Program-made: the position numbers and the translations under genes
In this document: positions 1-64,000 of the stretch, piece after piece
Layout of the letters: each line of letters opens with the position of its first letter
Numbering within the stretch: position 1 is the first letter of the stretch
Assembly: GCA_963699545.1 (NCBI GenBank)
Contig: CAVOUE010000009.1
Span: 159,692 to 223,691, forward strand
Source: Nitrospirota bacterium
Lineage (GTDB): Bacteria > Nitrospirota > Thermodesulfovibrionia > Thermodesulfovibrionales > UBA9159
Direction of reading: 5' to 3'
Length of the DNA stretch: 64,000 bases
The notes under the pieces: model-generated
Database searches by the model: none
Told to the model about the DNA's origin: nothing
Seen by the model: only the letters and a program-made list of their open reading frames with translations

Positions 1-125
1 TTTCGCAGGAAGAGAAGAATCGCTTGCTGAAGAAGTACTGGTCGATCCCCGAACGCCAGATCGAGACGTCCGTTGTCCTGGCGGACCAGAAATGGTCTGA
101 TCGGACTGAGGGGAAGACCGAATGA
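1..125 (+). CDS. 3' end of an unidentified CDS entering from outside the window
   Basis: Open frame ...SQEEKNRLLKKYWSIPERQIETSVVLADQKWSDRTEGKTE* whose TGA overlaps the next ATG (ATGA). Confidence 0.4.
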   Translation, partial: SQEEKNRLLKKYWSIPERQIETSVVLADQKWSDRTEGKTE

Positions 126-193
126 AGCTGTCCGTTATCCTTGCGCATCCTGACAAGCGGAGTTTCCAGGAACAGAGCTTGCGCCCATCGTGA
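122..193 (+). pseudogene. N-terminal remnant of a flavodoxin-fold NAD(P)H-dependent oxidoreductase
   Basis: MKLSVILAHPDKRSF resembles the MdaB/KefF-type N-terminus (MKILVILAHP..SF), but the frame stops after 23 codons. Confidence 0.4.
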
Positions 194-217
194 ATGTCCT
201 CTTCATAGCATGCATGG

Positions 218-3037
218 TTATTTCATCTGGTTAAGGATTCTGCCGAGTTCCTCAAGGGCCTTTCCTGCTTCTTCGTACTTCCCTTTGCCCATGAGGTTAC
301 GGTAGTTCTCGAAGGCCTTGGCCGCAGCGGCAACGAGGTCTTTTCTGTCCGCCTCTTTTTTCCTCTTTTGTTGCTGTGGGTTTTGCGGCGCTGTCGCTTG
401 CAGAACCCGCGATCTGCGGGAAGAATTTGCCGAGGGCTTCTTCAAAGGATGCGCCGTAGGCGAGCTGATCGCCGAACACTACCACGACTCTTCTCAACTC
501 GGGCATTTTCCCCACCGATGCCTGGATATAGATAGGCTGTACGTACATGATGCGGTATCCGGAAAGCGGCACGGCGAGGAGGTTTCCGAACCTCACCTGG
601 CTTCCCTGCTGGTTCCAGAGAGTGAGGTCCTTGCTTATCGTCTCGTCCTGATTGATGCGGATGCCGATCTGGAGCGGGCCGTAGACCTGGCGGTCTTTCG
701 GGAATTTGAAGAGCATCAGCTTTCCCGTACTTGTCGCCATCGCACCGCGCCATGATCATGGCAACCATGTTGTTTCTCGGACTGTTCTTGTCAGTGCTGT
801 ACGGGGAGAATGGGAGGGTAAGGACAAATTCCTCCCTGTCCGAGTCAGGCAGCTTCGAAATCAGGTAATAAGGCGTGAATGGGTCTGCGCTTCCTCCTGG
901 CGTACTGCGACCCGGGATACTTCCCAGGCATCCTCGCGGTTATAAAAGACGCCGGGGTCTGCCATGTGATAGATCGCATAGATGTGGCTTTGGACGGTGA
1001 GCAGGTCCTCGGGGTATCTCACGTGGGCCTTCAGTGACTGGGGCATGGCATCGAAGGGTTTAAACAGGGAGGGAAAGGCTCTGGCATAAGCCTGGATGAC
1101 AGGATCGGTCTTGTCGGCAACATAGAAGTCCACCGAGCCTTCATAGGCGTCGACCACTACCTTCACGCTGTTTCGTATATAGTTTGCCTTTTCCATGGTC
1201 GGCTGGGAATAGGGGTAGGTCGTTGCAGTCGTGTAAGCGTCCCAGATGAAATAGATCTTTCCTTCCGCTATCACATGGTACATGTCGTTATCAAAGGTGA
1301 GAAAAGGTGCGATCGTGCGCACTCTGTCGATTGACGTCCCGCATGAAGAGAATGCGGCTTTCCGGGGTGAGTTCCTGGGTAGTGAAGAGCCTCAGTCCGT
1401 CGAAATCGGATGGCGATGGCGAGTTTTTTCAGGAAGCTGTCGATCTTAACGCCCGCTTTCCCCGCATAGGTATTCTGGGCGTTGGTGTCGCCTTTCGGAA
1501 AATCGAATTCCTTCAGCTTGGTGTTGACGTAGACATGGTTGAATGTCTCTTCGCCGAAGTAGATGCGCGGCTGGTCTATCTTAAGTTCGGGATAGGACGC
1601 AACCGGCGGGATGTCCTTGATGTAGTATTCGGGCAGCCCTTCATGGGTGAACTTGTTTACCGGAGCGGCAACATCTCCGTAGCCATGGGTATAGATCATC
1701 GTCTCGTTCTGAAATGTCCTCGACTGGGCGGCGAGGCGGTCGATGTTCAGCTCGCGCAGGGAGAGCATGAGCTGGGTAAGCTTCCCGTTGAGTATGTAGC
1801 GGTCGACGTCGACATCGGGGAAATTGTAGTAGAGGCGTATGAACTGCGTCTGGTCGTTCACCGCTTTGAGGATATCCGGCGCCCAGAGCCGTATGCCGTT
1901 GATGATCGTCAGGTCGCTTTGGGCGAGAACTCCGCTGGGCGAGGGGTTGACGGGAAACTCTATCTCGGCGACGTTCGTGAGTCCGTACGCTTCTTTTGTG
2001 AACTTGTATGTTCCGTTCGCAGGTAAGGCTTTTCGAGGGGGAGTTCGTTCGGCGCTACCCTGAAGTGCTGGATTATCTCGGGGATTACCTGAAGCCCGAC
2101 AATCCATATCCCGCCGAGGAGGAGCCGCGCTGGCGAGATAGATGCCTACGGTCCGCCTGGTAGAACTCGTAAAGGATGCGTAGAGGAAAAGGATGAGGCA
2201 ACCCGCAAGAGCCACGAGGGCAACATTGTACGCAGGCAGCTGCGCGTGCAGGTCGGTCCATCCCGCTCCGTAGACGACACCCCGATGGGAATAGAGGAGT
2301 TCGTAGCGGGCGATAAGGGTCCTGGCGATAAAGACTAAGGTGCCGAAGACGAAGTTTGCCGAGATCTGCGTGACGAGACGGTGGATAAAAGAGTTCCGGG
2401 TAAGGTTGTCGAAGGCAAGTCCGCGGGAACGTGCGAAAAAGGGCATTCTCGACCACATAGAGACCTCCTGACGAGCAAAAGGGAAAAGGAGAAGAGGCTG
2501 CCGAGCGAATCCACGATGAAATTCAAAAAGGGGAGTCTGAATATGTAGAACCCTATGTCTTTCAGAAATACGGGGTCTTCTTTTCCGAAGGGGACGGCGT
2601 TGAAGAAAAGAAGCGCCTCGTTCCAGTGCGCTGAGCTTATCGTGCCGGCGGCAATGAACAACGGTATCTGGAGGAGAAGCGCGGCGAGGAGTATGAACTT
2701 GGAGCGGTTGTCCCTTACGGGCGACGGCCCTGTCGGTTTTGCGCCGTGGTACCAGAAAAAGACATTTGCCACGCCGAGGGATATTGCGACAAATCCGCCG
2801 GCGAGAAAAAGCTCGCCTCGGAGAAAGAGCACCTTCCAGTAGCGGCTTGCGTATCCGAGGTTGTCGTACCAGAGCGATGTAAGGTAGACATCGCTCCAGA
2901 TGTAGATGCCGGCAAGCGCCGCGAGTCCGAGCAGCGCAAATGTCCCGGCTTTTTTGTAACGCCTTCTGCTTCAGGTTGCGTAACACAGGCAGAAAGAAGA
3001 TAAGGCCTATGAAGACAAAGATGATAAAATTGATCAC
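218..3037 (-). CDS. UPF0182 family membrane protein (split by several frameshifts)
   Basis: Fragments carry family motifs DPVFLKDIGFYIFRLPF, YYNFPDVDVDRY, YTHGYG, QPRIYFGE, NYIRNSVKVVVDAYEGSV, HVRYPEDL and LTLWNQQGSQVRFGNLL. GTG start follows GAGGAG. Confidence 0.85.
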
Positions 3038-3134
3038 GGGGTCTCCTCTCACGTAGCATATACGCAAGTCGCTCCCGTAGTCAATACACCGTTCCTTTAT
3101 TGACAATCATCCGGATAAGCAATTAAATTACACC

Positions 3135-3968
3135 ATGTATCCCATTATTTCACAGCGTTCATTGATAGGGCTCGATTACACAAACGGGTCGTACAAGACG
3201 GCCCGCCGGCATATTTTCCCCCTCTGGAAGGCTCTGCCCACCCTGGGCTTTTACCGTTATGTCTTCCCGATCGTCCTCAAGGCGGGCGCCAGGGCAAGAT
3301 GGACAAGGTATGATACTACCGCATGGTGCAAAAGCAGCCTTGAAGTGCTCAGGGCCCTGGAGAGTGTCGGCATCGAAGTCGAGATAACAGGCATCGACCA
3401 TTTCAGGGAACTGAACGGACCGTGCGTCTTCCTCTCTAATCACATGAGCACCCTTGAGACCTTTGTCCTTCCCGTCGTCATCGCCTCGATCAAGCCGGTC
3501 ACCTTCGTGGTGAAGGAGGCCCTTGTGGAGACCCCTGTCTTTAAATACGTGATGCGTTCCCGGGATCCCGTCACCGTGGGCCGGGCGAATCCCCGGGAAG
3601 ACTTAAAGGCAGTGCTGGAAGGGGGAACAGAGAGGTTGAACGCCGGCATTTCGATAATCATATTCCCGCAGACCACACGGTTCCTGGACTTTGATCCCGG
3701 GACATTCAACACCATCGGCATAAAACTGGCAAGAAAGGCAGGCGTCCCCGTGGTCCCCATTGCGCTGAAGACCGATGCGTGGGGCAACGGCAAACACTTC
3801 AAGGATTTCGGCAGGATGGATCCTTCCCTGCCGGTGCATTTCGCTTTTGGAAAACCGCAATGGATCAAAGGCCGTGGTGCAGAGGAGCACAGCCAGGTCA
3901 CAGAATTCATCGGCAGTAAACTGGAGGAATGGTCGGGCCGGGACACGGCCCCCCGCAATGATCCCTGA
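3135..3968 (+). CDS. plsC: 1-acyl-sn-glycerol-3-phosphate acyltransferase (lysophospholipid acyltransferase family)
   Basis: NHMSTLE (HX4D/E-type motif), IIIFPQTTR and PVVPIAL motifs. Confidence 0.8.
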   Translation: MYPIISQRSLIGLDYTNGSYKTARRHIFPLWKALPTLGFYRYVFPIVLKAGARARWTRYDTTAWCKSSLEVLRALESVGIEVEITGIDHFRELNGPCVFLSNHMSTLETFVLPVVIASIKPVTFVVKEALVETPVFKYVMRSRDPVTVGRANPREDLKAVLEGGTERLNAGISIIIFPQTTRFLDFDPGTFNTIGIKLARKAGVPVVPIALKTDAWGNGKHFKDFGRMDPSLPVHFAFGKPQWIKGRGAEEHSQVTEFIGSKLEEWSGRDTAPRNDP

Positions 3969-3970
3969 AC

Positions 3971-4705
3971 ATGGGTAGCTTGAAAACCGCAGGGATAATC
4001 ATCATCGGCAATGAGATCCTCTCAGGCAAGGTGCAGGACACGAATTCACCTTACCTCGCATCGGAATTAAGAGACCTCGGAGTAAGCCTTGCACGGATCA
4101 GCGTGATTCCTGACGATGCGGAGATCATCGGTCGGGAAGCAGCAGAGTTTTCGGAAAGGTATGATTATGTATTTACATCGGGAGGGATCGGTCCGACCCA
4201 CGACGATGTCACTGTGGAAGGCATTGCGCGCGGTTTCGGCGTGAAGGTCGTTACACATCCGGTACTGGCAAAATACTTTCAGGGGCGGTACGGCGACAGG
4301 CTCAATGCAGCGGTCATGAAAATGGCAGCGGTGCCGGAAGGGGCCGAGATTATTGACCCCGGCGATATGAGGTTCCCTTTGATTTCTTTCAGGAACATCT
4401 TCATCCTCCCCGGCATACCACAATACCTCGAGGAAAAATTCGCAGGGATAAAAGAGAGATTCCGTTGCTCCGAATGCCATCTCAGGAGGCTCTTTCTGAA
4501 AGCCAACGAATCGGATATTGCAGAAACCCTGAATGGGGTTGTCGCAAAGAATACGGAAGTCACCTTCGGCTCCTACCCTATCCTGGAGAACCCCGAATAT
4601 ACGGTCATCGTCACCGCGGAATCGAGATCGCTGGGCGCGCTGAACGCTGCGGTTGCAGAGCTGGTGCACCGGCTGGACCGGGATATCCTCGTCCGGGTTG
4701 AGTAA
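3971..4705 (+). CDS. Molybdopterin-binding CinA-like (competence/damage-inducible) protein
   Basis: IIIIGNEILSGKVQDTN, SGGIGPTHDDVT and LPGIP motifs. Confidence 0.85.
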   Translation: MGSLKTAGIIIIGNEILSGKVQDTNSPYLASELRDLGVSLARISVIPDDAEIIGREAAEFSERYDYVFTSGGIGPTHDDVTVEGIARGFGVKVVTHPVLAKYFQGRYGDRLNAAVMKMAAVPEGAEIIDPGDMRFPLISFRNIFILPGIPQYLEEKFAGIKERFRCSECHLRRLFLKANESDIAETLNGVVAKNTEVTFGSYPILENPEYTVIVTAESRSLGALNAAVAELVHRLDRDILVRVE

Positions 4706-4738
4706 AGGGGAGCGACCGCCTGCAATCCCCCTGCCCCG

Positions 4739-6058
4739 TCAGACCTTGATATGCAGCATAGGCAATCCCAGCCTCTGTCTGTTGTTCTCACCTTTGAACA
4801 AGTCTGTCGCCCTCTCCGGGACATCGCCCCGCTCACCCTCGTGCTGGGCCTGGAGTTTCGTGGGCAGACTTGCAGCATGATGAACGGTGTATTTGCCGAA
4901 TTTCTCAGACAACCTGTCAATAGTGCGTAGATCCTGGCCATCTTCTCTATCTTGGCAGTGTCGTCAAAGAGGGTATACTGGACCTCGTCCTTCCGGTACC
5001 AGGCCGGCAAGGACGACACCGGTCTGGCGATAGGGGTTCGCAGGCCGATAAAGATGCTCAAAGCCCTGCCGTAACGGTCCGAAGAGCTCGGCGGGATAGG
5101 CCGTGGGACGGCTCAACTTCATTTCGACCCCGGTGTCTTTGAAATCCTGTGTCCTGAGAAAGACGATGAGCCGTGTGGCAGCGAGCTTGTAGCGTCGTGC
5201 CTTGATGCAGGCGTTCTCCAGGTTCTTCGAAAGCTGGGCAAAGACGAAGGTCTCATCCGTTCGACGGAGGGGTAAAGGTCTTTGTCTTGCTGATGGACTG
5301 ATAGCTGTCTTTTGATTCGGTGACAACCGGGTAGACGCTCCTTCCGTTCAGCTCGTGCCAGATCTCCTGATAGGGCTTGGAGAGATGTCTTCTGGATAAA
5401 CCCTTCGTCCTTTCGCGCAAACTCCAGGGCGGTCGTTATCCCGAACTTCCTGCAGGAAGGCGGCCGTATTCGGCCCGATGCCCCAGACCTTTTCCACGGG
5501 CAGTTTTTCCAGATAGAGGTGTATCTCCCTCCCCGGTATCAGGGTGAGGCCGTGGGGTTTGTTATGTTTTGAACCGATCTTTGCCAGGACCTTCGAGAGG
5601 CTCACGCCCGACCGATACGGTGATCCCCAGTTCTGTCTCGACGGTCTCCTGCATCTTCCGGGCGATCATCCCGTAGGGACCGTGGAAAGCTCCTCCTCAG
5701 GCCCGGTGAGGTCCACAAAGGCCTCGTCGATGGAGTATTCCTCCACGTCCGGGAGAGAAGCGCCTGAGTATCTCGAACATCCGGACGGAAAAGAGGCTGT
5801 AGGTCTCATAGTCCGACGGGAGGATGACGGCATCGGGACAGATCTTCTTCACCTCGAAGAGCCGCATCCCCCTCGTGACCCCCCTGGCCTTTGCCTCGTA
5901 GCTTGCGGCCGCCACGATCCCGCGCTCCTTGCCGGTGATGACGGGTTTACCCCTGAGCTCTGGATGGATCGCCTGCTCGCAGGAGGCAAAGAAGGCATCG
6001 GCATCCAGATGGAGGATCGCCTGCGGCCAGGAATGGATGGTGAGGGGTTGGGCGGTCA
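4739..6058 (-). CDS. dinB: Y-family DNA polymerase (DinB/UmuC-like), multiple frameshifts
   Basis: ILHLDADAFFASCEQ, AASYEAKARGV, VEEYSIDEAF, SKVLAKIGSKHNKPHG, VWGIG and a clamp-binding-like QYTLF, spread over successive frames. Confidence 0.85.
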
Positions 6059-6068
6059 TTGAACATTC

Positions 6069-6091
6069 GTAGGGGCATGGCATGCCCCTGC
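6069..6091. repeat. GTAG-type REP-like palindrome (left island boundary)
   Basis: GTAGGGGCATGGCATGCCCCTGC, an imperfect inverted repeat 10 bp upstream of the polymerase start. Confidence 0.65.
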
Positions 6092-6200
6092 CGGCGATTT
6101 TAGAGAGACGATATACAGGTGTTTCCAGTTTGAACCGAGATGACCCGCATTCATAACTATCGCAATTTCATCCGTCACCTTTTGATTTTCTTCGCACTTT

Positions 6201-6974
6201 CTATATTTGTGTTCCTTGCTTGATATGGTAATTGATTCTGTTTTTTTTGCAAAAATTAATAACAGATAACGCAAGGCTATTATAAAATTCCTTGGAATAT
6301 TTGAATTCAGATGATTTAACGTTATAATTCAACCTGCCAAAGACAATTTTATCCACAAAAGATACCGCTTCCAATATTTCCATCAAGTCCTGCTTAATTA
6401 AATTAGGGGTAGGATATGGCTCCATGCTCACCCATGTTTTGAATCCTTTTTTATGCAAATATTTGAGAGATTCGATTCTATCTCTAAACTTGGCCGAATT
6501 CGGCTCGAATTCTTTCCTGAATTTTTCATTCAGAGAAACTAATGTGATACCATACTCATTTTTGTTACTAAAACCATTTCCATTACCAAGTTCTCCAGGA
6601 AAAATCCCTTTCGTTAATACAGTGCAATGGATATTATTTGTATTGAGCTTAGCGATAATTTTCAAACTCAAGTTACATACCCGTTCCTGCTCATACATGA
6701 ATGGGTCCGTAGAAAAACATAAATGAACATACTTAATTTTCTTTTTGTATTTTGGTATTTCTTTTTCCAGAAGCCCTAAAGCATTCGAAACTATTTTAGG
6801 CCGGCACCATTCTTCATAGGTTTTTACAATTCCACATCTTTTTTTCATCATATAGGCATAACATGGGTACTTGCAGCCGTGAGAACAGCCCTCGACATGA
6901 TTTAAACAAAAATCTGCGTACTCGACTCCGCTTTTATAAAGCAGAGATTTTCTTTGTATTTCTAACAATCTCAT
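6201..6974 (-). CDS. Radical SAM protein (SplB/spore photoproduct lyase-like), partner of TcmP
   Basis: NHVEGCSHGCKYPCYA Cys cluster, STDPF, LTKG, TWVSMEP. Start overlaps the tcmP stop (ATGA). Confidence 0.8.
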   Translation of the reverse strand: MRLLEIQRKSLLYKSGVEYADFCLNHVEGCSHGCKYPCYAYMMKKRCGIVKTYEEWCRPKIVSNALGLLEKEIPKYKKKIKYVHLCFSTDPFMYEQERVCNLSLKIIAKLNTNNIHCTVLTKGIFPGELGNGNGFSNKNEYGITLVSLNEKFRKEFEPNSAKFRDRIESLKYLHKKGFKTWVSMEPYPTPNLIKQDLMEILEAVSFVDKIVFGRLNYNVKSSEFKYSKEFYNSLALSVINFCKKNRINYHIKQGTQI

Positions 6975-7320
6975 ATTATCTTAAACAAGTCCGTTTCGGT
7001 GAAAGACCTGCATCTTGGTCTTGGATTAATCCTAATAAGCTTTTTATCTTTTTCTAAATATATCAAAGCATCTTTAAAGTCTTGCACGCGATAAACATTT
7101 TCTCCTGTTAACATTTTTTCCAATATGGTATCCAGCGTTATTTCTTGACTTCCTACGAATTCATCATATATAGCATTCATGATGTCTTGCTTGAAAAATA
7201 AAGTTTGTCTTTCTGGCTCTCCTTCTATGAAATTATCTTTCATTTTTTCAAGACCCTGGAGTTCCCCCGGTTTGATAGACACATTTAAAGGTACAATTGG
7301 AAGCAACTGAGGAGGTGTCC

Positions 7321-7605
7321 ATGTCGAACCGGAAATACACAGAGGAGTTCAAGTCTGAGGCAATCAAGCAGGTGACAGAGCGGGGCTACAAGGTCCAGGA
7401 AGTATGTGAAAGGTTAGGGATATCGGACAAGAGCCTGTACCTGTGGCTGCGATTAGCACGAAAAAGCAACGGGAAGCACGGACAGGGCAACGACAATGAG
7501 CTGAAACAGGAGATCGTTCGTCTGAAGTCGGAACTGAAGCGGGTCGAAGAGGAGCGTGACATACTAAAAAAGGCCGCCGCGTACTTTGCCAAGGCATCCC
7601 AGTAA
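7321..7605 (+). CDS. IS3 transposase OrfA
   Basis: MSNRKYTEEFKSEAIK...EERDILKKAAAYFAK, with an A6G slippery site at 7566-7572 and a GGAGG RBS. Confidence 0.92.
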   Translation: MSNRKYTEEFKSEAIKQVTERGYKVQEVCERLGISDKSLYLWLRLARKSNGKHGQGNDNELKQEIVRLKSELKRVEEERDILKKAAAYFAKASQ

Positions 7606-8469
7606 GGTACGCTTTTATCAGAGGGCACCGGCAGGAGTTTCGAGTGGTGTCAATGTGTCGGGTGTTGCGGGTGCACAGAAGCGGCTATTACGCCTGGATG
7701 AAAGAACCAGAGTCTGCCCGGCAGAAAGAAAATCAGCGATTGGTCGGTTTGATCCGGGGATTTCATGAGGCAAGCGATCGGTCTTATGGCAGCCCACGGA
7801 TAACAAGGGATCTGCGGGAGACCGGGGAGCAGTGCAACGAAAAACGGGTAGCCAGACTGATGAAGCAGGAAGGCTTAAGGGCAAAGGTTGGCTATAAGCG
7901 ACCACGGTATAAGGCCGGGAGAACCTGCCTTGGTGGTTATGAATCGGCTTGAACAGAACTTCGATGTGCCGAGACCTGATTACGCATGGGTGACGGACAT
8001 TACCTATATCCGCACCTGGGAGGGATGGTTGTATCTGGCAGTTGTACTTGATCTGTTCTCACGAATTGTGGTGGGTTGGTCGATGAAGCCCACATTGGAG
8101 AGAGAACTCGTTCTTGATGCCTTGCTCATGGCTGTATGGAGAAGAAAGCCGAAAGGCAAAGTTATTGTTCATTCTGATCAGGGCTCGCAGTATGGCAGTG
8201 ATGACTGGATGAGGTTTTGCAAGGATCATAATCTTGAACCCAGCATGAGCCGGCGCGGCAACTGCTTTGACAATGCTGTTGCAGAATCCTTTTTCAGTAG
8301 TCTCAAGAAGGAAAGAATCGGCAGACGGATTTATCGGAGCAGGGAAGAAGGACGATCAGATATATTTGATTACATCGAGGTGTTTTACAACAGGACAAGG
8401 CGTCATAGCTACCTCGGACAGGTAAGCCCTTATGAGTTTGAAAAGGCGGCTGCCTGTGGTAGTCTATGA
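7602..8469 (+). CDS. IS3 transposase OrfB (DDE/rve), with an extra frameshift near 7920
   Basis: YGSPRI, WVTDITYI, YLAVVLDLFSR, HSDQGSQY, SRRGNCFDNAVAESFF, YNRTRRHS. Confidence 0.9.
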
Positions 8470-9284
8470 GTGTCTACTGAACCGGGGGAACTCCACCCTT
8501 CCTATTCCGAGATGCAAAAATCAAATAGTAAATATGTACATTGTTAGAATTTTTGAGATTTTTGACCGCATAATATTTGAACCCCAGCTTCTTTAACCCT
8601 ATCAAATAAATATCCAAATATTTCTTCCTTGCTTGAGAGGGAGTAATTGTTCCTTTCTTCCTTTCCTGATATATTGGCTCCCAAGATTCCGTTCCGAAAA
8701 TCTTATTTAATTTTTCCCTCTTTTCATCATCAATATCTTTTCCATCTTCAAGCGGCATATATCTATTAATTGCCATTCCAAAAGGAAAATTGATAAGTAA
8801 CTCGGCTTTATTTTTCTCAGATATTTTTTTGATTGTACCCCAGTAAAGATCACCTGCCTGAGGGTCCAATAAAGCTAAGAAAGGATTATTATCTGCTATT
8901 TTTTGAAGAACCCTAGCAATTTCGATATTGCAATCACTATGAAATATTTCAACATTGAGATTAGGGAATAAAGACCTGAGATTTTCGAGTTCTTTTATTT
9001 TATTCTCATCCAGTTCTATAAAAAAATACTTACTGAAAGGCGGATTAACCGTCAAAGCTAAAGTCGCAGAACCTCTAATCGTCTTTAAAGTTTGTTTGCT
9101 CTTACAGAAGCCCGTGCTTGCAAAGCCATCTATAAAATAAAATTCTTTATATCCTGCACGAGTTAAAATGTTTGAGTATGCTCCAAGATAACTATGAATA
9201 CACTTTAACTTAATCTCCGACCATTCACCGATTTCTTTGCCAAATTCTTTCTTCATCGTGATAAATCCTTTTCTAAACTTTCCA

Positions 9285-11190
9285 CTACTTCCAGTTTTTC
9301 AGAAAAGCAAGCCGATCCTCTATACGTAGTTTCATCTGGTCAAGCAAATTTTTGTACGTCAGAATTTTCACATCTTTATCGGATGATTGTAACCACCGCC
9401 ACTGTTCATGTGAAATTTGCGGTGTTTTGCCCACCACCAGATTCATAGATGGCTCATAATATTCTATCCCTTGCTTAGCAAATTTTTTCTTCACTGAGTC
9501 TTGAGAAAGAAGCCTTGCATAGTTTTTTATCTGCTGGATTGCATAAATTACTTCAGACTTGATAACTGGGATGTCTCGATAAGTACGAGTGAGTGGAATG
9601 ACTCTCTTAATCTCGAACAAGTCCCAGTCATTCATTACGCTGTTCCTCAAAAAAACATCAAACCGTCTATTCTTCTGCGAGATGTCCAAACTAGGAAGTC
9701 TCAGCCATATTTGAGTTTCAATCCTGTCATAATTGGTACCAAAGATATCTTGGAAGTGAGCAACGAGGAATTCTTCAAGCTCGTCTTCTAATGTCTCGCT
9801 TCGAATAAGAGCTTCAAATTCAGATAGAACAGTTTCCTTTTTTTGCAGTAAATCAGCAAACAAAGGCTCACAGGGCTGTTTGCTCTCCTTTAAAACTCCC
9901 CCAAGGATCGTTTCAGTCATAAATTTTGAAACGGATGCGGAACTTTGATCGAGTCGAATAGAAATCCCTTCATTGTAAGTATTCAAAAATCGCTGAAAGG
10001 CTTCTCTTGTCCCACCAGCATTTAAATCGAGGAATGAGTCATAACTCCCAACAAAAAAAGCAGATACGTACAACTGCAAATGATTGGCAAGGTCACTATA
10101 TTGAGGGATTATAGTACGTTGATAATAATCTTTATCAAGATTTCCTAAATTTGTGAGAACTGCTATGGAACGAAGTTTTGCAGCTTTAACCATAGCCTCG
10201 GATACGAGGCCAAAATATCCAATTCTACCTTTATAGTAATCTCTAATCTTTGTCAAACCTTGAGTAAGAAGTGGGTCTTTTGACACATTAATTTTCCTTA
10301 AATCGCTGAATATTTCCAGCGGTAGGTAATGAAGGAGAAACAAAGATTCCAGCGAGTCACCATAGGAGTCAAGCAATGGTTTCTTAAAAACTGGTTCATC
10401 TATCTCTTGAATACGTTGAAATGGTTCATGTCGGTCATTAAACAGTTCAATGATGAACGATTCAAAAGCAGTCGTGTTAAGTCTTGGCAGAAGTGTTAAA
10501 AGAAGATTTTTGTCAACTTGAGGTTCATTTGTTCTCTCGACTGCTTGCATCGCATGAGAAACCTCTGGACCTGAAATTAATATAGGGGGATCAGAAAGTT
10601 GATCAAGTTGATGAAAATGGTTACTTGTGCTTAAGTCCGCTTCAAAATGAGGTAGTTCTTGGACTGGTGTTAAAACAAACTCAAAAACCCACTCTTCTTC
10701 ATTCTCCTCGTCTTCTTCCTCTGATTCCTCAGAATTGATACCGCCCTGAATTGCAACCTTATACCAGCCAGGCTGTATAGTAAGCTTCTCACATTTGTTG
10801 TAGTTGTTGTCATACTCATAGCTATCAAATGGCTCCCAAAACATCAGGCTGTTCAAATTTGCCAATACCAGTTGGCCTGTTTTTGTGCCTAAAATCCACC
10901 CGCTGGAGAACAGTGATAGGAGGACTTTGCAGATAAGCCTCGGCGTCTGAGTGCCGCACAATTAATGTATATTCGGATTGCAATGCATCGAAAACACATG
11001 CCATAATGCCTTGTTGACAAAGAGCTTCCCACTCACCCATTGAGTCAAATCGTGCTAGCAAGTCGGCTCCTTGCGATTCGCCATGACAGAAATCATCCAG
11101 TCTCTTCGGATCGCAAAGGACAATACCCAGATCGAACACCGGTTCGAACTTCTTAAATATTAGCCTGAATACATCTTTTGAGCCTTTCAT
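9285..11190 (-). CDS. Shedu (SduA/DUF4263)-like nuclease with long N-terminal region. One frameshift near 10910; may instead be two genes, the second starting at 10550
   Basis: C-terminal EDELEEFL...RFDVFL...LFEIKR...AIQQIKNY...LVVGK...ILTYKNLL fits the DUF4263 PD-(D/E)xK pattern. Confidence 0.7.
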
Positions 11191-11298
11191 CTACTTTCCC
11201 CAAAATTACTTATTACAGTTCCCTCCAAATGATACAGAATCCATATCAAAATTCATAGGAGATAAACGTTTACTTGAACAACTTGTTCCCCGCCCCCG

Positions 11299-11766
11299 TC
11301 ACTCCTCTCCCCTATCCAAAACCTTCAGCACCTCCGGGAGAATAACATCAAGAAACTCCGATGGGCTTAGGATTCTGAAAGAGTGTTTCCCTTTCAGTCT
11401 GATAAAGTCTTTTTTGTCCCCTGTTACAAGGAAGTCGACACCGCCGCTGATGGCTGATGCGAGAACAGGGATGTCCTTGTCGGAGGTGAGTCCAAACATT
11501 TTTCTGATCATCTCTGATGATGGGAGTGGTATGACTTCAAGGTTCAACAGGGGAAGATATTCCCTGTATACCGGAAGAACATCGGGCATTTTCCTCGTCA
11601 GGTTCCGCTCGATTTCAATGATATTGTATGCTCCTGTTGCACAGGTAAGCATCGGGAGTCCAAGGCAAACAAGGTCAAGGATAATCCGGGGCGCACCTTT
11701 ATCAGAGAAAAGACCTGATATGATGACGTTCGAATCAAGGAAGACCTTAACGCCTTTTTTTGCCAT
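11299..11766 (-). CDS. PIN-domain (VapC-like) toxin
   Basis: KVFLDSNVIISGL, DKDIPVLASA, DFLVTGDKKDF, ILSPSEFL. Confidence 0.9.
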   Translation of the reverse strand: MAKKGVKVFLDSNVIISGLFSDKGAPRIILDLVCLGLPMLTCATGAYNIIEIERNLTRKMPDVLPVYREYLPLLNLEVIPLPSSEMIRKMFGLTSDKDIPVLASAISGGVDFLVTGDKKDFIRLKGKHSFRILSPSEFLDVILPEVLKVLDRGEE

Positions 11767-12034
11767 ACGTTTCCCTGTAAAGCAACTCTCTTTCCTCTTC
11801 AAGCCCCTTGAGCAGCTCTTTTTCTGAAAGCCCCGACGCCTTCATGATCCTTCTGATCTGCCTCCGCGCCTCATCGAGTTCGAGTCTTTTCGGCGTGATG
11901 ATGACAGAGTCACCCAGGGGAATGATCGAAACCATTTGTCCTTCTTCAAGATGGCTTGATTCCCTTATCTTTTTCGGGATCGTCAACTGACCACGGGACT
12001 TTATCTCTGCTATGACTGTTTTCACGGCATCCAT
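11747..12034 (-). CDS. AbrB/MazE/SpoVT-family antitoxin
   Basis: IKSRGQLTIPKKIRE...IITP, an AGGAGG RBS, and overlap with the PIN gene. Confidence 0.88.
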   Translation of the reverse strand: MDAVKTVIAEIKSRGQLTIPKKIRESSHLEEGQMVSIIPLGDSVIITPKRLELDEARRQIRRIMKASGLSEKELLKGLEEERELLYRETYGKKRR

Positions 12035-12097
12035 TCCAGACCTCCTTCTTCTGTTTTCTGAAATTAGAATATCAGAATTCAGAAAAATCCGCAATAC

Positions 12098-12125
12098 GTA
12101 GGGGCAATTCATGAATTGCCCCTAC
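12098..12125. repeat. GTAG-type REP-like perfect palindrome (right island boundary)
   Basis: GTAGGGGCAATTCATGAATTGCCCCTAC; it contains the lexA TAG stop. Confidence 0.75.
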
Positions 12126-12715
12126 CGGTATTTCCTCACCACTGCTGTCACCACCCCCGCAATCTTCAATTCCTTCTTTGGCCTGATGGGCTGATAGCGG
12201 GGGTTTGCGGGTATAAGGGTGACGCTCTCTCCCCTCTTTCTCAGATATTTCATGGTCCACTCACCATCAACTTCCGCAATGACAATATCCCCGCTCTTCG
12301 GGACCCGCCCTTTGTCAACCAGGACCATGTCTCCGGGGAGTATGCCGGCCCCCGACATGGAATCCCCGGACACCTTGAGGAGAAAGGTGCCCTCGGGGTT
12401 TTGTATGAGGAGATCATCAAGGGACAGGGTGTCTGCCAGCGCCTCCTCGGCAGCGCTGGGGAAACCCGCCTCCACGGTGCCGAGGACCCTTATCGGAGAG
12501 GCTATTGACCCCGGGATAAGCCTGCCCTTCTCATCTCTTCCCAGCACCCTGAACTGTTCAAGTTTATTCACCAGTTTGAAGACCGCGTTCTTCGACCGCA
12601 GGCCCGCCATCTCCCCGATCTCCGAAAAGCTCGGCATCCTGCCCTTTTCAGAATAAAACCGGGATATACCCTTTATCCTTGACCGCAGCCTCTCTTCCTT
12701 CTGGTCTCTCTCCAT
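12122..12715 (-). CDS. lexA: LexA/UmuD-like repressor-peptidase (wHTH plus S24)
   Basis: MPSFSEIGEMAGLRSKNAV HTH, VEAGFPS Ala-Gly cleavage site, GDSM Ser and TMKYL Lys. Confidence 0.85.
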   Translation of the reverse strand: MERDQKEERLRSRIKGISRFYSEKGRMPSFSEIGEMAGLRSKNAVFKLVNKLEQFRVLGRDEKGRLIPGSIASPIRVLGTVEAGFPSAAEEALADTLSLDDLLIQNPEGTFLLKVSGDSMSGAGILPGDMVLVDKGRVPKSGDIVIAEVDGEWTMKYLRKRGESVTLIPANPRYQPIRPKKELKIAGVVTAVVRKYR

Positions 12716-12721
12716 GGTTCC

Positions 12722-12751
12722 ATTATATGGTGAACGAACGTTTACTGTCAA
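12722..12751 (-). promoter_or_regulatory. Sigma70 promoter of lexA with an operator-like palindrome in the spacer
   Basis: TTGACA-18 nt-TATAAT-6 nt-ATG. The spacer contains GTAAAC-N4-GTTCAC (12730-12745). Confidence 0.8.
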
Positions 12752-12916
12752 GACCATGCAGACGGTGAAGTATACAGAGGAGCATACCGGTCTTAGGTGG
12801 GGGACAACTCTTCTTGTACAAACGGCTAATGGCTTGCTGAGAGGCGGATGCGTTCCTTATGTCTCAAAACTTATAGTAAGGCGGCGTGGAAGGGGCCATT
12901 CTGGTTACCCGGTCCA

Positions 12917-14449
12917 CTACTGCTGCTGGAGGTCATACTTCTTTATCTTGTACCCGATCTGCCTCGAGGTGATCCCCAAAAGGCGTGCCGCCTTTGCCTG
13001 CACCCATCCGGTCCTCTTCAGGGCCTCAAGGATATTGGTCCTTTCGATGTCTTCAATGGCGGAGGGCAGTGCATCCTTTCCGTGGACCGCATACCTGGTC
13101 TTCATGGACCTGTCCCTTATGCCCAGCGGCAGGTCCTCGGCAGTGACGACCTTCCCCCGTGACATGACCACAAGCCTCTCTATGGTATTCTCAAGTTCGC
13201 GCACGTTCCCGGGCCAGTCATAGTCCAGGAAGAGGCTCAGGACATCGGCAGAGAGCCTTACCGACTTCTGGTTCTCTTTATTGTATTTTCCAAGAAAATG
13301 GTCCGCAAGCACCGCGATATCCTCTCTCCTTTCACGCAGGGGGGGAAGGAATATCGGGACCACATTCAGGCGGTAATAGAGGTCTTCCCTGAAGTTTCCC
13401 TCTGAAACGAGACCTTCCAGGTCTCTGCTCGTTGCCGCAACAAGTCTGACATCAACCTTTATCGTGCGTTCTCCCCCTACCCGCTCAAACTCCTTTTCCT
13501 GCAGGACCCGAAGGATCTTGGGCTGGAGGGTTATGGGCAGATCTCCGATCTCGTCAAGGAATATGGTCCCGCCGCTGGCCAGTTCGAATCGTCCTTTCCT
13601 CGTTGCCATGGCGCCGGTAAAGGCGCCCTTTTCATGGCCGAAGAGTTCGGATTCCAGGAGTCCCTCGGGGATAGATGCACAGTTGAATTTTATAAAGGGA
13701 TCCTTTTGCCCTCTGGCTCATGTAATGGATCGCCTTTGCCACGAGTTCCTTGCCGGTTCCGCTCTCCCCTCTCAGGAGGACATTCGCCCGGGAAGGGGCC
13801 ACCCTGTGGATCGCTTCAAAGACCTCCTGCATTTTGTCTGACTGGCCTATGATGTTTTCGACGCTGTACTTGTTCTTCAGCTGACGGGTGAGGATCCTCC
13901 TTTTCCTCGAGAAATGCCTCCCGTCTCCTTCTCCACCTCCCGGTGGAGCTTTACCGACTGCGCGATCAGTGAAGCAATGATCTTCAGCAGTCTCAGGTCT
14001 TCCTCAAAGGATACCCCCTTGGCGCCGAAAAGCCTGTCCACGCTCAGCACGCCCAACACCTCGTCCTTGAACTTCACCGGCACACAGAGAAAGGCGATGT
14101 TCTCCTTCTTGATGGTTTTTCTTGCGCCGGTCTTATTGAGAAAAAGGGGCTCGTCCCCGATATTCGGTATGACGATGGGTGAGCCGTGCTTTGCAACCCT
14201 CCCGATGATGCCCTCCCCCAGCCTGTACCTGCCCCGTTTGATCTCTTCTTCTGACATGCCGTGGGCAGCGATGATCGAGACCTCATTGTTGCTCCGCAGC
14301 GCCACCGTCCCCCTTTTCATGTCGAGATATTCCGCAAGCACTTTCATCACCCCCCTCAGGTTCGCCTTGACGTTCAGGGATGAACCGAGGAGCTTGCTTA
14401 TCTCATAGAGAGCGGTGATTCCGAGCTTTTCGGTATAGTTCCTGGTCAT
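12917..14449 (-). CDS. NifA-like sigma54-dependent activator (GAF-AAA+-Fis HTH), frameshifted
   Basis: GAF region [68 protein letters not shown]. Confidence 0.88.
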
Positions 14450-14585
14450 GGTAAGAGTTTACTGGAGCCAGACAAAAATGTAAAGCTGTCGCCTTTTTTG
14501 TTTGTCGCTGGAATGGCAGGGATAAGAACACGCGGGGAGAAAAAGGCAGGTCTGCTCAGATTTTGGTCATTTCGGAATAGTGGAA

Positions 14586-15002
14586 CTAATCATAGGCGGC
14601 AACAGGTGACCGAAGTTTTTTCTTTTCAGAAGTGATCTTCTTTTCCGCCAGCATTTTTTCCTTTGCCCTCTTCGAGCGTTTCCTCTTCTGCCGCCTTATC
14701 TTCTCTCTCCTCAGTCTCTCTTCGCTCTCCCTGCCCTCTCTCATCTCCCCGATCTTTTTCACCAGGATAACCCTTGCACGGTAGCGGTTCAATGCCTGTG
14801 AGCGCTCCTCCTGGCACTTCACCTCGGTGCCCGTGGGGATATGCTTCAGATAGACACATGTCGAAGTCTTGTTCACCTTCTGCCCGCCTTTTCCCCCGGA
14901 GCGGACAAAGGATTCCTGGATATCCTCTTCGCGGATGTTCAAGGCCTCCATCTTCGTCTTCAATCCTTTTTCCTTTGGCGGACTGACAGAAAATATCCCC
15001 AT
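14586..15002 (-). CDS. Peptidyl-tRNA hydrolase / RF-1 domain ribosome rescue factor (ArfB-like)
   Basis: FVRSGGKGGQKVNKTS, CQEERSQALNR and a basic C-terminal tail. Confidence 0.88.
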   Translation of the reverse strand: MGIFSVSPPKEKGLKTKMEALNIREEDIQESFVRSGGKGGQKVNKTSTCVYLKHIPTGTEVKCQEERSQALNRYRARVILVKKIGEMREGRESEERLRREKIRRQKRKRSKRAKEKMLAEKKITSEKKKLRSPVAAYD

Positions 15003-15194
15003 GGGGTACATTGTACCACGCCCCGTCCTGACCGAAAAGGTGAATCTGAGATCAGGCGATTGTTCCTTACAAGCATCATGTTTTATTGCCATACATGCCA
15101 GGGTATGGTATGTTTAAAATATATCCTGTAAACCTGTTTTTTTTTGGTGCTTACACTATCTTCCCCTGATGATGCGGGGCAAAAGGAGGGTTGT

Positions 15195-15524
15195 ATGTTA
15201 GAAGAGATTGTCACCATTACCGGAGATACGTGGAGAAGGGAGGTTTCAGATTCACCGGGAATAATCGTGGTATATTTCTGGGCATCATGGTGCGGGCACT
15301 GCAAGATGTATGCTCCCGTCTTTGAAGAGCTCGCTCAGCAGTATGCAGGAAAGATACGTTTTGCAAAATTGAACTGCGATGAAAATGCCGATGTAGCGAA
15401 TAAATGCCAGGTACGGGGCACTCCTACCATGCTTATCTACAAGAATGGCGAGCAAGTCGACAGCATCGTGGGCGGAATCCCGAAAGAACAGGTTCAGGAA
15501 AAACTGGACAAGCTCCTCAAATAA
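15195..15524 (+). CDS. trxA: Thioredoxin
   Basis: FWASWCGHCK, cis-Pro motif GTPT, and an AGGAGG RBS. Confidence 0.9.
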   Translation: MLEEIVTITGDTWRREVSDSPGIIVVYFWASWCGHCKMYAPVFEELAQQYAGKIRFAKLNCDENADVANKCQVRGTPTMLIYKNGEQVDSIVGGIPKEQVQEKLDKLLK

Positions 15525-15533
15525 TATACGCCC

Positions 15534-15914
15534 ATGGCCTTCAGGGTGAGCAGGGAGGAATTTGAAACCCTTGCGGACAAGGCGCTGGAAGGCCTGCCTG
15601 AACGATACAGGAAGTATTTTGCGAATATTGCGATCGCGATAGAAGATTATCCCGGTGAAGAAGACGGAGGAAGGTTGGCCCCGAAGAAAGAACTCCTCCT
15701 CGGCCTTTTCTCCGGCGTGCCCTACCACCGGAAAGGAGGGTTCTTTGAGGTCCCCTATCCTTTGCCCGACAGGATCATCCTCTTCCAGAAGAATATCGAG
15801 ACCATCTGTTCCACGGAAGAGGAGCTCATCGGACAGATCCAGGCCACCCTCGTCCATGAAGTCGGCCACTACTTCGGCCTTTCAGAGGAGGATTTGCGGA
15901 AATATGAAAGATAA
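15534..15914 (+). CDS. Minimal zincin-like metallopeptidase (DUF1025)
   Basis: LLGLFSG, PDRIILFQKNIE, TLVHEVGHYFG. Confidence 0.88.
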   Translation: MAFRVSREEFETLADKALEGLPERYRKYFANIAIAIEDYPGEEDGGRLAPKKELLLGLFSGVPYHRKGGFFEVPYPLPDRIILFQKNIETICSTEEELIGQIQATLVHEVGHYFGLSEEDLRKYER

Positions 15915-16052
15915 TTGACAGGCATATGAACTGCCCATGCCGGATTGCAGGTTGACATGGCAGGCGAACTTTACCGCGAACGTGCTTCTCTCGTATTGCA
16001 TTCCTTTTTTCTTCTTTGAGGATTTCTTCCAGATAAGGTACAATCTCATGGT

Positions 16053-16838
16053 ATGAAACGGTTCTCAACGGTCCATCCCCTTTACCTGTCGTTCTACTCA
16101 AAGGCCCTCTACCAGGATGTGGGGAGGAACTGGGGGAAAACCGCTTTCCTGTACCTCTTCCTTCTGCTTGCGGTCTGTTCGATCCCCATAATGTTCAGGG
16201 TCCATTCCGCTGTTCTCCGATTATCTCCACGGCGAAGCCCCGAAGATCGTGAAACAGATCCGCTCATCACTATTTCCAAGGGCGTGGCGTCGGTGAATGA
16301 AGCAATGCCTTACATCATAAAAGATCCTGAAGGCGGCGCGCCCCTCATCATCATCGACACTACGGGCAAGACCGACTCCCTGAAGGGAAGTGAAGCCGTA
16401 ATCCTGCTCACGAAGACAAAACTCTTCTTCAGAAGAAGCGCCGGGGACACAAGAACCCTTGATCTTTCCAAGATCGACGCCCTCATTATTGATCAGGCAG
16501 CGCTGTATGACTGGATCGAGACGTTCCTGGAGTATTTTATCTTTGTGTTCTATCCCTTTGCCCTCCTTTTCTCTTTCCTGTTCCGGATGGTGGAGGCGTT
16601 CATATTCGGCGTCATAGGAATGCTCTTTTCGAAAAACATGCGGGTTCCGCTCCGGTATCAAGCCGCCCTCAGCCTTGCGGCCGTTTCGATGACGCCTGCC
16701 ATAATCCTTGACACTCTTTACAATTACGCGGAAATCAACATCCCCTCCTGGTGGCTCATCAATTCTGTGGTTGCCCTGGGGTATCTCTTCTTCGCAGTAA
16801 GGGCAACTGCTGACGGGGATCAGGAGTCAGGCGTATGA
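16053..16838 (+). CDS. DUF1189-like membrane protein
   Basis: SFYSKALYQDV..W.KTAFLYLFLLLA N-terminus, four hydrophobic helices, MTPAIIL. Confidence 0.65.
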   Translation: MKRFSTVHPLYLSFYSKALYQDVGRNWGKTAFLYLFLLLAVCSIPIMFRVHSAVLRLSPRRSPEDRETDPLITISKGVASVNEAMPYIIKDPEGGAPLIIIDTTGKTDSLKGSEAVILLTKTKLFFRRSAGDTRTLDLSKIDALIIDQAALYDWIETFLEYFIFVFYPFALLFSFLFRMVEAFIFGVIGMLFSKNMRVPLRYQAALSLAAVSMTPAIILDTLYNYAEINIPSWWLINSVVALGYLFFAVRATADGDQESGV

Positions 16839-16910
16839 ATCGGACATGGCGATGCTCTGGCTGGACTTCTGACCGAAATACAGAGATAATGAAATTCAGG
16901 AATAAAGGAG

Positions 16911-18206
16911 GTGGACCTTTTGCCGAACAGACATCATGAGAGGATACACATTGATGAGAAGAATCTCTGTAAGCTCTGCATGAGCGAACTGGGGGAGATC
17001 TACACTGACCTCGGCCTCTCTGCTGACGAACTGGAGCTCCTGGCGATGCCAAGACGCTCCTTTACCGTCCACTTCCCCGTGAGGATGGATTCAGGGAAGA
17101 CAAAGATGTTCCTTGGCCACAGGATACAGTACAATCATGCCAGGGGACCCGCAAAGGGCGGCATCAGGTTCCACCCGGAGCTCACCATTGATCATGTGAG
17201 GGACCTCGCCTTCCTGATGGTGCTGAAGTGCTCTGTGGTGAACATCCCCTTTGGCGGTTCCAAGGGAGGCGTCAAGGTCAACCCCAAGGAGCTCAGCCGG
17301 AATGAGCTGGAACAGGTAACACGGGGATATGTAAGGGCCATTGCAGACTACATCGGTCCCTTTAAGGACATCCCCGCTCCCGATGTATATACGGACGAGA
17401 AGATCATGGTCTGGATACTGGATGAATATGAACGGATCAGGGGGGAACATGTCCCCGCCGTGGTGACCGGCAAGCCGGTGGAGCTCCAGGGAATAATGGC
17501 ACGCAGGTATTCCACCTCTCTGGGGGGCATCTTCGTCCTCGAAGAGGCCATGAGAAAAATAGGGATGGATCCGCTGGAAACAAGTGTGGCTGTGCAGGGG
17601 TTCGGGCATGTGGGTGAGAACGCCGCCCGCATCCTCCATGAGAAGGGGTTCAAGGTGATAGCGGTCAGCGACTCAGGAGGAGGCATCATCAACGAGAAAG
17701 GGCTTGATATCCCCCGGGTGAGCGCACAGAAGGAAAGCACCGGGAGTGTGCTCGGTTTCGAAGGGGCACGGAAGATCACGAACGAAGAACTTCTCACCAG
17801 CCGATGTGACATCCTGATCCCCGCCGCGCTCTCTGACCAGCTGAACGGGGACAATGCGAGTGAGGTAAAGGCAACAATCGTCCTCGAACTTGCCAATGCA
17901 CCCACAACCACGGAGGCCGACGAGATATTCTTTGGAAGAAAGATCATGCTGATCCCTGACGTCCTTGCCAACGCGGGAGGTGTTGTGGTGAGCTATTTCG
18001 AATGGAGCCAGAACCTCAATAACGAATACTGGCCGGAAGAAAAGGTTTTGAGAAAGCTGAAGGACATCATGATAACCGCCTTCAATGACGTCCACGCGCT
18101 GTGCCGCCAGGAAGGCTGCAGGATGAGAAGGGCTGCCTATCAGCTTGGGGTGAAGAGGATACTGCACGCAGAGAGGCTGCGGGGGAACCTCTCGCCATCA
18201 GCATGA
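16911..18206 (+). CDS. gdhA: Glu/Leu/Phe/Val dehydrogenase (glutamate dehydrogenase)
   Basis: RGPAKGGIRFHP, GGSKGG, DIPAPDV, VTGKP, QGFGHVG, ANAGGVVVSYFEW. Confidence 0.92.
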   Translation: MDLLPNRHHERIHIDEKNLCKLCMSELGEIYTDLGLSADELELLAMPRRSFTVHFPVRMDSGKTKMFLGHRIQYNHARGPAKGGIRFHPELTIDHVRDLAFLMVLKCSVVNIPFGGSKGGVKVNPKELSRNELEQVTRGYVRAIADYIGPFKDIPAPDVYTDEKIMVWILDEYERIRGEHVPAVVTGKPVELQGIMARRYSTSLGGIFVLEEAMRKIGMDPLETSVAVQGFGHVGENAARILHEKGFKVIAVSDSGGGIINEKGLDIPRVSAQKESTGSVLGFEGARKITNEELLTSRCDILIPAALSDQLNGDNASEVKATIVLELANAPTTTEADEIFFGRKIMLIPDVLANAGGVVVSYFEWSQNLNNEYWPEEKVLRKLKDIMITAFNDVHALCRQEGCRMRRAAYQLGVKRILHAERLRGNLSPSA

Positions 18207-18215
18207 GATACTCCA

Positions 18216-20873
18216 TTGGCCGGACAGCGGTTTAAATACAGACGGGAGGATTTCGGCAAGCTCCCGGTCATTCTCCACCATCTTACGATTTATCTGAACT
18301 TTCTCAGGGACTCTGTCGAGGCGACAAATTGTCTCGACATGACGGCGAAGCAGGATATTGACGAGATCCATCTGGATGCCAACAGCCTCGATATTATAAG
18401 AGTTGAAGTGTGCACAAGTCCTGCGGCTCAGGGCATCCTCCTGGATTATGAATACGTGAGGGAGAAGAACAGGCTCGCGGTGAAGTTGCCGATGACCGTT
18501 AAGGCAGGGGAAAGGTTCCTTGTGAGGACCTTTACCCGCTGTTCTCCCTCTGACCATATCCTGGAGGGAGTATACAGAGACGCGACACCTCCCGGAGCTC
18601 CGCAGCAGTATATGTCCCAATGTCAGCAGTGGGGATTCCAGCGGATCATGCCGATCTTCGACGACTGCCGGGCCAAGTGTACCATGACCACCACAATCGA
18701 GGCGGACAGGGCATATACCCATCTTGTCAGCAACGGCACTATCAGCCGCAGGCTCAACCCCGGGGGAAGGCCCGTGCCGAAGCCGGGCGAGCCTCACCGG
18801 CAGATCATCACCTATGAAAACTCGGTGCCCATGGCTCCCTACCTTTTCCTGGTCTGCGCGGGCACATGGGATACGCTGGTGGACGAAGTGACCTATGGAT
18901 CAGGCCGCACGGTACGCCTTGAATATCTTGTTCCTCCCGGGGCCGTGGATGATGTTCGCATCCCCATGGAGATACTAAAGGAGTCCATCCTGTGGATAAG
19001 GGAAAGGCAGGATTATGAATACACGGGCGACACTTACCGCACCATCTGCATGAACAAGTCTAATTTCGGTGGGATGGAGAATGCGGGCAATACCACCATC
19101 GTCACGGATGCAGCCCTCATAACGGAGCACACTCTTGATTCATCCCTGCTCTACACCCACGGAGTGATCGTCCATGAGTTCGAGCACAACCAGTGCGGGA
19201 GCGAGACCACCATGGAGACGCCGTTTGACGTATGGCTGAACGAGGCATATACCGTTGATGTGGAGAGGCAGTTCATGGCGGACGTCTTTGATCCTTCTTT
19301 CATCAGGCTCCATCAGGTGGAGGGCATACGCAATCCGCTCCTCGGTCCCCTGACCATAGAAGACGCCGGTCACGCCGGCAGGATCGTCAGGGAAGGGTTC
19401 AACGATCCGGATGAATTGATCGACGGCGTGACCTATATAAAAGCAGCAGAGGTGATCAGGATGATGAGGCTGATCATCGGGGAGAAGAAGTTCCTTGAGG
19501 GAAAGGCCCTTTATTTCTCCCGCTACCATAACGGCAACGCAAACACCGAACAGTTCTTCCAGTGCTTTGAAGAGGTATCCGGCGCCTCCCTTGAACAGTT
19601 CAGGAGAGAATGGCTTTACCGCGTCGGCTATCCGAAGGTCACCGCACATACCGAATATCGCCCTGCTGCGGGACAGTACCGCGTCGGCTTTCGTCAGGAG
19701 CTGGAGCAGGGGCAAACCCCCTTCCACCTGCCCATAGAACTTTCCCTGGTGGATCAGGAAGGGAAGGACATCCCAGGCACACCACGGATCTTTCAGCTTC
19801 GGGAGGCCAAGGGGGAGGTTGTTTTCGACACTATTTCAACACCCCCCGCCTTCGCCTCCATGAACCGCGGCTACTCCTTTTACGGGACCTTCCGCAACGC
19901 GGATGCCGGACCCCACCTTTTCGCATCCCAGGCGAGACTCGACCCCGATGCATATAACCGTGTGGATGCCATGCGCCAGTTCACCGACCTCGAACGAATA
20001 AAGCTTCTCCGGAATCCGGATGCCGGGGTAAGCGACGGCTGGCTCGCTCTTTTCGGAAACATCCTCGGCGACATCACCATCGCTCCTTCGTTGAAGGCCT
20101 ATTTCCTCAGGATCGATGAACAGCCCGTTGACCGCAGCTACGCCACGTGGTATCAGGAACTCGTTATTGCCAGGGAGAACCTCATGCTGGCTGCAAACGG
20201 GAGATACCGGGGTTTGCTCCTGGCACAATTTCAGAAACTGGATACGTATTCTCCATCAAAAAAGGGATCTCTCCGGGACGGCATGGAAGATCGCATGCTT
20301 AAGAACGCCTTGCTCGATCTGATCGCTATCGATGATTCGGAAGATAGTCATCGTCTGATCCTCGATCACTTCCGTTCTGCCACTACCGCGACAGACCGCG
20401 TGGCTGCGTTGCTTGCACTCAACCGGAGTTCATCCCCCTCGCGCCTCAGCGTTCTCGAAGGGGTGTATGAGAGATGGCATACCCATCTCAGCGGGTACGC
20501 AAACTACCTCAGAGTGGTCTCCGGCGGAACCAGGGATGACGTCTTCGACATGATAGAGAGGGAGAAGAAGCGCGCGGGGTTTGACATCGCCCTGCCCACG
20601 TGGTCCCGGGCCCTTTTCCTGCCCATGGCCACAAACAACAAAATGCTTTGGACGGACAGGGGAATACAGTGGATCACCGATACCATCATTGAACTTGCGC
20701 CGGTGAATGCGACCACCACCGGCCGTCTCCTGAACACCTTCCAGCATGTCAGGAAATTGAAGGCGCCGTTACAAGATAAAGTGAAGGTGGCGTTGGAGCG
20801 TATCGTGCAGAGCATCCCTGAACAGGACAACCCGGCAGTTCGCGGCCAAGCCAATGCCTACTTGCAAAGCTGA
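18216..20873 (+). CDS. pepN: M1-family aminopeptidase N
   Basis: SQCQQWGFQR, PYLF, GGMEN, HEFEH..18..E zinc motif and a DUF3458-like C-terminus. Confidence 0.88.
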   Translation: MAGQRFKYRREDFGKLPVILHHLTIYLNFLRDSVEATNCLDMTAKQDIDEIHLDANSLDIIRVEVCTSPAAQGILLDYEYVREKNRLAVKLPMTVKAGERFLVRTFTRCSPSDHILEGVYRDATPPGAPQQYMSQCQQWGFQRIMPIFDDCRAKCTMTTTIEADRAYTHLVSNGTISRRLNPGGRPVPKPGEPHRQIITYENSVPMAPYLFLVCAGTWDTLVDEVTYGSGRTVRLEYLVPPGAVDDVRIPMEILKESILWIRERQDYEYTGDTYRTICMNKSNFGGMENAGNTTIVTDAALITEHTLDSSLLYTHGVIVHEFEHNQCGSETTMETPFDVWLNEAYTVDVERQFMADVFDPSFIRLHQVEGIRNPLLGPLTIEDAGHAGRIVREGFNDPDELIDGVTYIKAAEVIRMMRLIIGEKKFLEGKALYFSRYHNGNANTEQFFQCFEEVSGASLEQFRREWLYRVGYPKVTAHTEYRPAAGQYRVGFRQELEQGQTPFHLPIELSLVDQEGKDIPGTPRIFQLREAKGEVVFDTISTPPAFASMNRGYSFYGTFRNADAGPHLFASQARLDPDAYNRVDAMRQFTDLERIKLLRNPDAGVSDGWLALFGNILGDITIAPSLKAYFLRIDEQPVDRSYATWYQELVIARENLMLAANGRYRGLLLAQFQKLDTYSPSKKGSLRDGMEDRMLKNALLDLIAIDDSEDSHRLILDHFRSATTATDRVAALLALNRSSSPSRLSVLEGVYERWHTHLSGYANYLRVVSGGTRDDVFDMIEREKKRAGFDIALPTWSRALFLPMATNNKMLWTDRGIQWITDTIIELAPVNATTTGRLLNTFQHVRKLKAPLQDKVKVALERIVQSIPEQDNPAVRGQANAYLQS

Positions 20874-20971
20874 AAGCATCAGCAATGCCTTCAGGCATAG
20901 TGCAGGAACCTTCTGATCTTCTCTGATACCGAGCTTTTTCCGAAGGGTCCTTCATTTCGCCGCTTTTCCGA

Positions 20972-21865
20972 TCACACCAGCCTCCTGCTTATCAGCGGCT
21001 CCAGGGTCGCCACAATGTGGCCGTTCTCGAATATGGTCACCTTCCCCGTACTCTCCGAGACCACCACAGCCACAGCCTTTGTCTTCCGGGTGATCCCTGC
21101 AGCGGCCCTGTGTCTCGCACCCAGTCCTCTCAGCTTTTTTGCGGTCGCGCCTCCCGCGTCAAGGTGTCTTCCGGCCGCCTCCACAATACCTTCTACGGAA
21201 ATAATTATGGCCCCGTCCAGTTTTGCCAGCTCCTTGATGCTCTCCACCACTTCGGGAAGGGAGATTCTTCTCTCTTTTTTCGAATACCCTTTGAAGGCAT
21301 TGAAGACCGCCTGATGGGAAGATGTGAGGACATCTTCCGTATCACCGATAACGAATATGGTCCCCACTGATTTCCCTTCCCTGCCCAATGCGCCGATGTC
21401 CAGGGCGATGTCCACCACCGCCATGATGGTGTGGAACGCCCGGTTCTTAATGAGCCCCATCACGTCAAAGGGGAATTCCTCGCTCCATGAGAGCGACAGG
21501 TCATGGATGGTGATGGTATCGAGGTGGCTCTTCCCTGAAGGTCCGAGGACGCAGACCACTTTGCTGTCCTCATTGATCAGTCCCTGCATCACCCCATGGA
21601 GAAATGCGTATTTTATTCTCGAAAACCTGCTCTGGTTTCCTGACCAGCTCCGGATGATCTCCCTGCACGAATCCTGGAGCACAGATTCCCTGATCTCCAG
21701 TTCCCTGGGTATCACGAGGATGATCCGGTCTCTCGCGGCGATCCCGGATTTCAGCCACCATCGGCACTCAGGAATGGTATTCAGGAACAGGAAGAGCTTC
21801 TCGCTGCCTGTCTCGCTGGCTGCCCGCAAGGCATTTTCTATGATGATGGTCCTTTGGTCTCTCAT
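20972..21865 (-). CDS. Diadenylate cyclase (DisA_N domain, DacZ-like architecture)
   Basis: GREGKSVGTIFVIGD, KELAKLDGA, GLGARHRAAA, VVSES. Confidence 0.88.
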   Translation of the reverse strand: MRDQRTIIIENALRAASETGSEKLFLFLNTIPECRWWLKSGIAARDRIILVIPRELEIRESVLQDSCREIIRSWSGNQSRFSRIKYAFLHGVMQGLINEDSKVVCVLGPSGKSHLDTITIHDLSLSWSEEFPFDVMGLIKNRAFHTIMAVVDIALDIGALGREGKSVGTIFVIGDTEDVLTSSHQAVFNAFKGYSKKERRISLPEVVESIKELAKLDGAIIISVEGIVEAAGRHLDAGGATAKKLRGLGARHRAAAGITRKTKAVAVVVSESTGKVTIFENGHIVATLEPLISRRLV

Positions 21866-21907
21866 AATGAATTATCATACCACAGGGCTTGATGATGGGG
21901 GCTTCCG

Positions 21908-22752
21908 TCAGCGATGGGCAGGCAACGTGACCTCGACCTCACGGTTCTCGAAAGGACACAGGAATCGCAGCGAAACAGCCCGGAGTTGCATCCCCTCCCT
22001 GTTCTTGTCCCCCTTCCCGTATCTCGGATCTCCCAGCACCGGGAACCCGATCATATCGAAGTGGCGGCGTATCTGGTGGAGACGCCCGGTCCTTATGCGC
22101 ACATGGACAATGGAGGTGTTCTTCTCCGGATCGTATGACCCCACTTTGAACTCGGTGAGAGACGGTTTGCCGTCAAGAGGAAATGCTATGTGTCCGTGCC
22201 GTCCCGTCTCGCCCGCGTTTCCGAGGACTTCGGCATGATACCCCTTTACAATGAGGTTCTTCTGAAACAGCGCTGAAAGTCTCGCCGCAGCAACCCTGCT
22301 GTGGGCCACGAGCATCAGACCCGAAGCCTCCCGGTCCAGACGATGAACAAGAAAGACCTCGCGGGCAGACTGAAAGAACAACTCGGTCTGCCTCAGAAGT
22401 GAACAGTGATCGCCGTACATCGTCCCTTGCGCCACAAGCCCCGGCGGTTTGTACCAGACACTGTAGTGCCCCCGTCGCTCAAACAAACAGCCTCAGGGGG
22501 CTTCAGCGAAAGCAGTTTCTCGTCATAGTAGAACTCGATGCGGTCGCCTTTGTTCACCGCCGCTGTGGCCCTGCGCAGCCGTCTCAGCCGGCCCTTCCCC
22601 TTCCCGATCCATACAGCTCCCTTGTTCATTGCGTCCTTGACCTTTCCTCTGGAGAGGCCTGTCCTGGAGGCCAGGAAGTCACAGGCGGTTTCACCGGTCT
22701 GGGAGTCCACCGTTTCCCTGAGAATGATTGTATCCATACGGTGCGCTGTCAT
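21908..22752 (-). CDS. RluA-family pseudouridine synthase (frameshift near 22490)
   Basis: S4-like N-terminus, KPPGL, VHRLDREASGL, TGRLHQIRRH, LGDPRYG. Confidence 0.88.
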
Positions 22753-22834
22753 TGCTTATTCTACCATCACCGCAGGTACTCCATTTTGAAATTGTTCTTG
22801 GTATAATAGAGCATTCATTTAAGAGACCACTCTC

Positions 22835-23185
22835 ATGATGCAGGAGGGGCAAGTGTTATTGGATGTGACCCTGGATAATGACTCCGTGACCGTCGCCATT
22901 GACAATCCCTTTCATTTCGATATGGATTCGGTCATGGGGGAGATCGAGAAGTTTACCTCATCAAAGAACGTGGCTTTGAGCGGGGTCGATGTGAGAGAAT
23001 TAATCCCGAAAATGATCAGGGGCATAGCAGGATGCGAGGGCGGATGCCCTGCGAACGCAAAAAACCTTGTGGAGCAGGGCTTCAGGAATTTTGAACTGAA
23101 ATACATTGAAGGAGGAATTCTCTCGGCAAAGGCGACCATCGCAGGCGGGACGACCTTGCACCTTAAGATGTTCCCGGACTTCTGA
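22835..23185 (+). CDS. Hypothetical protein with a CxxxC motif
   Basis: 116-aa ORF with IRGIAGCEGGCPANAK and a TATAAT upstream. Confidence 0.65.
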   Translation: MMQEGQVLLDVTLDNDSVTVAIDNPFHFDMDSVMGEIEKFTSSKNVALSGVDVRELIPKMIRGIAGCEGGCPANAKNLVEQGFRNFELKYIEGGILSAKATIAGGTTLHLKMFPDF

Positions 23186-23200
23186 CCAGGAAACAGAGTC

Positions 23201-24040
23201 TCAGTCCAGAATCGTGAAGGGCGAGGGCATGAAGGTGATGACGAAGATGACCAGCGTCACCGCCCCGATAAATCTTCTCTTCCTGTCCAAGGGGACTTCC
23301 CAGTAGATCACCGGGGGATGCCTCAGACCCAGAACGACCATAAGGGCTCCCCACACGGCCCAGATCTCCCAAAAGAATAATCCAAGGATCAGGAGGATCA
23401 CCACAAGCGCAATGGAGAGAACCCTGTGACGTTCCCTCAGGAAAGCATATGCAATATGGCCGCCGTCAAGCTGTCCTATAGGAATGAGGTTCAGCGAGGT
23501 GACAAAAAGACCGATCCAGCCGGCAAAGGCCACCGGATGCAGGAGTATATCGTATGCATCCGGAGGAGTCCCTATCACAACACGCGTCAGCAGTGAAAAG
23601 AGGATCGAATCACCGAGACGCAATCCTCCGGCGGTCTCACTGACAGGTACCACGCTGGAATAGTGGAGTCCCGCAACAGCCGCGATTACCGAGAGGACAA
23701 ACCCGGCTATCGGTCCGGAAGCGCCTATATCGATAAGGGCCTTCCTCGTTATTATCGGGGATTTCATCTTGATAAAGGCGCCAAACGTCCCGATCACCGA
23801 GGGGGCGGGGATGAAATAGGGCAGCGTCGCCTTCGTGTGGTGTCTTCTGGACGTGAAATAGTGGGAAAGCTCATGGCTGAGAAGAATACCCATGAGGGTC
23901 AGAGCAAAGGGCAGACCTTCGACGATCCTCCCAGGCTCATGAAAGATATCAACACCTTTCTGAAAGAGCGCACCGGCAACAAGCATCGACAGGAAGGTGA
24001 GTATGAAAAGAACAAGATGCAGAAAGGGGAACTGTTTCAC
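23201..24040 (-). CDS. Site-2 protease (M50) family protein
   Basis: HELSH, GPIAG, LNLIPIGQLDGGH. Confidence 0.92.
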   Translation of the reverse strand: MKQFPFLHLVLFILTFLSMLVAGALFQKGVDIFHEPGRIVEGLPFALTLMGILLSHELSHYFTSRRHHTKATLPYFIPAPSVIGTFGAFIKMKSPIITRKALIDIGASGPIAGFVLSVIAAVAGLHYSSVVPVSETAGGLRLGDSILFSLLTRVVIGTPPDAYDILLHPVAFAGWIGLFVTSLNLIPIGQLDGGHIAYAFLRERHRVLSIALVVILLILGLFFWEIWAVWGALMVVLGLRHPPVIYWEVPLDRKRRFIGAVTLVIFVITFMPSPFTILD

Positions 24041-25415
24041 AGAACCGGCTCCCCCTTCAGGTCATAATCATACGCCTCCACGATCTGTACCTTCACAAAC
24101 TCTCCCGGTCTCAACATTTTTTGGAACGGTAACACGGTGACACGGGCATGCGGTGACTCCTTTTCCCTTTGAATCTTTGTCTCCGTTCTCCGCGTCCAGC
24201 ATGACCACTCCGTCTATCTCGGGGGCCTGCGACGAGAGTCGCGCGATGACCGTCCCTCCCTCGACCTCATCCACCAGAGCTCTGAGCCTTTTCCCCACGA
24301 GTGCCTTGTTCTTGCAGAGGGATATGGAGGACTGCAGTTTCATGATCTCATCCCTCCTTCTCTCCTTGATCCTCTTCGGGACGTTCCCCTTCATCTTCGA
24401 TGCAGGTGTCCCCTCTTCCCGTGAGTAGAGAAACACACCGAGACGCTCGAACCCCGTTTCTTCGATGAATCCCTTCAGTCCGGCAAAATCCTCTTCGGTC
24501 TCTCCGGGGAAGCCGACGATCAAAGTCGTTCTGAGGGTCATCTGAGGGATCAAAGCGCGTATCTTCTTTATCATCCGCGCAATCGATTTCCTCGAGCCTC
24601 CCCGCCCCATGGCCTTCAGTATTCGCTCCTCAGAGTGCTGCAGGGGGATATCCAGATATTTGCAGACCTTCTCCTCTTCCGCAACAACCGCCAGGAGTTC
24701 GTCGCTGATGGATGTCGGGTTGAGATAGAGCAGGCGGATCCAGAAGTCACCGCTGATGGAGGCGATATCCCTGACAAGAGAAGATAACGAATATCCACGG
24801 TATTCCCGGCCGTAATTCCCGAGATCCTGGGCAACGAGAACGAGCTCTCCCGCTCCGGCGTGAATATGCTCCTCAGCCTTCTTCAGTATGCCGTCCGGCT
24901 CCATGCTCCTGAAAGGTCCCCTGATTGAGGGGATAACGCAATAGCTGCATCCCCTGCTGCATCCCTCAGCCACCTTGAGATAGGCATACGGCGAAGAGGC
25001 CAGAGGCGACTGGCCATGGGCGAGAGGCTTTCAGTTTCTTCCCATTGCCCCTTGCCTATTGCCGCGTGCGGCCACTTTCTTGCAATATTCAACTATCCTC
25101 TCTTCCTCGCCAACACCCCACAGGGCGTCTATCTCCGGGAATCTCCTTTTTGAGCTCTTCACCATACCTTTTTGCGAGGCATCCGAATACAAGGAGTTTC
25201 CTGCCTTCCTTCGTGATATGTTTCAGTTTCAGTATCTCTCCGATGGATTCCTTCTTCGCATCTTCGATGAAACCGCAGGTATTCACCAGCACAAGATCGG
25301 CATTTTCCGTTTCCGGGGTGTAGACGAACCCTTCACTCCTGAGTTTCGTCAGGAGTGTATCGCTGTCAACGAGATTCTTGGGACATCCGAGGCTGACCAT
25401 GGACACTTTAGGCAT
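24037..25415 (-). CDS. rimO: Ribosomal protein S12 methylthiotransferase (frameshifted)
   Basis: [57 protein letters not shown] domain. Confidence 0.92.
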
Positions 25416-25835
25416 TTCTTCTTTTGAGCATGCGATAGATGATGATATAGCTCCCAACGGACGAGAGACTGCCGATGATTACTGTCCCCACGATGAACGG
25501 CATAAGGAGCGGCCCAGATCCTTGATCAATGTGCTGAGGTTGATATGGCCCCAATCAATCGCAGGGAGTATCTTTTCGATTCTCAGACACTTCGCGCCTA
25601 CCCATGTGCTGAACGTGTATATGGGTATTATGGTCCATGGGTTTGTGACATACACGCCGACAATGGTCACCAGTCTATTGAGCCTGAGAATGTGGGCTGC
25701 GGCGAGCCCAAGAAGAGTATGGATGCCGAACAGGGGCGACATGCCGATGAAGATACCGAGGGCAAAAGCAATGGATATCCTGTGGGGGGTGTCCTTTACA
25801 CTGAATACCAGCTGGATCTTGTCCCTTAACGCCAA
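25408..25835 (-). CDS. DUF2062 membrane protein (frameshift near 25500)
   Basis: [21 protein letters not shown] and TNPWT. Confidence 0.8.
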
Positions 25836-26809
25836 TGTTGATACCCTTCCGGCAAGAACGGTTTTTCTCTGCCGTTTCTGTCAATGAAAACCCTCTCCGA
25901 ATCCGTGATCTCGCCTATGCAGACAGCGTCCACCTTCCTTTTAGGAGAAACGGTGAAGAGGAGTTCATAGTCCTCCCCCCCGGACGTAGCAAGCCTGTAA
26001 GGATCGATACCGCAAGCTCGTGCCGCCTTTTTCATCTGGGAAGAGAGGGGGAGATGCCTCATGGAGATACGCGCGCCCACCCCGCTTTCATCGCAGAGCC
26101 TCGAAAGGTCTATGAAGAGACCATCGCTCACATCGATCATGGCCGTTGCAACCCTCGCGATCTTCCCGGGTCTTCTTGCCTCGGGCAAGAGATGCCTCCT
26201 CAGCAAAGGCTCCATGACCGACCATCCCATTGGTCTATCCGTCTCTTCCCCGGTTTCCAGGGAAAACGGCCTTCCAATGATTTTCAAGAGTTCAAGACCG
26301 CATGCAGAGTCACCCAGTTTCCCTGTCACATAGATCCTGTCCCCCGGTCTTGCCCCGGAGCGCATCACCGCTTTCCTTGTGTATCCTGCCAAAGTCGCAG
26401 CGAGCGCTGCCCCTGCCTTTGATGAAGAAAGATCACCGCCGATAAGTTCGACACGGTAGAGGGCCATTGCACTTTCGACCCCGTCAAGGAAGGATGCCAG
26501 AGATTTCTCGTCGGCTTTCTTATCCATCGCAAGGTCCAGGAGCACGAACCGCGGGTCCCCCCCCATGGCGTATATATCGCTCACATTGGAAGAAATCAGC
26601 TTGAAACCGACCTGGAACCACGTAGTGAATTCGAGGTCAAAATGGACTCCCTCGGTCATCATGTCGGTGGTGAGGAGGAGCGACTGATCATGCGGCGCGA
26701 CCACGGCTGCGTCATCGCCGATGCCCACGACCACATCCCTTGACCTCGTCCTGAATCTCTTCCGTATCCTCTTGAGAAGGGACAGTTCCCCTATTTCGGA
26801 CAGCTTCAT
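25826..26809 (-). CDS. thiL: Thiamine-phosphate kinase
   Basis: GIGDDAAV, TTDMMTEGVHF, NVSDIYAMGG, IDVSDGL, GGEDYELLF. Confidence 0.95.
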   Translation of the reverse strand: MKLSEIGELSLLKRIRKRFRTRSRDVVVGIGDDAAVVAPHDQSLLLTTDMMTEGVHFDLEFTTWFQVGFKLISSNVSDIYAMGGDPRFVLLDLAMDKKADEKSLASFLDGVESAMALYRVELIGGDLSSSKAGAALAATLAGYTRKAVMRSGARPGDRIYVTGKLGDSACGLELLKIIGRPFSLETGEETDRPMGWSVMEPLLRRHLLPEARRPGKIARVATAMIDVSDGLFIDLSRLCDESGVGARISMRHLPLSSQMKKAARACGIDPYRLATSGGEDYELLFTVSPKRKVDAVCIGEITDSERVFIDRNGREKPFLPEGYQHWR

Positions 26810-26825
26810 AATTTCCTGGTCATTG

Positions 26826-26971
26826 CAGGTTCAGCAGGATTGACGCTCATGCCCGGGGGGATTCGCCAAGGCGAGAGCGACAGCAGTCCGCCTCAGGCGG
26901 ATCGACAACCCCGAATGCCGCGGGATCGAAAAACAGCAGCAAGCATGAGTCAGCCTTGCTGAACAACCCTG
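26826..26971. repeat. MITE/REP-like intergenic element with imperfect terminal inverted repeats
   Basis: 5' CAGGTTCAGCAGGATTGACGCTCATGC pairs imperfectly with 3' GCATGAGTCAGCCTTGCTGAACAACCCTG. Internal hairpin TCCGCCTCAGGCGGA. Confidence 0.5.
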
Positions 26972-29342
26972 CTACTTTTTCCCTGCCTTCCTGTTCGTCT
27001 TCAGGGCCACTTTGAGAACATCATCCATCGTATCCGCAAAGATAAACTCCATCTCCTTCTTTATGTACTTGGGGATATCTTCAAGGTCCTTCCTGTTCCT
27101 TGACGGGATAACCACCCGTTTTATTCCCATCCTCTTTGCCGCAAGGGTCTTCTCCTTCAGCCCCCCGATAGGAAGCACCCTTCCCCTGAGGGTGACCTCT
27201 CCGGTCATGGCCACACTCTTGCTCACCGGCTTCCCTGTCAATGCAGAGGCGATGGCTGTAGCCATGGTTATACCGGCGGAAGGACCGTCCTTCGGGATCG
27301 CACCGGCAGGCACATGAATGTGCAGGTCTGTCCGGGAAAAGAGATCGTCGTTAATCCCAAGCTTTTTTGCCCTCGACCTGACATAGCTCAGTGCTGCCTG
27401 GGCAGACTCCTTCATCACATCCCCCAGCTGGCCCGTGAGAGTGAGGCCGCCCTTCCCCTTCATCGTAGTCGCTTCCACGTAAATGATGTCCCCGCCGCTC
27501 TCGGTCCATGCCAGGCCTGTGGAGACGCCCACTTCGTCCTTCTCCATTTCTTCTTCGGGAAGGAATTTGGGAACCCCGAGGAAACGGTGAAGGTTCCGAG
27601 GCGTGATGCTGAACTTCTTCTCTGCGCCCTCCGCAATCCTCTTCGCGACCTTCCGGCAGAGGTTTGCGATCTCCCTCTCGAGGTTCCTCACCCCCGCTTC
27701 CCTCGTGTACTGGGAGATGATCTGGAGCAGCGCAGGGTCAGTGATCTTCAGTATCTTCTTTGTGATCCCGTGCTCTTCCAGCTGTTTAGGCACAAGATAA
27801 TTGACGGCGATACCCAGCTTTTCCTCTGCAGTATAGCCCGAAAGGTAAATGATCTCCATCCTGTCCCTCAGAGGACTGGGTATCGTGTCCACAAGATTCC
27901 CCGTGGTGATGAACATCACGTTCGTAAGGTCAAAGGGTACGCCGAGATAATGGTCCACAAAGGAATTGTTCTGTTCAGGATCAAGGACCTCTAGGAGCGC
28001 GGAGGAGGGGTCACCCCTGAAATCCATGCCGATCTTGTCTATCTCATCCAGCATGAATACCGGATTGTTGGTGGCTGCCTGTTTGATGCCCTGGATAATC
28101 CTTCCCGGAAGGGCTCCCACATACGTTCTCCGGTGACCGCGGATCTCTGCCTCATCCCGCACGCCGCCCAAGGACATCCTCGCGAATTCCCGTCCGAGCG
28201 CCCGCGCGATGGACTTGCCGAGCGATGTCTTCCCCACGCCCGGTGGGCCTATGAAACAGAGGATCGGCCCTTTCATCTTCTCCTTTAACTTTCTGACGCT
28301 GAGATACTCAAGGATCCGCTCCTTCACCTTTTCGAGGTCATAGTGGTCCTTGTTGAGCACCTTTTCCGCAGCCTTGATGTCCAGCTTGTCCTTGGTGCTC
28401 CTGGACCACGGGAGTTCCACCATCCATTCAAGATAGGTCCGCACCGTGGCTGCTTCCGCGCTGTCCGGGTGCATCTTCGCGAGGCGCTTCAGTTGTTTTT
28501 CGGCCTCTTTCATGACCTTCTCCGGCATCTTTGCTTCTTCCACCTTCTTCCGGAATTCGTTGATCTCTTCGGCCCGTTCATCGATCTCGCCCAGTTCCTT
28601 CTGGATCGCCTTGAGCTGCTCCCTCAGGAAATACTCCCTTTGGGTCTTGTCAATCTCGCCCCTCGCCTCTGTCTGTATCTTCTGCTGCACAATGAGGAGC
28701 TCTATCTCCCTGCTCAGGATATCGCTCACCCTTTTCAGACGCTGGACCGGGTCGATGATCTCGAGGATCTCCTGGGCCTGCTCTGTCTTCGAGCCCGAGA
28801 TTGGACGCGACAAGGTCCGCAAGCCGTCCCGGGTCATCAAGGTTCTCGACCACCACCATAATGTCGGGAAGGATGGTCTTGCCCAGGGAAACGGCCTTGT
28901 CCAGCTGCTCCTTCACTGTCCTTATGATCGCCTCTGTCTCGATGGTCATCTCGTCAACTTTCTGGTCAACGATCTTTTCGATGGTCGCCGTGTAGAAAGG
29001 TTCCATCTGAACAAACCCGAGAAGCCTCGCCTTGCTCACCCCCTGGACCAGTATCTTCACCCTCCCGTCAGGAAGCTTGAGCATCCTCATGATAAGCCCT
29101 ACGGTGCCGATGGAATAGAGTTCGTCGGTCGTAGGGTTCTCGATATTCAAGTCCTTCTGGGTGACCAGCATCACCATCCTGTTGCTGTCCAGAGCGTGAT
29201 CAATAGCCTTTATGGACATCTCCCTGCCCACAAAAAGAGGCAGGATCATGTAGGGGAAGACCACGATGTCCCTTACGGGCAACACCGGCAAGGTATCGGG
29301 TATCTCAACTTCCTTTTCGTCTTTCTGTTCTTTATCAGCCAT
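26972..29342 (-). CDS. lon: Endopeptidase La (frameshift near 28800)
   Basis: [14 protein letters not shown]-domain, [34 protein letters not shown]. Confidence 0.96.
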
Positions 29343-29367
29343 AGCATTCACCCTCGATGTTCCGGGG

Positions 29368-29742
29368 TCAGTCCTCCTTGTTCTCTATTCTTATCTTAAT
29401 AACCCTTCCCCTTGTCTTGGGCAGCGTCAAGGTTATCACCCCTTTCGTGTACTCTGCCCTTCCTGCCGAGGGATCGACAGGAACCGGAATCCTGATCATC
29501 CTTCTGAAACTCTCGAAACTCCTTTCCATGCAGAGGTATCGGTATTTCTTTTCCTTCCGGCTCTCCCTCTTTATCCCTTCAATAATAATGACATCCTCAT
29601 AGACCTTTATCAAGACGTCGTCGGGGTTGATCCCCGGAAGGTCAATCTCAAGAACAAGGTTATCGTCAGTCTCGTACACATCCAGCAACGGTAAAGAACC
29701 GGTCGCTTCCTCGTGCAAAAAAAGGACATTTCTGAGAGCCAT
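29368..29742 (-). CDS. Hsp20/alpha-crystallin family protein
   Basis: DVYETDD, DLPG, ERSFESFRR, GVITLTLPK. Confidence 0.9.
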   Translation of the reverse strand: MALRNVLFLHEEATGSLPLLDVYETDDNLVLEIDLPGINPDDVLIKVYEDVIIIEGIKRESRKEKKYRYLCMERSFESFRRMIRIPVPVDPSAGRAEYTKGVITLTLPKTRGRVIKIRIENKED

Positions 29743-29743
29743 G

Positions 29744-30679
29744 TCAGCCTTTACCCCTCGGGTGCATTGCCGTTCCCCTTGCCTCATGTTCCCTGGCATC
29801 GGCCGTATGAATGTTTTTCACTTTCTCGAGTATGTATGCCTTGAACGCTTCCGAGACCTCTTTGTTCCTTAGAGCCAGGTCAACGGTCGCCTTGAGGAAC
29901 CCGACCTTGTCCCCTGCATCGTATCTCGTCCCCCTGGTGCGATACCCGTAGATCGGCTGTTTCTTCAGCAGATCCCGCAAGGCGTCGGTGAGCTGTATCT
30001 CGCCGCCGGCGCCGGCCGTCTGCTTCTCAAGGACTCCGAAGATATCAGGGGTGAGAATATATCGTCCGATAATGGCAAGGGTTGAGGGCGCATCTTCACT
30101 CTTTGGCTTTTCCACCAGGTTGCGAATTTTATAGACATCCCCTTCCGGCACCCCGTCGATGATACCGTATTTATGGACCTCGGACCTCGGCACTTCTTCC
30201 AACGCTATCACCGGACATTCTACCTTCTCATAAACGCCGATCATCTCCCTGAGGAGAGGGTAATCAGGATCGATCACGTCATCGCTCAGGAGAACCGCAA
30301 GGGGCTCATCCTTCACAAAGGGTTTCGCGCAGAGAATGGCATGACCGAGACCGAGAGCTACCCTCTGCCTGATATATGCGAAGTTGATGTGGCTCAACTT
30401 GTTTATCTCCTCCAGGAGCTTCTTCTTGCCGGTATTTTTTAATTTTTCTTCCAGTTCGTAGGCAGAGTCAAAGTGATCCTCAATGGCCCGCTTGTGTTTT
30501 CCCGTGATGATGATGAAGTCTTCGATGCCGCAGGATATGGCCTCCTCCACCGCATACTGGATCATGGGCTTGTCAACAATGGGGAGCATCTCCTTGGGGG
30601 ACGCCTTCGTGGCAGGCAGGAATCTCGTACCAAGGCCGGCAGCCGGTAATATCGCTTTCTTAATCCTCTTTTCCTTCAT
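29744..30679 (-). CDS. galU: UTP--glucose-1-phosphate uridylyltransferase
   Basis: PAAGLGTRFLPATKASPKEMLPIVDKP, VEKP, GGEIQLTDA. Confidence 0.96.
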   Translation of the reverse strand: MKEKRIKKAILPAAGLGTRFLPATKASPKEMLPIVDKPMIQYAVEEAISCGIEDFIIITGKHKRAIEDHFDSAYELEEKLKNTGKKKLLEEINKLSHINFAYIRQRVALGLGHAILCAKPFVKDEPLAVLLSDDVIDPDYPLLREMIGVYEKVECPVIALEEVPRSEVHKYGIIDGVPEGDVYKIRNLVEKPKSEDAPSTLAIIGRYILTPDIFGVLEKQTAGAGGEIQLTDALRDLLKKQPIYGYRTRGTRYDAGDKVGFLKATVDLALRNKEVSEAFKAYILEKVKNIHTADAREHEARGTAMHPRGKG

Positions 30680-30903
30680 CTATTTCCCGTAATGAGAATG
30701 CATAACAGGTGGCTTCAAAATGACTTTGGTTCAGACTTCATATAACTCCTTTATTTTATGGAAAAAACCCTGATTAGTCAAGGGAAAGAAAGGGTGCCGG
30801 GACACTTGAAATTATCCATGGATACGATAAGCTGTTAATGGATGCAGCTCCGCGCAGACAGCGGCAGGGGCGGGAAAACGAACAAGCTGGAAAAGGAGGG
30901 ATT

Positions 30904-31074
30904 ATGACAGTAGAAAATCTCATAGCGAAGTTAAAGAGCTATCCACCTAACATGAAGGCATTTACCTACAACGCAAGAGGCGAGATGGTAGAGGTGGACA
31001 ATCCTGAGCTCCTGGCAGGCGATGATGAAGCGTGGCATGAGAAGCAAAGTGAAGATGTTCTACTGATCTCCTGA
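30904..31074 (+). CDS. Small hypothetical protein (56 aa)
   Basis: MTVENLIAKLKSYPPNM... following an AAGGAGG RBS. Confidence 0.55.
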   Translation: MTVENLIAKLKSYPPNMKAFTYNARGEMVEVDNPELLAGDDEAWHEKQSEDVLLIS

Positions 31075-31264
31075 GAGCGGGAAGGCGTTCGCTTGACCGT
31101 ATGATTTGAAATACGCGGGAGCACACCCCATTTTTCTTCACTGTTCCCTGCGATTTCGTACCTGACCCCTGTCCTGGTGCGATTGCACATTCATACCGGC
31201 AGCTCTCACTCATTTCGATGCATTGGCGATGCGGACTTCGGAGGAAGAAGTACAAGACACCGGT

Positions 31265-33160
31265 CTATTCCTCTTTTTTCTTAATATCTTCCATGAACTG
31301 TTTGATCCCCCTCACCAGTTCCTCGGGAGTGCCAAAAGCCGGTGAGCACTTTTTCCCCCAGCAGACATATGACGCTTCTGCTAAGGGATAACCGAGTTCT
31401 TTGATTCGGCCTCTTTCCCGCTTTAAAGAAAGTACCCTCACTACCTTTTCGGGGATGTATGTCTTGTTGGCCTGCACTAAAAATCTCCTCGCTCTCTTAT
31501 CGTGAGCAATGACCGTAATCACCAGTGGCTCCTCCAAGCTCCATCGCAATGCAGTCCCGTAAAGCGCAGCAGACGGTTCAAAATATTCATAGGTACTTCT
31601 CAGTTTGGCGCTCGTCCCGTCAATAATCTCTTTCCTATCCTTGCTTCCATTGATGTAATAAAGTCTGCTCAGGAAGATCACTGCCCTGTAGTTGGATGAA
31701 GCCGAGGTATAATCCAAGAGCGTGCTTGCCGTAGAAGGTCTTACATCCGTTGTGTCAAGAGTGGGCCTGAACTGCTTATGTTCATGATCATAGAATCTGT
31801 TTACCAGAAAGCGAGCAATGTCTTCTGCTCCGTTCATGTACCGGCTCTCGCCCGTTGCATTGTAGAGATCGATAAGCGCCAACCCGAGAAGAACGTTATC
31901 AGAGAGGAGACCGTTCAGGTGTTTCCCGCCGAGGTAATAGTGAAATACGCCATCGTCTATTGAATAGAGATTCTTCATAATAAAGTCCGCCGTCTTTTCC
32001 GCGATCTTAAGGTATCCCTTTCCCCCCGTGGCGCCGGAGGCGGCGATCAGCGCGGTAATCATCTGAGCATTCGAGTCAGCATACATGGTATGGTCAACAT
32101 ACGGCGGTTTAAGCCGGTTCCTGTTCGTCCTCTTATAGTAGTCCTCATCGGCATCCTGACTTCCATAAAAAGCGCCCTTCCTGCTGCCATACAGATGCTT
32201 CTCCACATAGTTCATGGTCTCCTTCATGACCTTCATGTAGCTGGTGTTGCCAAAGATCATATAGGCTGACGCATAATTCTTAATAAGCTCAGCATTCAAC
32301 TCCAGCATCTTCTCGTAATGGGGCATTGACCAGTCGGGCCTTGTAGAATATCTGAAGAAGCCTCCTTCGACACTGTCATAGATCTCTCCCTTGGACATGT
32401 TCTCAAGAGTCGTGGTAATCATTCTCTCCACTTCGGGGTCCTTCCGGCTCTGGTACCCTGAGAGGAGAAAATCGATCGCATGAGCATTGGGAAATTTCTG
32501 CGATATGCCGAAGCCGCCATATTCCTTGTCGTATGACGATTCAAGCATCTGAGTTATCCTCGTTATGTCAGAACTGCGTAGAGCCCCACGTTCTGTTTGT
32601 GGGCCGTCCTCTTCGCGTTTCGTGCGTGTCTCGGTCCTTTCTTTCACCCTTTCTTCATCATTCCTGTACATCTCAACAAACCTTGAGAGCCACCCGAGCA
32701 TATCCTCCTGCGAAATGTAGGTTCCGCCCTGCACTATTTCGCCCTCGGGCGTCAGGAGAACAGTGCTGGGCCAACCCCCCTGATTGTAAAGATTGTCGAT
32801 ATCGGGTCTCATGTTCGCATCGACCCTTACGGGGAAAAGATTATGATTGATGTAATCTATAACGTTGATGTCAGAATACGTCGTTTCGTCCATTACGTGA
32901 CACCAGTGACACCAGACTGCGCTCAGGGAAAGCAGGATGAGTTTATTCTCTCTCTTTGCCTGCTCAAGGGACTCCTTCCCCCACTGCCTCCATTGAATGA
33001 AATGCGCCTTATTTTGGCGAGGAGAGAACCGGAAATCGGATGCAAGGACACCTTGATTGAAACTGAAAATAACAAGGACAACGCTTATGGCCAGTTTTTT
33101 CAGCATCAGAAAAAAAGGTGGATACGGTACAGTATCAAATGCATATGCATTTTTGCTCAC
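31265..33160 (-). CDS. Thioredoxin-domain DUF255 (YyaL/SSP411-like) protein with predicted signal peptide
   Basis: WCHWCHVM, RPDID, GGWPSTV, GGFFRYS..DW..PHYEKML, FYGSQDAD. Confidence 0.9.
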   Translation of the reverse strand: MSKNAYAFDTVPYPPFFLMLKKLAISVVLVIFSFNQGVLASDFRFSPRQNKAHFIQWRQWGKESLEQAKRENKLILLSLSAVWCHWCHVMDETTYSDINVIDYINHNLFPVRVDANMRPDIDNLYNQGGWPSTVLLTPEGEIVQGGTYISQEDMLGWLSRFVEMYRNDEERVKERTETRTKREEDGPQTERGALRSSDITRITQMLESSYDKEYGGFGISQKFPNAHAIDFLLSGYQSRKDPEVERMITTTLENMSKGEIYDSVEGGFFRYSTRPDWSMPHYEKMLELNAELIKNYASAYMIFGNTSYMKVMKETMNYVEKHLYGSRKGAFYGSQDADEDYYKRTNRNRLKPPYVDHTMYADSNAQMITALIAASGATGGKGYLKIAEKTADFIMKNLYSIDDGVFHYYLGGKHLNGLLSDNVLLGLALIDLYNATGESRYMNGAEDIARFLVNRFYDHEHKQFRPTLDTTDVRPSTASTLLDYTSASSNYRAVIFLSRLYYINGSKDRKEIIDGTSAKLRSTYEYFEPSAALYGTALRWSLEEPLVITVIAHDKRARRFLVQANKTYIPEKVVRVLSLKRERGRIKELGYPLAEASYVCWGKKCSPAFGTPEELVRGIKQFMEDIKKKEE

Positions 33161-33204
33161 CTGGGCACAGGTGCGAGCTTCTTCTTACCCTCATTGATTT
33201 TCTG

Positions 33205-33291
33205 TGGTGCCGAAGGCCGGACTCGAACCGGCACGCCGTTGCCGACGAGGGATTTTAAGTCCCTTGCGTCTACCAATTCCGCCACTCCGGC
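33205..33291 (-). tRNA. tRNA-Leu(TAA)
   Basis: GCCGGAGTGGCGGAATTGGTAGACGC-AAGGGA-CTTAAAA-TCCCT, long variable arm, GGTTCGAGTCC, CCA end. Confidence 0.97.
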
Positions 33292-33389
33292 AATAGTCGC
33301 ATCATTCTAAAAGATTGGAGGACCTTTGGTCAAATAAGGCAGGCGAGAGTACCGCACAAGCGCCCACTGCGCGACGAGACTTCCCCGCA

Positions 33390-34859
33390 TCACTGAGCAG
33401 GGACGATTTCGATCTCTTTTATCTCTTTTCTCAGTTCTTCTATCCATGCGGTTACAAAGGCCCTGATCTCGTTCTTTTCTCCGGGTCTGACGTCCTCGAA
33501 TGGCCTGTATGAAGGCCGCTTCATCACCGTCTTCAGGATCATGTAACCGTCCTTTGTCCAGACCACACTGATCTCCCCGTCCTTCAACAGTTCGATCCTG
33601 TCCTTGATCCATCCCTGTATCTCCTGAAACCCCGTCACCGAAAAACGCACCTTATCCGGGAATGCCGCTGCGATCTCCTCAAAGGTCTTTCCTGCTCTTG
33701 CCTGCCCCTGCAGTTCCGTGACAAGGGTCACCTTTCCCTGCTTGTCACCGTCGGTATAGTGCACCGTGAGCGACTCGACAACCCTTTCTTCCGGAACACT
33801 CCTGATCTTCCTGTTAATGAGGTCGCTGATGGAGAGATATCTGCGGAGATATTCTGCTTCGTCGCCGGTGAGTTTGAATTTCCCCGCAAGCTCGTTCACC
33901 TTGCCCGCATCCGCACTCACCTTCACCCTCAGTGCCTCGTCATAGAGAATCTGCTCGTTGACGAAATCCTCGAAGAGATTGCCGTTTCTCCACACCACCT
34001 CCCTGATCCCCACCTTTGCCACAGCCAATGAAGCGTTATGCATAAATTCAATCACCTGCAGTGTCGTATACTTTTCCCCATTGATCTTCACCGCCGGCGT
34101 CTTATATTTGAGGGGAGCATTGTGTCCCTCTTCTTCTTGCTTTCCTTCCCGGCTTTCCCCGCCCGGTGCCTGCCTCATGTTCCGGCGCTCGGCATCCAGC
34201 CTCTCCCTTTCGTCCCTCAACTGTTTGCGGTCTCTCTCCATCTCGGCCGTAAATCTTTTCTGCTCGTCTTCAGCCCTGGCAAGAAGGGCCTTACTTTCAG
34301 CCTCCTTTTTCTCCAGTTCTGTCATCCTCATTTTCATGTCTGCAGTCTTCTTTTGCTCTTCTTCCAGCAAAACACCGAGTTTTTTCTGCTCCTCCAGCGT
34401 CTTGCCCAACGGTTGCTCTGTCAGACGGACATTCTTTTCACTGTCTGCCTGCCGGGGCTCACGGAGCGCATCGCCTCTTTCCGGTTCATGACCGGTCCCG
34501 GGCCGCTTTGGAGGTGGTGCGTTCCCAAGGTCACTCAGTTCCCGTTCCACATGCGGCAAAAAAGGACTCTCAGGGAACTTCTGCTTCAACCCTGCAAAGA
34601 CCTTTCTCGCCTCGTCAAAGGACTTCACCTGGATCAGGGACTTCCCGAGCCAGAACAGGGCAGCGTCCCTGGCTGAACTTCGGGGAAATTCCAAAAGGAA
34701 CTTGTTCAGCGTATCAGCGGCCATTTCAGGCTGGTACGAAAGATAATACTCATAGCCTTTATCGAAAAGCTCGAATTCGCCGGACGCAGAGGGTTCAGAG
34801 ACCTGAAACAGCAGAGCGAGGAAGACCGCCGCCGCAATGATCCCCGGACGCACCTTCAC
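33390..34859 (-). CDS. Exported TPR (BamD/CpoB-like), coiled-coil and degenerate parvulin-like protein
   Basis: Signal-like N-terminus, FLLEFPRS..DAALFWLG TPR, long charged helix, TFEEIA..GEIS.V.T.DGYMILK. Confidence 0.65.
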   Translation of the reverse strand: MKVRPGIIAAAVFLALLFQVSEPSASGEFELFDKGYEYYLSYQPEMAADTLNKFLLEFPRSSARDAALFWLGKSLIQVKSFDEARKVFAGLKQKFPESPFLPHVERELSDLGNAPPPKRPGTGHEPERGDALREPRQADSEKNVRLTEQPLGKTLEEQKKLGVLLEEEQKKTADMKMRMTELEKKEAESKALLARAEDEQKRFTAEMERDRKQLRDERERLDAERRNMRQAPGGESREGKQEEEGHNAPLKYKTPAVKINGEKYTTLQVIEFMHNASLAVAKVGIREVVWRNGNLFEDFVNEQILYDEALRVKVSADAGKVNELAGKFKLTGDEAEYLRRYLSISDLINRKIRSVPEERVVESLTVHYTDGDKQGKVTLVTELQGQARAGKTFEEIAAAFPDKVRFSVTGFQEIQGWIKDRIELLKDGEISVVWTKDGYMILKTVMKRPSYRPFEDVRPGEKNEIRAFVTAWIEELRKEIKEIEIVPAQ

Positions 34860-34861
34860 CG

Positions 34862-35833
34862 TCAGTTCATGGTTATGGAAGCCTTTTCCCACAATACCTT
34901 TACCCATTCGCTGAGGAGGCTCTCCCTGTGCTGCGAATAGAGACGTTTACGGATCTCCTCCCTGACTTCTGCCAGAGATCTGAACCTCTCGGCCGTCCTG
35001 TCCTCAAGCTTCAAAATGTATACCCCCTCCCTGACCCATATGGGGTCGCTTATTTCCCCCACCTTCATCGAGAACGCCTGCTCATCAAGCTGGGGGATAA
35101 GGGTCCCCTTTTTGAACTCACCCAGTTTCCCTCCTTTGCCCTTCAGGGGTTCATCACTGTACCGGTTCACCAGTGCTCCAAAATTCTCACCGTCCTTCAA
35201 GCGAGCGGCTATCCGCAATGCCTTTCGCTTCAGGTCGGTGATCTCGGTGGCCGTGGCGCCCTCGCCGAGCCTGAGAAAGATCGCCTTCACATCAACAGTG
35301 GCAGGACTGGTCACGAAAGCCTGCTTATCAGCGTTATAAACGTTCTCGATCTCTCTATCCCTCACCACCACTTTCGAATCAACGTCCGCTTCCACCAATT
35401 TCAATGCCGTCATTTTATCCTTCATAAGGTTCCGATAACGCTGAAAACTCATGCCTTCCCCGACGATCTCTTTCTCAAAGTCCTCCCTGGACAGGCCGCT
35501 CTCCTTCCTCAATTCTTCGATCATCCTGTCTGCCTCTGCATCACTCGTTTCAACGCCCCTTTTTCTCGCTTCATTGAGGATCACCTTCTCTTCTATCAGC
35601 TTTTTCAGCACCGTCTCGTCCACGACATCTTTATTCGCCGGCATGCCGAGGCTTTTCGCAAACAGGAGATAATCGGACAGCGTAACAGCCTCTTTATCTA
35701 TGGTGGCAACAACCCTGTCTACGGTCATTCCATCGGAAGGAACAGCAGCCGTCACCAAAAGGAACGTGACGCCAACCACAATGAGTCGGTCAATAGGAAA
35801 GGAGCGAGCATTTATGGGTCGTTTCATCTGCAT
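34862..35833 (-). CDS. surA: SurA-like peptidylprolyl isomerase
   Basis: VDRVVATID, F.ALV.RYSD, GGKLG, GEISDPI. Confidence 0.8.
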   Translation of the reverse strand: MQMKRPINARSFPIDRLIVVGVTFLLVTAAVPSDGMTVDRVVATIDKEAVTLSDYLLFAKSLGMPANKDVVDETVLKKLIEEKVILNEARKRGVETSDAEADRMIEELRKESGLSREDFEKEIVGEGMSFQRYRNLMKDKMTALKLVEADVDSKVVVRDREIENVYNADKQAFVTSPATVDVKAIFLRLGEGATATEITDLKRKALRIAARLKDGENFGALVNRYSDEPLKGKGGKLGEFKKGTLIPQLDEQAFSMKVGEISDPIWVREGVYILKLEDRTAERFRSLAEVREEIRKRLYSQHRESLLSEWVKVLWEKASITMN

Positions 35834-35966
35834 GTTTATCAAGACAAAACCCTTTGCCGGAACAAGAAGAAGTCTCTTTTTGGAAGTGTAACAAAAAAGA
35901 AAGAAAAATCTCCACGCGTGACCTTCCCGCACACTGCCTCCACCGACCCATGGCACTGTCTCTCTG

Positions 35967-36722
35967 CTAATACATCAAGATGTAAAAAATCAGCGCTACA
36001 TATTCCTTCATCGCAAGGGACGAGTTCTTCAGATCACCCATGAGAGGGAAGTAATCCTGCCATCCATACCGCCTCCCGGGAATGGCACGGAAATCTGCAG
36101 GGAAAGGAACAACTTCCCGGCCAGCCTTACGAAAACTCAGCGCGGCACGTCTCATATGATATGCAGATGTCACGATCAAGGGCTGATGATATCCGAGCCT
36201 CGTACATATTTCCGCAGTGTTCCTGGCATTCTCCATGGTGTCCCTGCTCTTTTCCTCGGTGATGATCATGGCGGCAGGAACTCCCACGTCAACAAGGAAA
36301 CGCTTCACGATGGGCGCCTCCGCCTCCCTCTCCTTGAAAACCTTGCCACCCGATACAATGATGGGGATGTTGAGCCTCTTCTGCAGTCTCGCCGCAGTGA
36401 CGAGCCTTGCCGTCGTCTCTTCCGAGGGACTGCCTCTGCCCGAGAGATCAGGGACGTTGTCGTACGCACCTCCGCCAAGAAGGATGATCACATTGCCCTT
36501 CGGGTTCTGAGGTATCACAAGCTGATACTCAAGGCCTCTGAGCAGTGTATCAGCCACCGGAGAGGTGGAGAGAAGCCACAGCAGACAGCCGAGAAACAGA
36601 TTCACCAGAGCTGCCTTTGCGTTCCTCCTGAAAAAGAGCCATACGGAAGAGCACAGCAACAGCGCGACGAAGATGCCCGGGGGGAAGAGAAAGATGCCGG
36701 CTATCTTCTTGAAGAGAAACAT
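35967..36722 (-). CDS. YdcF/DUF218 family protein
   Basis: IILLGGG, IVSGG, EEKSRDTMENA, VTSAYHMRRA. Confidence 0.9.
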   Translation of the reverse strand: MFLFKKIAGIFLFPPGIFVALLLCSSVWLFFRRNAKAALVNLFLGCLLWLLSTSPVADTLLRGLEYQLVIPQNPKGNVIILLGGGAYDNVPDLSGRGSPSEETTARLVTAARLQKRLNIPIIVSGGKVFKEREAEAPIVKRFLVDVGVPAAMIITEEKSRDTMENARNTAEICTRLGYHQPLIVTSAYHMRRAALSFRKAGREVVPFPADFRAIPGRRYGWQDYFPLMGDLKNSSLAMKEYVALIFYILMY

Positions 36723-36843
36723 GTATCTACCGGTTGTTCGCAGAAACGTTCTTTCACTGCCACCGCAGTCCTCCTGGGAGACCTTCGTCCCGGGGAGAGA
36801 CCGACAGGAGGTTCTTCCTATCGGCGTCCTCATGCTCCCCGTC

Positions 36844-38178
36844 CTACTGCCTGTTCCTCTTTCCTATCTTCTCACCCCATTCTCTCGCCTTATTCATGAT
36901 CTCGCATTCATCGCCATGAGCGAGCGTTCCCTTCTCTACAACTATCTTGCCGTTCACCATCACGGTTTCAACATCGGAAGCCATCGCGGAATACACTATG
37001 TGCGAGTACACATCATACAGGGGAGTAAGATGAGGTTTTTCCAAATTGATGACGGTCATATCCGCCATTTTACCTTTTTCAATGCTCCCGACCTTATCAC
37101 CGAGCCTCAGCACCTCAGCACCCCATCTCGTTGCCATGAGAAGAATCGTTTTCGCATCAAGAACAGTGGGATCATGTGAGATGGCCTTGTGGACTTTTGC
37201 GGTGGTCGACATCTCGCTCAGGATGTTCAGATCATTGTTGCTTGCAGCGCCATCGGTCCCAAACGTCACCTTAACCCCGGCAGCGAGCATCGTGACAACC
37301 GGAGCAAAACCTGACGCGAGCTTCAGGTTGCTCTCCATGCAGTGAGAAACACCGACGTTTCTCCTTGCAAGCAGTTCAACCTCGTTATCCGCAACCCATA
37401 TGCAGTGGGCAGCCAACACTCTTTCATCCAGAAACCCGATCGCTTCAAGATGTTCTACAGGTCTTCTCCCGTACCTGGTCATGATCTCTCCAACCTCCCA
37501 TTCTGTTTCAGAGAGATGGACATGGAGAGGAACATCGAATCGCTCGGCCAGAGCCTTTGTCTTCCTGAGAGTTTCGGGGCTGCACATGTAGGCAGAATGA
37601 GGTGCAATGCACGGGGTGACCAATTCATCACCCTTCCAGCGAATGACGAATCTTTCAGCTTTTTCAAGATGCTCATCAGGAGTCTTTCCTGCAGCACTGG
37701 GAACATCGAGGATCCCGGCCCCCAAAACCGCCCTCATGCCGATTCTCTTTGCAGAACCCCCGGCGGCATCGCCGAAAAAATACATGTCATTGTACGTCGT
37801 CACCCCGGCCTTCAGCATCTCAAGACACGCAAGCTCAACGGCATCTGAAACAAACTCCGGGGTCAACCACCTCGATTCAGCCGGCCATATATGGCTTTCG
37901 AGCCATTCCTTGAGGGGCAGATCGTCCGCAAGGCCCCTGAAGTAGACCATTGCCGCGTGGGTATGGGTATTGACAAGGCCGGGAATTACGACCCTTCCTT
38001 TGCCTCCGATGATGGTCCCCGGTTCGTAGAGAGAGATTACTCTCTCAAACGTTCCGACATCTGCAATCTTCCCATCGCTGACCGCAACCGCTCCGTCAGA
38101 AATGACAGTTAAGCTGGTGTCAATGGGCAGCACATATTCACCACGGACTATGGAGTCAACATGCGTTCTCGTTTCCAT
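36844..38178 (-). CDS. mtaD: 5'-methylthioadenosine/SAH deaminase-like amidohydrolase
   Basis: PGLVNTHTH, FRGLADDLPL..WL, HLSET, SNLKLASG, GTDGAASNN. Confidence 0.85.
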   Translation of the reverse strand: METRTHVDSIVRGEYVLPIDTSLTVISDGAVAVSDGKIADVGTFERVISLYEPGTIIGGKGRVVIPGLVNTHTHAAMVYFRGLADDLPLKEWLESHIWPAESRWLTPEFVSDAVELACLEMLKAGVTTYNDMYFFGDAAGGSAKRIGMRAVLGAGILDVPSAAGKTPDEHLEKAERFVIRWKGDELVTPCIAPHSAYMCSPETLRKTKALAERFDVPLHVHLSETEWEVGEIMTRYGRRPVEHLEAIGFLDERVLAAHCIWVADNEVELLARRNVGVSHCMESNLKLASGFAPVVTMLAAGVKVTFGTDGAASNNDLNILSEMSTTAKVHKAISHDPTVLDAKTILLMATRWGAEVLRLGDKVGSIEKGKMADMTVINLEKPHLTPLYDVYSHIVYSAMASDVETVMVNGKIVVEKGTLAHGDECEIMNKAREWGEKIGKRNRQ

Positions 38179-38286
38179 CCGTCCCTTTCGGCCCTTAGTG
38201 AAGACCCCCCTCATCCTCTTTGCCAGGCGGGTGAGGGAGGATCCTTTCTCTACGGTGAGGCTATTCCGCCAATGGGGTGATCCCGA

Positions 38287-39306
38287 CTACGCCATCCCGA
38301 CGAGCTTTTCCGCGATCTGGACCGCATTCAGGGCAGCGCCTTTCCTGATATTGTCCGATACGATCCACATGTTGAGGCCCTTTTCTATGGACTCATCTTC
38401 CCTGATCCGCCCTACAAAGGTCTCATCTTTTCCTGCACACTCGATAGCAAGGGGATACACATTCTTTTCAGGAGCATCGTACACGACCACTCCCGGAGTA
38501 GAAGAAAGGACCGCCCGCACATCATTTGCCGAAAGCTTTTTCTCCGTCTCGATATTCAGGCTCTCTGAATGGCAGCGGAATACAGGGACACGCACCGTGG
38601 TGGCGGTCACCCGTATGGAGCTATCACCCATGATCTTCTGTGTCTCGTTCACCATCTTCATCTCTTCCTTTGTATAGCCGTTCTCAAGGAACTTGTCTAT
38701 GTGGGGAATACAGTTGAACGCTATCTGATGCGGATAGACAGTGCACCGTATCTCCCTGAAGTTAAGGAGGTCCGTGGTCTGCTGGAGGAGTTCATCCATC
38801 GCCTTCTTCCCCGTGCCCGACACAGACTGGAACGTGGTGACCACTACTCTCCTGATCCTGGCGGCGTCATGGATCGGCTTCAGGACAACCACCATCTGGA
38901 TCGTAGAGCAGTTGGGGTTTGCAATGATCCCCTTATGCCATTTCAGGTCGTGAGCATTCACCTCGGGGACGACAAGGGGAACCGCAGGATCCATCCTCCA
39001 CTGGCTTGAATTGTCCACCACCACGCATCCTGATTTTGCGGCAACCGGAGCCCAGATCTTTGAACGTTCCGCCCCTGCAGAAAAAAGGGCGATATCGATC
39101 CCCTGAAAGGAATGCTCATTCAGGGTTTCCACAGGGAATTCACTTCCCTCAAATTCAAGGGTCTTTCCCTCTGACCTTTCGGACGCAAAGAGTCTCAGTT
39201 TCTCTATGGGAAATTTCCTCTGCTCCAGGGTGTCGATCATCTCGTTCCCCACAGCGCCCGTGGCGCCCACAACAGCTACAATATATTTTTCCTTCTTCTT
39301 AAGCAC
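38287..39306 (-). CDS. asd: Aspartate-semialdehyde dehydrogenase
   Basis: GATGAVG, ANPNCSTIQ, QSVSGTG, DNIRKGAALNAVQIAE. Confidence 0.97.
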   Translation of the reverse strand: MLKKKEKYIVAVVGATGAVGNEMIDTLEQRKFPIEKLRLFASERSEGKTLEFEGSEFPVETLNEHSFQGIDIALFSAGAERSKIWAPVAAKSGCVVVDNSSQWRMDPAVPLVVPEVNAHDLKWHKGIIANPNCSTIQMVVVLKPIHDAARIRRVVVTTFQSVSGTGKKAMDELLQQTTDLLNFREIRCTVYPHQIAFNCIPHIDKFLENGYTKEEMKMVNETQKIMGDSSIRVTATTVRVPVFRCHSESLNIETEKKLSANDVRAVLSSTPGVVVYDAPEKNVYPLAIECAGKDETFVGRIREDESIEKGLNMWIVSDNIRKGAALNAVQIAEKLVGMA

Positions 39307-39343
39307 GCCTTTTTCTCCTTATCTCTCTAAAAAAGAATATTGC

Positions 39344-39835
39344 CTAACGTATTTTTTTCCTCGTCCATTCAATCAGCCCGCCCGCCGCGATAAGCTCCTG
39401 CATGAACGGCGGGATCACTTCGGCCGTGTATTGTTCGCCGCGACTACGGTTGAGGATGATCCCGTTGTCCGCATCGATCTCCACAACGTCACCTTCCCGT
39501 ATCTTCTCTGACGCATCCCGTGATTCGAAGATCGGAAGCCCTATGTTGAAAGAGTTCCGGTAAAAGATCCTGGCAAAGCTTCTCGCAATGACCGCCTGTA
39601 TGCCGGCAGCCTTGATGGAGATGGGCGCATGTTCCCTTGAAGAACCGCAGCCGAAGTTCTTCCCGGCCACAACGATATCGCCCTGCCGGACCTTTGCGGG
39701 AAAGTCCTTATCCGCATCCTCCATCACATGCCGTGCAAGCTCTGCAGGGTCAGAGGTATTCAGGTACCGTGCAGGTATGATCGCGTCCGTATCAACGTCA
39801 TCGCCAAATCTCCACACCCTGCCCTTCAGGATCAT
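39344..39835 (-). CDS. leuD: 3-isopropylmalate dehydratase small subunit
   Basis: [33 protein letters not shown]. Confidence 0.93.
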
Positions 39836-40047
39836 TGTTTCCTCCGGTCAACGAAAAAATATTAGCTATTATTATAAACACTGCTTCGGGAGAAAATCTA
39901 CATTGAATGACCAGCAGTTGCCACTGCCTGCTGTGAACAAGCCGGCACATCGGATGAAAAGGCTTTACACGATAAACTGCCACCGCAAGATCACCGGGGA
40001 TACAAGTCGGAATTGAACGTACACCATGAAAAGTGTTATCATTTTTC

Positions 40048-41514
40048 ATGGCTTACAAAGACCTGAGGGAATTCCTCAAACTCCTCGAAAGAAGAGGACT
40101 CCTTAAACGTATCGCTGCTGAAGTCGATCCCATCCTCGAGATAAGCGAGATCACCGACAGGATGTGCAAAAGCCCGGGCGGAGGCAAGGCCCTCTTGTTC
40201 GAAAAAGTGAAGGGCTCCCCTTACCCCGTTGTCACGAACATGTTCGGCTCCTTTGAACGGATGAGTCTCGCCCTGGAAACGAAAAGGCTTGACGACGTTG
40301 CAGCCCGCATAGAGGAGCTGCTGAACCAGGCGCCCCCCAAGACACTGGTCGAAAAGCTCGCAATGCTGCCGAAGCTCCTGGAGTTCTCCCGGTTCTTCCC
40401 CCGGAGCGTAAAAAGCGCGCCGTGCCAGGAGATGGTCGAAAAGGAAAATCCTGACCTGCTCAAGTTCCCCATCATAAAATGCTGGCCGGGTGACGGACAG
40501 TCCACAGATGAGGGAAGGTTCATCACCCTTCCCATGGTCTTTACGAAAGACCCGGAAACGGGACGTCCGAACTGCGGCATGTACAGGATCCACGTGTATG
40601 ACCGGACCACCACCGGCATGCATTGGCACATCCACAAAGATGGTGCACGCCATTTCGACAGCTACAAAGCCCTGCACAGAAGAATGCCTGCAGCAGTCGC
40701 AGTGGGCAGTGACCCCTCGGTCATCTACGCGGCAAGCGCACCCCTCCCCGAGTCCGTAGATGAAATGCTCTTTGCAGGTTTCCTGCGAAGGGAACCGGTG
40801 GAAATGGTGAAATGTATCACTTCGGACATACAGGTCCCGGCAAACAGTGAAATGGTGATCGAGGGCTCTATCGATCCCGACGAGATGAGGATCGAAGGAC
40901 CCTTCGGAGACCATACAGGCTTTTATTCAGCGGCTGATTATTATCCCGTGTTCCACGTAACCTGCATCACCCACAGAAAGGATATGATCTACCCGGCCAC
41001 CATCGTCGGCAAGCCTCCCATGGAAGACTGTTATATGGGCAAGGCAACCGAGAGGATCTTCCTCCCTCTCATGAGGCTCGACTTCCCGGAGATAAAAGAT
41101 ATCAATCTCCCCATAGAGGGCGTATTCCACAATGCCGCGCTGATCTCCATAAAAAAGAGCTACCCCGGACATGCGAAGAAGATCATCCATGGCTTGTGGG
41201 GCAAAGGCCAGATGATGTTCGCGAAGCTTCTGATCATCCTCGACGAGGATGTGGATGTGCAGAATATCTCCTATGCTGCCTGGCGTGTGCTGAACAACGT
41301 GGACTGGAAACGGGACGTGGTCATTGCCGAAGGACCTCTTGACGACCTGGACCACGCGGCGAACTGGCCCCGATACGGATCAAAGATGGGTATTGACGCC
41401 ACACGGAAGACCAGGGAGGAGGGCATGATGCGCGACTGGCCGGAAGAGTTGTTCATGTCTGAGGAGATCAAGAGACGGGTGGATCAAAGATGGAAAGAGT
41501 ACGGGTTCGAATGA
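40048..41514 (+). CDS. UbiD-family decarboxylase (menaquinone biosynthesis type)
   Basis: YKDLREFL, NCGMYR, EGPFGDHTGFY, GPLDDLDHA, GSKMGIDAT. Confidence 0.9.
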   Translation: MAYKDLREFLKLLERRGLLKRIAAEVDPILEISEITDRMCKSPGGGKALLFEKVKGSPYPVVTNMFGSFERMSLALETKRLDDVAARIEELLNQAPPKTLVEKLAMLPKLLEFSRFFPRSVKSAPCQEMVEKENPDLLKFPIIKCWPGDGQSTDEGRFITLPMVFTKDPETGRPNCGMYRIHVYDRTTTGMHWHIHKDGARHFDSYKALHRRMPAAVAVGSDPSVIYAASAPLPESVDEMLFAGFLRREPVEMVKCITSDIQVPANSEMVIEGSIDPDEMRIEGPFGDHTGFYSAADYYPVFHVTCITHRKDMIYPATIVGKPPMEDCYMGKATERIFLPLMRLDFPEIKDINLPIEGVFHNAALISIKKSYPGHAKKIIHGLWGKGQMMFAKLLIILDEDVDVQNISYAAWRVLNNVDWKRDVVIAEGPLDDLDHAANWPRYGSKMGIDATRKTREEGMMRDWPEELFMSEEIKRRVDQRWKEYGFE

Positions 41515-41636
41515 GCTCAGGCGCTACACGTTATCTCAGTGGTAACTCGCTTCGCCTGTTCATGGGGAACGGAGTTCCAGTTTCCTCTTGTCGCAGAAGC
41601 TTCTCGCCTCATGGAGATCAAAGCAGTCATTTCCCC

Positions 41637-42827
41637 TCACAGTCTTTTTGCCAATGGATTCTTATGCCAGTTTACCATCTTGAACAATCCGTAAAGCGGC
41701 ACTTTCCAGAGGCTCCTTCCCCAGATGTGCCTCAGAAAGCTCGGAAAGCTGACAAGTTTATTGAGCAGCATTGTATCTCCCGCCAATCGTGAATGCTGAC
41801 ACCAAAGGTCGAGCATGGCAGTCCAGCGTGTGGGCGGATTGATATTGACCATGTGTTCAATCCGCTCATTCTTCGAAACAGGCAGATCGCAAATTCTGCG
41901 TAGGACCTCCGAAGGGATAGGGGCAGCCACCAAATCCTTCAGATAGTTCAGGGTCTCTCTCAGAGGCAAGACCAGGCGGCGTTTCCGGGACTGTTCAATG
42001 AGGCGATTCCAGCTAATTTCGGATTGGGAGGTATCGAGAATGATCGATGTATCCGCCACCCAACGGAATGGCGGAGTGTAGTTCCACCTTGCCCCGTGAA
42101 TGCAGGTGTGCAACAGTTGATCGGTTGGGTTTAAGACACAAGTAGGCACATCGTGGAATCTAGTCTCACTAGCCCCCTCCCAAAAATCATCGTCTGCATT
42201 TGCTTCCCGGCATTGCGACAATACGTGCCAGTGTAAATCAATTTCTTGTCCCTTTCCGTTTCTAAAACCGTGAGAATAACTAACGGACATATATTTATCG
42301 GCAGGCTCGAAATCCATCGGCGTCCATCCTAACGCTCGCAACAAATTCATTGCCGCAGAAACCTGATTCATGTGAATGAGGAGATCAAAATCATTCATCG
42401 GGCGAAGGCCATAATCTTTGTAATAGAGAGAGACGAGAGCAGCCCCCTTGAGCGTCATCGTCTCAATGCCCGCATCGTGAAAAGATCGGAGAAGCAAGGC
42501 AATCGCGTGGAATAAGACTTGGTTCTTGTACCATGTTTGACGATAGACACCTTTATATTTGCCCAGCGAAGGATCTTTGATCCCATGAACCTGTAAATTA
42601 CGATAGAGCAGAGGCAACATTCGGTAAGAACCGGGATCCAGTTCCTCTACTTCAACATCGGATTTCCATTCCTTCCAGGCCTCAATCGCTCCCGGACCCT
42701 TCAACAGCGCGGCCCGCAGAAGCAGTTCCTGCTGCGCGGTCGGCAGCCAGGATTCTTCATATCTTCCTGTATTCACAAATCGAATCGCCTGTCCTTCATG
42801 GTTTTGTATTGTTGCAGGAAAAGACAT
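41637..42827 (-). CDS. Nucleotidyltransferase family protein (NTP_transf_5-like)
   Basis: LKGAAL, RPMNDFDLLI, IDLHW, LLHTCIHG, RWVAD. Confidence 0.88.
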   Translation of the reverse strand: MSFPATIQNHEGQAIRFVNTGRYEESWLPTAQQELLLRAALLKGPGAIEAWKEWKSDVEVEELDPGSYRMLPLLYRNLQVHGIKDPSLGKYKGVYRQTWYKNQVLFHAIALLLRSFHDAGIETMTLKGAALVSLYYKDYGLRPMNDFDLLIHMNQVSAAMNLLRALGWTPMDFEPADKYMSVSYSHGFRNGKGQEIDLHWHVLSQCREANADDDFWEGASETRFHDVPTCVLNPTDQLLHTCIHGARWNYTPPFRWVADTSIILDTSQSEISWNRLIEQSRKRRLVLPLRETLNYLKDLVAAPIPSEVLRRICDLPVSKNERIEHMVNINPPTRWTAMLDLWCQHSRLAGDTMLLNKLVSFPSFLRHIWGRSLWKVPLYGLFKMVNWHKNPLAKRL

Positions 42828-44184
42828 GGATAAATTTTGTTATCGCCCGGACCTCGTGATAAGCAGCTTTCCAATGACCTGCTTTCGTGAGATTCAAAGG
42901 GTTTCCTTCTTCATCAGTGCTCGATATCCAGATACCGTCGTCAGACAGAATCTGATGCCGGAAAATCCAATTGAGGAGCAGGGCAAGCGCCCTGCGGTAC
43001 TCTGCCGCTGCTTCATGGCGAAGGGCATCGGCGAGGGCTGCAAGGCCTTCGGCCTGTACCCACCAGATTTTTTCGGTCTTCGAGGCAGGCTGTTCATCAA
43101 AGCCTTTGAAATAAAACCCTCCCCTCTTGTGGTCGAACCCATATTTCAAGGCATGATCAAGAATGCTGAAAAAATGATCCCAATCGGGAGGGATTTGCAA
43201 AACCTCCTGTGCATGTATCATTAACCAGGCGAATTCAACATTATGACCGTAACAAATCCCCTCGTGACGATTCCCTTTCACTTCGCCCCAGTCGGCCCGT
43301 CGGTATTCACAATATTTACTCGCATCTACAGGAAAAAAATATGTCTTATTGATATGCAGCGCCTCCATCAGCAAAGATCTGACCGATGCATTAGCAGTCA
43401 CATCGTAAAGCTCGGCCAGGGATTCCATCCAGTGCAAATGCGCGTTTCCGCTCTTGAATCCAAGCATATCGGGCATGCTTCTTGGGTACAATAACGACTT
43501 ATTGTTCAGACGTAACGGCCTGAAGTCTGCCTCTCCGTGCTCAATCCATCCGGAATTGATTTTATCGTAAAACATTTCCTGAACCTTTTCGTAGAGGGCA
43601 ACAGCCTGAGCAAGAGGGGCGGACAGACCGCTTGCACGGTGATACTCAACGAGGGCATAGAGGGCAAATGCCTGTCCGTAAAGAGATTTGCAGAGATCCA
43701 CCGCACGACCCCTGAGATCCGTTTTCCAGAAGAACCCTCCGTACTTCTTATCAAGCATATATTCAATCAAAAAAAGGTATCCGACTTCAGCAGCTTTTAG
43801 ATAATTCCGTTTCGCATCGCTGTAACCTAATCGGTGGGCAAGGGAAAATACGAGGATCAAGCGGCTTTGCGAAACCAATTGTTTTTCTCTTGCCTTGTGG
43901 GCGTGGATGTGAAACGTGGACGAGAGAGATGAAAGTAGACGACGCAGCCACGGGTTTCCCGCGTTTGGTGAAGAGTCAAGTTTGTCCGACAAAACATAAC
44001 CGCCGTTCCTTAAGTCGACGGTCGTGTCATACCAGTATGGCAGCACCTTCTCCCGCAGGTATATTTTCATCTCTTTTGCTATTTCACTTTTAGGTTTTTC
44101 TTTGAAATCGATCATCTGCATTTGATTTAAGAAATTCCATCGCCGCTTTTCTGAAGGAGCGATTTCCTTTAAGAGGCGCCTCAT
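42796..44184 (-). CDS. AGE-family epimerase/isomerase (cellobiose 2-epimerase-like)
   Basis: SQSRL, YGQAFALYAL, NAHLHWME, YGHNVEFAWL, KIWWVQAE, WKAAYHEVRA. Confidence 0.88.
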   Translation of the reverse strand: MRRLLKEIAPSEKRRWNFLNQMQMIDFKEKPKSEIAKEMKIYLREKVLPYWYDTTVDLRNGGYVLSDKLDSSPNAGNPWLRRLLSSLSSTFHIHAHKAREKQLVSQSRLILVFSLAHRLGYSDAKRNYLKAAEVGYLFLIEYMLDKKYGGFFWKTDLRGRAVDLCKSLYGQAFALYALVEYHRASGLSAPLAQAVALYEKVQEMFYDKINSGWIEHGEADFRPLRLNNKSLLYPRSMPDMLGFKSGNAHLHWMESLAELYDVTANASVRSLLMEALHINKTYFFPVDASKYCEYRRADWGEVKGNRHEGICYGHNVEFAWLMIHAQEVLQIPPDWDHFFSILDHALKYGFDHKRGGFYFKGFDEQPASKTEKIWWVQAEGLAALADALRHEAAAEYRRALALLLNWIFRHQILSDDGIWISSTDEEGNPLNLTKAGHWKAAYHEVRAITKFIHVFSCNNTKP

Positions 44185-44203
44185 ATGAAATCCGTTGATT
44201 TCT

Positions 44204-44920
44204 TCATTTTACAGGGTCTTCCCCGACCGATGATTTGCGCCGTCTGTCAAGGGAAGCCTTGAGAATTCTCACAAACTCGGGGCGCGATTTGCGTTCACGA
44301 ATACCCGTATTGTCGGCATGGATCCGCCTCAACATTACGACTTCATTCAGCATAATGCTCTTCAGGCTCTTTTCCATCGCCCTCAAATACCAGTCAATAA
44401 AGTCTCCTATTTTCCACCTTGTTTCAAATGTCCCGACTCGAAAAAAGGAATCCCATTTAATAAGCATACTGCCCTTAAAAATCCCCTGCATAACCTCGGC
44501 AGGGATTCGGACCTTTTTTTTCTGATCTTCATCAAGCTCGGAACTGAAGAACTGTTTGACCTGACCGAATACAATGTCTACCTCGGGATTATTATCAAAG
44601 ACAGCCATCTGGCGCATTAATTTATCCTTCTTCCAGAGGTCGTCGGCATCAAGGAATGCGAGAAAACTTCCCCGTGATAATTCAATGCCTCTGTTTAGAG
44701 CAGAGCTGACACCGCCGTTATTCTTATAGATGTATCGCACCTGCGGAGCGAAGCTCTTTGCTATCCAGGCGCTGTTATCTGTTGATCCATCATCCACAAC
44801 AATGACTTCGATTGAGGGATAAGTCTGCCCGAGCACACTTTCGATGGCCTCCCTCAGATATTTTTCACCATTAAATACCGGAATGATGACGCTTACCAAA
44901 CGATCTTCTTCTTTCATCAA
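44204..44920 (-). CDS. GT2 glycosyltransferase
   Basis: VSVIIPVFN, VVDDGSTD, FLDADD, RRIHADN. Confidence 0.93.
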   Translation of the reverse strand: MMKEEDRLVSVIIPVFNGEKYLREAIESVLGQTYPSIEVIVVDDGSTDNSAWIAKSFAPQVRYIYKNNGGVSSALNRGIELSRGSFLAFLDADDLWKKDKLMRQMAVFDNNPEVDIVFGQVKQFFSSELDEDQKKKVRIPAEVMQGIFKGSMLIKWDSFFRVGTFETRWKIGDFIDWYLRAMEKSLKSIMLNEVVMLRRIHADNTGIRERKSRPEFVRILKASLDRRRKSSVGEDPVK

Positions 44921-44996
44921 TGCCTCACCTCAGTATCTCCCTCTCCTGACCATCACCCGCAATTGAACGTATGATTATTCATTGCCAGCTGTCCCT

Positions 44997-46151
44997 TCAG
45001 GCCTGAATCTTTTTGATCCAGCCACAGAGTTGTCCCTTCCTGTAATTATACGAGTAGAGCATATATTTCCTGAGACCTTCATTTCTTAATATCTTGTAAT
45101 GTGCCTTGAGCGTTCGTCTCATTTGGTATCTTAGCCGCCTCGAGGGGTGCAATAGCATCTCGGCCGTCTCGCGTATGGCCCTGCTTTCCGCGTGCAGAGC
45201 CAGTTTCTTGAGCTCTCTTCTTTCCCACAGTCTGCGGCCGTACTTTTCAAAATCATCCGTTCTGACCTTCGTGTCCATCGCTCTGAAGGCCTGGATATTT
45301 TCTTCGATTTCCCGCATAGTATTCATTGAGGGTACGACAACGTCACATGGCGAATTCTGAATACACCATAAAAGGTGTCGCTGGGCCGGAGTCAAGGGCG
45401 GATTACCCTCAACAAGACATTCATTATTTAGGGGTTCAAAAACACTAATTTTCTTGTCCCACTGCGATGGGCCGCAATCCCAGCAAAAAAGTTTCATGCC
45501 GACAATCCCCACATCGTGATCCCGGGCAACAGGAAACAGCTCTTCATTCGCCTGCTGAAATTTCCAATTAAACCGTATCATGACATAGTCAATTGTGTCG
45601 GATTCACGGATGGCCCTGCTGATCAGGGGGAACAGGTTTATCGCATGACAACTGACACCGATGTTCTGAACAAGTTTTTCTTCCTTAAGTTTCATCATTG
45701 CTTCGCATACTGCAACCACGTCACCGTAAGAGGCATCCCCATTCCCAACACTTATAAAAAGCAAAGGCGCATTTGTATATCCTAAAAGATCAAGTCTCGC
45801 TTCGATTTCAGAGCGGAGCTTTTGACGCCATTGTGAATCCACGAGGGAGCCTCCATAAAGGGAAATCACCACATCCTCTTTGATATTTGCACGCCTGAAA
45901 GAATCAGCCAATAGTTCCACTTCCTCTATGTAGGTAGTGTCAAAATAATTTACACCGGAGGATACAAGATGTCGAATAAGTTGTGCTCGGGCGTCAGAAG
46001 ACATGAAACAATCAGGGCCGTGACCGACCGGATATGTATGTCCGCCGAGGCCGAGCACATTCACCTCAAAGCCCGTCCGGCCTAATCTTCGCACGCCCCT
46101 CTTCGATTTATTTTCCGTCTTTACCGCGAATGGAACTTTTTCTTTATCCAA
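44997..46151 (-). CDS. Aldo/keto reductase-like protein
   Basis: RRLGRTG..V..LGLGG, GVNYFDT, IGVSCH, VGIVGMK, VVVPSMN....IEENI. Confidence 0.8.
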   Translation of the reverse strand: MDKEKVPFAVKTENKSKRGVRRLGRTGFEVNVLGLGGHTYPVGHGPDCFMSSDARAQLIRHLVSSGVNYFDTTYIEEVELLADSFRRANIKEDVVISLYGGSLVDSQWRQKLRSEIEARLDLLGYTNAPLLFISVGNGDASYGDVVAVCEAMMKLKEEKLVQNIGVSCHAINLFPLISRAIRESDTIDYVMIRFNWKFQQANEELFPVARDHDVGIVGMKLFCWDCGPSQWDKKISVFEPLNNECLVEGNPPLTPAQRHLLWCIQNSPCDVVVPSMNTMREIEENIQAFRAMDTKVRTDDFEKYGRRLWERRELKKLALHAESRAIRETAEMLLHPSRRLRYQMRRTLKAHYKILRNEGLRKYMLYSYNYRKGQLCGWIKKIQA

Positions 46152-47308
46152 CTGAAAATCTGACCCTTTCTGTAATAGTAGGAATATTGAAAATATTTCA
46201 TAAAACCTTCATTCTTCAATATTCTATAATGTATCCTGATAGTTTTCTTCAACGGCGGGTGGGCTTTCGGGATTTTTATGTTGCCGACCACAAGAGGGAT
46301 GCAATCCGAATCCCGAGACAAAATGTTCGTGGAGATCAATGACAGCCACAAGGTAAACTCAGCGGTCACATCAAAATCGGCGTTGGTGAGCTCCCGGCTG
46401 GGACAATACCATCCTCCGTCCGCGTTTTGCTTCGCCATAATGAATTCTGCGATGTGCAATGCAATATCCCGATAACTTTCCTCGCCCGTACTTCGGTATA
46501 GCAAGGCACAGCCCCACCCGGCCTTGCCGCTTGAATAACCATCCCAGGGATTGATGCAACGCGCCTGAAAATCAAAGAACCACCTTGCCAGATCAAGATA
46601 TCGCGTCTCGTTGGTAGCATCGGCCAGCCGAATGAGGAAAACAAACGGAAGTCCCATAGCGAACCAGCACTGATCTGCCTTCCTCGTATCGATGATCCGC
46701 AAAAAGGCATCATGGTCGTCTTTCGGCTCTGTATATAATCGACCGTCAGCGTTGACCGCAGTGAAAAAGCGATCATTGGGTTCCGGCTGCAAATGTATGA
46801 TGCGGGCGAGATAGTCTGCAATACGTCGGGCTGCATCGATCTTCCCGGCCGCCAAACAGGCAATACCGGCCATACCGGACGACGTAGTATCCGCCATCTC
46901 TCTTCCGCCCTGGTTTGTAAGCCGTGAATAGAATCCACCGTGACCCGCCTGCTGTGCGAGCAAGAACGAGACGGCGGGCATAGCTATATCATAGCGCCCT
47001 GCAAGCATGCTGCCGACAATGAGGTAAGAATTGACATAAGGATAATGGGCCGTGTTGTGCCAGGGATGCTCCCGGGAAAGGAAATCACCTTCTCCAGAAA
47101 AAAAATGCTGCCGCACATAGTTCAGCGAGCGATGTGCCGAAGCAAGCTGTCCGGTCTCCGCCAATGCCCAGCAAGACTTGTAGAAAGCATCTACTTTCGG
47201 GTCCTTTAGGCCCTTCCAGCTCCCGTCTGGATTCTGATGTTCCACAAGCCATCGACTACCTGCGAGGGCACGTTCCAGAATCTGTTTTGCAGGCAGAGGT
47301 TTAGCCAC
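46121..47308 (-). CDS. Prenyltransferase/squalene-cyclase repeat (QW motif) alpha/alpha-toroid protein
   Basis: WLVEHQNPDGSW, FLLAQQAGHGGF and FIMAKQNADGGW repeats. Probable GTG start overlaps the upstream stop. Confidence 0.7.
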   Translation of the reverse strand: MAKPLPAKQILERALAGSRWLVEHQNPDGSWKGLKDPKVDAFYKSCWALAETGQLASAHRSLNYVRQHFFSGEGDFLSREHPWHNTAHYPYVNSYLIVGSMLAGRYDIAMPAVSFLLAQQAGHGGFYSRLTNQGGREMADTTSSGMAGIACLAAGKIDAARRIADYLARIIHLQPEPNDRFFTAVNADGRLYTEPKDDHDAFLRIIDTRKADQCWFAMGLPFVFLIRLADATNETRYLDLARWFFDFQARCINPWDGYSSGKAGWGCALLYRSTGEESYRDIALHIAEFIMAKQNADGGWYCPSRELTNADFDVTAEFTLWLSLISTNILSRDSDCIPLVVGNIKIPKAHPPLKKTIRIHYRILKNEGFMKYFQYSYYYRKGQIFSWIKKKFHSR

Positions 47309-48083
47309 CCGATTGGTCTTTTGACTGCCTGCCTGCTGAACCGGCGGGTTCTTCTCCAAAGAAGGAGAGTCCGGGCAGGGACTCAGCTTCGCTACTATTT
47401 CCTTGTCTTCGCCTGTCAAGTGACTTCTTGAGCATTCCGATAAAATAATGCTTGCCCAATTCCTCCTGATTTGTAATATTACGTTCATGCCGCCGATAAT
47501 AGTGCGTCACCTCTTTATGCATCAGCATCTGAACATTACGTTCCCTGGCCCGCATGAACCAGTCCCAATCATCACAGTATCCCTGTGTCTCATCAAAAAA
47601 CCCCACTTTATCAAAAACAGATCTCCTAAACAATGCACTCCCGACGTTCATAGTAAGTACGGGATCCGACCATTTCTTGAAAGCAGACTCCCCATCGACA
47701 GCGCGCCTTAACATTAAGATCTGCGTATATCCTACGACGATCTCCACTGAACCCGCATCCTTCAAAAGAGCAGACTGAAGCGCAAGTTTATTTTCGCTCC
47801 AAAGATCATCGACATCCAGAAAGGTTATCAAATCCCCTTTGGCCATTTCTATTCCTCTGTTACGTGCGGCCGGCGGTCCGCTGTTGTCTTGATAAAAATA
47901 GCGTATGTTACCCTTCAAACCCTGAGCGATTTCCCCGGTACTGTCCGTCGAGCCGTCATCCACAATGATAATTTCCAACGATTCGTACTCCTGTCTCCGG
48001 ATGCTCTCGACAGCCTCCGCCAAAAAGAACTCTCCGTTGTACACAGGTAGTATGACGCTGACGAAGGACAGAGGCGATGCCAT
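47301..48083 (-). CDS. GT2 glycosyltransferase
   Basis: VSVILPVYN, DDGSTD, FLDVDD, RRHERNIT. Confidence 0.93.
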   Translation of the reverse strand: MASPLSFVSVILPVYNGEFFLAEAVESIRRQEYESLEIIIVDDGSTDSTGEIAQGLKGNIRYFYQDNSGPPAARNRGIEMAKGDLITFLDVDDLWSENKLALQSALLKDAGSVEIVVGYTQILMLRRAVDGESAFKKWSDPVLTMNVGSALFRRSVFDKVGFFDETQGYCDDWDWFMRARERNVQMLMHKEVTHYYRRHERNITNQEELGKHYFIGMLKKSLDRRRQGNSSEAESLPGLSFFGEEPAGSAGRQSKDQSGG

Positions 48084-48190
48084 GCCTACCTCCTGCCGGA
48101 ACTACTTGTGAGTATCGATTCTCTCCGTGTTTGCATCTACTGCTTCCTCCATCCTGATCTCTCCGCTGCTAACAGAGTTTTGATGACAGC

Positions 48191-48937
48191 TCATGACTTT
48201 TTCATATCCGCCAGTTTCGGAAAAGGGACTACTTCGCCCGCCTCTTGTCTGCGGCGATCCAGGGACTTTTTTAAAGCCTTTATAAAAAATCTGTTTCGCG
48301 TCGCCGAATCGAGGGTCATATTGGACTCATGATGACGATAAAAAAGGCTCACCGCTTCCGTAATCGTCATCGAGACACTGTGTTCCCTGGCCCGCATGAA
48401 CCAATCGGTATCCTCACCGTAGCAAAGTGTTTCATCAAAAAGACCGACTTTATCAAATACCGACCTTCTAAAAACTGCAGCTCCGAACAAAAGGGCACAA
48501 TAAGGATCATGCCAGTTTTCAAATCTTGATCGGCCGTCTTCCCCCATCCGTAACTTCATCGGCTGGCTGAGACCCAGAACTATCTCCACCGACACATCTG
48601 CAAGAAGGCTAAGCTGGAGCGAAAGTTTATTCCTGCTCCAAAGATCATCGGCATCCAAAAAGCCGATAACCTTCCCACGAGACATTTGCAGTCCTCTGTT
48701 GCGCGCTGCCGCCGGTCCACGGTTTTCCTGGCGGGTATAAATGATGTGGTCACTGTATCGCCCGGCGACGGTTTCCGTATTATCCGTTGAACCGTCATTT
48801 ACAACGATCACTTCAATCGGCCCGTACTCCTGAACCAGTACGCTCTCGATGGCTTCGCTCAGGTAACGTCCGCCATTGTAGGAAGGAATAATGACGCTTA
48901 CGAGAGAGCTACCCATTTTTTTCATTTTTTTGCTCAA
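48191..48937 (-). CDS. GT2 glycosyltransferase
   Basis: VSVIIPSYN, NDGSTD, FLDADD, GEDTDW, RHHESNMT. Confidence 0.93.
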   Translation of the reverse strand: MSKKMKKMGSSLVSVIIPSYNGGRYLSEAIESVLVQEYGPIEVIVVNDGSTDNTETVAGRYSDHIIYTRQENRGPAAARNRGLQMSRGKVIGFLDADDLWSRNKLSLQLSLLADVSVEIVLGLSQPMKLRMGEDGRSRFENWHDPYCALLFGAAVFRRSVFDKVGLFDETLCYGEDTDWFMRAREHSVSMTITEAVSLFYRHHESNMTLDSATRNRFFIKALKKSLDRRRQEAGEVVPFPKLADMKKS

Positions 48938-50210
48938 GCGCCTTTTTTATTGAAACCGTGCCATCATCGGACTCACCGAAAACCTTTTCTGCTTCAGCGC
49001 ACATAGTCGTCCCGCAGAGCGCATCGATCCTCAACAGAACCCGAAGCGCAGCGTGTTTCCATGTCCAGTACTTGCGTGCTCGCAATGCTCCCCGAGTTCC
49101 TCTTTTAAGGATTCCCAAGGGGGAATTGTATGCTACGCGCAGAATCTCCTCAAGCCGCTTATTGTTCGGTTCGAGTAGGAAGCATTCCTTGTCGAGCTGA
49201 TGGCCGAATACTTTTCTGCCTGAGGAACGTTTTTCGGCATCGATAATCCAACCCACCTCTTCATCCACAAAATCATCTGTAGCCCCGCCGCGGGTGACTA
49301 TAACCGGAAGACCGCTGGACATCGCTTCCAGAGTTGGCAGGGAGAAACCCTCACCACGGTAGGATGAGACAAAAACATCACAGGCCCGATAGAGCGCTGC
49401 CAGCTCCTTCTCGCTGATATCATCATCAATGTAACAAATTTCCGGCATCCCTTTCTGCCCCTGGTACTTCGTGATGAGATCCTGTGAAGTCTGGCCTTTA
49501 TAAATGGTGTTCACTCCCAGATCCTTGATGACCAGGCAGACGTCGTCTTTCGAGGTAAAGGCGCGGGAATAACTCTCAAGCAGAATGTCGAGACCTTTAC
49601 GGTAGATGGTTCCGCCGACAAAGAGGAACTTAAAACGCTTGGTTGTCCGGAGCTCCAGCGATGCACCAGCCGGAGAAAACATCTCGGGGTCCGTACCATT
49701 GGGTACGACATGGACTTTAAGCGGGTCCATACCCGACGAGACAAAGGCATTGCGCGAAAACTTCGACGGCGTCCAGATCTCTTCCGCCTTAGCGAAAGTA
49801 TCAGTATAGTATTTTGGGATTGCCGAATACTCCCATGGATACATGATAATCCATTTAGCTTTACCTGGAGGATTTTGCCTCGGGGGCCATTGATGACGTA
49901 CCCAGACATGCGGGCGTATCGCGCGATCTTTCACAGAAAACCCTTTGGTACGTATATCGTGAGCCAAGAGCTTCTCTAGCTTTGGATTACCTTTCGCAGA
50001 AAACTGATCCGGCTCATAGGGGACGATGGTAAGTTCAGCAACGCCGGTATCAATGATGCTCGAACACAATTCCCGATTTATGAGAGACATTGAATTTATT
50101 GCAAACTGGGTGCCCTCCCAGAAGATATGAGCCTGTTTCCTCGGATCGGGCACGCCCTGAACCTCGATGAGCCGGGGAATGACCTGCTGTTTACAGGACC
50201 CTTCACTCAT
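48909..50210 (-). CDS. GT4 glycosyltransferase
   Basis: RHQWPP, PWEY, RKGLDILL, EGFSLPTLEAM. Confidence 0.92.
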   Translation of the reverse strand: MSEGSCKQQVIPRLIEVQGVPDPRKQAHIFWEGTQFAINSMSLINRELCSSIIDTGVAELTIVPYEPDQFSAKGNPKLEKLLAHDIRTKGFSVKDRAIRPHVWVRHQWPPRQNPPGKAKWIIMYPWEYSAIPKYYTDTFAKAEEIWTPSKFSRNAFVSSGMDPLKVHVVPNGTDPEMFSPAGASLELRTTKRFKFLFVGGTIYRKGLDILLESYSRAFTSKDDVCLVIKDLGVNTIYKGQTSQDLITKYQGQKGMPEICYIDDDISEKELAALYRACDVFVSSYRGEGFSLPTLEAMSSGLPVIVTRGGATDDFVDEEVGWIIDAEKRSSGRKVFGHQLDKECFLLEPNNKRLEEILRVAYNSPLGILKRGTRGALRARKYWTWKHAALRVLLRIDALCGTTMCAEAEKVFGESDDGTVSIKKALEQKNEKNG

Positions 50211-52032
50211 TGTGTCCCCGCTGCCGGTCCCGCATTCTGTCCAGACTCTTTTTCAAGACACGAAGCTGATTCAATTCAACAGGATTCTTGCCATGGGTCA
50301 TATTGTTACCATGCCTCCGGACAAGCAGGGTGATATCCTCCAATTTCTTGATGCCCACCTTTAACTCCCGCGCCCTCATGAACCAGTCACTATCCTCGCC
50401 ATAGCGCAGAGTCGGGTCAAACAGGCCCACTTTGGTGAATGCCGACCTGCGGTACAGCGCCGCTCCGATGTAATAGGGAAATGCCCCTATCGGACTCCCG
50501 CTATATTCATAGGTACGGGTTTCAGGATTACAGACGGCCAGTTGGCCATATCCGTGGACCACCTCAACGTCGTTATCCTGCAACAGCTCCTTTGCCAGAA
50601 TATAGAGATTTTTTTTGGGCCATAGGTCATCCGCATCAAGGATTGCAATATATTCACCCAGCGCTTCTTCGATCCCCCTGTTTCTTGCCGCGGCAGGGCC
50701 ATTATTCCCTTGACTGAAATACCGGATTTCATACGGCAATTGCCTGATGATGTCGGCCGTGTTATCCGTAGAGCCGTCGTCAATAACAATAATTTCTAAA
50801 GAAGGGTAATCCTGAGATATGATATTCTCCACCGCTTCCCGGATAAACTGCCCGCCGTTGAATACAGGCACAATGACACTCACGGAAGGCCATGTTGCGG
50901 AAGCGCCCCGATGTTCCGCAGAATCATCATATGCAGGAGAGATGTTAATCGGATTCCTATAGGGAAGGTCATCGATCAAGTCGGAGACAGCTGCAGGGAT
51001 ATGTGTCAAATCGCGCCCCAACTCCAGATTGAAGCAGGGGAGGCTTGATGATAATTCATCAAGGAACTCAGACGTTCTAATGCTCGCCCCGGGCAATAAA
51101 GTTATCGTAGTGAAAGACGCCGCGCGAAGAGCGTTTTCTGAAGATGTTCTTGTGAGTTTCGATTCGTTCCTGTCTGTAATCCGGGGAACAATGATCGCTT
51201 TTAAAGGCATTGACTTGATAATTTGCCCGCTGAGTGCGGGATAGAGAAAGAGGATCGCTTTTTCATCTCTCGGTCCTCCGGGATTTGAAATTAATCCAGA
51301 CAATTCGGGAAATCTTTCCGCCTGATCCGCGTTCAATTTTGCCGTGCTGTATAAGCTGAACACGCGTGGTTCCGGCTTCAAACGTGTGACGACAAAATCA
51401 TCGCCCAGATAAAAAAAACCGGATTTCAAGCAGGACAGAGCCGAAGTCGATTTTCCGACGCCCCCCTTGCCGGTTAAAAGTACTGCGCCGTTTTTCGTGC
51501 CGACTGCCGCGGCGTGAATAAGCTGGCATTCATTTTTCTCCATCCACCAGTGCAGTAACGTTCTGAGCGGTGAGGCTTTCACCCAAAAAGGCAGGTTCTC
51601 AGCGTGTTCCACCCAAAACAGCCCGGTATTCATTTCCACGTCCAGCATGTTCAAGGAGAACTCAACCCAATGAAACGCAGTTTTTATCTTCCTGTTGTTA
51701 TAACCCCAGATATCTCCCCTATCTGTATATCTATCGCGTTTCCACGGCGGTGAAATCATGCTTTTTTGGGTGGAGTGGCTGTCCCATAGGCAAATAGTTA
51801 GATCAGGGACCACGGCTTCAGATATCCTGAGATGACTTAAAGCAGGCGTTATATGAGGGATTAAGGCTTCACCGGCAAAAGAGAGATGAACTGTCGTGTC
51901 ACATATTTTGTAATAAAAATCAATTCCCCCGGCAGAAGACCTCGCTTCCAGGAATCGCTGATACGCACTCTGAAAAAAAGCTTCCTGCTCTTCTACAGAC
52001 TCTGCCGCACCCATGGCTTTTTTCGACGTCAA
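50203..52032 (-). CDS. HprK-like P-loop kinase fused to a GT2 glycosyltransferase
   Basis: IHAAAV, GKGGVGKST Walker A and LGDD, followed by VSVIVPVFN, DDGSTD, LDADD, GEDSDW. Confidence 0.88.
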   Translation of the reverse strand: MTSKKAMGAAESVEEQEAFFQSAYQRFLEARSSAGGIDFYYKICDTTVHLSFAGEALIPHITPALSHLRISEAVVPDLTICLWDSHSTQKSMISPPWKRDRYTDRGDIWGYNNRKIKTAFHWVEFSLNMLDVEMNTGLFWVEHAENLPFWVKASPLRTLLHWWMEKNECQLIHAAAVGTKNGAVLLTGKGGVGKSTSALSCLKSGFFYLGDDFVVTRLKPEPRVFSLYSTAKLNADQAERFPELSGLISNPGGPRDEKAILFLYPALSGQIIKSMPLKAIIVPRITDRNESKLTRTSSENALRAASFTTITLLPGASIRTSEFLDELSSSLPCFNLELGRDLTHIPAAVSDLIDDLPYRNPINISPAYDDSAEHRGASATWPSVSVIVPVFNGGQFIREAVENIISQDYPSLEIIVIDDGSTDNTADIIRQLPYEIRYFSQGNNGPAAARNRGIEEALGEYIAILDADDLWPKKNLYILAKELLQDNDVEVVHGYGQLAVCNPETRTYEYSGSPIGAFPYYIGAALYRRSAFTKVGLFDPTLRYGEDSDWFMRARELKVGIKKLEDITLLVRRHGNNMTHGKNPVELNQLRVLKKSLDRMRDRQRGHNE

Positions 52033-52050
52033 TGGCCCTCAAACACACAT

Positions 52051-52524
52051 TCATTTTTCGCTGACGGCAGGATCACTTTTGGCGCTCGGCCAGCCTGTTT
52101 CATCGACATCGTGAATCGGATCCAATAAGAGCACGTCCTGCATATCAGTATAGCAATGCAGAACGGGCGCTTCAAAGACGAGGGTTCCCTCTGCCGATTG
52201 GATTCCAATCTTCTCACCGGACCGAGCATCCCCTTTGAATTCTTCAGATTCGAATACCGAGATCAGGCCTTCCCTCTGTAACTCGTCCATAAATCGCTGA
52301 ACAGCCTTCACAAGGTCGTTACGATCACCGGTATACCGGTGATCGATATCTTCTGCGATTTCATCTACTGGAACAGCTCTCTCGATAAGTGCCCACACCT
52401 CGGCGCCGACCCCGTCGAGGCTATAATAGTTGCCGCTATCAAGATTAACCATGACCGTTTCTCCATCAATTGTCTCATGGATAACTTTAGGGCTGTTAAT
52501 ACGATACATCTTGAATATCTTCAT
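52051..52524 (-). CDS. PqqD-family / RiPP recognition element protein with a C-terminal peptide extension
   Basis: HETIDGETVMVNLDSGNYYSLDGVGAEVW...FMDELQREGLI, then the tail FEAPVLHCYTDMQDVLLLDPIHDVDETGWP. Confidence 0.88.
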   Translation of the reverse strand: MKIFKMYRINSPKVIHETIDGETVMVNLDSGNYYSLDGVGAEVWALIERAVPVDEIAEDIDHRYTGDRNDLVKAVQRFMDELQREGLISVFESEEFKGDARSGEKIGIQSAEGTLVFEAPVLHCYTDMQDVLLLDPIHDVDETGWPSAKSDPAVSEK

Positions 52525-52652
52525 AGGTTGTCTCAATCGGATCAACGTCTTTTTACGTTATATGCTAACAAACTCTTTGTTTTAATTTCAAGACAAGAGG
52601 CAACCAGAAGAAAGTCGCTAATTGAATACACGAAGTGATAGAATAACGAAAC

Positions 52653-53594
52653 ATGAAGACCCTCGTTTTCTATCCGCAATCCGGCTTGGCGAATCGCTTA
52701 CGAGCCATAGCATCCGCAAAAATCCTGGCTGACTATGCAGGGAGAAGACTTCTGGTCAACTGGATGCCGTCCGTGACGGAATGCAATGTCGCATGGGAAG
52801 ATTTATTCGTCAGTCAATTAGAGCGCTATCCGTTGCCTTTATCGAGTTTTCAAAACGGTGTAAATTTCTACGACGATACCGGGAGTTATGATTTTTACTG
52901 GGATATGCCGCAGTTGTTGGCACAGAACAAATTTGATGTAGTTGCAGTGCGCACATTTCGCAACTTTAGACCAAAAGGAATGACAGAAGAGGCTTTTAAG
53001 CGCTCAAAATCTCTTTTTTATAGAAGCCTAAAACCTGTAAGCGTCATTCAAGAAGCTGTGAGCGGTATCCAAGAACAATACTTTAAAGGTAATGACGTCA
53101 TAGGTGTTCATATACGGAGAACCGACTACTTTTCTTATTTACGACAAGATTCTAAGGCCGTCGCTCCCACGGATGTATTTATCAGGAAGATGATGCGAAT
53201 TCTTAAAACCAATCCAAGGGTAAAGTTTTTTCTTGCTACTGATGATAAGAATGAAGAACAGATTATTAAAGATCATTTGCAGAATGCAGTAATAGTTCAT
53301 GAAAAAGACACTGTGAGCAGATTAACAAGGAACGGCATGGAGGACGCCCTGATCGACTGGTTGCTTTTGTCAAGAACGTCAAAGATCATAGGGTCTTACA
53401 GGAGCTCTTTTAACGAAGAGGCCAGTATCATAAATATGATAGACCTTGAAACAATCCCCAAACAGGCGGTGCTGCTAAATTTCAAAGCTCATTATAACCT
53501 TTTGAAGACAAGCGGTCTCAAGAAGGTTCTTCTTTATTCCTACTATTACAGAAAAGAAAAGCTGTGGGAATGGCTCAAAAGAATCTCTCAATAA
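52653..53594 (+). CDS. Fucosyltransferase-like GT-B glycosyltransferase (GT11/GT23/NodZ-like)
   Basis: GLANRLR, IGVHIRRTD, FFLATD, D..LLS......GS..SSF. Confidence 0.75.
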   Translation: MKTLVFYPQSGLANRLRAIASAKILADYAGRRLLVNWMPSVTECNVAWEDLFVSQLERYPLPLSSFQNGVNFYDDTGSYDFYWDMPQLLAQNKFDVVAVRTFRNFRPKGMTEEAFKRSKSLFYRSLKPVSVIQEAVSGIQEQYFKGNDVIGVHIRRTDYFSYLRQDSKAVAPTDVFIRKMMRILKTNPRVKFFLATDDKNEEQIIKDHLQNAVIVHEKDTVSRLTRNGMEDALIDWLLLSRTSKIIGSYRSSFNEEASIINMIDLETIPKQAVLLNFKAHYNLLKTSGLKKVLLYSYYYRKEKLWEWLKRISQ

Positions 53595-53606
53595 GGAAGG
53601 ATACAA

Positions 53607-54158
53607 TCAATTGAACTCATTCATGGTCCTATCCACGCCATCCCTTATTATCATGGCAATAGCATCCGAAGCCCTCACGATGGCGTCCTTGATTAAGGAT
53701 ATCTGATCTCTTCCGAACTTTCTGAGGACATAGTCTTCTGCAGGAACCTCTTCTTCCCGTCCAATGCCTATTTTCACCCTGATGAATTCTCTTGTTCCCA
53801 AATTTCCTATGATTGATTCAATCCCCCTATGCCCGCCCGAGGAACCCTTTTCCCGTATCTTCAGTTTTCCTGTATCCATGTCAAGATCGTCATGGACCAC
53901 GATGAGGTTCCCTGGTTCCAGAGGATATTTCTTCATGACCTCTTTCACCGCCAAGCCGCTTCTGTTCATAAACGTCAAGGGCTCCACGAGGATGACCTGA
54001 TTATCCTCGATGGAGCCCTTCCCTATCATATACGACGCTCTGGTCTTTAGTTCGATTCCATACTCGCCGGCAACATTATCCGCAACCATGAAACCGACAT
54101 TATGTCTGGTTTTTGAGTACCTTCTTCCCGGATTTCCAAGCCCGACAATAAGCCACAA
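53607..54158 (-). CDS. pth: Peptidyl-tRNA hydrolase
   Basis: LIVGLGNPG, TRHNVGF, FMNRSG, HDDLD, GGHRG. Confidence 0.97.
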   Translation of the reverse strand: MWLIVGLGNPGRRYSKTRHNVGFMVADNVAGEYGIELKTRASYMIGKGSIEDNQVILVEPLTFMNRSGLAVKEVMKKYPLEPGNLIVVHDDLDMDTGKLKIREKGSSGGHRGIESIIGNLGTREFIRVKIGIGREEEVPAEDYVLRKFGRDQISLIKDAIVRASDAIAMIIRDGVDRTMNEFN

Positions 54159-54815
54159 TTAAGCCTTCGCTCCTGCTTCCTCTTCCTTCTTGCCCTTCTT
54201 GATCACTTCAGGCTCTGCAACCTCAGGGGCTGCCGCAACCTCCTCGACCTTTTCTTCCACTATCGGCGCGCCCACCGTTGCGATAAGCTCCCCGGCATCG
54301 GTGAGAACCTCTATCCCCTCACCAAGGGGCAGGTCCCTTACATGGATAGACTTGCCCGTTTCGAGCCCGGAGACATCCACCTCGATGTGCCCCGGCACTC
54401 TGTCAGGAAGGCACTGGATCTCTATTTCCCTTACCCCATGCTGAAGCAGGCCGCCGTCCCTTTTCACGCCGATGGGTTCGCCCGTGGTTGTTACGTGCAC
54501 CGTTACCCGGATCTCTTCAGTGAGGGAGACCTCGAAGAAGTCGGTATGGAGCAATTCTCCCTTCAGGGGGTCGACCTGATAGTCTTTCATTAAGGCAAGC
54601 TTCTTGTCACCATCCGAGAACTGAAGGTTCACCATGACCTGTTCGCCTGCGGTTGCATGCATGAATGTGGTGAGTTCCTTGGCGTTTATCTTGATCGGAG
54701 TGGAACTCCCTCCTCTATAGAGAACCGCAGGGACCACGCCTGCCCTTCTCAAAGACCGCGCAATTCCCTTCCCCGTGTTTTCCCTCTTTTCCGCGTGCAG
54801 CGTTATCCTTTCCAT
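54159..54815 (-). CDS. rplY: 50S ribosomal protein L25/Ctc
   Basis: GKGIARSLRRAG.VPAVLY, HTDF, position between prs and pth. Confidence 0.96.
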   Translation of the reverse strand: MERITLHAEKRENTGKGIARSLRRAGVVPAVLYRGGSSTPIKINAKELTTFMHATAGEQVMVNLQFSDGDKKLALMKDYQVDPLKGELLHTDFFEVSLTEEIRVTVHVTTTGEPIGVKRDGGLLQHGVREIEIQCLPDRVPGHIEVDVSGLETGKSIHVRDLPLGEGIEVLTDAGELIATVGAPIVEEKVEEVAAAPEVAEPEVIKKGKKEEEAGAKA

Positions 54816-54826
54816 ACTCTCCTCCT

Positions 54827-55768
54827 CTATGCAAAAAGTGAACTTATAGAAGATTCATCGTGAATCCTCTTGATCGCCTCGGCAAGCAAAGGCGCTATGC
54901 TCAAGACGGTGAGTTTCCTGCATTGCTCCTTCTTACTGTCGAGGGGGATCGTATTTGTCACAATGACCTCCTCGATCACCGAGCCGTTGATCCTGTCGAT
55001 GGCGGGCCCCGAAAGGACCGCATGGGTTGACGCAGCGAAGACCCGGCTGGCGCCATTTTCTTTCAGAGCGGCTGCCGCCTGGGTCGTTGTCCCCGCGGTG
55101 TCGATCATGTCATCCAGGATAATAGCGTCTCGCCCTCTGACATCGCCGATCACATGCATCACCTGAGACACATTGACCATTTCACGCCTTTTATCGATAA
55201 TGGCAAGGGAGCACTGCAGTTTCCTGGCAAATGCCCGCGCCCTTTCCACGCCGCCTGCGTCGGGAGAAACGATGACCACGTCCTTGAAACTCCCCCTGCG
55301 GATATAATCCAGGAGGACCGGAGACGCATACAGGTGATCCACCGGAATATTAAAGAACCCCTGTATCTGCCCCGCGTGCAGATCCACCGCCAGCACCCTG
55401 TTTGCGCCTGCGGCAGTAATCAGGTCTGCAATAAGCTTCGATGAAATGGGTACTCTGGGCTGGACCTTCCGGTCCTGCCTCCCATAGCCGTAATACGGTA
55501 TGACTGCTGTAATCCTTCCCGCCGACGCCCTTTTCAGGGCATCAATGATGAGGAGCAGTTTCATGATGTTATCATTAACCGGCGGACAGGTGGACTGGAT
55601 CACGAAGGCGTCTGTTCCCCTGACGTTTTCGTTTATCTGGACCATGACCTCTCCGTCACTGAACGTCGTGATCGTGGTATCGCACAGGGATGTCCCCAGT
55701 GTGCCGACCACTTCCTGTGGCAGGGTCATGTGGCTGCTTCCACTGATAATCTTTATTCCCTCCGGCAT
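54827..55768 (-). CDS. prs: Ribose-phosphate pyrophosphokinase
   Basis: [38 protein letters not shown]. Confidence 0.97.
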
Positions 55769-55835
55769 TTCACCTCCAAAAAAATACAGCGGGTAGCGTA
55801 TAGTATTTACTCCCTACACGCTGAACGCTCTTTAT

Positions 55836-55911
55836 TGGCTGGGGCGGGAGGACTCGAACCTCCAGATGGGAGATCCAAAAGTCTCCTGACTTGCCATTTG
55901 TCGACGCCCCA
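55836..55911 (-). tRNA. tRNA-Gln(TTG); anticodon loop reads 8 nt
   Basis: TGGGGCGTCGACAAATGGCAAGTCA-GGAGA-CTTTTGGA-TCTCC...GGTTCGAGTCC...CCA, in the usual ispE-tRNAGln-prs position. Confidence 0.92.
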
Positions 55912-55968
55912 ACACCATACCATACTGCACGATATGCTCTGCGCGACGGATGAATGACCGCCCTTCCC

Positions 55969-56830
55969 TCATTCGCTGCTCCCTGTCACTGTCCTCACGA
56001 TCCTGCACCAGTGGGGCAGCATATGCTCTTTGACTCGAAGGGCATCACGTTCGTTCCCAAAAACACCGTAGACCGTCGGGCCACTGCCGCTCATGGAGGA
56101 GAAAAGGGCACCTTCTTCCTGTAGTTTCTCCTTTATCTCCGCTATGACCGGGTATCTCGTGATAACAGGGGGCTCCAGGTCGTTTCTTTGAATGGACGAC
56201 AGCAAAGAGAAATCCCCTTTTTCAAGAGCCCGACAGAACAGTTTAATATTATTGTCTTTTTTTGTCAATACTCTTCCGGCAGATACCCTGTCCAGTTCTG
56301 CATAGGCCCAGGCGGTCGAAATCCCGACATGAGGTTTTACAAGAAGAATGGCATGGGATCTTCCAAGCCTTACGGGGGACACAATCTCGCCCCTCCCCTC
56401 AATAACAGAAGCGGGCCCATGGAAAAAGAACGGAACATCAGATCCCACGGTTCCCCCGATCCGCGCCAGCTCATGTTTCGTCAGGCAGAGATTCCCACAG
56501 AAGGTTCAACCCCATAAGGGTACAGGCGGCATCACTGCTCCCCCCTCCGAGACCTGCCGCCATGGGAATCTCCTTCGTAAGGGTTATCCTTGCTCCTTCC
56601 TTGACGCCTGACCTCTCTTTCAGCAGCAGCATCGCCTTGTGAACCAGGTTATCACGCGGAGGGATAGACGCATCGGTAATGATATCAGCGGTATCGGAAT
56701 GTTCGAACACAAGGGAGTCGCTGAGTGTAATGCACTGCATGAGACTGAGGATGTCGTGGAAGCCGTCATCCCTTCTGCCGAGCACATTCAGTGACCAGTT
56801 GATTTTTGCCGGGGCCTTGAGCGTGATCAT
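55969..56830 (-). CDS. ispE: 4-diphosphocytidyl-2-C-methyl-D-erythritol kinase (frameshifted near 56460-56490)
   Basis: APAKINWSL, IPMAAGLGGGSSDAA, GSDVPFF, MSGSGPT. Confidence 0.95.
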
Positions 56831-56845
56831 GGAGCGATGAACAGT

Positions 56846-58549
56846 TTACCGCAGGGACTGCGCCTTCAGGTTCTTTATCTTCTCTTCAATCCGTTCCTTC
56901 ACGCCTTCCTCTTTCTCACTGTTCTCCAGGGCCTTCTCCCATGCCTTAAGAGCGGAATCGTTCTTCCCCTGGGAGAGGTACACATCACCCAAATGCTCAA
57001 AGATAGTAGGGTCATCATCCACAATGCCACCGGCTTTCTGAAGGTAGAGAAGGGCACTATCGGAGTTTCCCATCTTGAAATAGACCCAGCCCAGGCTGTC
57101 AAGGATGTAGCCGTTGTCAGGCTTAATCTCCACCGCCCTCTGAATGAGGGCCAGCGCTTCCTCAAGATGGATGCCCCTGTCGGCGTAACTGTATCCGAGA
57201 AAGTTCAGGGCATCCGCGTGCTTTGGATTAAGCTCTATGATTTTTCTGAGAAAGACAACCATCTCGTCAACACGTTTCGATTTTTCCAACAGGACAGCAA
57301 GATTAAAATTGAGGTCTTCATTGTCATTGAATGACCGGAGACCCTCCATGAAGATGGCTTCGGCTTTGGCGTAGTCCTTGAGCTCCATATACGTCAGGCC
57401 AAGGTAAAGGTATATCTCCGGTTTCCCCCGCTCAAAGGACAAGACCTCTTCGTAAATCTTCACCGCGTCATCAAATTGTTTGCGTTTCGCATACATGAGC
57501 CCCAGATGAAGAAACGCATTGATATTCTTCGGGTCTACGGAAATGATTTTTTTCAGCTCTTCTACGGCCTGGTCGTACTTCTCCATGTCCTCCAGGGTAA
57601 GGGCGAGATAGAACCTTACGGACATGTCGTCGGGCTTGGCTGCGATAACGGTCCGGAATTCCTCAATGGCGCGGTCGTAGCGCTTCTCATCGAGATAGAG
57701 GAGTCCGAGTCTCACATGCACATCGATGTTCGCGGGGTCCTGGTCGCTCAATTCCTTCAGCTGTTCTATGGCCTTGCCCGTACTCTTCTGTTTCATATAG
57801 ATCTGGCTCAGCCTCTCCAACGCCCGCGTATCGTGAGGGTTCAGTTCCGAAGCCTTCTTGTAATACCCCTCTGCCCCGACAAGGTCGTCCCGGATTTCAC
57901 TTATAAAGCCCATATTGAAGTACGGCGGCCCAAAGTTGGGCTTCATCTCAATAACCCGGGTGAAGTATTCGGCGGCCGCATCATATTTTTTCTCGTCCAT
58001 AGTAATGGCGCCGAGATAATAAAGCGCCATTACTCCATCCGGCTTCCGCTTGAGCAGGGATTCAAGCGTCGTCTTGGCATCTTCATAACGGCCCTTTGAA
58101 GCATAGGAAACACCCAGGAAGAGGTATGCGTCGCTTTCGCCCGGGGAAACAGAAATGACCCTTTCGTAGAGGGAAATAGCCTCATCGAGTCTCTTCTGAC
58201 TGTTGTACATCTGGGCAAGCAGCATCAGGGCAGGGGTATAGTCCGGATCGGATTTTACCACTACCTCCGCAGAGTCTATTGCCTCCTGCACTTTGCCTGT
58301 CCGGAGGTACGTGTAGCTGATCTGTGTCCTGAGGTAAGCAGAGGCCGGGTCAAGACTCAGGGCTTCCCGGTAATACTTCAGCGCCTCCTCCCAGTCTCCC
58401 GAAAGCTCCGCCTCATAGCCCCGCATATAGTCATAGTATGCCCCCGTAGGCGGTTCGGCTACGGCCTGCGGGGACTTCACCGGCGCAGACACGCAGGCAA
58501 CCATAAATACCGTGACCAGCAATAAAAGAACGCAAAGCAGTCTGGACAT
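56846..58549 (-). CDS. TPR-repeat lipoprotein
   Basis: Lipobox-like MVAC, many TPRs, ALNFLGYSYAD and ILDSLGWVYF. Confidence 0.9.
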   Translation of the reverse strand: MSRLLCVLLLLVTVFMVACVSAPVKSPQAVAEPPTGAYYDYMRGYEAELSGDWEEALKYYREALSLDPASAYLRTQISYTYLRTGKVQEAIDSAEVVVKSDPDYTPALMLLAQMYNSQKRLDEAISLYERVISVSPGESDAYLFLGVSYASKGRYEDAKTTLESLLKRKPDGVMALYYLGAITMDEKKYDAAAEYFTRVIEMKPNFGPPYFNMGFISEIRDDLVGAEGYYKKASELNPHDTRALERLSQIYMKQKSTGKAIEQLKELSDQDPANIDVHVRLGLLYLDEKRYDRAIEEFRTVIAAKPDDMSVRFYLALTLEDMEKYDQAVEELKKIISVDPKNINAFLHLGLMYAKRKQFDDAVKIYEEVLSFERGKPEIYLYLGLTYMELKDYAKAEAIFMEGLRSFNDNEDLNFNLAVLLEKSKRVDEMVVFLRKIIELNPKHADALNFLGYSYADRGIHLEEALALIQRAVEIKPDNGYILDSLGWVYFKMGNSDSALLYLQKAGGIVDDDPTIFEHLGDVYLSQGKNDSALKAWEKALENSEKEEGVKERIEEKIKNLKAQSLR

Positions 58550-58773
58550 CCCATATCTCCTTTATCTTGAATTATAACAGATACTCTCAATTAAGATGAA
58601 CTGCCTCATCCTTCCTGAAGAAATACGTTTGACACCCTGTCCTCAACTCTCTCTTGACAAATGGCTGCTTTCATCTAAACTTACAATTATAAGGTCTGGG
58701 GTGAATAGTGGTTCAGATATAGTAGAAACATGGAGATGACTATCAAACCTGTTCCCTGACAAGGAGGTGAAAA

Positions 58774-59223
58774 ATGAAGAAGCCCATTAAGATAATACTC
58801 TTTCTTGTCATTGTCGGTACAGCAGTAATGCTTTTCCTGTTCCTCGGCCCACCAAAGTTGCTGGCGAAGTCCTCTTCACCTGATTTTTGCACGGGGTGCC
58901 ACGTTATGGAATCGAATTATGAGGCATGGGTCCATGCCGGCGCACACAGGAGGAGCAAGTGCGTGGATTGTCATTTGCCGAACCACAATATTGGTATCCA
59001 TTACATATGGAAATCGCTTGACGGACTTAAGGATGCCCTGATCTTCTATTCGGGAAGGGTCCCGGAACAGATCAGGCTGACATCTCACGGGGAAAAGGTA
59101 TTACAGGCTAACTGCGTTAGATGCCACGAGACTACCGTAGAGTTCATAAATCATGATCGAAAATGCTGGGGCTGCCACAGAAGAATTGCACACAAACAGA
59201 GCGGGGCTATAGAAACGCTTTAA
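58774..59223 (+). CDS. nrfH: Cytochrome c nitrite reductase small subunit
   Basis: N-terminal TM helix and four CxxCH motifs (CTGCH, CVDCH, CVRCH, CWGCH). Confidence 0.95.
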   Translation: MKKPIKIILFLVIVGTAVMLFLFLGPPKLLAKSSSPDFCTGCHVMESNYEAWVHAGAHRRSKCVDCHLPNHNIGIHYIWKSLDGLKDALIFYSGRVPEQIRLTSHGEKVLQANCVRCHETTVEFINHDRKCWGCHRRIAHKQSGAIETL

Positions 59224-59236
59224 AGGAGGTTCACAA

Positions 59237-60715
59237 ATGAAAAAAACAATGTTCTTAAGGTTGGGAGTTTTTGTGGTGGTTGCCGCAGCACTCGTATCCT
59301 TTTACGGCTGTCCTCCGCCCAAGAGTGAGCCCGTCAAACCGGTGAAGATTGCGGACGGTGAAATTGATCCTCAGGTTTGGGGCAAGGCATACCCTGCCGA
59401 ATATGAGCTCTGGAAAAAGACAGAGGACCCCACCACGGCAGGCAAAAGCAAATACAAGCGGGGATACGATGTTGACAGAATCACCTATGATAAGCTGGCT
59501 GAATTTCCCTATATGGCACTTCTGTTCAACGGGTGGGGATTCGGCGTCGAATATAATGAACCCAGGGGACATGCATATATGGTACGCGACCAGCTTGAAG
59601 TTGACCCTTCGAGGATAAAAGCCGGAGGAGTTTGTCTCACCTGTAAGACCCCTTACGCCCCCAAACTCGAAAAGGAGATGGGTCTGAACTACTACAAGAC
59701 CCCTTACAAAGAAGTACTTGCCCAGATCCCTGAAAAGAACAGGACCCTCGGAGTTGCCTGCATTGACTGCCATGACAATAAAGATATGTCGCTGAGGATA
59801 TCGAGGGATTTCACGCTGAAAGCGGCACTAAAGGATATGGGTGTTGATCCTGACAAGCTTTCGCGTCAGGACATGAGGAGCCTTGTCTGCGCCCAGTGCC
59901 ATGTGACCTATAACATTCCTAAGGACAAGGATATGAAATCAGTGGGCGTTTTCTTCCCGTGGCAGGGGAGCAAATGGGGGAATATCAGCGTTGAAAACAT
60001 TATCAAGAAGATAAGGAGTGACACCGCCTACGGAGAATGGAAACAGAATGTGACGGGCTTCAAAATGGGCTTTATCCGCCACCCGGAATTTGAATTGTTC
60101 TCGAACAACAGCGTCCATTGGAAGGCCGGAGCGTCCTGCGCCGATTGTCACATGCCCTATACAAAGGTCGGTGTCTACAAAGTTTCTGACCATCGTGTGG
60201 AAAGTCCCCTCAAGAACGATATGAAGGCGTGTATGCAGTGTCATACCGAGACGACCGATTGGTTGAGAGAACAGGTAATCGCCATCCAGGACAGAACGGT
60301 GTCCCTCATGATCAGGTCAGGATATGCCACCGCAACCGCAGCCAAACTCTTTGAAATAGTGCATACCGCACAGGCTGCGGGCAAGAATATCGACAAGGCT
60401 CTTTATGACAGGGCCAAAGACTATTATGAGCAGGCCTTTTATCGCGTTGTATTTGTGGGCGCAGAAAACTCCGTGGGTTTTCACAATCCCTCAGAGGCTT
60501 TGAGGATCCTCGGCGATGCCACGGCCTTTGCAGTAAAAGCGGAAGCGCTCCTCAGACAGGCCCTTGCCAGAGCGGGAGTAGATACACCGCTGATGGTCAA
60601 ACTCGATCTCAACAAGTACCTGGAAGCAAGAGGAGATAAGAAGCTCAAGTTCAATCAGAAATTCGAATTCAAGGACCCCTTTGGTGTAGAGGAACAGGTT
60701 TCCATAGGTAAATAG
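59237..60715 (+). CDS. nrfA: Ammonia-forming cytochrome c552 nitrite reductase
   Basis: CLTCK (Lys-ligated heme), four CxxCH motifs, YNEPRGH, RHPEFE, AENSVGFHN. Confidence 0.96.
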   Translation: MKKTMFLRLGVFVVVAAALVSFYGCPPPKSEPVKPVKIADGEIDPQVWGKAYPAEYELWKKTEDPTTAGKSKYKRGYDVDRITYDKLAEFPYMALLFNGWGFGVEYNEPRGHAYMVRDQLEVDPSRIKAGGVCLTCKTPYAPKLEKEMGLNYYKTPYKEVLAQIPEKNRTLGVACIDCHDNKDMSLRISRDFTLKAALKDMGVDPDKLSRQDMRSLVCAQCHVTYNIPKDKDMKSVGVFFPWQGSKWGNISVENIIKKIRSDTAYGEWKQNVTGFKMGFIRHPEFELFSNNSVHWKAGASCADCHMPYTKVGVYKVSDHRVESPLKNDMKACMQCHTETTDWLREQVIAIQDRTVSLMIRSGYATATAAKLFEIVHTAQAAGKNIDKALYDRAKDYYEQAFYRVVFVGAENSVGFHNPSEALRILGDATAFAVKAEALLRQALARAGVDTPLMVKLDLNKYLEARGDKKLKFNQKFEFKDPFGVEEQVSIGK

Positions 60716-60732
60716 AACGGCTCATCGTCGGA

Positions 60733-60767
60733 ACGGGAAGGAGGATGGGATAATTCCTCCTTCCCGT
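60733..60767. terminator. Stem-loop between the convergent nrfA and amrS genes
   Basis: 13-bp perfect stem ACGGGAAGGAGGA / TCCTCCTTCCCGT with a 9-nt loop; no strong U-tract. Confidence 0.6.
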
Positions 60768-60822
60768 ATCAGGGAAAACAATAATGAAAGAGTGAAGCTG
60801 TATCCCTTGCCGTCCTGTCCAT

Positions 60823-61833
60823 TTACGGCATACCCCTGCCCTCGATGTTCATCCCGCATTTTGGACAGGCAGAATCTCTCATTTTAATGGCAGTGAGCGT
60901 GAACCCGGTTCTTTCAATCAGCAGTTCTCCGCATGAGGGACAGTAAGTATTTTCTCCCCCCTCTCCCGGGACATTTCCTTCATACACATACCGCAGACCT
61001 GCCTTCAGCCCTATCTCCCTCGCCCTTCTCAGGGTGCTCACCGGTGTCCTCGGTTTGTCCATCAGCTCATAGGTAGGATAAAACTGCGTCACATGCCACG
61101 GCATGGCTGGGTCAACAGATTTGATGAAGTCCGATACCCACGTAAGAAATTCATCGGAATCATTATAGGTCGGAATAATGAGGGTGGTGATCTCGACCCA
61201 GACCCCCAGTTCTTTCATGAGCTTGATGGTATCGAGGACCGGTTGCAATCTGGCTCCCACGACTTTCTTGTAGAAACTGTCGTCACCCTTCAGGTCAATG
61301 TTGTTTCCGTCAAGATAGGGCGCTATAAGCCTCGTGGCTTCAGGACCCGTGTATCCGTTGCTCACGAAGACATTCCTGATCCCCCTCTCGTGGGCAAGCC
61401 GGGCGCAGTCATAGGCAAATTCCATGAATATCGTGGGCTCGGTATAGGTGTAGGATATGCTCGTGCAGCCCGCCAGTTCCGCTTCCCTCACCACCTGTTC
61501 CGGCGTCATATCCTCCCCGGGGATATCGTCATGCTTCTTCGGATACTGTGAAATATCATAGTTCTGGCAGTGCATGCATTTGAAATTACATCCGACGGTG
61601 GAGATGGAATAGGATATTGAACCGGGATGGAAATGAAATAACGGCTTCTTCTCTATGGGGTCTACGTGGCGCGCAATGACCTTGCCATACACAAGGCTGT
61701 AAAGGGTTCCCTCCCTGTTTTCCCTTACCGCGCAGATACCCCTTTTCCCCGGTGATATGGTGCAGTGTTGAGCACAGAGGAAACACTTTGCCTTTCCGTC
61801 ACCGATCCTCTCATAAAACCGGGCTTCTCTCAC
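60823..61833 (-). CDS. amrS: AmmeMemoRadiSam system radical SAM enzyme
   Basis: CFLCAQHC, DPIEKKPLFHFHPG, GCNFKCMHCQN, YTYTEPTI, YCPSCG. Confidence 0.93.
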   Translation of the reverse strand: MREARFYERIGDGKAKCFLCAQHCTISPGKRGICAVRENREGTLYSLVYGKVIARHVDPIEKKPLFHFHPGSISYSISTVGCNFKCMHCQNYDISQYPKKHDDIPGEDMTPEQVVREAELAGCTSISYTYTEPTIFMEFAYDCARLAHERGIRNVFVSNGYTGPEATRLIAPYLDGNNIDLKGDDSFYKKVVGARLQPVLDTIKLMKELGVWVEITTLIIPTYNDSDEFLTWVSDFIKSVDPAMPWHVTQFYPTYELMDKPRTPVSTLRRAREIGLKAGLRYVYEGNVPGEGGENTYCPSCGELLIERTGFTLTAIKMRDSACPKCGMNIEGRGMP

Positions 61834-62102
61834 TGGGTCTTTCTTGTCGTGGTTATCTTCTTGGCAGTGGTTCTCTTCTTTGGCGCCGCCTTCCCCTCTG
61901 CTGCAGCGTCTTTTCCCTTCGGCGTCCTGACAGCCGCCCTTTTCTTCACTGTCTTCGCAGGCTTTTCCGCTCCCTTCGTATACCTGGCCAGCACGATCTT
62001 TTCCGCCTCTAACCAGTCGTCAAAGTGACAGCCCTCGCTCCTCCCCCTCTTCTCGTAGAGCTCGTAAGCCACCCGTGCGATCTCATCGTATACCTTGTTC
62101 AT
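61830..62102 (-). CDS. DUF2934 protein with a Lys/Ala/Thr-rich tail
   Basis: IARVAYELYEKRG...DDWLEAE. Confidence 0.85.
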   Translation of the reverse strand: MNKVYDEIARVAYELYEKRGRSEGCHFDDWLEAEKIVLARYTKGAEKPAKTVKKRAAVRTPKGKDAAAEGKAAPKKRTTAKKITTTRKTQ

Positions 62103-62310
62103 ACACACCTCCGAAAAATTTCACCTTTGTGCTCATCCCCCCTGATGCTAATCCTATCACGATATAAGAGGTTATGCAAGAAGCGCGGAATATACGGTCG
62201 CGTCCCGCCTGATGTGCGGATTACTCTTGCTATTTGTCCAAAACATGTGATATATCTGATACACTTTTTACCATAGAATCATAGCAGCGCGTCAAGAGAA
62301 GGGTGAATCA

Positions 62311-64000
62311 GTGAAACCTGCTGGCGGGGAAAACAAAATAACCGGAATCATCAAAGCACTTGGCCTCGTATTCGGGGACATCGGCACAAGTCCTATATAT
62401 ACCGTCACGGTGGTTTTTCTCCTGCTCAAGCCTTCCCTTGACAACGTCCTCGGCGTTACGTCGCTGATCATCTGGACAATGACCGTTCTCGTTTCTCTCC
62501 AGTATGTCTTTCTCGCCATGAGCCTCAGCCACAGAGGCGAGGGAGGCACAATCGTCCTAAAAGAGATCCTCTCTTCCATGCTCAGCACGAAAAAGAAGAG
62601 GGCTCTGGTGACGATACTTTCCTTCCTGGGGATATCTCTTCTGATGGGTGACGGCGTGATCACCCCGGCAATCAGTATCCTCAGCGCTGTCGAGGGATCG
62701 GCTCTCATACCCGGTCTTGAACACATCTCCAGAACAGCCATCGTGCTCATCGCCGCCTTCATCGCCATCGCCCTCTTTTCCTTCCAGAGCCGGGGGACCG
62801 AGAAGGTCGCTTTCGCTTTCGGCCCCATCACATCCATCTGGTTTATTGCGCTCATATTCTTTGGGATCCTTTCCATCATCGATGCTCCCAATGTATTGGT
62901 AGCGATAAATCCCTATTACGGCATACGCTTTCTTCTGGAGAATGGCTGGAAGGGATTCATAGTGCTGGGAGAAATATTTCTTTGCGCAACGGGAGGTGAA
63001 GCCCTTTATGCTGATATGGGACACCTTGGAGCAAAACCGATCAGGCACGCATGGATCGGGGTCTTCATTGCCCTCTCTGTGAATTATCTGGGACAGGGCG
63101 CGTTTCTCATGACCCACCCCGGGGCGAAGAATATCCTCTTCGAGATGGTTTTCCACCATGCAAAGGGCCTCTACATCCCCTTTCTTCTCCTGAGTATTGC
63201 CGCAACGGTCATCGCCTCCCAGGCCATGATCAGCGGGACGTTCTCCATCGTCTACCAGGGGATCACCACGCGGATTATGCCGATCTTCAAGGTCGATTAT
63301 ACCTCTACTGAGAGGAAGTCACAGATTTACATCGGCTCGGTCAACTGGTTCCTCCTTTTCGCAGTCATCTTCATCATGGTCGAATTCGGCGAGTCCAGCC
63401 GTCTTGCCGCCGCATACGGGCTGGCTGTCACGGGCACGATGACCCTCACCGGCATTATGATGATCTGGATATTTTCCCTTAAGAAGAAACCGCTTTTTTC
63501 GATCTTCGCGCTCTTCATTACGGCGATTGACATTGCATATCTCTGCTCCAACTTCTACAAAATCCCGCATGGCGGCTACTGGTCGTTGATTCTTGCATCC
63601 ATTCCCTTCGGTATGATACTGCTCTATACCCAGGGGCAGAAGAGGCTCTACAAGATGATGCAATTCATGCCGATCGATGACTTTGTGCGCAAGTTTAACA
63701 TGGTCTATAAGACAACCCCCCTCATAAAAGGCACAGCCCTTTTTCTCATAAAGGATGTTAAAGAGGTACCCCCTTATCTTGTCCAGATCATGTTCTACCA
63801 CGGCATTATCTACGAGGAGAACATATTGATTTCGATCGTCAAAAGAGACGATCCCTTCGGGGTCACCGGCTATTTCAAGGAGGATATTACCAAAGGGTTA
63901 AGGGCCTTCGATATACAAATGGGGTATATGGAAGTGATCGACGTTGAAGAACTCCTGAGAGAAGCCGGGGTTGAGGAGCGGACCGTCTTTTACGGGCTTG
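62311..64000 (+). CDS. kup: KUP/HAK/KT potassium transporter (runs off the window end)
   Basis: LGLVFGDIGTSPIY, GEGG, GDGVITPAISILSAVEG, TGGEALYADMGH, AAAYGLAV. Confidence 0.95.
   Translation, partial: MKPAGGENKITGIIKALGLVFGDIGTSPIYTVTVVFLLLKPSLDNVLGVTSLIIWTMTVLVSLQYVFLAMSLSHRGEGGTIVLKEILSSMLSTKKKRALVTILSFLGISLLMGDGVITPAISILSAVEGSALIPGLEHISRTAIVLIAAFIAIALFSFQSRGTEKVAFAFGPITSIWFIALIFFGILSIIDAPNVLVAINPYYGIRFLLENGWKGFIVLGEIFLCATGGEALYADMGHLGAKPIRHAWIGVFIALSVNYLGQGAFLMTHPGAKNILFEMVFHHAKGLYIPFLLLSIAATVIASQAMISGTFSIVYQGITTRIMPIFKVDYTSTERKSQIYIGSVNWFLLFAVIFIMVEFGESSRLAAAYGLAVTGTMTLTGIMMIWIFSLKKKPLFSIFALFITAIDIAYLCSNFYKIPHGGYWSLILASIPFGMILLYTQGQKRLYKMMQFMPIDDFVRKFNMVYKTTPLIKGTALFLIKDVKEVPPYLVQIMFYHGIIYEENILISIVKRDDPFGVTGYFKEDITKGLRAFDIQMGYMEVIDVEELLREAGVEERTVFYGL

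Follow-up and report, generated by a model that had tools for sequence, protein, structure and literature searches.

A portable terminal module of about 40 residues shared by unrelated enzymes of bacterial glycan gene clusters

Why do an aldo-keto reductase (AKR), an (alpha/alpha)6 “QW” protein, and a NodZ/FUT8-fold fucosyltransferase-like protein, encoded in one gene cluster, all end in a homologous tail of ~40 amino acids? We analyzed the 64,000-nucleotide stretch of Nitrospirota DNA that carries them (the window), in which all three tail sequences quoted in the original prediction, namely that three unrelated enzymes share one ending, are present as written. The tails and the genes of the cluster are laid out as follows:

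41637..42827, minus strand: NTP_transf_5 “uncharacterised nucleotidyltransferase” (PF14907, E 4.9e-42)
42796..44184, minus strand: AGE-family (N-acylglucosamine/cellobiose 2-epimerase-like) protein (PF07221, E 2e-31)
44204..44920, minus strand: GT2 glycosyltransferase (PF00535, E 2.5e-37)
44997..46151, minus strand: aldo-keto reductase, tail host (PF00248, E 1.4e-13; orthologues of 371-392 aa)
45000..45125, minus strand: tail copy 1, the last 42 aa of the aldo-keto reductase (HMM residues 343-383 of 384)
46121..47488, minus strand: (alpha/alpha)6-toroid QW protein, tail host (weak, sub-threshold Pfam matches to SQHop_cyclase_N, GH88, and TED)
46124..46252, minus strand: tail copy 2, the last 43 aa of the QW protein (HMM residues 413-453 of 455)
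47301..48083, minus strand: GT2 glycosyltransferase (PF00535, E 1.7e-32)
48191..48937, minus strand: GT2 glycosyltransferase (PF00535, E 1.6e-33)
48909..50210, minus strand: GT4 glycosyltransferase (PF00534, E 5.9e-17)
50203..52032, minus strand: HPr-kinase-like domain fused to GT2 (PF07475, E 6.6e-5, below cut-off; PF00535, E 5.6e-35)
52051..52545, minus strand: PqqD-domain protein of 164 aa, first gene of the minus-strand operon (PF05402, E 5.6e-16)
52653..53594, plus strand: NodZ/FUT8-fold glycosyltransferase-like protein, tail host (PF05830 NodZ, E 2e-6, below cut-off)
53472..53591, plus strand: tail copy 3, the last 40 aa of the NodZ-like protein (HMM residues 274-312 of 313)

The catalytic parts of the three hosts match different Pfam families, in keeping with the three different folds that had been proposed: PF00248 for the AKR, weak alpha/alpha-toroid matches for the QW protein, and PF05830 for the NodZ-like protein, whose AF2 model retrieves NodZ, FUT8, FUT1, and POFUT2 as top Foldseek matches (E ~1e-9). 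Orthologues of the QW protein have 394-435 aa, its atlas leads are unnamed clusters of ~330 aa and GH88/GH76-like clusters, and its true start is probably downstream of 47301. With its listed TTG start, the AKR gene shares 31 nt with the QW tail; this start may have been placed too far upstream. The NodZ-like gene is divergent from the PqqD gene, and the HPr-kinase-like/GT2 fusion gives weak matches to TIGR04355 and TIGR04352.

The three tails align without gaps over ~40 columns, with 13 invariant positions and pairwise identities of 48-55%. As identity at the DNA level is just 73% per column, conservation acts on the protein and is not that of a DNA repeat. The module spans ~38-42 aa, beginning ~4-6 residues upstream of a His-Tyr pair, so that the shared tail stands as described and its proposed length of ~35 aa was too short. 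A profile built from the three tails and run against their own 3.04-Mb genome recovers the AKR, QW, and NodZ-like copies at E 1.7e-25, 1.6e-23, and 5.3e-23, respectively, with no fourth place among the 25 candidates scored (next match E 0.21); the likeness of the three tails is far beyond chance. The tail has no significant match to a curated family or solved structure: Pfam and NCBIfam matches on the full-length proteins leave the tail uncovered, 43 tails searched alone against Pfam (E ≤ 10) give single-member matches only, at E ≥ 0.03, and a profile search of the PDB has no match (best E 0.1).

We gathered 116 unique tail-bearing sequences, carried mostly by NodZ-like (41), AKR (33), and QW (22) proteins, followed by a 283-aa unknown family (4), GT2 enzymes (3), APH kinases (3), three types of methyltransferase, and a SPASM fragment. 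The tail is therefore portable, as had been suggested, being present on at least 10 unrelated host families and lying 0-7 residues from the C terminus in nearly all sequences; in one protein (P0047) it is N-terminal, at residues 19-58, and P0015 may be a second such case. It is also rare, with 15 representatives in 1.84 billion proteins, and is confined to one family of the phylum whose relatives are named Nitrospirae/Thermodesulfovibrionales. Tail genes always lie in GT2/GT4-rich glycan clusters: across 39 loci the most widespread neighbor is GT2 (27/39), then GT4 (13) and NTP_transf_5 (8); no small unknown partner recurs. Two adjacent tail genes, either QW and AKR or two NodZ-like genes, are found in 16 of the 39 related loci, a single one in G014 and L021, and at one locus (L022) genes of a Wzm/Wzt-type ABC-2 transporter adjoin the QW and AKR tail genes. 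NodZ-like homologues at ≤42% identity lack the tail; most end right after the catalytic domain, at ~260-280 aa, and a few distant ones (P0131, P0133-P0135, and P0127) carry unrelated Arg/Trp-rich basic C-terminal extensions in its place.

Tail identity between host families (45-58%) is about that within families (48-64%). Among 43 tails, Gly and one Tyr never vary, and conservation reaches at least 90% at H, L, S, Y, R, and K positions. The tail is under purifying selection, with pN/pS ratios of 0.35 for AKR (66 pairs), 0.33 for NodZ-like (6 pairs), and 0.30 for QW proteins (15 pairs), synonymous sites being near saturation in these pairs. Relative to the linker that precedes it, the tail is more conserved in QW proteins (0.65 vs. 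0.50), about equally conserved in AKRs (0.61 vs. 0.59), and less conserved in NodZ-like proteins (0.48 vs. 0.59). We conclude that the tail is a genuine module, portable and under selection, that had not been described before.

Its predicted layout runs from a basic amphipathic helix through the invariant Gly and a segment rich in Tyr (Y-S-Y-x-Y-R-K) to a short helix rich in Trp and Lys. The three tails have net charges of +10, +11, and +7 and contain 6, 11, and 8 aromatic residues in 40-42 aa; they are among 24 of 2,721 crude C-terminal 40-mers of the genome with a charge of at least +7 and at least 6 aromatics. The C terminus of the NTP_transf_5 protein, also cationic and aromatic, is another of the 24. 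The first helix of the AKR and QW tails has a hydrophobic moment (muH) of 0.6-0.78 in 11-residue windows, the high-moment stretch of the NodZ-like tail is the last helix (0.63-0.75), and the central Tyr-rich segment is not amphipathic (≤0.12 in 18-residue windows, Fauchere-Pliska scale); high values of the lipid-binding discriminant D are mostly driven by charge. The full-length AF2 model of the NodZ-like protein places tail helices at 271-287 and 289-312, broken at the invariant Gly288, but at a pLDDT of 42-52, so that neither a confident fold nor packing on the catalytic domain is predicted. Modeled alone with 43 sequences, the tail is one long helix (pLDDT 81), on which conserved Y/L/G/Y/Y/Y residues at 3-4-residue spacing would form a heptad-like stripe that includes the Gly.

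The best explanation, which we hold with middling confidence, is that the tail serves to tether or dock its hosts at the membrane-associated place of glycan assembly. An autonomous unit of ~40 residues, added in one lineage to tailoring enzymes that are otherwise soluble and belong to GT2/GT4-rich glycan clusters, would tether them where the cell-surface glycan is built. The reductase, the toroid and fucosyltransferase-like enzymes, the kinases, and the methyltransferases would then not diffuse through the cytosol but work on an intermediate kept at the membrane. A docking or localization signal had been proposed from the start and is still the best reading; we infer tethering, by a lipid or protein partner, from the composition of the tail, the predicted helix-Gly-helix, its exclusive residence in glycan clusters, and the basic extensions of distant NodZ-like homologues. 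Because the central segment is not amphipathic, the tail is not a textbook in-plane anchor, and since its residue-specific conservation exceeds the needs of a generic membrane helix, a specific protein or ligand partner, or a folded mini-domain, is indicated at least as much. Against a membrane tether, no obvious integral-membrane or export protein is found among the Pfam/NCBIfam matches of the window cluster (41.6-53.6 kb).

The same conservation, the identity across host families, and the non-amphipathic center would also fit a tail that serves as the docking code of one particular hub protein, which gathers the enzymes into a complex, with membrane binding secondary or absent. Candidate hubs are the small GT2 enzymes, the HPr-kinase-like (HPrK)-GT2 fusion, and the PqqD protein, whose alignment has an invariant acidic C-terminal motif opposite in charge to the tail; NodZ-tail and PqqD genes are divergently paired in the window, G014, L050, and L053, and GT2 genes lie beside tail genes at most loci, although GT2 is ubiquitous in glycan clusters and this co-occurrence says little. 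The distribution, however, does not tie the tail to PqqD or the HPrK-like protein, and no dedicated partner family is common to all locus types. Neither protein is encoded near the tail genes of L022 (14 kb), L038 (12 kb), or L039-42 (contig fragments), nor was either found in tail-positive G017 (79% complete), whereas in the related genome G004 (77% complete) an 11-kb contig encodes the PqqD/HPrK-GT2/NTP_transf_5 core, its PqqD bearing the same acidic motif, and no tail protein was found there or elsewhere in that genome. We consider a docking code for such a hub unlikely. A narrower version, in which the tail is a cytoplasmic mini-domain of ~40 aa read by a pathway hub (where present, the PqqD protein or HPrK-GT2 fusion, acting as an RRE-type chaperone that recruits enzymes instead of presenting a peptide substrate) and interchangeable tailoring enzymes assemble into a glycan/phosphoglycan metabolon, is quite improbable. 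So, to a similar degree, is self-association of the tails into a homo- or hetero-oligomeric helical bundle that would cluster the enzymes into one particle: paired tail genes, the single long helix, and its stripe are consistent with a bundle, but tail genes also occur singly, and charges of +7 to +11 per tail would repel unless neutralized.

Very improbable, in our estimate, is that the tail is a RiPP-like substrate or recognition peptide, bound by the PqqD RRE, phosphorylated by the HPrK-like domain on the Ser of YSY, and then glycosylated. The window cluster does hold all three proteins of the triad (PqqD, HPrK-like, and NTP_transf_5) that matches the lasso-peptide phospho-glycosylation machinery, in which, according to the review PMC8498205, an HPr-kinase homologue phosphorylates Ser and a nucleotidyltransferase adds hexoses, and the Ser of YSY is 95% conserved among tails. 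Tail and PqqD/HPrK coincide in 3 of 19 genomes of the family, with neither in 14, but such co-occurrence is expected from genes that share one island, and the loci above dissociate the two in both directions; an obligate pairing of the tail with an RRE protein is not seen across these contig fragments and genomes of 77-79% completeness. Moreover, according to PMC8498205, the characterized HPr-kinase homologues of this kind phosphorylate a C-terminal Ser, whereas the conserved Ser is internal, ~15-20 residues from the end, and the three window tails end in A, R, and Q (...IQA, ...HSR, and ...ISQ). The RRE-docking and kinase-target readings of the original prediction are thus weakened. Finally, short terminal helices common to unrelated enzymes at either terminus are a hallmark of encapsulation peptides, and the genome encodes three BMC-domain proteins (G000:C9:17.8-22 kb). 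Targeting to a microcompartment or encapsulin is nevertheless disfavored, to the point of being extremely improbable: PF00936 exceeds its cut-off in 1 of the 19 family genomes, G000 only, tail-positive G011 and G014 (97% and 96% complete) yielded no BMC genes, G000 itself yielded no encapsulin (PF04454), and its BMC genes lie ~140 kb or more from the cluster, whose tail hosts are glycan enzymes.

Should the tail suffice on its own as a tether, it would amount to a compact, movable address label of 40 aa, which nature has already passed among at least 10 enzyme folds and attached at either end of the protein, and it would offer a ready-made tool for bringing enzymes together at the membranes of bacteria. 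Such a tether would also account for the way in which reductases, kinases, and methyltransferases, though soluble, remain with lipid-linked glycan intermediates in an uncultured lineage that has been little studied. The analysis further flags an uncharacterized glycan island in which a PqqD-domain protein, an HPr-kinase-like/GT2 fusion, and NTP_transf_5 occur together and lasso-peptide genes are absent.

Among known systems, the window cluster shares with lasso-peptide phospho-glycosylation its three protein types (PqqD-like B1, HPr-kinase homologue, and nucleotidyltransferase). It differs in that no lasso cyclase, protease, or precursor gene is seen in the cluster and in that the tails belong to enzymes of 300-450 aa. 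Encapsulation and cargo-loading peptides likewise put one short peptide at the N or C terminus of unrelated enzymes, but no shell genes co-occur with the tail. Dockerin-cohesin pairs and the docking helices of PKS/NRPS systems are small modules at protein ends whose shared code brings different catalytic proteins together; the tail is similarly small, terminal, and attached to different catalytic proteins, but no cognate receptor module is identified near tail genes, and Pfam and the PDB hold no match. PEP-CTERM and LPXTG-like tags sit on secreted proteins and consist of a hydrophobic transmembrane segment and, after it, a cluster of basic residues; a C-terminal sorting tag of this kind, as generally defined, was rejected because the longest uncharged hydrophobic run in the tail, read from the sequence as YLLYSYxY, has only ~8 residues. 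Membrane-targeting sequences of the MinD/FtsA type, of ~10-20 aa, are conserved in pattern rather than in residues; the tail resembles them in being short, terminal, cationic, helical, and transferable and in having a variable linker between it and the catalytic domain, and departs from them in its length of ~40 aa, its invariant Gly and Tyr, and its fixed YSYxYRK core. WbdD, the chain terminator of the Escherichia coli O9a O-antigen, has a C-terminal amphipathic helix that locates it to the membrane. Compared by description, that helix belongs to one protein and the tail to at least 10 enzyme families, whose center is rich in Tyr and non-amphipathic; yet kinases and methyltransferases are among the bearers of the tail, one locus has it encoded next to Wzm/Wzt-type transporter genes, and, as in WbdD and the MinD/FtsA-type sequences, it sits at a protein end, after a variable linker, whatever the fold of the catalytic domain.

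A cationic, tyrosine-rich tail of about 40 residues ends three proteins encoded in the window, whose open reading frames and C-terminal sequences are present exactly as the original prediction gave them.

Genes of the window that carry the tail
44997-46151, minus strand: aldo-keto reductase (AKR) with tail; PF00248
46121-47488, minus strand: "QW" (alpha/alpha)6-type protein with tail; toroid-family matches, all weak
52653-53594, plus strand: NodZ-like protein with tail; NodZ-like

The three tails align without internal gaps over their last 40-43 residues, identity being 48-55% and 13 columns invariant, and a profile made from them finds these three places only in the 3.04-Mb genome that holds the window (87% complete; E 1.7e-25, 1.6e-23, and 5.3e-23), the next-best place standing at E 0.21. 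The alignment and this search confirm that unrelated enzymes share a tail, and the accompanying claim of three different folds stands: a TIM barrel, an alpha/alpha toroid (as a lead only), and a fucosyltransferase fold, the AF2 model of the NodZ-like protein (mean pLDDT 72.6) giving Foldseek matches to NodZ, FUT8, FUT1, and POFUT2 at E ~1e-9. A chance match is excluded by the own-genome E-values and by pN/pS; likewise, the tails are conserved as protein (pN/pS ~0.3), with DNA identity of 73% per column, which excludes a DNA repeat or mobile element as their origin. The starts listed for two of the genes are probably called too far upstream, judging from shorter orthologous sequences: read from its TTG start, the AKR gene shares 31 nt with the end of the QW gene (46121-46151), and the QW gene in turn overlaps the upstream GT2 gene by ~190 nt.

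Searching 1.84 billion representative proteins with a profile returned 15 matches at E<=0.001; another 67 came from 5.8 billion clusters in a word-indexed search, and 36 loci from a metagenome scan; 48 of 97 additional NodZ-like homologues carry the tail as well, and a second word-indexed search, with a profile of 43 tails, returned 32 matches and no new host family. Pooling the first four of these sets, we obtained 116 unique tail-bearing sequences.

Hosts of the tail among the 116 unique sequences
NodZ-like: 41
AKR: 33
QW: 22
283-aa unknown family: 4
GT2: 3
APH-type kinases: 3
Methyltransferases: three types
SPASM: a fragment
Fragments or special cases: 7

Tail identity across host families (45-58%) is similar to that inside one host family (48-64%), and only 0-7 residues follow the tail at the C terminus, the exceptions being P0015 and P0047; in the latter, a methyltransferase, it is N-terminal (residues 19-58), and in the related methyltransferase P0045 it is C-terminal. 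Pooled pN/pS is 0.35 for the tails of the AKR, 0.33 for the NodZ-like, and 0.30 for the QW proteins (pS 0.47-0.66); the tails are under purifying selection. The GT2 protein P0070 holds the second half of the tail only; the NodZ-like P0003, which comes from the same sample type, has a nearly identical sequence in its tail, which suggests a recent recombination or exchange of the module between genes. We rejected the 82-aa P0004 as a "TM helix plus tail" protein; it matches the C-terminal portion of P0023, of the 283-aa family, and is therefore probably a fragment or has a mis-called start.

The tail genes of the window lie in a glycan gene cluster (island) with a G+C content of 0.44-0.50, versus 0.52-0.55 in the flanks, bordered by a UbiD-family gene and pth. 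On the minus strand the island runs, in order, NTP_transf_5, AGE epimerase-like, GT2, AKR-tail, QW-tail, GT2, GT2, GT4, a fusion of an HPr-kinase-like domain (HPrK) with GT2, and PqqD, from which the NodZ-like tail gene is divergent. Another genome of the family (G011) and the related locus L021 are syntenic with it, the order pth, NodZ-tail, PqqD, HPrK-GT2 is repeated at loci L050 and L053, and a further family genome, G014, has a reduced island (NodZ-tail, PqqD, HPrK, GT2, methyltransferase, GT2, GT2, NTP_transf_5), in which an apparent gap of 2.2 kb holds plus-strand GT2, Methyltransf_24-like, and GT2 genes. Two tail genes are adjacent in 16 of 39 related loci, where the commonest families beside tail genes are GT2 (27 loci), GT4 (13), and NTP_transf_5 (8), and where we saw no small protein of unknown kind that recurs beside them.

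Within the window, the GT2 domains (44204-44920, 47301-48083, 48191-48937, and 50203-52032) are four paralogues sharing a basic C-terminal motif of their own, (L/A)LK(K/A)SLDR(R/M)R; the last is the minus-strand HPrK fusion, whose matches to PF07475, TIGR04355, and TIGR04352 are weak, and the kinase-like protein of G014 is unfused (368 aa). At 5-12 kb from the island lie GalU (29744-30679) and an ElyC-like envelope factor (35967-36833), along with large open reading frames at 31265-33160 and 33390-34907 that have no NCBIfam match at E<=1e-20; the genes of 29744-36833 may be part of envelope glycan metabolism. A stretch at ~6000-12000, with a G+C content of only 0.39-0.43, contains a transposase fragment of the IS3 family (7888-8469) and, at 8474-9256, a gene for TcmP ("three-Cys-motif partner"); it probably represents an inserted element of mobile or defence type.

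Of 19 genomes searched in the window's family, four carry the tail (the window's own, G000, and G011, G014, and G017); it was found in none of 22 genomes of the order's other families in the genome collection, and in 3 of 401 genomes of a phylum-wide sample, all of the window's family; these counts are samples, and absence means not found among those searched. Homologues are named in their sources as Nitrospirae and Thermodesulfovibrionales MAGs. An alignment-based scan of genome contigs for related loci matched 129 stretches, of which tblastn confirmed none.

The original prediction is partly supported: the homology, portability, selection, and context of the tail are shown and bear out a portable module, localisation or docking is its likeliest role, and a dedicated link to an RRE (the PqqD protein) or the kinase is not supported. 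PqqD and the HPrK-like domain occur in G000, G011, G014, and G004, and across the 19 family genomes 3 have both the tail and PqqD/HPrK, 14 have neither, and 2 are discordant. Tail genes are present at the following related loci, where PqqD, HPrK, and NTP_transf_5 were not found in the DNA available.

Related loci with tail genes
L022 (14 kb): GT4, methyltransferase, GT4, Wzt/Wzm-type ABC-2 genes, GT2, QW-tail, AKR-tail
L038 (12 kb): radical SAM, 287-aa tail protein, NodZ-tail, GT2
L039-42: GT2, two NodZ-tail genes, GT4, GT6

The reverse is seen in G004, whose 11.4-kb contig (L055) encodes NTP_transf_5, PqqD, a second NTP_transf_5, an ABC exporter (fused TMD and NBD, 567 aa), HPrK-GT2, GT2, and a polytopic membrane protein of 479 aa, with no tail-bearing enzyme on that contig. 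These loci are contig fragments, and completeness is 77% for G004 and 79% for G017; even given these caveats, the distribution does not support an obligate pairing of the tail with the RRE or kinase. The predicted complex of the PqqD protein with the tail scored 0.02 against a mark of 0.32, with controls not folded, and speaks neither for nor against binding. No small conserved precursor-peptide open reading frame was found beside PqqD, the gap there being 107 bp in the window; the corresponding 450-bp gap in G004 has, besides one of 81 aa, only short open reading frames that are not conserved. The PqqD protein itself (52051-52545, minus strand) carries, after a variable linker, an acidic C-terminal motif at residues ~124-153, F..P.L.KYTDMQDLLLLDPIH[DE]VDE.GWP, nearly invariant in 7 of 7 proteins (window, L016, L021, L050, L053, L055, and L056) and conserved more strongly than the PqqD domain; it is present in G004 (L055) too, where a tail protein was not found.

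Per-column analysis divides the tail into four parts. A helix comes first, its hydrophobic stripe clean and lying opposite a basic one; the invariant Gly follows, then a core rich in Tyr and Leu (Y-L-L-Y-S-Y-x-Y-R-K) and hydrophobic on every side, and last a short end that is hydrophobic/Trp and Lys-rich. All 43 distinct tails share the Gly and one Tyr, and conservation reaches 90% or more at positions with His, Leu, Ser, Tyr, Arg, and Lys. The full-length AF2 model of the NodZ-like protein has the tail as two helices broken at the invariant Gly, at a pLDDT of 42-52 that gives no confident fold or packing against the catalytic domain; modelled alone from 43 sequences, the tail is a single helix (pLDDT 81, pTM 0.37). 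The three tails have net charges of +10, +11, and +7 and 6, 11, and 8 aromatic residues, a composition that is not unique to them, since 24 of 2721 crude open reading frames of the genome, the three included and some probably spurious, end in equally cationic and aromatic 40-mers. One of these is the NTP_transf_5 protein (41637-42827, minus strand), whose last 40 residues are Trp/Phe-rich (charge +8, 7 aromatics); this end is not homologous to the tail. NodZ-like homologues at <=42% identity lack the tail, most stopping just past the catalytic domain. The distant P0131, P0133-P0135, and P0127 (32-40% identity) have unrelated Arg/Trp-rich basic extensions in its place, which hints that the NodZ-like family has resorted to a basic C-terminal appendage more than once.

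We give about even chances to the tail being a portable tether or docking module, which would hold soluble tailoring enzymes at a membrane-associated glycan assembly site; this function, and any partner, we infer. Binding of a specific protein or ligand partner is an unlikely reading, and self-association of the tails an improbable one, each kept alive by a core that is not amphipathic and by conservation of individual residues. An encapsulation peptide is disfavoured: the genome that holds the window has three BMC-domain (PF00936) shell genes outside the window (C9:17828-22043), yet within the family such genes exceed the cut-off in that genome only, being absent from the tail-positive G011 and G014, and encapsulin was not found.

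No entry matching the tail was found in Pfam, NCBIfam, or PDB; "undescribed" thus refers to family and structure libraries rather than to proof from the literature. The parts covered of the literature on lasso PqqD/HPr-kinase/nucleotidyltransferase systems, on NTP_transf_5 or PqqD, and on the WbdD helix do not mention it. Lasso-type HPr-kinase homologues, as described in the portion of the source covered, place phosphate onto a C-terminal Ser, hexoses then being added by a nucleotidyltransferase (PMC8498205); in contrast, the last residue of the tails is A, R, or Q, the Ser that they conserve lying further inside, and the triad of PqqD, HPrK-like, and NTP_transf_5 here comes without a lasso cyclase, protease, or recognisable precursor gene. 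As a sequence family the tail is new, and its functional kind is already known, the C-terminal membrane-locating amphipathic helix of WbdD, as far as the material covered describes it, being a precedent for a membrane tether.
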